Positions 1-63,270 are shown, counted from the whole stretch's first letter. The stretch: 63,270 bases of DNA, filler included, from Octopus bimaculoides (GCF_001194135.2; 7 parts of 6 records of this genome joined end to end with filler, not necessarily neighbours in it), one strand, 5' to 3'. Made by a program: numbers and translations. Notes: generated by a model from the letters alone, not told the origin.

Positions 1-167
1 ATATATATATATATACATATATACAATATATGTGTATGTGTGTGTACATGTGTGTATGTACGTATGTACGTATACATGTATAAACACACATACACACGCA
101 TATGCACACACACACAGACACACAAATACAAACACTGACGGACAGACTGACAGACAGACAGACTAAC

Positions 168-227
<60 letters not shown>
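1..227. repeat. Compound microsatellite (TA/CA/GT, AGAC, AGAT)n
   Basis: Directly visible tandem di- and tetranucleotide runs. Confidence 0.95.
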
Positions 228-230
<3 letters not shown>

Positions 231-1299
231 GCCTTTTACCACGATGCACCTGTTTCAGTCCCAATACTAAACTGCCAAAGCAAATTCTACAAAGATAACT
301 AATTACTACGCATAAACTATTATAGTTCTCAGCTAGATCGCCGCAGTGCAGTAACGATGACAAATACCATTAGTCATTCTTTCACTCAACATCGACACTA
401 CTGTAGATCAACACTCGTTCGATCCTACTTCGCTTTTGTTCTTACAGTCATGTTGTTTGTTTTATGTGTGTAACTTGAGAAGGAACTTTAACGACCGAAA
501 TCATATATTATAAAATGAAAATAATTCGTTTTGTAGTTTTTTCTTTTTTAAATTGCATTGTTCATGGTTTAAAAACTTTCTACTTAGTATGTAACCGAAA
601 CACATACACAGACGCAAGCACGCGGGCTCACACTTGAATATACGCACATGCTCACTGCCGCCACCAAACTGCATTGTATAGTGTGTCAGAAATTCCACAT
701 TCTTAACAACCAAATGAAATTGAGCGAAGAAATAAATTAAAAAATAAGAACCTGTGTTATGTCGGCTTACGTTATTATGGCTGTTATTATTTTTGATGTT
801 GTTTGTATCGTTTTTATTGCAGATGATGTTGGTGGTGGTGGTGGTGGTTAATNNNNNNNNNNNNNNNNNNNNNNNNNNNNNNNNNNNNNNNNNNNNNNNN
901 NNNNNNNNNNNNNNNNNNNNNNNNNNNNNNNNNNNNNNNNNNNNNNNNNNNNNNNNNNNNNNNNNNNNNNNNNNNNNNNNNNNNNNNNNNNNNNNNNNNN
1001 NNNNNNNNNNNNNNNNNNNNNNNNNNNNNNNNNNNNNNNNNNNNNNNNNNNNNNNNNNNNNNNNNNNNNNNNNNNNNNNNNNNNNNNNNNNNNNNNNNNN
1101 NNNNNNNNNNNNNNNNNNNNNNNNNNNNNNNNNNNNNNNNNNNNNNNNNNNNNNNNNNNNNNNNNNNNNNNNNNNNNNNNNNNNNNNNNNNNNNNNNNNN
1201 NNNNNNNNNNNNNNNNNNNNNNNNNNNNNNNNNNNNNNNNNNNNNNNNNNNNNNNNAGCGTTTTTAATGTAAATCTCAATTAAGAAAATAATCACGATT

Positions 1300-2104
1300 A
1301 ATTGACTTAACTGGTTTCATGAAGCTGTAGTGAATGACACCAGCGCTGGACCACCAAACGGACGCCATTAGCTTTTTTGGTGAATATTCTTTTTTGAATT
1401 GTGTATTGGCACTTCATCTCTATCCAACCACCGTGCAGAACGCTTGCTATTGTTGAAAAGAATCCATTTTTCATCACACGTAAGAATACAATGCAAAAAT
1501 GGTTCGCTCTTATGCCGTGACAGCAAAGAACAGTAAGTTTCAAGACAACGTGTCGTTCAGTCTGTGTGGTACCCACTTGTCCAGTTTCTTTACCTTGCCG
1601 ATTTGTTTCAGATGGTCCAATAGAGTTGGAATCGAAATATCAAACCTTGCTGCTAAGTCACGTGTAGTTTGAGATATATCCACTTCCACTACAGTTTCCG
1701 GTTCATCGTTATCCACCTTGGTCTCAGGTCTACCACGGGCCTGATTTTCAAGAGTAAAGTCACCCGACCAGAACTTCTCAAAGCATCGACGTAGAATGCG
1801 CTCATTTGCCACATCCACACCAAAAACCTCATTGATGTTTCGAGCTGTCTGAGATGCATTGGTTCGAAGATGGAACTCATATTCATAAACAATACAAATT
1901 TTTGATCTATCCATGGATTCAAAAGAATTGGTTTGCAAAAGAAAACTCGCAATATAGTCAGAAACCATGAATTGTATTTCGAAAAGTGATGATGTAACTC
2001 TTCAATGTTGTAAAACAAAGAATTGTCAGGATAAAACATTAGAGTTAACGACTGTCAAACTTGGTACATAAGAAAATCGGACATTTCATTCTTAATGACC
2101 TGAT
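1300..2104 (-). mobile_element. Mariner transposon relic with frameshifted transposase; 3' part truncated
   Basis: ORF 1540-1968 gives the HTH region and KKLDKWVPHRL (WVPHEL motif). Another frame gives CILTCDEKWILFNNSKRSARW and KLMASVWWSSAGVIHY (first catalytic D). A TIR-like ATCAGGTCATTAAGAATGAAATGTCCG abuts the gap at 2104. Confidence 0.9.
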
Positions 2105-3039
2105 NNNNNNNNNNNNNNNNNNNNNNNNNNNNNNNNNNNNNNNNNNNNNNNNNNNNNNNNNNNNNNNNNNNNNNNNNNNNNNNNNNNNNNNNNNNNNNNN
2201 NNNNNNNNNNNNNNNNNNNNNNNNNNNNNNNNNNNNNNNNNNNNNNNNNNNNNNNNNNNNNNNNNNNNNNNNNNNNNNNNNNNNNNNNNNNNNNNNNNNN
2301 NNNNNNNNNNNNNNNNNNNNNNNNNNNNNNNNNNNNNNNNNNNNNNNNNNNNNNNNNNNNNNNNNNNNNNNNNNNNNNNNNNNNNNNNNNNNNNNNNNNN
2401 NNNNNNNNNNNNNNNNNNNNNNNNNNNNNNNNNNNNNNNNNNNNNNNNNNNNNNNNNNNNNNNNNNNNNNNNNNNNNNNNNNNNNNNNNNNNNNNNNNNN
2501 NNNNNNNNNNNNNNNNNNNNNNNNNNNNNNNNNNNNNNNNNNNNNNNNNNNNNNNNNNNNNNNNNNNNNNNNNNNNNNNNNNNNNNNNNNNNNNNNNNNN
2601 NNNNNNNNNNNNNNNNNNNNNNNNNNNNNNNNNNNNNNNNNNNNNNNNNNNNNNNNNNNNNNNNNNNNNNNNNNNNNNNNNNNNNNNNNNNNNNNNNNNN
2701 NNNNNNNNNNNNNNNNNNNNNNNNNNNNNNNNNNNNNNNNNNNNNNNNNNNNNNNNNNNNNNNNNNNNNNNNNNNNNNNNNNNNNNNNNNNNNNNNNNNN
2801 NNNNNNNNNNNNNNNNNNNNNNNNNNNNNNNNNNNNNNNNNNNNNNNNNNNNNNNNNNNNNNNNNNNNNNNNNNNNNNNNNNNNNNNNNNNNNNNNNNNN
2901 NNNNNNNNNNNNNNNNNNNNNNNNNNNNNNNNNNNNNNNNNNNNNNNNNNNNNNNNNNNNNNNNNNNNNNNNNNNNNNNNNNNNNNNNNNNNNNNNNNNN
3001 NNNNNNNNNNNNNNNNNNNNNNNNNNNNNNNNNNNNNNN

Positions 3040-3080
<41 letters not shown>

Positions 3081-5264
3081 TTCCTGTTATGCTTAGAAGC
3101 GTTGCACTTTACCAGAATTTTCGATTTGGGTCCAGCAGAACAAAACACTCCAAAATCCTTGTTATTGTGTGCGTGTAAACGAAATAAGAACAGGCCCGCT
3201 TGTATTGACTTGGAGTCGTATAACATAAGAATGAATTCAAAACAAGTAATGATATTTTGATTGCATTTGATACGAATGTTTCAGATAATTATGCAAGAGA
3301 GAGAAAAAAAAGATTTCATTTCTTACATAACATCTTCAGTTAAGATATCTCAAAATATTTTGATATGCGTCGATTGCACATGATAATAATAATAATAATA
3401 ATGACAATTCTTTGTAATTTTAGGCACAAAGCCAAAAATTTTGAGGAGTAGTACTTGAATGGTACGTCACTTCAGCGACTCAATATTTTGTTTGACGTTC
3501 TTGTGATTATATATATGGAATAAAAGCAGCTCTAGTATGATAAATATTATTAAACACATATACCACTGTATATGCTTTGTGTATTTTCCGGTGGCTGCAA
3601 TGGCGTAACGGAGTATATAACTCACACGTGGCTAGTGTTAAAACACCTTAGAGTCATGGACAGGCGAGATAACTCACCTTCAAACCCATTTGGAAGTAAT
3701 TGACATTTTTGGGGCTTGTCAACATCACGCACTCGCCTGGGTTGAAGGCAAGTCATCTAACCAGTCTAACGACTTACATGCTCATGGCTTTAAAAATCAT
3801 CAGCTAGTGTGCCCGGAAATTACATACCAAAGAGAAAATTTAAAAGCTGCGTTAGTATAATAAATAGTATAATAAATACATTTACTAATGTACTAATTAA
3901 ATACATGTACTTATCTCTTATCTCGACAGCTGTTTTGAGAAACCATAACTTATATAATAATCACATTTATATACAATAAACGCATGATGTCATAGGTGTG
4001 TGTCACACCGTAGATTCCGATAAAATTGTTGAAGCTAGTTGGACCACCCTCGAGTGAACCTCCTCGTTCATCCTTTCGGGACTCGATAAAGTACCACGTG
4101 AAGTACTAGAATTAATGTCTCCCCCACCCATCCCTCTTTCTCTCTATCTCTCTTAGTCAGTTACGTGAAGGAAACAAGAAAGGAGCGCTTTGATAGAGGG
4201 CTTTCCAGTCCTGTCATCACCTCTCTTCGCCGGACCCATGAAACAAAGATAACGGGCGACGCTCGAAGTTGAAAATTAGAAGCAAGTTTCTGATATATCG
4301 CCACACGCATATACTGGGAAGAGCAAAGAATAGGGGGGGGGGACTTCGTTCAAATCAGTTCCCAATTAGCAATGATTATATCAAACAAACCACAGAAGCT
4401 GCGAATGTCTGCGTGAAAAGACAAGACCCAAAACAAACAAAACAAAATTGATAAACTGTTCGGCTACACGTGATTTCATCACACCTTGTACAAGCTATAG
4501 ATGTATACATATTTACATGTGCAAAGACATATACTTACACGTGTGTATATACATATATGTCTATATGTACACACACACATTAGTAAGTACATTTATGTGT
4601 GTGCAGGCGTGTGTGCGCGTGTGTATGAATGTGTACATATTTATATTTACAAATTTATTTCTATATGTTTTTCTTTGTATATGTGTATATATACGTACGT
4701 ATATTTATAACTTTATATACATACATACATACATNNNNNNNNNNNNNNNNNNNNNNNNNNNNNNNNNNNNNNNNNNNNTTAATTAATTAANNNNNNNNNN
4801 NNNNNNNNNNNNNNNNNNNNNNNNNNNNNNNNNNTAGCTGAGAACTCCACAGACATGAATAACATTAACATAGTCCTCAAGGAGATTCAGCCTCCTCACA
4901 CAGAATATGACAAGGATGGCCCCTTTGAATTACACCAACAACTCGATATATATACATATATATATGATTGTATTTGGTATAGTTTAGGTTAGTTAAAACA
5001 TGTTTGCAATAATAAGCGTCGCGTGGTAGAAATAAAAACAATTACCAAACTTTCATTCATAAATCCATTTATTATTTCGTTCTTTTGCATCTCAATTTGT
5101 ACATTAATTTTCTTTGAATATGTACGAATGTATTTTAAGGTTAAATAGTAGTTCCGTTTACATTTGTGTAACAGATATTTTGGTTGGATTAAATAATCAT
5201 TGGTGTTACATTACTTTCTATATTCTGTAACTGTCACACTATACTCTTTTGTGGGGGGAGGAGG

Positions 5265-5380
5265 CAGTTGATTAGATCGTTCCCAGTATACAACTCATAC
5301 TTAATTTATCGAGCCTGAAAAGGACGAACGCCAAAGTCGATCTCGGCAGAATTTGAACTCATAACGTAAAGACGGACGGT
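5265..5380 (-). mobile_element. tRNA-derived SINE family A fragment
   Basis: Matches the recurrent GAGTTCAAATTC(C/T)GCCGAGGTCGACTTTG..TTTCATCCTTT core seen in more than ten copies in this window. Confidence 0.8.
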
Positions 5381-5689
5381 GATAATATACTAACATTCCT
5401 CATGGCACCAGTAAACTGTTTACAAAATGCTTACATTTTTAATGTTTTCCATGAATTTTTCGCGGGTCCTGCTAGTATATATAATTATTATATTGCTTTT
5501 TCTTTCGAAAAATTATGGAACTGCTTCGAAGTGCACACGGTGAGACGCTAGCTAGTAAATAATATAATTTAAAGAAGAAACAAAAATTAGATAATTATCT
5601 TGTATTTATGTCATACCTTAATACAACAAACATATTGTAATATTAAGAACATATTAAAAATATTTTTTAAGCAGATAACAGAACTAACC

Positions 5690-8600
5690 AATATATGAAA
5701 TAAGGTTAGACATGAAAATATAAACAAAAAAAATTCGATATGTGGAGTGATATAGCGAATATAAGAAAACCATATTATAATCAAACATTTTAAAAATTAG
5801 AACTAAAAATTAAATGTAAATTACATTGACGGCAGTAAGAAATCTTAGTGAGAAATTTAAAAGTCAGGGTACTATATTGTTTTAAGAATACTAAAAAAAG
5901 TTCCTTTCAGAAGCTATCGAAAATATTTTAAAAATAAAATCATCGACAGATCTACAAATGAAGACCAATTATAAACATGCCAAACACACTACTCTTCAAG
6001 AGTAATGTGTCATTAGTAACATATATTACAATCTGATATCAAATTTGAACTTACTAGACAGAACACAACCATATACTCCAAGAACATTGCTATATATAGT
6101 ATCATAAATCTGATTTTTAATCAACACCATCCTTAAGACTCATATGCCCAACCAAATCTGACTTGAGGAAAGATTAGCACATGTATAATAGTTAGTAAAT
6201 GTATAATATAATAGTATTATAATAGATAGTAATATAATAGATAGTAAATACCTCAAACCAAAAGCAAAGCTGATCTTCTCTTATGGAATTCGACGGGAGA
6301 CGTAAATACATGGACGTAATTATAGATAAAGAACACTCATTTCATACACTTTGATATCTCTATTATGCATCTGTTTCACCCATCCGCGTAAGTAAGGCAC
6401 TAATATTCACCTACAACAGATATAGATATAAAATTAGCCACAAGAAAGACTGATTAATTTCAATGGACATAAGTGGATTAGATCTGATTCAATGGACTGC
6501 TTTCACATAACTGTGGGATCATCAGATTGAACTTAGTGACTGATTTAGCATGCACGTGTCTTTTGTCTGAGATTAAAAATAGTTTCCCTAATACATCTAG
6601 TGGTCTCTATGGGGATGATGCGCTCATTGCTACTGACGGATTATGTAAATCAGGGGTAGAAAGGATTAAGAAATTCTTAAGATACCGCTTAGAATTCCTT
6701 AATCTTAATATGGTATATGAATCGAATACCCATACCATAAGCTCAATCAAATAATACAATATATAAACGATTCCTCAAATAATTTAACATCTACCATTAA
6801 CAGTTTAGTCAAGGCTATATCGATAAGGAGTGTTAGTTTTTCGGCTAGTGAGGAAATATTCAATGCGCACGCGTCTGATTATAATGAAGCCTTAAAATTA
6901 AGTAGCTTTAGTATCCAAATTCTTGTATACCTGATACTAAACTTAAAACGAAATTATCTAACAACTCTAATTCTAACTTGGAATCGACTAAAATGGATGC
7001 CCCAATGGAACGTATGAGTAAAAAAAAAGCCTGTAGGACCCAACAATAAACGCAGATCTTTTACCCAAGAACAACTTAATACGTCTAAACAATCTAAATC
7101 TAGATATCGGGAAGTAATTTGGTTTCCCCACCTTTCTCCCTTGGTGTTAAAATCCTACCTAAACTATTCTTTAAATTCGTAAGTTATAATTTTCCAAAAC
7201 ATCGCAGATATTATCTAATATGTAACAAATCTTCTATAAAATTGTCTTACTTTAAAATGCCAAATTTGGGTCCATAAAGCACGGTATATTAAATAGAGAC
7301 TTTTTCATTCTGGTTTCTCTTTTATCATTCTTTATTACCCAGAATACTTCATAATTTCTTTAAATTTCTACTTTCCCATCATGCCTAGCCATTGTTTTAC
7401 ATATATAAGTGTGAATCATTAGAAAAATAGCCTATATCTAACTGGTGGCTAGCATAACGTAACTTTAAATGAAATTTCCTAACCTTCTATCTTCTTTTGA
7501 AATTTGCTGTCTATTTTCTTGATGAAGAGGAGATTGCCTATATGTGAATTATAAACGTTACATCTTACCAGGACAAATGAACTCTTGAAAAGGCCGTAGA
7601 TATACTTCTTACCTGTTATTATACCATACTATATATATATATTTAGAATTCTTAAAACAAATATATTTCTCTCACTTAAATTCATCATTAAGGTGTATCA
7701 CTGCCACCAATGAAATTTCTCACTTTTAATATTTAATTCTAAATTTTTAATTTTTAAGTTTTAATAAGGTTTTCTTATATTCGCTACATCACACCACATA
7801 TCGAATTTTTCTTGTTTATATTTTCATGTATATCCTTATTACGTATATTTCTTATTTCTATTATATTCTAATCGATAAGGATTTCCAATCATTCGGCTAG
7901 TAAGGAAATATTCAATGCGCACGCACCTGATTATATTCAAGCCTTAAAATTAAGCGGGTTTAGCAACCAATTTTTTATATACCCGATACTAAACTTAAAA
8001 CGAAACTATATAACAACTCTAATTCTAACTTGGAATCAACTAAAATGGATGCCTCATTGGAACGTATAAGTACAAATTGCCTGTAGGTAATTATATTAAC
8101 TCTAATAGAATAGGACCCAACAATAAACGTTGATCTTTTGCTCAAGAACAACTTAATATGTCTAAACAATGTAAATCGAGAAATCGAGAAATAATTTGGT
8201 TTGCCCCACCTTTCTCCCTTAGTGTTAAAAACCTACCTAAGCTATTCTTTAAATTCCTGAGATACAATTTTCCAAAACATCATAAATATTATCCAATATG
8301 TAATAAATCTCCTCTAAAATTGTCTTACTCTACAATGCCAAATTTGGGATCAATTATTGCATCCATAAATAACTGTAAAATCCAATGTCAAACAATTAGA
8401 GCTTCAAACAATGATAAGAAATCAAATATAAATGTGAATAACAATAATATAAATATTTCCGGAACACCAAATACGCATCATTCAATATCAAATTTCTCAT
8501 ACATCGATAGCTTTGAATCAAGTAAGTCCATTCAAAAAACAAAAAATTAATAATAGCAGCCATAAAACAAGGAAATATGTAATTGTGGAGAAACTAATTT

Positions 8601-9190
8601 ACGTCCACTTGAAGGATTTTGCCTCCGCAAACATGTGGTATATAATCACACTGTAATACTAGATAAATACCATGCTAGAAACTTATATACGTAATGCTAT
8701 TGATTTAAAGAAATACATAGAACTCGTTTAAATTCTTTTACCTATATTAAATATAGAAATTCAATAACTTTCGCCTCCTATGTACATAATCTAAGAGAGA
8801 GTAATATTACTTTCATTATATCATGGTCTATAACATCGAATGCCCTTCCCTGTATGCTATTATGGATAAATGTAATTTGTGCATTAAGGAATCTTACATT
8901 ATTCTTAGATTGTATAATTCGGGTATGTTAAATGAATTTTCCGATACGATACCTTCATCGTTATACATTATTGATATCTTTGCAATAAAAATTCGGAATG
9001 ATCCTTCATTACTTACCTTGATTTACAGGTCAACCTCTGATTGTCATTCTGGGATTACAATGTCCCATTATGTTCCTTTGCTCTTATTGCGCGAGATATT
9101 TCTAACTCTATATCATTCTCTGCCTTACAACATATTTGGCATAAATACGATTGTTTACCATTTATTTATCCCGTCAAATTTTACTGAATG
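5690..9190 (+). mobile_element. Degenerate Penelope-like retroelement complex (Naiad/Chlamys-like), with RT, linker and GIY-YIG fragments
   Basis: GLYGDDAL at ~6600 (YRDD-type RT core); REIIWFAPPFSLSVK..FFKFL..FPKHHKY..CNK..LKLSYSTMPN in ORF 8158-8550; CNCGETNLRPLEGFCLRKHVVY at ~8578; MDKCNLCIKESY in the endonuclease C-terminal region. Direct repeat 6819-7275 / 7871-8355 and inverted repeat 5691-5893 / 7642-7850. Confidence 0.82.
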
Positions 9191-10325
9191 ACTTTTTGAG
9201 AGGAAAAATTGTCTTCGTTATATTAGCTTTGGGATGAATACATCAATTGATCTGACTAGAACAGAAAACCAGTAGGTAATAGAAAGTACAAGTATCCATA
9301 CGCACAAAGAATGCATTCGTACATATATACATACACATACGTACACGTGTATATATATATATATATATNNNNNNNNNNNNNNNNNNNNNNNNNNNNNNNN
9401 NNNNNNNNNNNNNNNNNNNNNNNNNNNNNNNNNNNNNNNNNNNNNNNNNNNNNNNNNNNNNNNNNNNNNNNNNNNNNNNNNNNNNNNNNNNNNNNNNNNN
9501 NNNNNNNNNNNNNNNNNNNNNNNNNNNNNNNNNNNNNNNNNNNNNNNNNNNNNNNNNNNNNNNNNNNNNNNNNNNNNNNNNNNNNNNNNNNNNNNNNNNN
9601 NNNNNNNNNNNNNNNNNNNNNNNNNNNNNNNNNNNNNNNNNNNNNNNNNNNNNNNNNNNNNNNNNNNNNNNNNNNNNNNNNNNNNNNNNNNNNNNNNNNN
9701 NNNNNNNNNNNNNNNNNNNNNNNNNNNNNNNNNNNNNNNNNNNNNNNNNNNNNNNNNNNNNNNNNNNNNNNNNNNNNNNNNNNNNNNNNNNNNNNNNNNN
9801 NNNNNNNNNNNNNNNNNNNNNNNNNNNNNNNNNNNNNNNNNNNNNNNNNNNNNNNNNNNNNNNNNNNNNNNNNNNNNNNNNNNNNNNNNNNNNNNNNNNN
9901 NNNNNNNNNNNNNNNNNNNNNNNNNNNNNNNNNNNNNNNNNNNNNNNNNNNNNNNNNNNNNNNNNNNNNNNNNNNNNNNNNNNNNNNNNNNNNNNNNNNN
10001 NNNNNNNNNNNNNNNNNNNNNNNNNNNNNNNNNNNNNNNNNNNNNNNNNNNNNNNNNNNNNNNNNNNNNNNNNNNNNNNNNNNNNNNNNNNNNNNNNNNN
10101 NNNNNNNNNNNNNNNNNNNNNNNNNNNNNNNNNNNNNNNNNNNNNNNNNNNNNNNNNNNNNNNNNNNNNNNNNNNNNNNNNNNNNNNNNNNNNNNNNNNN
10201 NNNNNNNNNNNNNNNNNNNNNNNNNNNNNNNNNNNNNNNNNNNNNNNNNNNNNNNNNNNNNNNNNNNNNNNNNNNNNNNNNNNNNNNNNNNNNNNNNNNN
10301 NNNNNNNNNNNNNNNNNNNNNNNNN

Positions 10326-10362
<37 letters not shown>

Positions 10363-11007
10363 CAGAGCGAGGAGGAGAGGAAGAGACATATGCATATATT
10401 GGATTTACAACATCGAGGCATATGGCAAACTGGAATTCCGAAAAGGGACACAATACAGTAGTCATTACTGCAGATATTATTGAGAAAAATTCCAACTTTT
10501 TGTCACTGCCAGCGAGCAGTTATCTCATTATTACAATGTTTACATTTCAAATGTTTGATGAGAGAAAGCTAAAGATGAAACACCGAAAGACGTAGAAATC
10601 AGGAAAGCTGAATTTCGTAAATGTAAATGTATCACTTAATTTAGAAAGAAATTTACTGTCTAATTTGCAGTAGTTAACGAGTGTTTATTTGGTGGAAGCA
10701 ATGAAGTGAATCATATGTGAAATAAAGAGGTACGGCATGCAAGCATCAAATGATTGGAAAGAAGGAATTTTATGTTCTGTGTGTGAATTTTGGGGAGTAA
10801 ATCAATAAATGATTGATTTGCTATTTTCAGCAATTGCTTCTATATATTTGAAGTATCCCTTGTTTAGAAATTTTATATATTTAATTGAATTCGTAGTCCA
10901 GAGTCAAGATGCGGTAAAGTTTGTTTTTCCGAAATTAAATATATCACAAACATTCGATGCTATATAATTATACAGAAATGTTTTCTGGTTACATAAGAAA
11001 CCTACAG

Positions 11008-11191
11008 AGTGTATGATAGCGATGGCATGTTGATATGTTATAGCTACGAAAGTACAGCGAATGAATTCCTAAACCTGAGTGTAGAAATGGGTTCCTGTCA
11101 TATTATGAAGTGTCGTTTTACTTTAAATTGTTTCCGCCGAGTTTTAAAATCAGAAAAATCACTCGACATACGAAACTACGAAATTCATAGT
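11008..11191 (+). CDS. Candidate upstream exon of the DH-PH gene
   Basis: Open frame VYDSDGMLICYSYESTANEFLNLSVEMGSCHIMKCRFTLNCFRRVLKSEKSLDIRNYEIHS ends in phase 0 at a GTAAGG donor, compatible with the phase-0 exon at 16121. The acceptor (CCTACAG) is weak and the peptide is not recognised. Confidence 0.35.
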
Positions 11192-11959
11192 GTAAGGAGC
11201 ACTATACATAGAGTGACATACGAAGGAGCCATCGACTAGTAAGTTCTTCGTAACATTTTGATTCTATCTTTAAGCAGGCATCAAAACATTTGTTATTTAA
11301 GCAGTTCAATAAGGTATTATCCAACATATTCTCGTTAGATATATCACTTACTTGGACCTAAATATTAAATCTGTATGTAGTGTCGCGCTTCTTTTCACTG
11401 GTGAACCTAATTTACCTCAAGTCTAACACATAGATTATAAATATTATAGCATAGCACTATAAGTTGAAACTGGAAACTTCTTAAGACACGTGCTCTTAAA
11501 AAATATCCCTTACGTTACAAGTACAATTTGTCTTACATTAAACTAGCAGCACACTTGGGAAAGTCAGGAACTCCACGGTATTTCTGTCCCCATATTGTTC
11601 GGATATCTACTACATAAAGAACACAGCCTGTATCCATAATTCATGGTTATATGTAGTAATGTGCTTTATTCCTGTTACACATTAAATATTTTATAAACAA
11701 GTGAGTATTGCAAATTGTATTATCATACATTTGCATAACGAGTGTAGGTAATGCAAATATAGAAACTCAGTAACAGGAGTGTGTTCAAAATAAAAGTTAG
11801 CGTATATTAATATAGATGAATCTGGGTTCTCGCAAAAATCGAACATATTATATACAAAATGTATCTGTGAGTGTGTATATATGTCATTATGTGTGTCTTC
11901 TTTCGTATGCATGTGTGTGTATGTGTGTGTGTGTGTGCGACATTCATAAAGTGAAAAAT

Positions 11960-12700
11960 TCAAAAAGAATAACTAATCAAACACTTACCTTAAGCAAAAG
12001 GCAACCACATAACCTAAAGAAACTATTAACAGTGGCAAAATCCAACATGAACAAACAGGATAAAACATTCACAGTAACCAAGTGTAATGATAACAGATGT
12101 GAAAAGAGTCAATACATGTACACCTGTAGATCCATTAGAATAAAAAATGGACAGATTTTCGCAAATGCAGATATGAAATGCAAAAGCAGATATTTGATAA
12201 ACTGCATTAAATGCCCGAATTGCGAGGAAATGTATATACGCGAAACAGAATGTATTATTGGAACGCACACGAGTCCACAGACAACGGAACACCAATTTTC
12301 GCCAAATTCCATTGAGCGAACATTTAGGGACATGCGGTCAGAAATTATTTCTAATTTATCCTTTCCACAAACTATGTGACACAAGTGATGTTGGAAGAAA
12401 TATAAAAGAGAAACGATTCATTAAGACGTTCAAACCTGTTCTAAACGGAAATAACAACAATAATATAAGAACCAGTTAATGATGTAGATTAAAAAATATC
12501 TCTAACATATCAATATAAACAAATTACAGAATATCGGTACGCCTAGAAAACCATGAAATTTAAGCTACCTGCGGATTGGGCAAAACCGTATTCTAAAAAT
12601 TCAGCTTGTTGTAGCGTTCAAAGAGGTACTACAATTGTCAAGAACTCAACTGTCAGTTAAACACATTTAAAATCTCATGATTACTCTATGTATAAGAGCG
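11960..12700 (+). mobile_element. Penelope-like element 3' fragment (Neptune-like GIY-YIG endonuclease and 3' terminus)
   Basis: SKRQPHNLKKLLT; CNDNRC..C; CKSRYLINCIKCPNCEEMYIRET; RTRVHRQ; EHLGTC; RNIKEKRFIKTFKPVLN. This is the Cys/His-rich GIY-YIG pattern of PLEs, here frameshifted. Confidence 0.85.
12564..12615 (+). ncRNA. Degenerate type I hammerhead-like motif at the PLE 3' end
   Basis: Stem I GCTAC/GTAGC encloses CTGCGGA (CUGANGA with A6>C), stem II TTGGG/TCTAA and a corrupted GAAA-CAGCTG segment. Confidence 0.4.
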
Positions 12701-12756
12701 GTAATTTAACTTTTTGAGTATCACAAAATATTTTTTAATGTTAAAATACCATAATA

Positions 12757-12764
12757 CACACACA

Positions 12765-12860
<96 letters not shown>

Positions 12861-12862
12861 TA
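12757..12862. repeat. (CA)n microsatellite
   Basis: Directly visible. Confidence 0.95.
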
Positions 12863-13060
12863 TAAGAGGTTTTATATCCAGAGGACAAAAAGACAGGTAA
12901 GACTATATAGGTGCTGCGGAAGGACCACTGTTAGACTCCCGGATCGATAATTATATGAATGAGGAGTCTTGCGCGGGTCGTGTGTGAGCGTGTATATGTT
13001 GAAAGAAATGAGAAACAAAGCAAGGTTATTGTGAAATTTCTACGACATTTATAAAGAGAA

Positions 13061-13119
13061 ATATAGTCTTACAGCTGTTTCCGGGATATAAAGGGGTATC
13101 CCATCAACAGAGACGATAT
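13061..13119 (-). ncRNA. Minimal type I hammerhead ribozyme motif with one core substitution
   Basis: Minus strand reads ATATCGTCT-CTGTTGA-TGGGATA cccctt tatATCCCG-GAAAC-AGCT-GTA-AGACTATAT. Stem I is GTCT/AGAC, stem II is GGGATA/TATCCC, and the stem III loop AGCT is palindromic. A6 is replaced by U. Confidence 0.7.
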
Positions 13120-13454
13120 GGGAGTTAAACAGAAGGAAATAGTAGAGTTCAATATAAAGGTTTATTTTGGAAAAGAACAGATATAGGAAGTATAACGGGA
13201 AATATGAGAATATAAATTAAAATATATGTTGGATGATACAGTTGCAGTCCAAGAAATGTGCTGTGTAAAATGGGTAAAGAAGCTTCTTGCCCATGGTATG
13301 TAAATTTATAAAGGAGTTCATATTTTGTTATTATAAATGGATAGTGTGTGGATATTAATTCCATGTGCTGCTCATTCATGGGGTAAGTTGATACATAGAA
13401 GAGAAGATATAAGTATGTTAGAAGGTAGAAAAAATGGTATTGATAAAAAGGATT

Positions 13455-14586
13455 AGGTAGGAAAGAAGCAGATGAACTCTTTGAACGCACTTTCAGCATC
13501 AGTTTGATTTTGTAATTCCTTTTCACGCAAGAAACCATCAAGATTCTTCGAAAAGTGGTAGTCACTAGGAGAAAGGTCTGGAGAATAAGCTGGGTCGGGA
13601 AGAACTTTGTAGCCAAGTTCACTCAATTTCTGGAGAGAGCGCTATAAGTGAAACGTTTGGTCAAGCATTGTCATGAAGAATGATCGGCCCTCTTCTGTTA
13701 ACCAGTCTGGGACGGAGGAGTAAGCAGTGTTTCGTGGATTTTGACAATTTCATGGCAAAATGCCTCTTCAGTAATGATTTGTCAGGGTTTTAAGACGTTT
13801 TAGTGGATGAGTCCGGCAGTACATTAACAAACAATTGCTATAACATTCTTTTCGAAGAGCTCGTGTTTAGGGAAGGTTTTCAATGTTTCATGTTGTTCCG
13901 ACCGCTGCCAGGAATGTTTTTGATTATTGTACAAAATCCACTTTTCATCGAAAGTTACAATACGCTTGAGAAATGAATTGGTCTGGTTACGGAGAAGCGA
14001 CGTGCAAATTTCATATATGCGCATTTTCTGATTTTCATTCAAATCGTGTGGTACCAATTTGTCGAGCTTTTTTGATTTTCCAATCGCATTCAAATGGTTG
14101 CAGGCAGTTTTCTGGCTAACTTGAAGTTCTTTTTCCAGTTTTCGAGTAGTTTACGTGGATCTTTCTCAATGACGGTCTTTAATCGACCGTCATCGATGAC
14201 AGATGGGCGTCCACTACGCTCACGATCTTCAAGGCTCATGTCTTTACGGCAAAAGCATTTAAACCATTTTCGAACTCACCACTCACTGGTCATTTCCTCA
14301 TCAAATGTTTCGTTGATATCGCGAGTAATTTCAGCTGCGGTACGTCCTTTTTTTAAGTAGAATCGCAAAATTGCGTGAATATCGCGCTTTGACAATTCCA
14401 TTTCAGATGACTGTAACGACGCTGAAAAAAATTTCAAAGTTAATTTATTGATGCATTATGGCAGGGCTATGTCTTTAATATCAGACAATTGCAAAAAGAT
14501 GTTTGAAAAGGGTTCAAAACTCTGCAAAAACCTGGTATAAATTCCTCATGATTCAAACAGTTGCTTAATTTTTACTCACCTTGATA
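13455..14586 (-). mobile_element. Mariner transposon relic, near-complete transposase pseudogene
   Basis: MELSKRDIHAILRFY..KGRTAAEITRDINE; LVPHDLNENQKMR; IVTFDEKWILYNN; LLHDNA; AYSPDLSPSDYHFSKNLDGFLREK. All three catalytic aspartates are recognisable despite stops and frameshifts. A 5' TIR-like end lies at ~14560-14586. Confidence 0.92.
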
Positions 14587-14590
14587 CATA

Positions 14591-14627
<37 letters not shown>

Positions 14628-15610
14628 CACTAACCCTATATACACATACATGTATACACACATGCATACATACACACATACATACATACATACAAAGAAA
14701 AATAACCTGTTGTTGGTGTTGAAATTTCAATGAAGGAGCTTTGGATCTAGGTTAGATATTGGTTCTTTCTCTACTGGCGAGAAATCTTGAAATAAACTGA
14801 ATAATGACATACATAATTGTAAACACGCACACAAGTGTGTGTATGTGTGTGCTTGTGCGTCTGCGCGTGTGTGTGTGTGTGTATATATATCGTATATTAT
14901 ATGAATTTGTACATATGTGGCTACTTTTTCTCTTGCGCAGACTCCATCAAATATTTATTTGCAGTGTAAATATGTTTATGCTAGTAATCAATATTTCAAT
15001 AATGTGCACAACTGACATTCTGCTTAGTCGAACTGCATTGCAGAATTCATCTCAATCTAAACATTCATGCTATGAATTTACAAATGCTTTCTTGTTCGTT
15101 ACCCTACATTCAAGATGTTGCGACCTTAATCCTACTTCTAAAGCTTTCAAGTAATTATATGAAGACGACAGCAAAATTTAATTTTATCGAAGTAAACCTC
15201 GTGACAGTGTTGAAAGGCAGTGTCAAAAAGATTATAATGACATATAGATAAAAATTGAATTGAAATCATAGTCCCATATATTTAGTGTGCTAGTATTCAT
15301 GTGAGATCTGTGTGTGTTTGTTTGTGAGAGATGACTACACCATCACGCCAGTACTTATTTCTGCAGAGAAGACCGTATAAAGGTAAATACAAGGTAACAA
15401 CGGAATTTTCGTTTTAGAAATGGAGCCCTGATCACTATAATTGTAATCTCAGACACTCAGATATAACTATGCCAGCGCCTCAAGGCTGATATATATNNNN
15501 NNNNNNNNNNNNNNNNNNNNNNNNNNNNNNNNNNNNNNNNTTAATTAATTAANNNNNNNNNNNNNNNNNNNNNNNNNNNNNNNNNNNNNNNNNNNNATAT
15601 ATATAGATAA

Positions 15611-15641
<31 letters not shown>

Positions 15642-16120
15642 TGCAGGGCAGGGAATCGTCAATTAGTAATAAAATTAATAATTAACAATTTTGCCGGGTA
15701 GCTCAGTATGAAAAAACCTTTTCGGTAAAAAACATTTATAATCATAAATATATAGGGATTGACAGTAACCTGCTTCTCCAACATACTGAGAATTCAGAAA
15801 TAGCAGTCAAAGAACTACTGATTTCAAAACTACAAATTATTACTCCAGATTGATAGCGATATTTTTGATACACACAGAACAAAAAACAGTAGAGAAGAGT
15901 ATATATATACAGGGATGTTACACATCAGACACACGTACAAACAAACACACAGGCACACACACAGGCACACACACACACGCACACACACTATGTGTGTGTA
16001 GGCAAGTGTTTATTTATCTGTGTCCATATATGTGTGTACCTTGAATAGTCTGTATTTCACCTTGTTTATTTGTATGCCTATCAATATATTTATTATTTTT
16101 TTTCTTCGTGTATTTATCAG

Positions 16121-16318
16121 TCGGCCTTGAAGGATCAAACCAGTGATGCATCTCCCAAGGAGCCGTTATATTTTGTTGAAATACCAAAGACAATACAAAC
16201 TCAAGAAGAGTTGGATCAGAGGACAAGCGATAAGCTGATGACTCTGTGCCTGCTCACTTTGACTAATATCATATCCACCGAATTCCATTATGCTGAACAG
16301 TTGAGAAAGTTATACCAT
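16121..16318 (+). CDS. Exon of a divergent BCR/ABR-like DH-PH (RhoGEF-fold) gene: start of the DH domain
   Basis: Polypyrimidine tract and ATCAG acceptor, GTTAGT donor, 198 nt, phase 0-0. Encodes ...CLLTLTNIISTEFHYAEQLRKLYH, matching the Dbl-homology CR1 pattern (IxxTExxYxxxL). Confidence 0.8.
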
Positions 16319-16319
16319 G

Positions 16320-16340
16320 TTAGTAGTAGTAGTAGTAGTT

Positions 16341-16386
<46 letters not shown>

Positions 16387-16390
16387 TAGT
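16320..16390. repeat. (TAG)n microsatellite starting at the splice donor
   Basis: Directly visible. Confidence 0.9.
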
Positions 16391-16802
16391 AACAAGCTTT
16401 TGTATTTAAATTAATGAAGATAGCTATAATTATTTCGTATGTACTTGTGTTATCCTCTCAAGATATTTTCTTTGCTCTGAAAGCAAATCTTCCTCAAATC
16501 AAGCCGTTGTTTCAGCTTCAGAAAATGAAAGGTTGCAGTGGTTAAATGTAGTTCTTGATAAACTATGTCTCCATAAAAGACAGTACGGTCGCGATTGGGA
16601 ATCCTTGAACCAAAGGTCTTCCTTCTTGATCAGGGCCAACCTGGAGTTAAATACCAACCACTGCTACCACCAGCACCCCCACCACTGTAACCATCACCAT
16701 CATTACTACCAGAAAAACCTCTACAACCAATACCACTAATATCCCCCCCCCTACATACGTACACACATACGCTCACATTAACACACACGCGCACGCGCAC
16801 GC

Positions 16803-16840
<38 letters not shown>

Positions 16841-16913
16841 TATATATCCCGAAATACAATATGTTTCAACACATGCCTTCTCCTCAGGTATCTTACAACA
16901 CAAATTCATAAAC

Positions 16914-16914
<1 letters not shown>

Positions 16915-16990
<76 letters not shown>

Positions 16991-16992
16991 TA
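16915..16992. repeat. (TA)n microsatellite
   Basis: Directly visible. Confidence 0.95.
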
Positions 16993-17369
16993 TAATACAC
17001 TGATTTATTTTGAGATTGCTAAAATCAACAATATTCGCAAATATAATATAGAATGGAGTTGTAGTGCTCCAAGTGAGCTATATTCCGTTTAATAATCTGA
17101 ATGGAAGCAATGCAAGCGGAAACTAGAGGAACATAGTTAATAACTATACACACAATCAAATATATTCATATATTCTACATTTATAAAACTGGTATAAAAA
17201 TTCCAAATATATAAATATAAAAATACATATAAATAGATAAATATCGATATGATACATAAAACGCAGTAAATTTTAGATTTAAAAGTTACAATACATTGGT
17301 GTAATAAAAATGTGAGATGATAAAACATTAAAAGGACGTGCTAAAATACCACGTATGTATGTAGTTATA

Positions 17370-17371
<2 letters not shown>

Positions 17372-17455
<84 letters not shown>

Positions 17456-17460
17456 TGTGT
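17372..17460. repeat. (GT)n microsatellite
   Basis: Directly visible. Confidence 0.95.
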
Positions 17461-17539
17461 AGGAGTAAATGTAAGGATAAGCAAGTTAGGCAGGTCGTTA
17501 TACAAAGAATATTAAATACATTAACTACAAAAAGGTATA

Positions 17540-17820
17540 TATGTTTAGATAAAAAAAAAGGTTCGACTTACACAGAATAAAAGTGATATCAAGAGTTAAA
17601 GGGGTTGAAGAAGAGTTTTAAAAATCCAGCAGCTGTCTCTGGGGGTTCGGTGGTCCAAAATAATGATTGTAAATTGACTCCATCGTCGGATGATACGTAC
17701 CTCCGTCTTCAGGAAAGAAATCCTACATTTGAGGTGTTGATAGGAAGGAGATTAAAGATGGAATGATTTTGTGGAGAGCTAAGTGTGTTTGAGGAAGTAA
17801 TGGGGCGGCATATCAACATA
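17540..17820 (-). mobile_element. PLE terminal fragment homologous to 62560-62800, containing a hammerhead-like motif
   Basis: Its reverse complement aligns by eye to 62560-62800, including CCTGAAGACGGAGGT and CCCCCAGA(A/G)ACAGCTG(T/C)TGGATTT. Confidence 0.65.
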
Positions 17821-17889
17821 TGTACACACCAATATACACATAAGTATCTGTGAAAGAATAAGTGGTGTAAGAGAGAGAGAGAGAGGGGA

Positions 17890-17938
<49 letters not shown>

Positions 17939-18339
17939 GAGAGAGAAAAGTTGGGTATGTTCATTTAGTCTGAGGAGGAAAAAAACTACATAATTACATG
18001 GTGTTTCGGATATGTGTCTTTCTTCAAGGAGAGGGTAGAGAAAACATACATGTGTAAACACCTGCGAAGAAAACAATGAGAGAGGAGCTAAATATAAAGG
18101 GTGAATTGAGAAAGTGGGGTGAATGTTTGTTGCAATATCACGGTCTAGAAAAAGGAGATGTTTGTGAAGAGCGCTAATCCAAATGAATTTCCAACATAAG
18201 TTTATACTTTATTTGTTCTATGAAGTGCATAAGCTACGACACGTTTTCTGCTTTATCTGTTCGGTTTCATGAGATATTTAATGATTACAAATGTGTAAAA
18301 CTGTGAATAGCTACGGAGTGAATCATAAGCTATGACACA

Positions 18340-18761
<422 letters not shown>

Positions 18762-18991
18762 GCGTTGTTTAATGTCGAGCGAATGAGGAGAAACGGGTGC
18801 TAGTTATATGTTGTAGACGACAAGTTCTTTTTTATTAAAACCGAAGCCGAGAGTTTGTCTATGGGCTCGAATTTCCTGCCACGGTGACCTTAAGTTGTGA
18901 GATTTGCAGTGGCTTGAAATTTGTCTCGAGGCAAACCCTAAGCTTCACATACACCGTTTCCATGTTTTCATTCCGTTTCCATCTTCTCCAG

Positions 18992-19177
18992 TGCAGAACC
19001 TACTTCGCTAACAAACTTGAAGTGGGTGATTGTTTGTTCAATAAAGACGAGCTGGATACCTTGTTCTACCGACTCGATGACATCGTATTATCAGTAGAGT
19101 TATACCATATGAATTTATCGCGGCTTCTGAAAAAGTGGTCCCTCGACATCAGGCTTTCCTTAGCTTTTGAGGATACC
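18992..19177 (+). CDS. DH-domain exon of the BCR/ABR-like gene
   Basis: TTCTCCAG acceptor and GTAAGT donor, 186 nt, phase 0-0. Encodes CRTYFANKLEVGDCLFNKDELDTLFYRLDDIVLSVELYHMNLSRLLKKWSLDIRLSLAFEDT, resembling the DH helix pattern E(I/L)xxIFxxIxxIxxxHxxFxxxLxxxxxxW. Confidence 0.85.
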
Positions 19178-19509
19178 GTAAGTATCACTAAGTGTTCTTT
19201 TGTTCTAATTTATTTTTGGTTTAATCATTGGACTGCGACACTTCACTGAAGTACCTTATCTTAAATATGGTACTTATTGCATCACTCTCTTTTTCCGGAC
19301 TGCTGCTAAGTTAAGGAGATTTAATTAAACGAACACCGGTTGCCAAACGACGCAGGTACAAACTCAGGAATGCACTTACAGACGTATGTATGTATATTTC
19401 CACAGTGGAAATATACATACGGGTTTCCACAGTGTTTCGGTTTACCAATTTCACTCATTGGACTGGGGGGTGAACTCGAAATCACGTGGATCCGTCATTT
19501 ATAACTTAT

Positions 19510-19704
19510 CTTTATCCCATTACTCTTTTACTTGTTTCAGTCATTTGACTGCGGCCATACTGGAGCACCGCCTTTAGTCGAGAAAATCGACCCCAGTACA
19601 TATTCTATCGGTCTCTTTTGCCGAGCCACTAAGTTACGGGGACGTAAATACACCAGCATCGTTGTCAAGCGATGTTGGAGGGGGGGACAAGCACAGACAC
19701 ACAA

Positions 19705-19739
<35 letters not shown>

Positions 19740-19932
19740 ATACATATACATATATATATATATATACACAACGGGCTTTTTTTCAGTTTCCGTCTACCAA
19801 ATCCACTCACAAGGCTTTGGTCAGCCCGAGGCTATAATAGAAGACACTTGCCCAAGGTGCCACGCAGTGGGACTGAACCCGGAATCATGTGGTTGGTAAG
19901 CAAGCTACTTACCACACAGCCACTCCTGCGCC
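19510..19932 (-). mobile_element. tRNA-derived CORE-type SINE family B with an internal (TA/CA)n tract
   Basis: Minus strand head GGCGCAGGAGTGGCTGTGTGGTAAGTAGCTTGC..GGTTCAGTCCC, CORE-like GGCACCTTGGGCAAGTGTCTTC, and the same tail as the copies at 40800, 54560 and 63015. Confidence 0.85.
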
Positions 19933-20459
19933 TTGTATTACAATACAAATAAATTATATTATTTAAAGCCTTTATCCCAATCAGTGTGAATATTCATATC
20001 GCAAATTAACCATTTCGTGCAATACTTCTATTCGGCTGAGTTTACGAAAGGTACGTCGGTATCTTGTTTAATGCGTAACGCTAAACTGTGATATTTTCCT
20101 CCTAATCAGTATAACTTGGGAAAATACGTATCACATGTCCTGCTAAGAGTATAATAGTATCCCTGTAGACTTAAAACTTAAATTAACGTACAATCATGAC
20201 ATATACAAATCTAAATTTTGCTTTCAAAATTGGTGGGTTGAGTCGACCAGGGCTATTCCTGAAAATCATGGCTTATAACCAGGGATATACCCTATGAATA
20301 TCCTGTACTACTATTTCTGAAATATGCTTGGGCCCAAGGGTTTCGGATAAGAGATTGCGAAAGAAATAGATAATTGTTTGCCGGATTGCTTTGTTAAGGT
20401 TAATGTAGGGCTGAGAATTTAAGCATCTCTGTACTAGGATGTCTTTGTTGACGAGAACA

Positions 20460-20640
20460 ATTACCATCACAGTCACCACCACACGAATACTTTGTCAGTT
20501 TTACCACCAGCTCCACAATCAACACCACTATACGTACAGCTACCGCCACCAGTACGAGTGCCACTACGATCACTAGTGCTACTACCATCACAGACACTAC
20601 CACAGCCGCAGTCATTACTGCTTATACCTCCTACTATCAC
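20460..20640. repeat. Degenerate (CCA/CTA)n trinucleotide tract
   Basis: Imperfect triplet periodicity is visible. Confidence 0.7.
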
Positions 20641-20712
20641 TGCAAACATCGCACTCAAAAATGAAGAAATGTTTCGTCATAGGCAGGCGTTAGTTTCTTG
20701 ACTTTAACACAA

Positions 20713-21094
20713 AATGGCCCAGTGGTTAGGGCAGCGGACTCGCGGTCATAGGATCGCGGTTTCGATTCCCAGACCGGGCGTTGTGAGTGTTTATTGAGCG
20801 AAAACACCTAAAGCTCCACGAGGCTCCGGCAGGGGATGGTGGCGAACCCTGCTGTACTCTTCCACCACAACTTTCTCTCACTCTTACTTCCTGTTTCTGT
20901 TGTGCCTGTAATTCAAAGGGTCAGCCATGTCACACTCTGTGTCACGCTGAATATCCCCGAGAACTACGTTAAGGGTACACGTGTCTGTGGAGTGCTCAGC
21001 CACTTGCACGTTAATTTCACGAGTAGGCTGTTCCGTTGATCTGATCAACTGGAACCCTCGACGTCGTAAGCGACGGAGTGCCAACAACAACAAC
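20713..21094 (+). mobile_element. tRNA-derived SINE family C, near full length, (CAA)n tail
   Basis: A box TGGCCCAGTGG, B box GGTTTCGATTCC, and high identity to 55726-56103. Confidence 0.9.
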
Positions 21095-21482
21095 ATGTCC
21101 ATCAGCAGCAGCAGAAGCATTAGTAGTAGTAGTAGTAGCAGTAGCAGAAGCGTCACACCATTATTATCGTTGTTGTCATTGTGAACGTCGTCATCATCTG
21201 TATCATCATTACAATCTTCACCATTATTATCAGTGACAGTATCCATTTACTTAGTTATATCCTCGCATCACAACATTAAAAAAAAAAACACAGTAAAGTC
21301 CGTGCTGACTCCAATAATACCGAAACATATTTGGAGTTGTCGTTCGTACTTACCGAAATTTAAGATTCTCTAAGTAATACTGACTTTACTACAACACATA
21401 AGTATTTCTAATCAGAATCTTCACGCTCACTGCATTAATAATGTTTACTACATCAAATATTTGTACCCCTCAACATTTTCAG

Positions 21483-21590
21483 CTTAATTCTATGCCATTG
21501 TTCCACGACTGTGCCGACCATTTCAAGCAAGCCGAAAAAATAATTTTGGGAAAGGGGGGTGCCGACGTAGTAAACGATCTTGTCCGAGAG
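21483..21590 (+). CDS. DH-domain exon of the BCR/ABR-like gene
   Basis: TTTTCAG acceptor and GTAAGA donor, 108 nt, phase 0-0. Encodes LNSMPLFHDCADHFKQAEKIILGKGGADVVNDLVRE. Confidence 0.78.
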
Positions 21591-21967
21591 GTAAGATTTT
21601 CGTGTTTAATTGATAATTTTTGTTCGTTTTATCTTTCTTTTATCTTTTACCACAGCCAGCATAAAAAAAAAAAGAGTGGTTGAGAGTAATGAGGATGGTC
21701 CGAGCGGGAGGATCTATTCTGAGCTTGTGCCTGTAGACTGAAGAGAACGGATAGGAGACAGACGCTTTCATGTGGTGCCTTTAATGGTTGGAGTGATCCA
21801 AGATCTGTGGAGTTCCTTAGTTTCCTCTGGGCATACTCCCTCTATTAGGGAATTAGTTTTCTTGTTAATTGTAATTTTGTTATTTAGATGAGTATATGTG
21901 AAATGCCACTCTCTTTTGTGTATATTTTCCTATATACTTTTTTGGCTCTTGTAAGCAGTAAACAAAG

Positions 21968-22102
21968 AACTGGCAGAATAATTACCGCGTCGGACGAAAT
22001 GCTTACCGGCTTTTCTTCCGGTTATTTACGTTCGGAGTTCAAATTCCGTCTAGATCGACTTTGTCTTTCATCCTTTCGGAGTCGATAAAATAAGTACCAG
22101 TT
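21968..22102 (+). mobile_element. SINE family A fragment
   Basis: Degenerate match to the family A head and core. Confidence 0.75.
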
Positions 22103-22140
22103 ATTCACAGAGGCCAACAAGCTTATTATTATTATTATTA

Positions 22141-22467
22141 TTCAGTAGTTTTATTTTTATAGCGTGCTTTCACTTCACTACCGAGCGCAGCTCTGTGTGC
22201 CTTGGGTATGTGTTGTGGTTTTTTGTGATGCTCTTATGGTTATTGTATTGAAATATTATTATCATTATTATTTTTTTTTTTCAGTAGTTTTATTTTTATA
22301 ACGTGCTTTCACTTCACTACCGAGCGCAGCTCTGTGCGCCTTGGGTATGTGCTGTGGTTTGTTGTGATGCTTTTATGGTTACTGTATTGAAAGTGTTTTG
22401 CGTAGGATGTGTGCAGTGCCTAGTAGTGCTATTTTCTGTATATTATATGTATTTGTAAGTCCTGGTG
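22141..22467 (-). mobile_element. Two tandem 3' ends of an R4/Dong-like non-LTR retrotransposon within (TAA)n
   Basis: Minus strand encodes PGLTNTYNIQKIALLGTAHILRKTLSIQ*, the typical C-terminus of R4/Dong-type RLE elements. The 3' UTR is duplicated (22141-22253 and 22281-22392), each copy ends in a TAA-rich tail, and (TTA)n arrays flank the unit. Confidence 0.75.
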
Positions 22468-22469
<2 letters not shown>

Positions 22470-22547
<78 letters not shown>

Positions 22548-22548
22548 T
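22470..22548. repeat. (TTA)n microsatellite
   Basis: Directly visible. Confidence 0.95.
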
Positions 22549-22556
22549 ATCTCCAG

Positions 22557-22587
22557 GAAATGCCAAGCCTTGACATTCCATTTACAG
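22557..22587 (+). CDS. 31-nt micro-exon of the BCR/ABR-like gene
   Basis: CTCCAG acceptor and GTAAGT donor. Encodes EMPSLDIPFT plus 1 nt (phase 0-1), which is the phase required by the next exon. Confidence 0.72.
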
Positions 22588-22907
22588 GTAAGTCTTTATT
22601 TTGGTTTCTATGGAACTAAGAACATATTCTGGGGAATGAGTTATCTGTCAGGCCGATTACAATGTTTTAAGCCTGGCCAGAAACCAAATAATTTTGAAAA
22701 TGATATTCATAGAAGTCTTTTTTTTTTCTTGTGATAAAAAAAAGATCTAGAAACCAAATATATAAGACCAGATGAAATAACATAAGATCAGATGAGATAA
22801 CATGTTTAATTCTTCATTGACTGGGTAAATAATATGAATTAATTACAATAATTGATATAAGAACGATATTAATATATGCCGTTGGTTTTCCTAAATAATT
22901 ACATCAA

Positions 22908-23128
22908 CCCATTAGCACCTATGGTCCTTTGTTTAGGACCAGAAGGATAATCCATCATATTTCTGCAACACCTGTAGTTTTCTGAGATATCTTTAATTAG
23001 TCATCAAGACTGGAGTATCTTTCAAATATTGTAATAATTTTTTTTTTATATATTTAGTATCAGATAAAGTTGTATAAAAAAAGATTTTTGGTAATATATC
23101 AAATTTTAAAAAATGGGGCACTAATGGG
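22908..23128. mobile_element. Possible piggyBac-type MITE
   Basis: Imperfect TIRs CCCATTAG(CA)CC / GGGCACTAATGGG, flanked by TCAA on the left and TTAA on the right. Confidence 0.4.
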
Positions 23129-24216
23129 TTAAATTGTCTACGTAATAAGTCTTATTTTTCTGGTATTGTAGTCTTTGATTATCTCCAGGTCAGACCAAGC
23201 CGAGCAGATCTATGATGAATATCGTTTTTGTTGTTACTATAGCAATCTCCCTCTTAAGTACGGAACTTCAACCTAACCGCTTGTGAGTACTTAGCCGGTA
23301 GGTACGTCCATAGCAACAGCGGTAGCAAATCAGTTGCCCGAATGTGTGTGCAGCCAATCACAGTAAAGCTCACGTGTGCACACGGTTTTAGATCATATTT
23401 GTCATCTTTCCTGGCAGTTTTCTCCATGATGTCAAGCAAAAGAAAGGGGAAGCGTTTGAATGAAAGAGGAAGCGTTGTCGTAGAATAAATTGTTGATAAA
23501 CTTGAGCCTGAGATTCATGAAGATTTTACGTGTACTTATCTGGGTTTCCTATTTAAGCGGGTGCGTACTTGACCGAGATGTTACTGTATATCACTCTTCA
23601 TGTTCTTTGTAAAGGAGCTAGGATGTAATTTAGTGAAGGTGTTTTGCTTAGTGATTAGGGCGTTCGGTTTATGATCGTAAAGTCGTGAAATTGATTTTTG
23701 ACCACAAGGTACGTAGTGTTCTTGAACAAGACACTTCAGTTCACGTTGTCCCATTCTACTTCGCTGTAAATTAGCACTGGCCAGGGTGTTGGTGCAGTCC
23801 TCTCTCCCTTTTCAGCTGTTCCGCTGTGTCAAGGACCAGAAAAATGAGAAGGTATCCGTATCTGATCGCGACTACACAGGCACTTAAAACAATTAGTGAA
23901 AGCATGGTGCATCTTACAAAGCTATACTGTTCGCGCGTGGTGGTTTTCTGTAATGTACGTAGGATCTTTTATGATGGAGATTTAAATTCTATTTCTAGAT
24001 GACCGTGCGATGTCATTGAAGCTCTTCCTTTTGGTTCTGCACACCCATATTATAGACAGTAGGGAATCATATCTTTTAGCGACATCATAAACTTCATGCA
24101 AAAGCGTTTGTGGAGTCATGCATGCTATTTAACAAAATCACATGCATAATTATTGATTTCCTTTCTGTAGATGATATTCATATCAATTAGAAGACATTAC
24201 TAGATTTTGACAAAAC

Positions 24217-25409
24217 TGTTATAATGTAGATCCTCGTCCACTTGTATGTTGCCGTCGGCACGGTAATATTCTTATCGCCACTATTATGTTGTGGCGGTAT
24301 TCCGCGTCTTATCATCTTTGACTCATCTATCGTGCTATCGTTACTAGTTCCGCAAGACAATGACCTTGAAACATCTACCTTGACTCGTTCAAAATACAGT
24401 TAGACACGACTTGTGTCTAATTGCATTTTGACACTAGTAGCTTCGATTCTCACCTTGATGAATTTTCTCTTCGTTATACTAACTTTTTTCTCTGATGACA
24501 AACTATTTTTTCTCGTTTGGTCCAATTTTTCGTCATTGCAATTTCATGTGTCCTGTGTTCCAACATAAAAAAAAAAACGCTTCACTTTTTCGAAAGGACT
24601 GTCTTTCCTCAGGTGCCTACAACCACATGCCATACATAGCTTTATCTCCTAGTATATATCCGTCCTTATCCGCCTTCCGACTCTTCTACACTGGTTTTAT
24701 CTGTAAACAGTCTCTGCGTTAGATTTCTTGTGTCTTGCCTTACTTTTAATATCATATCGCACTCTTCTGGCAGTTTCTGGGGAGTTATATCCTGGTTCAT
24801 TTCCAGCTTTGCGAGAATTTTCGTTCTGCGTTCTTTTCAACAGTAACTCCCTGAGCAAAAACCAGGCGCTTGAACGAGTATGGAGTTAGTTTATCTAGTC
24901 TAAATCTTTCGCACTCTCTGTTCACTCTACCCGCTTATATGGTAAAAAGTATTCGTCATCGCTTTTCTCAGTGTTCAAACACTTCCAATGTGTGCTGACC
25001 AACGATGCTTTTTCACTAAATACCCTACTTAAAATGTCAATTGTGTCCGTAAAATTTATGTCAGAAACTTTTTTAGGCAATATAAAAGTATTTCTCATGC
25101 TCTATCGTCGCCAGTTTCCTTAGAATTAGACGCGTTTTTATTTCGTCCGTCCAATCTTGACATTTTTTTTTCGAAAATTTGCTCAATCTTAGGTAATATG
25201 CCTCGGAAGTGATTCTTTCATCCGGGTCGTATTTAAATTCAATTAATAAATTTGCTACATGGTCTAGCGAAAACGTATTCTTCGCTTTTGTTACCAACTT
25301 CATTAGTTGTAACATTTGTTGTTGTTCTTGAGTGAGTTGTTGTCATACTGTTTTTGCAACTCAACTAAACCCTCTAACAAGTTTTCCATAATTTTACGGA
25401 TTTTTCGTA

Positions 25410-25452
<43 letters not shown>

Positions 25453-25883
25453 TATATATATATATAACTAAAATGTTTGTTACTCCTCCGTCGAGTTTTT
25501 AATTTTTCGACGTGAGAAAATTTTGCAACGTCGTCTGCGTGAATTGTTTATATCCTCGTCGCCATTATTATAATGTAGAGCCTCGTCTACTTCTATGTTG
25601 TCCTCGGCACTGTAATATTCTTATCACCACTATTATGTTGTGGAGGTATTCTGAATCTTATTATCTTTGACTCGTCTATCGTGTTATCGCTGATAGTTCC
25701 GTAAGACAACGACTTTGTAACGTCTACCTTGACGGTAACTCGAACTCGTATATATCACGTAACTAACACTGATTCCAGCTGAGAACTCGTACAACGACTC
25801 TACTACTACTGAACTCCTTCAACGACTGCCTGTCACGTGGGAAAGAGTGTACCATTTTTACTACAACAAAAACACTAATAACA
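24217..25883 (-). mobile_element. Internally deleted Gypsy/Ty3 LTR retrotransposon (gag plus start of protease; no RT or integrase)
   Basis: 5' LTR 25566-25883 with TGTTAT..ATAA(C/T)A ends; PBS TGGCGACGAGG at 25551-25564; gag FSLDHVANLLIEFKYDPDERITSEAY..RLILRKLATIEHEKY..GRVNRECERFRL; CCHC remnants; protease start KMQLDTS. Only part of the 3' LTR remains (24217-24384). Confidence 0.88.
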
Positions 25884-26028
25884 CCAAATGAATTAACGAA
25901 AAGATTAATAAATAACATTGCACATATTAATTGGAAAAGGACAATGAACGAAATCGCATTTTTTTTTTTTAATTTTGGAATCTTGTGGCAAATTTGTAAT
26001 ATTCATTTTATCTATTTTTATCTTGTAG

Positions 26029-26081
26029 ATTTAATTCAATTTCCTATAACCATGAGAAGTAGAATTATTTACGGCCTAAAG
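26029..26081 (+). CDS. DH-domain exon (CR3 region) of the BCR/ABR-like gene
   Basis: Long pyrimidine tract with TTGTAG acceptor, GTCAGT donor, 53 nt, phase 1-0. Encodes (D)LIQFPITMRSRIIYGLK, occupying the LLxxPVQRxxxYxLLL position. Confidence 0.72.
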
Positions 26082-26339
26082 GTCAGTTATTCATACATCA
26101 TGTATTCATAATTTTAACTGAAGATCACACAATGTAGTCGATGAAACGCTACAGCGAGTCTGAAACGTTCAGTTTCAAATCTCACCTGTAACGGGATTTT
26201 GCTGCATTTCACTTTAAATATTCGATAAATTATGTGGTGTCTGTCAAGTACTGGAGTCAATATAACCAATTAAATCTTTTCTTAAAGCTTTTCTTAAACT
26301 TACAGCATATTACAATATGTCCTTGCTCATATCAATTTT

Positions 26340-40442: not shown

Positions 40443-40597
40443 ATATATAGTAACAGTCACACTTTCTTTTTCAATAACTTTCTTCTGTTTTGCATCTTCA
40501 GACACAAGCTTAAGAATCGAAAGATCTAGATTCTTAAGTTTCTGAGTTCAAATGAAAGCATCGTAGCTTTACTCTTCAAGAATACATTTCTGTGTAG

Positions 40598-40736
40598 CAC
40601 AGACTTTCAGTGAATCGTTTTCAGTTGAACATTAAAGATCTCAGTATTGTTACCATAATCTCTATCAATGCGTTGACTGTAGAATGCCGACTACAGGGAG
40701 GATCACATATTACGAACTGTTGGGAGATTTTCAAAA
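40598..40736 (+). CDS. Candidate downstream exon, possibly the end of a C2 domain
   Basis: TTTCTGTGTAG acceptor and GTAAGC donor. Open frame HRLSVNRFQLNIKDLSIVTIISINALTVECRLQGGSHITNCWEIFK loosely parallels the BCR/ABR C2 end. The resemblance is by eye only. Confidence 0.4.
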
Positions 40737-40799
40737 GTAAGCCTTACCAAATACATCACACGTTTTGCATGTCCACACGTATAAAAGTTGTTTTTTTTT

Positions 40800-41125
40800 A
40801 TCTTTTACTTGTTTCAATAATTAGACTGCAGCCATGCTGGGGCATTGCCTTGAAGGATTTTTAGTCGAATGAATCGACCCCAGTACTTTCTTTTCAGCAT
40901 GGTTGTCCAGCGGTGGTGGGGGACAAATATAGACACAAAAGCACACACATATATATATACGACAGGCTGCTTCCAGTTTCCGTCTACCAAATCCACTCTC
41001 AAGACATTGGTCTGCCCGAGGCAGTAGTAGAAGACATTTGGCCAAAGTGTCACACAGTGGGATAGAACTCGGAACCATGTGGTTGGGAAGCAAGCTTGTT
41101 GCGACACATCCACGCCTGCACGTAT
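40800..41125 (-). mobile_element. SINE family B copy
   Basis: Head, CORE-like segment and tail match 19510-19932. Confidence 0.85.
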
Positions 41126-41356
41126 TTATTGGTTAGAATAATCTGTTGTGTATTTGACAGATATACAGGGTGCGGCTCAAAAATCTGATTTGCCATTTTT
41201 TATAACCGTTTCAATAGCAAACATACGATAAACATCGATCCAAACAATGATGGTAAATAAAAAGAAAAAAAAAACTACATAAAGACTCCAGTATCACCTA
41301 CCTAACTTCACCAGAGGCACACGAAGGATCATATAAAGTATGGGAGGTTTTCCTGA

Positions 41357-41387
<31 letters not shown>

Positions 41388-41957
41388 CTTCGTCAGGGGC
41401 TTATATGCCTCAATATTAGACTATTTCCTTTAGTCAATACACGGTGATGGCTTATAAGCCTTAAAACTTATATTATTATTATTTACAGAATTGTCGCTTG
41501 TTACCGTTTACATACATTCCATATATAAAAATGGAACGTAATAAGATCCTGGAGGACATATGAAATAGTTACATACAATGAGTGCTCAGGTAGAATCAGT
41601 GCCTAAACCCTGTCACTTAGCGTGAAAGTGTAGGGTCCAACTGAAAATAATAATCGGCTGTAAGCGAAGTATCGGTCGGTCTGATGTAGTTATAATAGGA
41701 CAAAAGTATAGATAGGCCTGGTTATACTTTTATTGTTATACCAGTGTGTGTGTGTGTGTGTGCGTGTGAAATTAGATGTTGCACCAATGTAAAATCTCTG
41801 ATTATATTGATCCAGAAAACTCTTTAGCTACAGAGAAAAACTTGCCCTGAAGTTCCGCAGATCCAATACAACGAGTTTCCTAAGAAAGTAAATATGCATA
41901 TTCCTGATTTCTTACGATAGTGCAAGACCTTAAATCTAAACTTGGGGTGTGGTAGTA

Positions 41958-42217
41958 GGTAATCTTCAAGTTTAGGGGGATAAAAAAAACAAATAAAAAT
42001 ATTCAAGGGAAATAACTGAACGACTTACCAGTATTATCCGTTTTCTTCTAGCTGTTTATAAATAAATCACACCCTAACCCTAATCCTAACGTCAATCAAA
42101 TCACGTGTGTGATTTATTTATAAACAGAGATGTACGGAGAATACTGGTAAGACGTTCAGTTACTTCCCTTGAATATTTTTATTTATTTTTTTTATCCCCC
42201 TAAACTTGAAGATTACC
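41958..42217. mobile_element. Palindromic MITE with ~110-bp TIRs and a central telomere-like spacer
   Basis: GGTAATCTTCAAGTTTAGGGGGATAAAAA.. is inverted as ..TTTATCCCCCTAAACTTGAAGATTACC. The centre contains CCCTAACCCTAATCCTAAC at 42072-42090. Confidence 0.85.
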
Positions 42218-44014
42218 GTGGTGGTATTAGTCAGATATCTTTATACAAGCCTGGCATTTATTTATTCACCATAGATGACTCCAAAACAAAAAAGTGTATC
42301 CGACTGGAGACACTTTTGTTAAGAAAACGACTTTAGATGAGAAAGCCAGAAATGGTACATCATTGTATCGCTTACCTGATTTCCTTTCAGATAACTTGTC
42401 CCTATGTGAGAAAATCATTGTTAGCAGTGAAAAGCGAACTCGCTAACGACCTAGAGATAACTTTCCAATGAACTCAACCCCTAACTAGTTTCGATAGCTG
42501 GAGATACTGTGATATTTCATTTCATTTCATTTACACTACTAATGCCATTCGTTTTTTAAAAAATGAACATCAAATCTTATAATTTCTTCATACCCAATAA
42601 ATTTCAAGTATTGTGTTTATGCCAGAAATCATTTAGAGTGATGTGGGTGATAGCGCAGAAGTTGGTGAGCTAGTGAGTTTCGACTTTGAAGTTGATAAAA
42701 TAAACACCAGTATCATATCGGAGTAGATTCAATCGATAATGCCTCCCCCTTTACAAAAAGAGGTTTTCTGTCTAGTCAGAAGAAACCATTATGTTAACAA
42801 TTATTATATGATTATTAAGTCGCACTTGATTGGTCTTTGTTAACCTGAATCTGATAACCTGATGTCTCTCTTGTATTATTACTTTTATCGTTTTCATTTG
42901 GCTATTTATTGATTTATCGTCCGGAACAAACTGATACTAAACGGCTTTTCATGGGTGGGGTTGATTTGACAGATCAATACCAAGACTGTTGTAAGTATTA
43001 ATTTTTAATATCTTTGTTCAGATGATTTTTTTAATGTAAACATTTGAATTAATTAAAATGCGATTTCAATTAATTGTAATCTCCTTAAGTAGAAATACAG
43101 GCAAGAAGGAAGGCAGGAAGGATGGAGAAAAAGAAGCCGATTCACTGAAGAATCAATCCTATGCTGAATTTATACAAATATTTGAGAAAAATAATTGTTA
43201 ATGATAGTCTCTATATTTAAGTTAAACTATAAATGTCAAACAATCTCCCTTTCTTCCCCTTGTGAAAAGCAATCAGTTTCAACAGAAATCATTATTATAG
43301 TATCTAGTTTGCTTTTGGTTTTTGGGGTTTTTTTGTGTGCTATTTTGTTCAAATGTTCAAATTATGCTGAGCTTATTTTGCCTTTCATACCCCTTAGATC
43401 AATGAAGTAAGTATCAGTATTATATGAGATCAATTAAATGAATTGCATCTTTCTCTACAAATTTGTGACAGATTCGCTAGAATCCAAAGAAACTAAAATC
43501 GTTTGCGTCAACAAGGATCTATATTTTTGATAGCATTAAATATTTCATCTCGTCAAGGCCACATAGCCTACCTCATTGTTTTACTTTCACAGTATTCTAG
43601 ATTTGTAAGCATGTAATCCAGCACCTCTTTGTGCCAGATTCTTTCAGGCCCATGGAAATAAAAGCTTAAATCTCACTTTGGATGAAAAAAAAACTGAAAC
43701 TCAGAAACAAGAGTGCAACAATTTTTTTTCCCCCATTAGAGGAAGCTTTTTCCACCTCTCTAGTGGAAGTGTTCATTGTTTTTCAATTTTGTTTAAGCCA
43801 AACAAATAGATAATTCACACACAACCCCCCACACACGCACACTCACAGAGGGGAATAACAGTTCTTAACGTCTGCCAAACGCAGAACGCACTTATTTCAA
43901 CAACACAATAGCAAGAAACCAGATTTTAAATACCTGCAACGATTTCGACAACACCAATTCAATAACACTAGCCACAATTTGAACAGTAACAATCAATCAA
44001 ATATTTAACTCTAT

Positions 44015-45540
44015 GTATTTCTTTATTACCCATATTAAGGCTATACAGAAAAGGTTAGTTCGACAAGTACAACACATAGAGACAATACAAAACGAGACAT
44101 AACATAAACTCGAGGAACTAAAAATTAATAAAAGATGACACAAGTAGAAAAAATAAAAGAAACGAATGATAGTATGAAAAGAATGAAAATGAGGTGTAAT
44201 ATCCACTAGATCCCCAAAGTCGAGTGGTTACACTATTACATTATTTTATCAGTCTTTTCTCCTATTCAAAGTTCACATTACTTACTTTTTTTTTCCAAAA
44301 AGTCCACAATATTGTATATTTTGCAATTTTTCTCATTCATCAGTTATGTCTTCATATTCCACCACAGACAGCGAGGCGTCACATAACCAAATTGATTTTA
44401 CTTCTTTTATCGCTTCTCCAGCTTCTCCAAATGTATCTGTAACTTCCGTGTACCGGTCTTCATGTATCGTAATCCCTATGTCATCCGTTTCATATTCTTC
44501 TCTAGGCAGTTTCGCCCTCACCACTCTTTTCCAATAGTTTTTTTTTTTCCATTTCTATACTCTTTTTATAAACAACTAGTATTCCCTTATACTTGCTTTC
44601 TTCTTCATCTGATGTTACTTCCACCGCTTGCACACTTTTAGATTTAAATTCATTTTCACCTTTCTGTCTCCTTAGTTTCCATAGACATTTTTCTTGCTTT
44701 TACCTTCTTCCTTTTGGAGCTGATAAACTCATCACTCTCCTCTTTCACTTCGTTCCTTTCCTTTATGATGCTGACTCGCTCACCATCATTTATCTTTTCT
44801 TTCTCTTGTTCTTCCTCTTTCTCATATAGCGTAAATTCTGCCAAGGGGCACTGAGCCGTCATATGGCCCCGTTCCCCACAAATATAGCAATTGGGCCATC
44901 TTCCTTCCACTACTACACCTAGCCTTCCTCCTTCAATCTCAATCTGGTAGGGGATTCGCGCAATGTCTTTGAATGTATCAAAAAGCCACATTTCGATGCC
45001 TAATCCCCATCAGTTTCTCTTGTTTGTCACACCTATTTGACCCAGTTCAGGGCAGTCTTCGGTTGTCGAGAAAACGGCTGCAACCAACCACTCGGCCTTG
45101 ATTTCTGGTGGCACTCTTGGGATTCTCACCCTCACACTTCTTCTTCCCTTGTAAGAGGGCAACAATATAACTTTGTTCTTCTTCAGGATGTTGGTGATAT
45201 GCGAGGCCGCCTCTTCCTTGGTGACAAACCTTACCTCCACCGTACCGAACTTGCTACCTCTGCCAATAAACTCTGCTTCTTCTACTACGTCGGCCAAACA
45301 CTCCTCAATTTCCTCTTCCTCCAGTTCGTCAATTTTATCGGCGGCGACCGCCAGCGTGCGGTACACCACCGTCTTGTCCTCCTTCTCTTTCACTGTCTTT
45401 TGCGGAGGCACTAACTTAATGGTGTCTCCTTCCTTTTTCATCAGTTTCTCACTCTTCCTCACCTCCGCCATATTAACCGTTATTGCTGACACTTCCATTT
45501 GCGGTGTCGCCTTTGCCGCAAAGGCCTTGGCGTAGCTCGC
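44015..45540 (-). mobile_element. ORF1-only Tx1/L1-like retroelement, copy A (5'-truncated; pseudogenised ORF 44333-45540)
   Basis: SYAKA..VPPQK..VVYRTL..RGSKFGTVEVRF..LLPSYKGRRSVRVRIPRVPPEI..WGLGI..VVVEGRWPNCYICGERGHMTAQCP, a charged linker and a C-terminal domain. About 310 nt of 3' UTR follows, ending GGGTAATAAAGAAATA. No ORF2. Confidence 0.8.
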
Positions 45541-47325
45541 CTTAACACACTTTCTTTATTCGGCACTTAGGCCTTAACACAGAGGGGGACACTACAAGGA
45601 CAGACAAAGCAATACAGTACGTGGGATACAAAGAATGAATGATGAATGACTTACAATGAGGTGATGAAATGGCTTACGAGTCCCCCAAAACTCGCAGTTT
45701 CATTTAACAGTTCTCTCATACAGTTAATAATCATGTTTTTTCTTTAGCAATTGTAAGTGGCCACAGCTCTTCTACCGTTACTACACTTGGCAGGGTGTCG
45801 TAGCCCACGTATGATGCACTTATTTGAAACTTGTCCGGGTGTATCTGTTGCAGTCTCTGCATCACATGTTCTTCCACCAATATCGCTTTCTTTTTTTCCT
45901 CAAACGTTTCAGGGTCCAGTTTAACCCTTACTAAACCATTTACTTTTGCAATTGTCTTTTCCAATATTAAATCCTTATCGTAAATAATCACTGTTTTGAT
46001 ATTTTTAAAATCAACTCTTCCAATTACCTTTCCTTCCATCCTTGCTCTTGTCTNNNNNNNNNNTTTCCTTCTCTGTCTTTTTTTTCTTTTCTTTTTTTGA
46101 GGGTTCTTTGGCGGCGATTCAGTCCGCATACGCTTTCTATCTGTTTCTTGAGAAATTTTCTCGCACTCCACAGTTTCCGCCTGTTTTTTCTCCACCACCT
46201 CTTGTACGCCTTCCACCATCTCCTCTTCACAGACCTCTATTTCTTCCACTTGCACTTCTCTGGGGGACACACCACCTGCATGTGTCCCCTACTTTTACAC
46301 TTATAACAGATTGGAGGTCTCCCCTCCACCACAACTCTTAGTCGTGCCCCGTCGGGGAGCTCCACCTCCTCTGCTATATTGTGCAGATCTGGTAAGGTTA
46401 TGTGTACGAGTGCATCTATACCAAATCCCCACCAGTTGATCTCTCTCGATTTTTGTATTTTCAAAACTTCCACTTCGTCCTTGCAATTATGAATAACGGC
46501 TGTAACCAGCCATTCCGGATCTATTTCGGGAGGTGCCCGTCCAATACTCACACGTGCAGCTCTTCTTCCACAATAGGTAGGTAAAAAGGCCCACCTAGCT
46601 GTTCTTAAGGGTACAGTGGGGTGCTTTTTCGCCTCTTCCTCACTCGCAAATCTCACTTCCACCGTACCGAACTTCCTTCCATGTGCATAGAATGTTGTTA
46701 ATTGTTTGACTTCGCTTAGGCACCGCTCCAATTCGCCCCTCTCTGCCACTTCTATTTTCTTTGTTTCAACGTTAAGCGTTCTGTATGTTATAATTTTCCT
46801 CTCGGCTCGCTCGAAAACTTCCTTCGGCGGTGTTAATTTTAAAACATCACCTTGCTTCGTGAATAATTTCTTGTATTTCTCCAATTTTGTTTTATCCACG
46901 TGTATCTCTTGCATTGCATTGGTAGACAAGTTTCTACTTGTTGCCGCAGCATACGTTGCTTCTTCCATACCCGATATGGGCAGGAAAACAATTTTCAACA
47001 ATAGATATCAACGATAATATTTAAACAACAATTCTTAAAACAATTTCAACAGAACGCAAATCAGAGAACTCACCGCGTTAAACGCTTTCTTCAACCAAAA
47101 TCAGAAAAACACGGCCAACATCAACGGGCTACTTTAAGACCACGAAAAACAGCAGCAAACCACGCGCGCGATAACAGAGTTCAACAATAACTTTAACAAA
47201 TTTCACGTACTTCACAACAATTCTCAACTCACAAGGCAGTAAAAACGATCAAACAAATATTTAACATCATGACTTACGTCTAACACGACAGAAACCACTC
47301 CGTTACTAACAACTCAAACCGCCTG
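45541..47325 (-). mobile_element. ORF1-only Tx1/L1-like retroelement, copy B (apparently full length; ORF ~46968-45731, frameshifted, 10-nt gap)
   Basis: T/G-rich 5' UTR; MEEATYAAA..TPPKE..ITYRTL..HGRKFGTVEVRF..FLPTYCGRRAARVSIGRAPPEI..NWWGFGI..VVVEGRPPICYKCKSRGHMQVVCP; C-terminal VIGRVDFKNIK..YVGYDTLPSVVTVEEL*. About 180 nt of 3' UTR ends AATAAAGAAAG. No ORF2. Confidence 0.85.
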
Positions 47326-48168
47326 TTCATATGGCAATCTTCTCTACTTCATCTTACTCTCTAAACACGCATGTGGGATCAGAAAATGTTATGCTGGTAC
47401 AGTCCACTTTTCATGTGAGAATCAAAATTAAAAATAATCATTCATTCTATTTTATTGTGCGGTCACTGTCCATAAGTGCAATACCACCGACTGACAGCTC
47501 AAATCCCGTCACTGCTTCTGACGCTGCGCCTATAGTTGAAACATCAAAAGACCAAATTCATAGTTGCTATACTTTATAAAGGCTGATATCCATAAACATC
47601 GAATTTTTTGAAAGTGTCACATTGTTCAATAGTGTCCGATACCGAGATTAAACCCCATTTTACACACTTTGTTGATTAGAAAGATATCGAAGTTCTTATC
47701 TCTGAAGCTAAATCTAAAATACTACGTAAACAGATTAGATTAAATTGTGGGTGGATATTAATTTAATTTAATTAATTTAATTCTTTCTCATCAAACTAAC
47801 TTTTGCACGATCAGAAGCCCATTTTATTTTTTTATCCGAACTGTCCTCCTTCCCTCCCCTCCCACTGTTTCACTCTTTTCTTTCATTTATATCTGTTTAG
47901 TTTTAACGTACGATTTGTTATGTTTTGCTTTCATTTAAAATATTTACACCTCATTGTTTGTATACTATTCACTTGATCAATTATATAAGATTTCATTATA
48001 CTATAATTTTGTGAAGTAGTATATTTGACAATCAAATATATTTTATGGATGTTTCGCAGAGTAGTGGATCTATAAGCCTGATTTAATCTAAGGACTCTGT
48101 AAGAAAACGAAATCTTCAAGTGTTAACGCTAATACCCATAAATTGAGACGTATTATAATTTTCTTAAG

Positions 48169-48303
48169 TTTTCGTATCAAACTTTCGTTTAAATGCAATA
48201 GCAGCTTGCACATGGGGGTTTGCAAACGAGAATTTATTTTGTATTGGATTCCTCGCAGGAATTTTGATTTTATGGTGTCAGTCATTGAGTGTCTATGCAC
48301 GAG
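48169..48303 (+). CDS. Candidate exon with a possible RhoGAP-like segment
   Basis: GTATGT donor at 48304. One frame gives FLAGILILWCQSL (cf. RhoGAP xAGxLKLYFRxL) and another gives VCKRE..IP, so the frame is unresolved. Confidence 0.25.
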
Positions 48304-48654
48304 GTATGTTATTGCTTATTCAGTCTCCGACCATTTGTCACAGTCTGCATACACCGTGATGCAAATCACGCGTGTAAGAACAGCATATAGATGCTAAACC
48401 GCTTCTATCCCCAACACGAAAGGAACGAGCCCAAATATACTGACATCAAAAAGATGGGAACTTCAGCTACATCTCAATATCATTTTTATACATTACTAGG
48501 ATCATAGAATGGCTGAAATCTGTTTTGTTTTTTGCTAAAGGCACCAAGAAATAGGTAACACTCATTCCACTTCTGTATACCTCTTCTGCATAATTTTTAT
48601 TTTGTTTTATGATATACATTTTTCGGTGCGGCGTCCGACTGCAGATAAAGTAAT

Positions 48655-48840
48655 ATTGGTTTCAAATTTTGGCACAAGGCCAGACGTTTCGTGGAGGGGG
48701 TTAGTCGATTACATTGACTGGTACTTATTTTATCGACCCCGAAAGGATGAAAAGCAAAGTCGACCTCGGCAGAATTTGAACTCGAAACGAAGCGCTGCTA
48801 AGCATTGTGTCCGGCGTGCTAACGATTCTGCCAGCTTGTC
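48655..48840 (-). mobile_element. SINE family A copy
   Basis: Clear match to the family A core. Confidence 0.85.
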
Positions 48841-48899
48841 ATCCTCAGATAAAGTAATATTATAATCATTAGATTAGCACGCCGGTCGAACTGCTTCGC

Positions 48900-49678
48900 A
48901 GTATAACGGCTCTGTGAATTATTGTGAATACTGTTGTGTTACTTTGTGAAAACTGTCTCGGTGAATAATTATGATTTTTGTGGAATTATTACGGTTGCAT
49001 TTNNNNNNNNNNNNNNNNNNNNNNNNNNNNNNNNNNNNNNNNNNNNNNNNNNNNNNNNNNNNNNNNNNNNNNNNNNNNNNNNNNNNNNNNNNNNNNNNNN
49101 NNNNNNNNNNNNNNNNNNNNNNNNNNNNNNNNNNNNNNNNNNNNNNNNNNNNNNNNNNNNNNNNNNNNNNNNNNNNNNNNNNNNNNNNNNNNNNNNNNNN
49201 NNNNNNNNNNNNNNNNNNNNNNNNNNNNNNNNNNNNNNNNNNNNNNNNNNNNNNNNNNNNNNNNNNNNNNNNNAAGGCCACTGCGGTGAGGAAGCCAGTG
49301 CCGCTGGAAACCAAGTTAATCAAGTTGGATATGGAGGAGGTGACCAGAAGCAGGAATTTGATAGAAGTTGAGGGAGACTCATACAAATTGTGTCCCCCAA
49401 AAGAGACTAAAGAAAATAAGATTCTGAGGACAGTAGTGTATCGTACACAGGCTGTCGAAACCGATAAAATTGAAATGGTGACGGAAGAAGAAATCGAGGA
49501 GTGCCTGGGTGAAATTGTCAATGAAGCCACGTACATCAACAGAGGAAGAAAGTTCGGTACGGTTCGCCAATATAGAAGAGGCAACCAAGCATGCAACCAA
49601 CATATTAAGAAGTGAGAAAATAGCATTGCTACCAAGATTTAGAGGAAGAAGTGTGAAAATACGAATTCCCAGAGTTAC
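48900..49678 (+). mobile_element. ORF1-only-family element, copy D (5' UTR-like sequence, gap, N-terminal ORF part), broken at 49678
   Basis: CPPKE..VVYRTQAVETDKIE..EEIEECLGEIV..RGRKFGTV/VRFANIEEATKH..LLPRFRGRSVKIRIPRV, homologous to copies A and B. Confidence 0.8.
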
Positions 49679-49680
49679 AC

Positions 49681-50294
49681 CATTTCTCTTTATTATAGGC
49701 ACGAAGGCCTCATTTACAGAGAAGGGGGACATTACAAGGACAGACAACACAAAACGTGGGGTACATAGATCGAATTATGAGATGAAATGAGTAAATTACA
49801 ATATGATGATGGAATGGCTTACGAGTCCTCCAAAGCTCGCAGTTTCATTTCACAGTTTTCTTATACAGTTCTTATTCTTGCATTATTATGTATGGTTTCA
49901 GCTCCTCCACCGTTACGACGCTTGGCAAAGTGTTGTAGCCCACATATAACCCACTTAGTTGGAAATTAACGCAGCTTCTTCGCTATCCTCCACCACTATT
50001 GCTTTTGTTTCATCATCAAACGTTCCGGGTTCTAATTTCAGTCGCACCAATCCTTTTATCTTAGCTATCGTTTTTTCCTTTTCTACACCCTTACTGTAGA
50101 AAAGTATTGTTCTAATATTTTTAAAATCTACCTTTCCGATTATCCTTCTTTCTGCCTTCGCCTTTTCCTTCTGTTCCCTCAACACAGTCCACCAGTTCAG
50201 CCACCTCTCCTGTCTTGTCAACAGTTTTTCCTGCTTTGTATCTTGGGTTTCAATCTTAGTTACGTTCTGTTCCTCGCTATCATTTCCATCTTCC
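49681..50294 (-). mobile_element. ORF1-only-family element, copy C (3' part; 5' part lost in the gap)
   Basis: RIIGKVDFKNIRTILFYSKGVEKEKTIAKIKGLVRLKLEPGTFD and YVGYNTLPSVVTVEELKPY. Its 3' UTR is homologous to that of copy B and ends AATAAAGAGAAAT. Confidence 0.85.
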
Positions 50295-50394
50295 NNNNNN
50301 NNNNNNNNNNNNNNNNNNNNNNNNNNNNNNNNNNNNNNTTAATTAATTAANNNNNNNNNNNNNNNNNNNNNNNNNNNNNNNNNNNNNNNNNNNN

Positions 50395-50395
<1 letters not shown>

Positions 50396-50429
<34 letters not shown>

Positions 50430-51064
50430 TAAATATATGTATGCATATATATGTGTGTGTATATATGTGTACATAATGTATATTTTATATATGTATGTAT
50501 GCCTGTATATATGAGATAATAGTTTCACTTTAATAGTTTCAGTATTAATAGTGAAAGTATTAAAGTGAAAGTATCTGACATTACAATAGAAACATGTTGT
50601 TTCACTTTCGACACGTAATACTGAAATAGTGGAAGATATAAGAAATTGCTCTGGGCTCCCATTAGGCATGGAGTTGAAAATTTTTTTGGCCCATAACACT
50701 GCATGGACCCTAAGTAAGGCATGTGTAAAATTTCAATGAAATTGGAATATATGTATGCATATATATATGTATGTATGCCTGTATATATGAGATAATAGTT
50801 TCAGAATTAATAGTGAAAGTATCTGACATTACAATAGAGACATGTTATTGTTTCACTTTCGACACGTAATACTGAAATATTGGAAGATATAAGAGATTGC
50901 TCTGGGCTCGCATTAGGTATGAAGTTGAAAATTCTTTTGGCCCATGACACTGCGTGGACCCTAAGTAATGCACGTGTAAAATTTGGATGAAATTTGTTGG
51001 GTTGTTCTCGAGTTTTAGGGATTGACACAGACAGATAGACATTCTTAGTTTTATATATTAAGAT
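50396..51064 (-). mobile_element. Putative non-autonomous Helitron-like repeat with an internal ~290-bp tandem duplication
   Basis: Minus strand begins ATCTTAATATATAAAACTAAGAATGTCTATCTGTCTG, a 5'-TC plus microsatellite start seen in Helitron-like repeats. Units ~50480-50750 and ~50770-51000 are duplicated. The 3' end is not visible because of the gap. Confidence 0.45.
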
Positions 51065-51109
51065 AAATAGATCGCCTTCAATTGTATTATATTAAACGAT
51101 ATATCCTGC

Positions 51110-51300
51110 GTACATTGCGTGGCACCTTGAGCAAGTATGTTATACTAGCAGTGGACCGATCAAAGCTTTGTCAGTGAATTCAGTATAAAATCCACTCACA
51201 AGGCTCTGGTCGAAGTAGAAAACACAAAGTGTCATGCAATGGGACTGAACCCTGATCCATGTGGTTAGGAAGCAAACTCCTTACCACACAGCCACTTTTG
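51110..51300. mobile_element. Two opposed SINE family B fragments
   Basis: GTGGCACCTTGAGCAAGT on plus, followed by the reverse-oriented AAATCCACTCACAAGGC..GGGACTGAACCC. Confidence 0.65.
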
Positions 51301-53280
51301 ATAAATGGTCTATTGATTGGATGGTCACGACTGGGAAGCATTTGTGTTATTTCCTGTTTTTCTGGTCAGCGAAACACACGAAAAGTTGTATTTCCTTGAA
51401 GTATACACTGACCAAACACACAGTGGCCTATAAACAATCTAAGTACATGTTGTTTACAAGTTTTCGTTTAGGTTTAACAATTTTACTTCTGAATAGTTTC
51501 GACGTATGGCGAACCAAATATTGTTAATAATTACTTGAAAACATGACTTGAGAGTTTTATTGTCAAGACTCTAGGACATCTTGTGTAACATTACCATAGT
51601 TAATATGTTGAAAGTAAAGTTGATACTTTTACCAAGGTTGTCACATGAGAAGTGATATCAGCTGGTTTCACTTACCTCGTTAGGCGGTGTGTAAAAAACA
51701 CGGCAAATGTCATTCTTTGTCTGTTCTCAATGGCGGTGTGAAGCCAGATCCAAGGCCGGTAACTCTAAATTTCTTCTTGAACTTGTCTCAGGAGAAAGTA
51801 AACAACTTCTTTTAGCTCCGTTGCCACCACAACCAGATCAACCTTACTCGAGCTGTCTTTTGGCCAGATGCGTTCTAGATGTGACCATCCCATTGTTTAA
51901 GTTTTGTGAAATAATCTGCGTGTTTATTTATTAGTTTTTTTTTTTAGTTTTTAATATCGCAATTGGTAAACAATATCGTCGTTGATTACAGGATTCTACT
52001 TTAATGACAGCGAGTGTGGCAGGGAAATATCCAAGACTCGGTACCGAATAAAGATCCTTGGTTCTTCGTTTGTAAAGCACCCATTTTCGGTTTTCTCGAC
52101 GATGTTTATTTGATTCCGCAAAAAGCAAAAACGCACGTGCATACACACACAGCATATATCACATAGGGTAGGCCATAAGTTGCAGAGGGGTTTAAAAAAA
52201 ATTCTATTGATATTTATTATAAAGTTTGAATGGCAACATAAAATAACTACTTTTCAATTTATAGCCTACTCTGTGTGCATGTGTATATGATAAACTTCTG
52301 CATTGTTTCAAGCAACCAATGTTCTTGGACATAACTTAAAACGTTACTTCCCCTTTCTTGGTTAAGCACAACACATACACAGACTGTAAAAATTAATGTC
52401 AAATAAAATTCTAACTTTTCACTTAATGAGTGATTTCTGTTTTCTAGTTGAGAAAACTTTAACAAACACTTGTAGCGAAACACTTCATAATTGCATTCTT
52501 TTGGTTTAAATAATTTGAAAACGGCTCCATGTAAAAGTCTCTAATGATTGGTCATGTGACCAGTCATGTGACATTGAAATACTTGGTTGAATCCAGCATT
52601 TGGATTGGTCTAGTTTTATGTGCGACATGGAACTCGTATCTAATCACAATGACAATGCTTGAATGATGCTTTTTACATGCCTCTGGCACAGGAGCCAGTT
52701 GGGGACACTGGCAACGGTCATGCTCAAATGGTGCTTTTTACCACCAAAAGCAGCAAATTCTAAATGTTAGCCTGAGTCTCATTTTGTCAATAAATAGCAC
52801 AAGGTTTTTCATTTTAGCCAGAGGGAAGAGATTGTTTCCAGGAAGCTATGTCACATTATTTTTGTTCCTGTAGAAGCACATGTAACCAAGTTCAACTGAG
52901 TCAAAAAACCAACTATGCATGATTTCCTACAGACAGCATTCTTCATGATGTATTAATCTGGTTCCCTGTATAATTTTATTTAGTGGAAGAATAAAGTGTT
53001 GCTGTTAATTGAAAGCTCATTTCTTGTATTATTTCCATCAAGAAAGAAAAAAGGGAACAAATCCAACTACAGGATTCTAAGTATCTTTCATTTGCAAAGT
53101 AATTATAGCTAATTACTGTTCATATTTTGAAGCTTATTCTTTCCTTGTGCTGGTATTTCACCATTTTTGCGGCTTATTAACATCACGTACCTAAATCAAA
53201 CTGGAGAATAACTCAATCACCAGTCTATGACTATATACAAATAGTGTAAGAACTATTTGCTGGTATACTACAGCAAAGCA

Positions 53281-53545
53281 TGTCATCATCATCATCATCA
53301 TCATCGTTTAACATCCGCTTTCCATGCTAGCACTGGGCAATTGCGCCTCCACACCAGGCAATACCTAATACATAAATCCACCAGTGTGTCCGAAGGCCAG
53401 TCAGGCGGTACTGGCAACGGCCACGCTCAAAATGGTGTATTTTATGTGCCACCCGCACAAGAGCCAGTCCAGGGGCACTGGCAACGATCTCGCTGAAAAA
53501 TCCTACGAAGGCCAGTCAGGCGGTACTGGCAATGGCCACGCTAAG
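53281..53545 (-). mobile_element. Retroposon 3' end with a (GAT)n tail (RTE-like, inferred) and an internal ~36-bp duplication
   Basis: (CAT)n-CGTTTAACATCCGCTTTCCATGC start also appears at 57170-57240. A related GGCAACGGTCATGCTCAAATGG motif lies at 52670-52740. GAAGGCCAGTCAGGCGGTACTGGCAA is repeated. Confidence 0.55.
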
Positions 53546-53707
53546 ATTAAATTCAATTATGAATTAAAAGCAGAGCTAAAGTTATGAATATTATTGACTA
53601 CACATACTCAGTGTATGTGTTTTGCTTGTTCACTGGTTTGCTGCAGTACAGCACTCTAGGGACAACTCCCTCATAGTAGAATTTCAGTGTGATACTGGAC
53701 TGTCTTG

Positions 53708-54015
53708 TGGAGGCACGTGGCCTAGTGGTTAGAGCAGTGGACTTTCAGTCAAGGGATCACGGGTTCGAATCTCAGACCAGGCAATGTGTGTGCTTATGAG
53801 CAAAACTCCTAAGCTTCATGTGGCTCCAGTTAAAGGTAATGGCATACATCTGCTGACTCTTTTGCCACAACTTTCTCTCACTCTTTCCTCCTGCATCTAG
53901 CAGCTTACCTGCGATGGACCGGCGTCCCGTCCAGGTGGGAAACCTATACACCAATAAACTGGGAAACCAGCCCTTATGAGCCGGGCTTGACTCAAGAAGG
54001 AACAAACAACAAACA
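53708..54015 (+). mobile_element. tRNA-derived SINE related to family C, with a different 3' half
   Basis: Head and central CCACAACTTTCTCTCACTCTT are shared with family C. The tail GCGATGGACCGGCGTCCCGTCCAGG..CTTGACTCAAGAAGG(AAC)n is unrelated to the family C tail. Confidence 0.85.
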
Positions 54016-54559
54016 ACACCAACTGGACTGTGTTAGACAATAGTTATGCAGCTTATCAACTGATGTTTGAGGATGAAAGAATTGTCTGTGATCCTCATAC
54101 AATGATATGATGTATATCAGTATATCAACATTAGTTTGGTTGGGGAGTTCTGTTTTTGTTTTTCAGTATAAAATTTATTGATGCTAATTTGACAGATGAA
54201 TTTGGCAGAGCTCCTTTGGTGTAATTGATTACATGATCACAAGATACAAAATTCAAATTTCCTAGTGGTATCTTTTTTGCCTCAAGCCATACTTGTAAAA
54301 TGTTCGTGTTGTGTGTGTATTTCTTTTTAATAATATTCTTTATTGAATGAAAGAGATGGTTTCTTATGGAGAAACAAATCCTCTAGTAGTAATGATTAAA
54401 TAACAACAGCTATATCTCAAAATTTAAGAAAGCCTTGCATATTTTGTTGTTCCACTTACAGATTGTATCAGCAAAGTTCAAGTTATCTGGTTTCTTTCTT
54501 TGCTTGGAAATCCTAAGCTTCTTCCAGATTGTAGCTTAGACATTTATTTCTTTTTCTTT

Positions 54560-55325
54560 TTCTTTTTACTTGTTTCAGTCATTTGACTGCAGCCATGCTG
54601 GAGCACTGCCTTTAGTCAAGCAAACTGACCCCAGTCTCTTTTGTTGTACTGTTAAGTTACGGGGATGTAAACACACCNNNNNNNNNNNNNNNNNNNNNNN
54701 NNNNNNNNNNNNNNNNNNNNNNNNNNNNNNNNNNNNNNNNNNNNNNNNNNNNNNNNNNNNNNNNNNNNNNNNNNNNNNNNNNNNNNNNNNNNNNNNNNNN
54801 NNNNNNNNNNNNNNNNNNNNNNNNNNNNNNNNNNNNNNNNNNNNNNNNNNNNNNNNNNNNNNNNNNNNNNNNNNNNNNNNNNNNNNNNNNNNNNNNNNNN
54901 NNNNNNNNNNNNNNNNNNNNNNNNNNNNNNNNNNNNNNNNNNNNNNNNNNNNNNNNNNNNNNNNNNNNNNNNNNNNNNNNNNNNNNNNNNNNNNNNNNNN
55001 NNNNNNNNNNNNNNNNNNNNNNNNNNNNNNNNNNNNNNNNNNNNNNNNNNNNNNNNNNNNNNNNNNNNNNNNNNNNNNNNNNNNNNNNNNNNNNNNNNNN
55101 NNNNNNNNNNNNNNNNNNNNNNNNNNNNNNNNNNNNNNNNNNNNNNNNNNNNNNNNNNNNNNATATATATGACGTGCTTCTTTCAGTTTCTGTCTACCAA
55201 ATCCATTCACAAGGCTTTGGTCGGCCTGAGGCTATAGTAGAAGACAAGGTGCCATGCAGTGACTCTGAACCCAGAACCATGTGGTTCATAAGCAAGCTAC
55301 TTACCACACACCCACTCCTACGCCT
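54560..55325 (-). mobile_element. SINE family B copy spanning a gap, CpG-decayed
   Basis: The tail (54560-54677) and head (55170-55325) match family B. Confidence 0.8.
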
Positions 55326-55725
55326 ATGCTGATATGTATGCAAACATTTCATAGCAGAGGTGTTGTTGATATTTATCCCAGAGCAATCGTTCTGCAAATG
55401 GTATTTTGGCATCAACATGTTGTCACAATGGGAGGCAGTACCTCAATGACATTTGTGCACAGATTCTGGTTGCATGCATTATGTCCTCCACAAAGAGTAC
55501 ATCTTATGATTTTATGGATTTTGCTGTTTCATTTGTTCATGGGATATTTTGTAGCCATCTGCTCTTCTTGGATTGCAAAAGCCTAGCCTTCAAGATGTGT
55601 CATGATGTAGCTGTCAGAACTGCATGTATATATTTCAAAGATTGTGTATGTATGATTATGTCCAAATCTCTTCCCACTCTCTCATTTTTATGTAACATGC
55701 ATTTTATCTTCTATTGCCTCCCATC

Positions 55726-56103
55726 GGAGGCGCAATGGCCCAGTAGTTAGGGCAGCGGACTCGCGGTCATAGGATCGCGGTTTTGATTCCCAGACCGGGC
55801 GTTGTGAGTGTTTATTCACGAAAACTCCTAAAGCTCCAAGAGACTCCGGCAGGGGATGGTGGTGAACCCTGCTGTACTCTTTCACCACAACTTTCTCTCA
55901 CTCTTACTTCCTGTTTCTGTTGTGCCTGTAATTCAAAGGGCCAGCCTTGTCACACTGTGTCACACTGAATATCCCCGAGAACTACGTTAAGGGTGCACGT
56001 GTCTGTGGAGTGCTCAGCCACTTGCACGTTAATTTCACGAGCAGGGTGTTCCGTTGGTCGGATCAACTGGAACCCTCGACGTCGTAAGCGACGGAGTGCC
56101 AAC
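55726..56103 (+). mobile_element. SINE family C, full length, with a 13-bp TSD
   Basis: GGAGGCGCAATGGCCCAGTAG head and perfect TSD ATTGCCTCCCATC at 55713-55725 and 56104-56116. Confidence 0.95.
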
Positions 56104-56172
56104 ATTGCCTCCCATCAAACTCTGTAAATTTTACTTCTCTACCTATCCCTCATTTTCTTTTATCTATTATGT

Positions 56173-56255
<83 letters not shown>
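56173..56255. repeat. (CT)n microsatellite
   Basis: Directly visible. Confidence 0.95.
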
Positions 56256-56518
56256 GTTCCCTACTTATTGCCCTTCATAAAAAATTTGCCAGAGTTCTTC
56301 AAGTTTGATATCAAAAGTTGTTTTATTCAAAATATTGTCACCAAAACACTATCTTTGTTTACATTTCAATATGTTGTCTCTTATTTTTTTTAAAAATCCT
56401 TTGTTCATTGACTTCTACATCCCTTCATACACTGTATATTTTGTTTCCTCTCATTCCTCATTCTCTTTCACTTATCATATGTTCTCTCTCTATATATATA
56501 CATATATATAATATATAC

Positions 56519-56590
<72 letters not shown>

Positions 56591-56635
56591 CACGCACACA
56601 CATACACACATACATTCTCTCTTTCGCTCTCTCCT

Positions 56636-56666
<31 letters not shown>

Positions 56667-57030
56667 GTTCCTCTTTGTTTATTTCCCCCTCTCTCTCTTT
56701 CTCATTATGTATTTCTCTCTCGCACACCCCTCTTTTTCTCAACGTTTCCTGCTCCTCATAAAAAAATTTGACAGCAACTTGGATGTTTAATATAAAAAGT
56801 TGTTTTATTTTTTTTTTTAAATATGTCACAGAATAATTATCATTGTTTAATATCTATACATCACATCATATTACATTTCTTAAAATCATATTTTTAGAAT
56901 TTCTCTTGTACTGAAATTCCAGTCATAGTTCAGTATCAGACAGTAATAATTTCATTCAAGTACATCAAAATTCATGTGGATTCTTGATCATTCTCTTTTT
57001 TTATATAAAAGTTTTTTCATCTCTGAACAG

Positions 57031-57114
57031 GAAAAGATACGCAAAATTGATATTATTCCCACCAATAATGTCACACAAAAAATGCCAACTTACATCTTCT
57101 GTTGTCAAACACAA
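57031..57114 (+). CDS. Candidate isolated exon of an unknown gene
   Basis: TTTTTTCATCTCTGAACAG acceptor and GTATGC donor, 84 nt, two open frames. The peptide is not recognised. Confidence 0.3.
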
Positions 57115-57415
57115 GTATGCTCTAAGGGTAGCATAAATATATTGACAGAGTCAACAAAAACTCAATCTAATCATCATTTTCATCATCATCATCATTTAAT
57201 GTCCATTTTTCATGCTGGCATGGGTTGGATGGTTTGACAGGAGCTGACAAGGACAGGAGTTGGCAAGGACAGGAGCTGACAAGGGCAGGAGCTGACAAGG
57301 GCAGGAGCTGNNNNNNNNNNNNNNNNNNNNNNNNNNNNNNNNNNNNNNNNNNNNTTAATTAATTAANNNNNNNNNNNNNNNNNNNNNNNNNNNNNNNNNN
57401 NNNNNNNNNNTATAC

Positions 57416-57473
<58 letters not shown>

Positions 57474-57840
57474 CACATATATGCAATGAATATATATGCA
57501 ATGAATACTTGAAATGACTTAAATTGTCGGGATGTTTTTCAACGAGAATGTGTGTGTGTGACACACACCTATATATATATATATAATGAGTAGAGATAAA
57601 TAATTCATGGGTCTGTCGAAGACATTAGATTCTTGGAAATTTTCCTCTTAATGTAGGGATTTAGCACCTCGGTTGTACATAAAAAAAGGCATGAAAACAT
57701 TTAAAACCTCACCAGCTAGCAGCGAAGGAGTTCAGTGAATCTAACATGTACAACGAACAGTTATTATTACATTAAATTTCTTTCAGTAACACTTAACATT
57801 CTTGTAAAATTTTTTTTTTTGATAAATTGATCTTATATAG

Positions 57841-58004
57841 GCACATCCAACCCGACTTGGATGAGTTGTTTATAACGCTTAGGACTGCGGTAAATCATCT
57901 TGCGTAGACAACAAATGCTATCAAGTACAGATATCGGTTGATATTTCGTCAATACCAGCGGTTCTAGGCGTTATAAACAACACATCTTAGTTAGGTTGGT
58001 GTGT
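57841..58004. mobile_element. Short MITE-like element with ~40-bp imperfect inverted repeats
   Basis: CATCCAACCCGACTTGGATGAGTTGTTTATAACGCTTAGGA versus TCTAGGCGTTATAAACAACACATCTTAGTTAGGTTGGTGTG. Confidence 0.65.
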
Positions 58005-58404
58005 TAATATTTGTTACAAAGGCTGCTTTTGTTGCCAATAGCTAATTCATACACAGCCCTCACTGGCTGTTTAGCCGGTACTAAATTATATTGGTTTGGC
58101 TGACTGTTGCTGACGATCCCCATTTCGTGAAATTACAGGATACAATAGTGCCATCCGCCGGTGCTAACGAAATATCGTCAATTGATTATTTGCTTTTTAG
58201 TATTTTTCTACACAAGCTATATATATATATATATATATATATATATNNNNNNNNNNNNNNNNNNNNNNNNNNNNNNNNNNNNNNNNNNNNNNNNNNNNNN
58301 NNNNNNNNNNNNNNNNNNNNNNNNNNNNNNNNNNNNNNNNNNNNNNNNNNNNNNNNNNNNNNNNNNNNNNNNNNNNNNNNNNNNNNNNNNNNNNNAAATT
58401 TCAT

Positions 58405-58830
58405 CTTACCGGATATATTTCTTCATTGCCCACAAGGGGCTAAACATAGAGGGGATAAACAAGGACAGACAAAGGGATTAAGTCGGCTACATCGACACCA
58501 GTGCGTAACTGGTACTTATTTAATCGACTCCGAAAGGATGAAAGGTAGTCGACCTCGGTGGAATTTGAACTCAGAACGTAAAGACAATTGAAATACCTAT
58601 TTCTTTACTGCCCACAAGGGGCTACACACAGAGGGGACAAACAAGGACAGACAAACGGATTAAGTCGATTATATCGACCCCAGTACGTAACTGGTACTTA
58701 ATTTAGCGACCCCGAAAGGATGAAAGGCAAAGTCGACCTCGGCGGAATTTGAACTCAGAACGTAAAGACAGTTGAAATACCGCTAAGCATTTCGCCCGGC
58801 GTGCTAACGATTCTGCCAGCTCGCCGCCTT
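58405..58830 (-). mobile_element. Tandem pair of SINE family A copies carrying the GTCTGTCCTTG..GGGCAATAAAGAAAT-type tail
   Basis: Two head-to-tail units (about 58405-58590 and 58595-58830). The rightmost has the complete head AAGGCGGCGAGCTGGCAGAATCGTTAGCACGCCGGGCG. Confidence 0.92.
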
Positions 58831-58873
58831 TCTCTAGTAAAAACACCGGATAGATGAACAACCCCGAGTGGAT

Positions 58874-58948
58874 AATCTAGTACACGCGTTTCGGTTTTTC
58901 CTAATACGCCTGTTATCGTAAATTCGGTTAGTCCTCATCAGTTAGATT
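58874..58948 (-). ncRNA. Type I hammerhead-like motif with an intact catalytic core
   Basis: Minus strand reads AATCTAA-CTGATGA-GG..(38 nt)..CC-GAAAC-GCGT-GTA-CTAGATT. Stem I is AATCTA/TAGATT with an A-C mismatch at the first pair. Confidence 0.6.
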
Positions 58949-58989
58949 CACCAAACACGAAATTTTAAAATAATGGTCTTTGAAAAAAA

Positions 58990-60022
58990 AAAAGAAAAAA
59001 ATATTAGGTATGCACTATTGTACGTACTTTGTCACAATTATCTTCATTTCGACTGTCACCAAATCGTTGTCCCCAAAGACTGTCCGTTGGATCGAATAAG
59101 TGTATGTCGGAGGACGCCAGATCCGAACTGTACGGTCCTGTATTGTCGTAGTGAATGTGGATAGTTCAGAATTTTTGATCGGTCTCTTCCACTTAATGGG
59201 CTTCCCTAAATTTTTTTTCATCGTCTCAATGTACCGCTCCCCGTTCACGGTACAACTCTGTTGCAAAAGATTCAAGAAAAATAATGCCCTTGCCATTCCC
59301 TAAAACAGTCACCACAACTTTTTATGCCAACCACGAGGTTTTGAAATTTTTAGCTCTTGGAAAAGAGGTGTAATGCTATTCCATGGATTGCTTTCATTTT
59401 TGGTTCATAAAGATACATTTCATTCCTAATTGAGAAAAAAATGTCTTCATTGGTTTTAAACACTCCCAGCAGATCAGAGCAGACTTCTTCTCGTCTCTTT
59501 CAAATCGGATGTCAACTGCTGAAGCACTCACTTTTCTCTTACCTTCCGATACCCCAAATCTTCCATTACCTTCTGCAATGCATTGTGCCCATAGTCCTGT
59601 TGTACAGCAAGCTCACGGATTAACACTCGTCTGTCCGCGTGAATTATTTCATCCACTCACTGGCCATTGGTGTCTTTGTCACACTTGATGGCTTTTCACT
59701 GCGTGGTTTGTCTTCAATAACTAGTTTCCCCTTCTTTAAGCTTCATCCATCTGGGTACATTACTTTTGTGAATGGTATCATCTCGGTCAACAACCCGTTA
59801 CCTTCAATGGATGTCGGACATCTTGCATCCCTTTCTGTCAAATAATTCAATGACAGTACGTTGCTTTTGCTTGGAATTTATTTGCTTGCAATGAAGAAAA
59901 TCAGGAAGAAGAGAAACTACTGACGAAAAGTCACTCTACCAACATGCGCAATCTCAACGGCCTATGTCATTAAATAAAATAGTTATGGCCACTTGCATTA
60001 CTTTCGGGGAACCCGCTTCATA
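58990..60022 (-). mobile_element. Old mariner relic with an internal deletion
   Basis: KQRTVIELF..IEDKPRS; LYEPKMK; CTVNGERYIETMKK..KRP; HYDNTGPYSSDLASSDIHLF, where HDN is fused directly to the YSPDL region. TIR-like TATGAAGCGGGTTCCCCGAAAGTAATGCA. Confidence 0.75.
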
Positions 60023-60529
60023 CATCTATAAATATTTTCTCTCTTACACACACATTAGCATTCACATGTATCAAATACAATTGCTATTTCTTGTATATTT
60101 GGTTTGTCACATTTTCTTTTACTTGTCTGTATAAATCATCTTTTCCAGACCATTCTTCAAGATTCTTTAACTCCTTTGAGACCGGTAAATAACCTTATTC
60201 ATCAGAAAGCATATTTAGAAACGTCATTACTTATCCTTCATCCCATCCCAAGAGTTATTGGATTCCTGCCATTTCTGGGGATAGTAGGTATATAGGGATT
60301 GCTTAATTAGATCACTGAATTAGATGCCTTCACGGAAGTTTAATTGCTTTTCTGGAAGTAATCCAAATGTTAAAGCATTATTCCTCTTTAGATTCAGAGT
60401 ACATATTTTAGATTTCATTCTTTTTGATAACGTCGTTGAAAACATTTTACTAATTTTGGTGGGTGAAAGCAATAGCCTATTATTAATAATTTCTAATTTA
60501 AGTACAGGGCCAGCAACGTTTGAGCCGGT

Positions 60530-60705
60530 GGTAGGGTTAGTTGATACCATCTACCTTAGTATTTGCCTGATGTTGTATTATACCGACTACGAAAGGATGA
60601 AAGTTAAAGTTGACCACGGTGGTATTTCAACTCAGAACTTAAAAAGCCGGAAGAATTACTGCAAAACATTTTTTCCGACGACCTACTCTAACGATTCTGA
60701 CAGTT
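60530..60705 (-). mobile_element. SINE family A degenerate copy
   Basis: Match to the family A core. Confidence 0.7.
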
Positions 60706-60749
60706 CATTGCCTTTAAATATTTTTTATTATTCAGGATTTGGAAAATAT

Positions 60750-61157
60750 ATCAAGAATATCAGGGGCTAAAAACAGATGGGACAATACACACATGTGGGG
60801 ATAATTAACACATGATAGAATGGAACAATGAAATTAAACAATGATGATGGGATGGCCACCCCAGCCCCACCCCGGGGGCGGCCGCGTTATTTCAATAATT
60901 CTTAATAGCTCCTTTCACAGTCTTCGATAGTTCTTTTCAAAATTATCTCAATAATTTATCCAAAATAAAACTACTCACCATTTTATATAATCTTTTATTT
61001 CCTCGTAGTTCACCACTGGAGCGCTGGGTTCGAAATTCACCTCGGGCCTCAGTGGGTTTATATCTGTCGGGAAAGCCTCTTTTAATTTTTTATACTTTTC
61101 TTTTTCTATTAAAATCCATCTCGCCTCCTTATCGCAACGGTCCGAGAGGTCCACTTT
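60750..61157 (-). mobile_element. ORF1-only-family element, copy E (distant 3' fragment)
   Basis: Minus strand encodes KVDLSDRCDKEARWILIEKEKYKKLKEAFPTDINPLRPEVNFEPSAPVVNYEEIKDYIKW*, similar to the C-terminal domain of copies B and C. The 3' UTR has a GC-rich hairpin, GCCATCCCATCATCAT, and a TTGTCCCATCTGTTTTTAGCCCCTG tail. Confidence 0.6.
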
Positions 61158-61524
61158 NNNNNNNNNNNNNNNNNNNNNNNNNNNNNNNNNNNNNNNNNNN
61201 NTTAATTAATTAANNNNNNNNNNNNNNNNNNNNNNNNNNNNNNNNNNNNNNNNNNNNACATACATATGTATGCATACATATATACATAATAATTTCCTTT
61301 CGTATCAACATTGAAGCTTATCCTATTAAGCTCATCTATGAGCCCAGATTATCAGACAATTTGTAATCCGGAGATTGCTTCTTATATCAAACACACGCCT
61401 GAAAATACCACAAGTACCCGTAGAATCTTTACAAATACGACAAAGGAGACTGAAGTAAGTTCTTGTTTTCCATTAATTTACAATTGTTTCATCGGAAATT
61501 GACCTCATGAATATTGCTATCACA

Positions 61525-61622
61525 TACATACATGCATACATACATACATGCATACATACATACATACATACATACATACATACATGCACACAAACATACA
61601 TACATGCATATATACATACATA
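61525..61622. repeat. (CATA)n microsatellite
   Basis: Directly visible. Confidence 0.9.
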
Positions 61623-61674
61623 TAAAAGTAAATGTAGGGATAAGTAAGTTAGACATCAATATATAAAGAATATC

Positions 61675-61870
61675 CATTTCTTTATTGCCCACAGGGGGGG
61701 GGATAAACATAGAGGGGACGAACAAGGACAGACAAAGGGATTAAGTCGATTACATCGACCTCAGTGCGTAACTGATACTTATTTAATCAACCTCGAAAGG
61801 ATGAAAGGCAAAGTCAAACGCAGCGGAATTTGAACTCAGAACATAACGGCACTAAGCATTTCGCCAGCTC
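61675..61870 (-). mobile_element. SINE family A copy with the GTCTGTCCTTG..GGGCAATAAAGAAAT tail
   Basis: Same tail as the copies at 58405-58830. Confidence 0.88.
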
Positions 61871-61929
61871 TAAATACATGAAATACAAAAATGGTTACAT
61901 ACAAAAGGTCCGACTTACACAGAATACAA

Positions 61930-62960
61930 ATGATGCAGAGAATTAAAGGGTTTGAGGCAAAGTATTACAAATCCAAACAACCCCCTATTAATCTTTCTCA
62001 TACTGACCTTTCCAAATTCTTCTAAACCACCACCTCCCACTTCCCTCATAGGCCCCTCACCCTCTTATTTCTTTTCCTTACTAAAACTACTCAATACTAC
62101 CCATCTCCTTTGAATACTAACCCGTCAACCTCTACCCCCTCCCTTTTCACTTCCCTCTATTCGACTTCATACATCTCTGCATACCATCGCACTCCCCCCT
62201 CCAATACCAACCCAATTTCTTTGTCCCACTAACCACTGCTCTATCGACTGCTACCAACTCACCCTCGCCCTACCCCCTCTCCGTCTTCTCTCATATCTTA
62301 GTACCTATCTTAGTAATCTCCCTCAGCCACTGAACCAACCAATTCATTTCTTTCTAATAACGGCCATTCCCTCTCTCACTCTCTCAACCATTAACACTAT
62401 AGCCTTCATACAAACTTACACAATTGATCACCATTCTCACATCACCTACATCACCCACCCCTCTTCCCTCTACCTTCCACCTCGACTTCTATAGCTCCCT
62501 ACTAGCTTCTTTATTAACCTCGCACTCTTGAAATTTATCATCTCCTCTCACTATTCCCCATCTGAATACCCCCCGCCCCTTATACACTTAGCTATCCCTA
62601 AAATCGTTCCATCTTTGAACTCCTTTCCTTTAACACCTCAAATGTATGATTTCTTCCCTGAAGACGGAGGTTCATCTCATCCTACGATGAAATCAATCTA
62701 CAGACATTATTCTGTATCACCGAGCCCCCAGAAACAGCTGTTGGATTTCTAATACTTTTCTTCAACCTCTTTAATTCTTTGTATCATTTGTATTCTGTGT
62801 AAGTTGGACCGCTTTTTATGTAAACATATAAACATTTTTTTGTATTTCAAGTATTTAATATATTTTACATATTGATCTGTCTAACTTGCTTGTCCTTCTA
62901 TTTACTCCTAAATTCGCTCAAGTTTAAACCTCTCGAACACTACTAAGTGTTTTCTATACG
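61930..62960 (+). mobile_element. Putative PLE 3' terminus (end of GIY-YIG, C-rich tract, hammerhead-like motif)
   Basis: RIKGFEAKYYKSKQPPIN resembles the R..E..YI...P.LN end of GIY-YIG. The distal part is homologous to 17540-17820. Confidence 0.5.
62655..62745 (+). ncRNA. Hammerhead-like motif with a large stem II insertion
   Basis: TCC-CTGAAGA-CGGAGGTTC..(~50 nt)..GAGCCCCCA-GAAAC-AGCT-GTT-GGA. The core is intact, the AGCT loop is palindromic, and stem I is short (TCC/GGA). Confidence 0.5.
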
Positions 62961-62984
62961 GAGAATATCTGATTCTCATCTATG

Positions 62985-63014
<30 letters not shown>

Positions 63015-63015
<1 letters not shown>

Positions 63016-63270
63016 CTCTTTTACTCTTTTACTTGTTTCAGTCTTTTGACTGTGGCCATGCTGGAGCACCGCCTTTAGTCGAGCAAATCGACCCCAGGAC
63101 TTATTCTTTGGAAACCTAATACTTATTCTATCGGTCTCTTTTGCCGAACCGCTAAGTTACGGGGACATAAACACACCAGCATCGGTTGTCAAGCGATGTT
63201 GGGGGACAAACACAGACATACAAACACATACACACACACACATATATATATATACATATATACGACAGGC
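63015..63270 (-). mobile_element. SINE family B copy, running off the window end
   Basis: The tail and internal microsatellite match 19510-19800. Confidence 0.9.

Follow-up and report, generated by a model that had tools for sequence, protein, structure and literature searches.

The window analysed here is a stretch of 63,270 nt from Octopus bimaculoides (GCF_001194135.2; seven parts of six records joined end to end with filler). Between positions 43,988 and 50,294, it carries four homologous but diverged copies of one ORF, three on the minus strand (A, B and C) and one on the plus strand (D). All four are damaged, B only lightly. Searching the window with the repaired B (tblastn), we found homology confined to 44,0xx-50,294: A is matched at 45540-44836 (E=1e-50, 42% identity), C at 50173-49875 (E=1e-23) and D at 49319-49682 (E=6e-12 and 8e-5). 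This bears out an earlier note, made from the sequence alone, which had described four homologous, diverged elements in these orientations, and every one of the protein motifs that it listed is visible in our alignments.

Element B (minus strand, 45551-47243) is the most complete copy, with a 5'UTR (47243-46969), an ORF (46968-45731) running from the ATG at 46968 to a TGA at 45733-45731, and a 3'UTR plus tail (45730-45551) that closes with AATAAAGAAA at 45560-45551; 170 nt separate the stop codon from AATAAA (45560-45555). Its 5' limit is provisional, being placed by a 22-nt direct repeat (GTTAAATATTTGTTTGATCGTT, minus strand, 47265-47244), 20 of whose 22 positions match a second copy at 44009-43988, on the same strand and 8 nt past the tail of A. 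The score of this repeat was reached by one of 300 dinucleotide shuffles, and the repeat is a candidate target-site duplication around B and A together, or else the start of a 5'UTR. The sole frameshift of B falls in a run of five Cs (46262-46266, minus strand), where frame 2 ends as CPPEKCKWKK-stop and frame 1 continues as PREVQVEE. Six Cs at 46266-46262 would give CPPREVQVEE in frame, and homologues read CPRREIIVEE; the frameshift could be an assembly error. The K/R-rich basic linker of B is interrupted by an assembly gap of ten Ns (46054-46063), whose left flank stops at a codon boundary; for the right flank to stay in frame, the true gap length must be 1 mod 3, which is the case for N10. 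Because homologues (P0001, P0003 and C) have 44-55 residues at this position, about 130 nt are possibly missing from the linker, and its continuity and frame across the gap are provisional.

Element A (minus strand, 44018-45540) lies head to tail behind B, separated from it by about 10 nt of filler (GTGTGTTAAG, minus strand, 45541-45550): the DNA homology between B and C ends at AATAAAGA, and the coding homology of A begins at 45540. A lacks the 5'UTR as well as the first three or so codons, so that the SYA start of the earlier note does not hold for this copy. Its ORF is decayed: an in-frame TGA (45012-45010) replaces the first tryptophan of the NWWG motif, and the reading frame shifts three times or more in the C-terminal region (about 44660, 44540 and 44524). 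The stop codon (44335-44333) is followed by a 3'UTR of 305 nt up to AATAAA (44027-44022), and the tail closes with AATAAAGAAA at 44027-44018. Only the 3' half of element C (minus strand, 49683-50294) is present, comprising linker, C-terminal domain, 3'UTR and a tail with AATAAAGAGAAA at 49694-49683, the rest being cut by the edge of the piece. C has 69% DNA identity to B across B 45553-46036 and 91% identity over 57 aa to P0001 of O. bimaculoides; it carries a frameshift near 49958, and 177 nt lie between its stop codon (49874-49872) and AATAAA (49694-49689). Element D (plus strand, 49274-49682) is inverted relative to C; it is a piece of the N-terminal part of the ORF, belongs to the A subfamily (A and D have 71% DNA identity) and has a frameshift near 49562. 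Its 5' side is lost to a gap (49003-49273), which conceals the 5'UTR and start codon (about nine codons, judging from P0004); the sequence beyond the gap is unrelated. The other end of D, at RIPRV(T)P, is cut by the 3' end of C at 49682/49683. C is inserted into D, whichever origin the arrangement of B and then A has.

The ORF, about 400-450 codons long, encodes a complete Type I ORF1p: an N-terminal motif, (S/T)YA..AA, precedes two RRM-like domains and the CCHC knuckle, and a charged (acidic/basic) linker then leads to a C-terminal domain of the form beta-alpha-beta-beta-alpha-beta. The fold predicted by AF2 (pLDDT 81.4) is a tandem RRM plus CCHC knuckle, the best Foldseek matches of the model are all multi-RRM (tandem-RRM) proteins, and zf-CCHC is detected by Pfam. 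In the classification of Khazina & Weichenrieder (summarised in Ivancevic 2016, PMC5203782), an ORF1p counts as Type I if it has one or more RRMs and a CCHC knuckle, and the tandem-RRM matches together with zf-CCHC correspond to this type, which is that of the L1-Tx1 LINE group; the Tx1/L1-clade architecture suggested earlier from RRM plus CCHC agrees with this. Transposase_22, which marks Type II ORF1p, had no Pfam match among 121 members. By hhalign, the C-terminal domain can be aligned with the C-terminal ends of LINE ORF1s (P=8e-4); hmmsearch gave no significant homology between this domain and LINE ORF1.

Homologues of the ORF (27-37% identity, E=1e-15 to 8e-48) are located directly upstream of an ORF2 with endonuclease, reverse transcriptase (RT) and zf-RVT at loci L001, L002, L004 and L006, which come from Octopus vulgaris, O. 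sinensis, Argonauta hians and one marine metagenome contig. L004 (O. vulgaris) consists of three head-to-tail units of 5.28 kb with 98-100% identity, in which an ORF1 36% identical to B (E=4e-36) precedes a 1132-aa ORF2 with Exo_endo_phos, RVT_1 and zf-RVT; L001, L002 and L006 are arranged in the same way. Because its homologues stand immediately before an L1-superfamily APE-RT-zf-RVT ORF2 in three octopod genomes and the metagenome contig, the window ORF is, judged by sequence, a true LINE ORF1. The L1 affinity of these LINEs is read from the best PDB match: the L004 ORF2 matches human L1 ORF2p with E=2e-71, compared with 1e-24 for R2. The window elements themselves have no RT. L1-Tx1 has been annotated as recently active in O. 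vulgaris, with 13 families and 421 insertions (PMC13282606), and is present already in octopus repeat libraries (published RepeatMasker-type annotation). The Type I ORF1p, the PDB match to L1 ORF2p and the published annotation lead us to assign the putative LINE partners to the L1-Tx1 type.

A, B and C share a conserved 3' tail of about 45 nt, which ends in AATAAAGA(G)AAA and has no poly(A) run. The tail of B (GTCCCCCTCTGTGTTAAGGCCTAAGTGCCGAATAAAGAAA, minus strand, 45551-45595) has its equivalents at 49730-49683 in C and at about 44075-44018 in A. The motif GTCCCCTCT..GGCC.TTGTG.C.AATAAAGAAA closes both the ORF1-only copies, including loci L005 and L003, and the LINEs at L004, L002 and L001. 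The tail of C matches L005 with E=6e-8. The likeness to autonomous LINEs spans only about 45 nt and its statistics are modest, the shuffle z being about 4-5 when B and A are compared with the 3'UTR of the L004 LINE, and none of 200 shuffles reaching the score; we have moderate confidence that ORF1-only copies and autonomous LINEs have this 3' end in common. A small hairpin in the tail reads GGC..GCC in the ORF1-only elements and GCC..GGC or CCC..GGG in the LINEs. Copies end 4-6 nt beyond AATAAA, and unrelated sequence follows at once.

A search of the piece that admitted matches up to E<=10 gave no homology to ORF2, endonuclease or RT. Behind the stop codon, A, B and C have 170-307 nt and then the conserved tail, and the distances to AATAAA given above uphold the earlier claim that these copies leave no room for an ORF2. 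Outside the window, we inspected three ORF1-only loci of O. sinensis and O. vulgaris (L003, L005 and L007), a biased sample reached via gene models; in all of them a short 3'UTR links the stop codon with the conserved tail, and no ORF2 was found downstream. None of the copies A, B, C, L003, L005 and L007 continues into APE-RT, and across at least three species several independent copies are without ORF2. B and C have an identical stop-to-3'UTR junction, with 86% identity in the 3'UTR and 64% in the ORF, and their synonymous sites are saturated. The same junction at this level of saturation implies that the loss of ORF2 is older than the divergence of B and C and was no one-off deletion. We obtained omega (dN/dS) values of 0.18 for B versus C and 0.24 for A versus D, with pS exceeding pN by more than six standard errors; such ratios indicate purifying selection on the ORF in the lineage that has ORF1 only. 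The tree does not support a single origin of the ORF1-only state: the corresponding clade has an NJ bootstrap of 7%, and the tree contains several deep ORF1-only lineages. Since the deep phylogeny is poorly resolved, independent origins are possible.

An exhaustive profile search returned 967 matches at E<=1e-3 and 365 at E<=1e-10, and the named family members belong exclusively to O. bimaculoides, O. sinensis, O. vulgaris and Argonauta hians. Copies are frequently 5'-truncated (A and L003), nested or head to tail, the latter junctions recurring from B to A, three times at L004 and at L006. Fragments of members also occur in unrelated gene models with WD40, LDLR or RGS domains. A target-site duplication was looked for at L003 and not found, and the first candidate at L005 was dropped, as it resembles the element's own 5' end.

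We consider it likely that the four copies at this locus, all dead or almost so, belong to a family of non-autonomous octopod elements that derive from L1-Tx1-type LINEs and retain ORF1 alone. The homology to LINE ORF1 and the absence of ORF2 from any examined copy of this type support the HAL1-like reading proposed in the earlier note. One element would measure about 1.5-1.75 kb, with a 5'UTR of roughly 280 nt, the ORF, a 3'UTR of 170-500 nt and the tail of about 45 nt. Its RNA would be transcribed and coated by its own ORF1p, and the resulting RNP would capture the ORF2p of an autonomous L1-Tx1 LINE, which would recognise the common 3' tail and copy the RNA into the genome by target-primed reverse transcription. 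We infer mobilisation in trans by LINE ORF2p, the element probably borrowing the RT of its full-length relatives. B and A may have arrived in a single event, through a template jump that left an A-type RNA at its 5' end and landed on a B-type RNA at its 3' end, or B may have inserted later at the 5' border of A. A broader reading would combine a long-lived lineage in its own right, as opposed to by-products of LINE decay, with cis-preference given by the element's own ORF1p to its RNA, a tail co-evolving with the L1-Tx1 RT and head-to-tail composites made by template jumping; taken jointly, we regard these propositions as doubtful. If true, such a long-lived lineage would mean that, in a mollusc, a Gag-only element and an RT-bearing one divide the work much as HeT-A and TART do.

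The presence of ORF2-bearing full-length relatives in the same genomes and the decay of all four window copies could also suggest ordinary full-length L1-Tx1 insertions, each of which lost ORF2 by a separate local deletion after insertion. We find this extremely improbable: the junction of B and C is identical and their 3'UTRs are homologous despite saturated synonymous sites, in A, L003, L005 and L007, too, a short UTR lies between stop codon and tail, and an omega of about 0.2 shows that the ORF was kept by selection after ORF2 was lost. An omega below 1 would equally be expected of a host family of ORF1-derived RNA-binding proteins (a ZCCHC3-like domestication) that spread by local tandem duplication without retrotransposition. 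Four copies inside 6.3 kb, with B and A head to tail, fit such a family, as do several octopod gene models encoding such proteins and the three annotated isoforms of a distant relative, LOC115225585 (O. sinensis). However, the neighbours represent deeply diverged subfamilies (B versus A, 42% identity) with different truncation points and orientations, and are therefore not duplicates of one unit. Moreover, copies contain in-frame stops and frameshifts, the members number in the hundreds and are diverged, some of their fragments being fused into unrelated gene models, 5'-truncated copies exist, and the 3' tail is common with LINEs. Instead of an intact, single-copy, syntenic gene we observe four damaged copies of two subfamilies, truncated and nested, and domestication thus appears improbable.

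A further alternative is processed pseudogenes, that is, LINE-made mRNA retrocopies of one or a few ORF1-descended host genes that form no self-perpetuating family. The copies are indeed intronless, extend from a 5'UTR to an AATAAA-bearing 3' end and are in some cases 5'-truncated. Yet none has a poly(A) tail, their ends 4-6 nt past AATAAA are too close for a cleavage/polyadenylation site, the tail is the LINE's own 3' terminus, and there are several old subfamilies, each with its own copies, all of which makes this origin very improbable.

The family of ORF1-only LINE derivatives that we favour would be the mollusc counterpart of mammalian HAL1, likewise a non-autonomous L1-superfamily derivative that kept ORF1 but not ORF2. 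Several separate origins have been reported for HAL1 (Kojima 2018, PMC5753468, citing Smit 1999 and Bao & Jurka 2010), a feature mirrored by the several deep ORF1-only lineages of octopods. However, HAL1 comes from mammalian L1, its ORF1p is of Type II (coiled coil, RRM, CTD, Transposase_22) and it has a poly(A) end, whereas the ORF1p of the octopod family is of Type I, with two RRM-like domains, CCHC and a further domain at the C-terminus, and the family ends in AATAAAGAAA without poly(A). HAL1 proper was rejected on the lack of Transposase_22 in the 121 members, the RRM-RRM-CCHC architecture and the octopod host. With L1-Tx1 LINEs, the family shares an ORF1p with RRM and CCHC and has full-length octopod relatives with an L1-like APE-RT-zf-RVT ORF2, but the window elements lack ORF2. 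As described, ZCCHC3 resembles the window ORF in being a gag-like RNA-binding protein with a CCHC knuckle (PMC10351740). It is a conserved single-copy host gene, whereas the window has several decayed copies with the build of transposable elements. HeT-A of Drosophila telomeres is a Gag/ORF1-only non-LTR element that relies on the RT of related elements and forms head-to-tail arrays (for the array context, see PMC13534243). Head-to-tail junctions are also seen in the octopod family, but HeT-A is a telomere-specific element of the Jockey clade. The octopod loci that we fetched are internal to Mb-scale chromosomes; some have short TTAGGG-like runs nearby.

Using the frame-repaired protein of copy B as query, we found by tblastn that homology within the piece 30107-50294 (NC_068982.1) is confined to its right-hand end, where an earlier note had described four homologous but strongly diverged ORF1-like copies, A, B and C on the minus strand and D on the plus strand. 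Both tblastn and DNA alignments confirm that the four are real: A (45540-44836, minus) matches B with E=1e-50 and 42% identity, C (50173-49875, minus) with E=1e-23, and D (49319-49682, plus) with E=6e-12 and 8e-5. The alignments also contain all the protein motifs listed in that note. At the DNA level, B (45553-46036) and C (49687-50152) are 69% identical, and A and D 71%; the copies therefore form two subfamilies, A/D and B/C. Copy A, which has no 5'UTR, is interrupted by an in-frame TGA (45012-45010) and by three or more frameshifts. B is open for ~408 codons except for a 1-nt shift in a C5 run (46266-46262), which may be an assembly error, since a sixth C would restore the frame. An N10 gap (46054-46063) lies inside the basic linker of B; its flanks are in frame only if its true length is 1 mod 3, and homologues have 44-55 residues at this position, so that the continuity of B across the gap cannot be asserted. 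C has one frameshift and is cut by the edge of the piece. D also has one frameshift, its start codon falls within the gap 49003-49273, and its 3' part is cut off at 49682/49683, where the 3' tail of C, running in the opposite direction, meets the middle of D. We found neither tRNA genes nor tandem repeats in this region.

Judged from the sequence of the loci that surround its homologues, the window ORF is a LINE ORF1, as had been proposed. The O. vulgaris locus L004 (taken from OX597840.1) contains, at its positions 4430-20260, three head-to-tail units of a full-length L1-Tx1 LINE, ~5.28 kb each and 98-100% identical to one another. The ORF1 of every unit shows 36% identity to B over a stretch of 214 residues and overlaps with the ORF2, which is 1132 aa long and has Exo_endo_phos, RVT_1 and zf-RVT domains; this ORF2 matches human L1 ORF2p with E=2e-71, versus ~1e-24 for R2 proteins. 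Both ORFs are intact in the first unit, which thus may be an active element. The units abut directly, the tail AAATAAAATAAAA being followed by the 5' end (C)ACYGATAGGACGTTACTTTGAC. The same layout of ORF1 followed by ORF2 was observed in L001 (O. sinensis), L002 (Argonauta) and L006, a 6-kb marine metagenome contig (Tara Oceans, ERZ907901) with a related LINE of a marine eukaryote. The L006 element is likewise tandem, head to tail, with the end of an ORF2 (zf-RVT), an ORF1 of 861 aa and the start of an APE-RT ORF2. L1-Tx1 is an ancient coleoid LINE group in published octopus repeat annotations, and was recently active in O. vulgaris, with 13 families and 421 insertions (PMC13282606).

The predicted fold was obtained with AlphaFold2 on a 121-sequence alignment (pLDDT 81.4; residues 21-240 and 320-400 ordered), an earlier model from 8 sequences having been unusable (pLDDT 38.7). 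The model places two beta-alpha-beta-beta-alpha-beta units before the knuckle, followed by a disordered linker and a third such unit. In a Foldseek search of the PDB, multi-RRM proteins take all the top places (Prp24, SFPQ/NONO, IMP3 RRM1-2 and hnRNP A1 UP1; probability ~1 each). Pfam recognised zf-CCHC alone, and our profile, run against PDB sequences, retrieved retroviral zinc knuckles only. The blindness of Pfam to the rest of the protein fits the non-canonical RRMs that PMC5203782 attributes to ORF1p of Type I. Around (Y/F)..(I/L)K..F..DVG, the C-terminal domain can be aligned with LINE ORF1 C-termini (hhalign P=8e-4), but a hmmsearch with its profile against LINE ORF1s was not significant; we consider this homology probable, and take the window ORF to be a complete ORF1.

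No match to a LINE ORF2 was found anywhere in the piece 30107-50294, even at E<=10. The distance from the stop codon to AATAAA is 170 nt in B, 177 nt in C and 305 nt in A, and no copy among A, B, C and the homologous loci L003, L005 and L007 continues into an ORF2. L003 (O. sinensis), an A-type copy, is 5'-truncated and carries two SINE insertions, and L005 and L007 (O. vulgaris) represent a third type; in all three, the stop codon is followed by a short 3'UTR and the tail. B and C have the junction after the stop in common, (t)aactgtat.aga.aactgt, and their 3'UTRs (45551-45730 versus 49683-49871) are 86% identical despite 64% identity in the ORF and saturated synonymous sites; ORF2 was thus already gone in their common ancestor. 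The excess likeness of the 3'UTRs suggests that either the entire 3'UTR is under strong cis constraint or the subfamilies have recombined. The B-C comparison gives an omega of 0.18 and the A-D comparison 0.24; pS is above pN by over 6 standard errors. The ORF has been constrained after the loss of ORF2, and the ORF1-only state is the structure of a family, not an accident.

The ORF1-only elements A, B, C, L003 and L005 and the full-length LINEs L004, L002 and L001 all end in GTCCCCTCT...GGCC.TTGTG.C.AATAAAGA(G)AAA. The homology between A, B and C stops at AATAAAGA(G)AAA, with no A-run after it. C matches L005 with E=6e-8, and B and A match the 3'UTR of the L004 LINE with z ~5 (0/200 shuffles reach the observed score). 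Just upstream of AATAAA lies a hairpin of 3-4 bp, with arms GGC...GCC in ORF1-only copies versus GCC...GGC or CCC...GGG in LINEs, a difference that we take as a hint only; RNAalifold on the tails predicts a weak 4-bp hairpin (-1.2 kcal/mol). A common tail would be expected if the LINE ORF2p recognised the RNA of the ORF1-only element, and we infer that these elements are mobilised in trans.

The tail of B is separated by ~10 nt of filler from A, whose homology begins near codon 4. The pair is bracketed by a 22-nt direct repeat (47265-47244 and 44009-43988; 20/22 identical), whose score is reached by 1 of 300 dinucleotide shuffles. This repeat has two possible readings. It could be the target-site duplication of one composite insertion, in which case the reverse transcriptase, on reaching the 5' end of an A-type RNA, would have switched to a B-type RNA at its 3' end; or it could be the 5' end of a fragmentary third copy. 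Head-to-tail junctions are also present in L004 and L006, and joining in tandem thus seems characteristic of this LINE group. The 5'UTR of B resembles those of L004, L005 and L007 at chance level. At L005, a 19-nt repeat was withdrawn as a target-site duplication, since its 5' copy aligns by eye with the 5'UTR of L007; aligning these two 5' regions locally gave no significant score, and the 5' copy probably belongs to the element. The flanks of L003 contain no exact repeat of >=8 nt. Around L007, an 80-nt segment occurs three times (9381-9461, 9709-9789 and 11708-11779) and overlaps the apparent 3' end of the element; one copy is inverted and upstream. The segment would be part of some other repeat.

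Among the database homologues, bootstrap values of 96-100% support the subclades A/P0004, B/P0001 and L005/P0021/P0009. A single ORF1-only clade, first suggested by the NJ tree, is not supported (bootstrap 7%). By analogy with HAL1, for which PMC5753468 reports repeated origins, a repeated origin of the ORF1-only state is possible. A word-indexed search returned three Octopus bimaculoides proteins only, and repeating it with the 121-sequence profile added nothing beyond known matches; an exhaustive profile search yielded 967 proteins at E<=1e-3 and 365 at E<=1e-10. The named members are all from O. bimaculoides, O. sinensis, O. vulgaris and Argonauta hians, and ORF1-only elements of this kind are so far seen in octopods only. 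The long profile matches turn out to be chimeric gene models that include WD40, LDLR or RGS domains, every one of them devoid of RT. Two proteins that match the profile through the knuckle only were rejected as family members: P0006 (1434 aa) and P0015 (2741 aa) contain 26 and 40 tandem CCHC knuckles, regularly spaced with one every 56 or 64 residues. A distant single-exon relative in O. sinensis (LOC115225585; L008, 8001-8846) has 25% identity to B and a degenerate knuckle, with no ORF2 found within 8 kb. It sits inside the span of another gene, has three annotated isoforms, and may be a domesticated or expressed copy.

ORF1 homology, the absence of ORF2, the common tail and the omega values support the HAL1-like interpretation of the earlier note. 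The window elements would work in the same way as HAL1 but are not members of it: they come from an L1-Tx1-type LINE, have a Type I ORF1p and lack a poly(A) end. To our knowledge, mammalian L1 (HAL1) is the sole case in which ORF1-only LINE derivatives are well documented, with Drosophila HeT-A as an analogy. In two cephalopod repeat papers that mention L1-Tx1, 'ORF1' does not occur, nor does 'non-autonomous' in the one on O. vulgaris (PMC13282606). The existence of a diversified ORF1-only family, under selection and with a Type I ORF1p, shows that parasitism of this sort arises in another, very different branch of the L1 superfamily. The family is also a natural system in which to ask about the role of an ORF1p whose ORF2p is supplied by a different element, and about the feature that the reverse transcriptase recognises in a tail without poly(A). 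In octopus annotations, such copies are currently counted as 'L1-Tx1' repeats or called CCHC-domain 'genes', and some are fused into unrelated gene models.

The piece contains other repeats. A SINE-like repeat of ~190 nt, in which ARAGORN finds no tRNA, is present in three copies (48645-48831, 32994-33209 and 40268-40446; 70-78% identical). By eye, apparently the same SINE splits the ORF1-only element of L003, with duplicated GYDVSA codons on either side. A 260-nt palindrome (41958-42217; arms 84% identical) has a telomere-like run, CCCTAACCCTAATCCTAAC, at its centre (42073-42095); short (TTAGGG)2-3 runs are also seen in L002 (15527), L003 (163) and L007 (12199). A second palindromic repeat of ~280 nt lies at 31950-32226 (arms 76% identical). 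Finally, an ORF of 109 aa on the plus strand (35953-36282; ...HQDKAPAHKS...PGYCPDLGPSGYHLFPN...) has no Pfam match and resembles the C-terminal DDE region of what is presumably a mariner/Tc1 transposase remnant.
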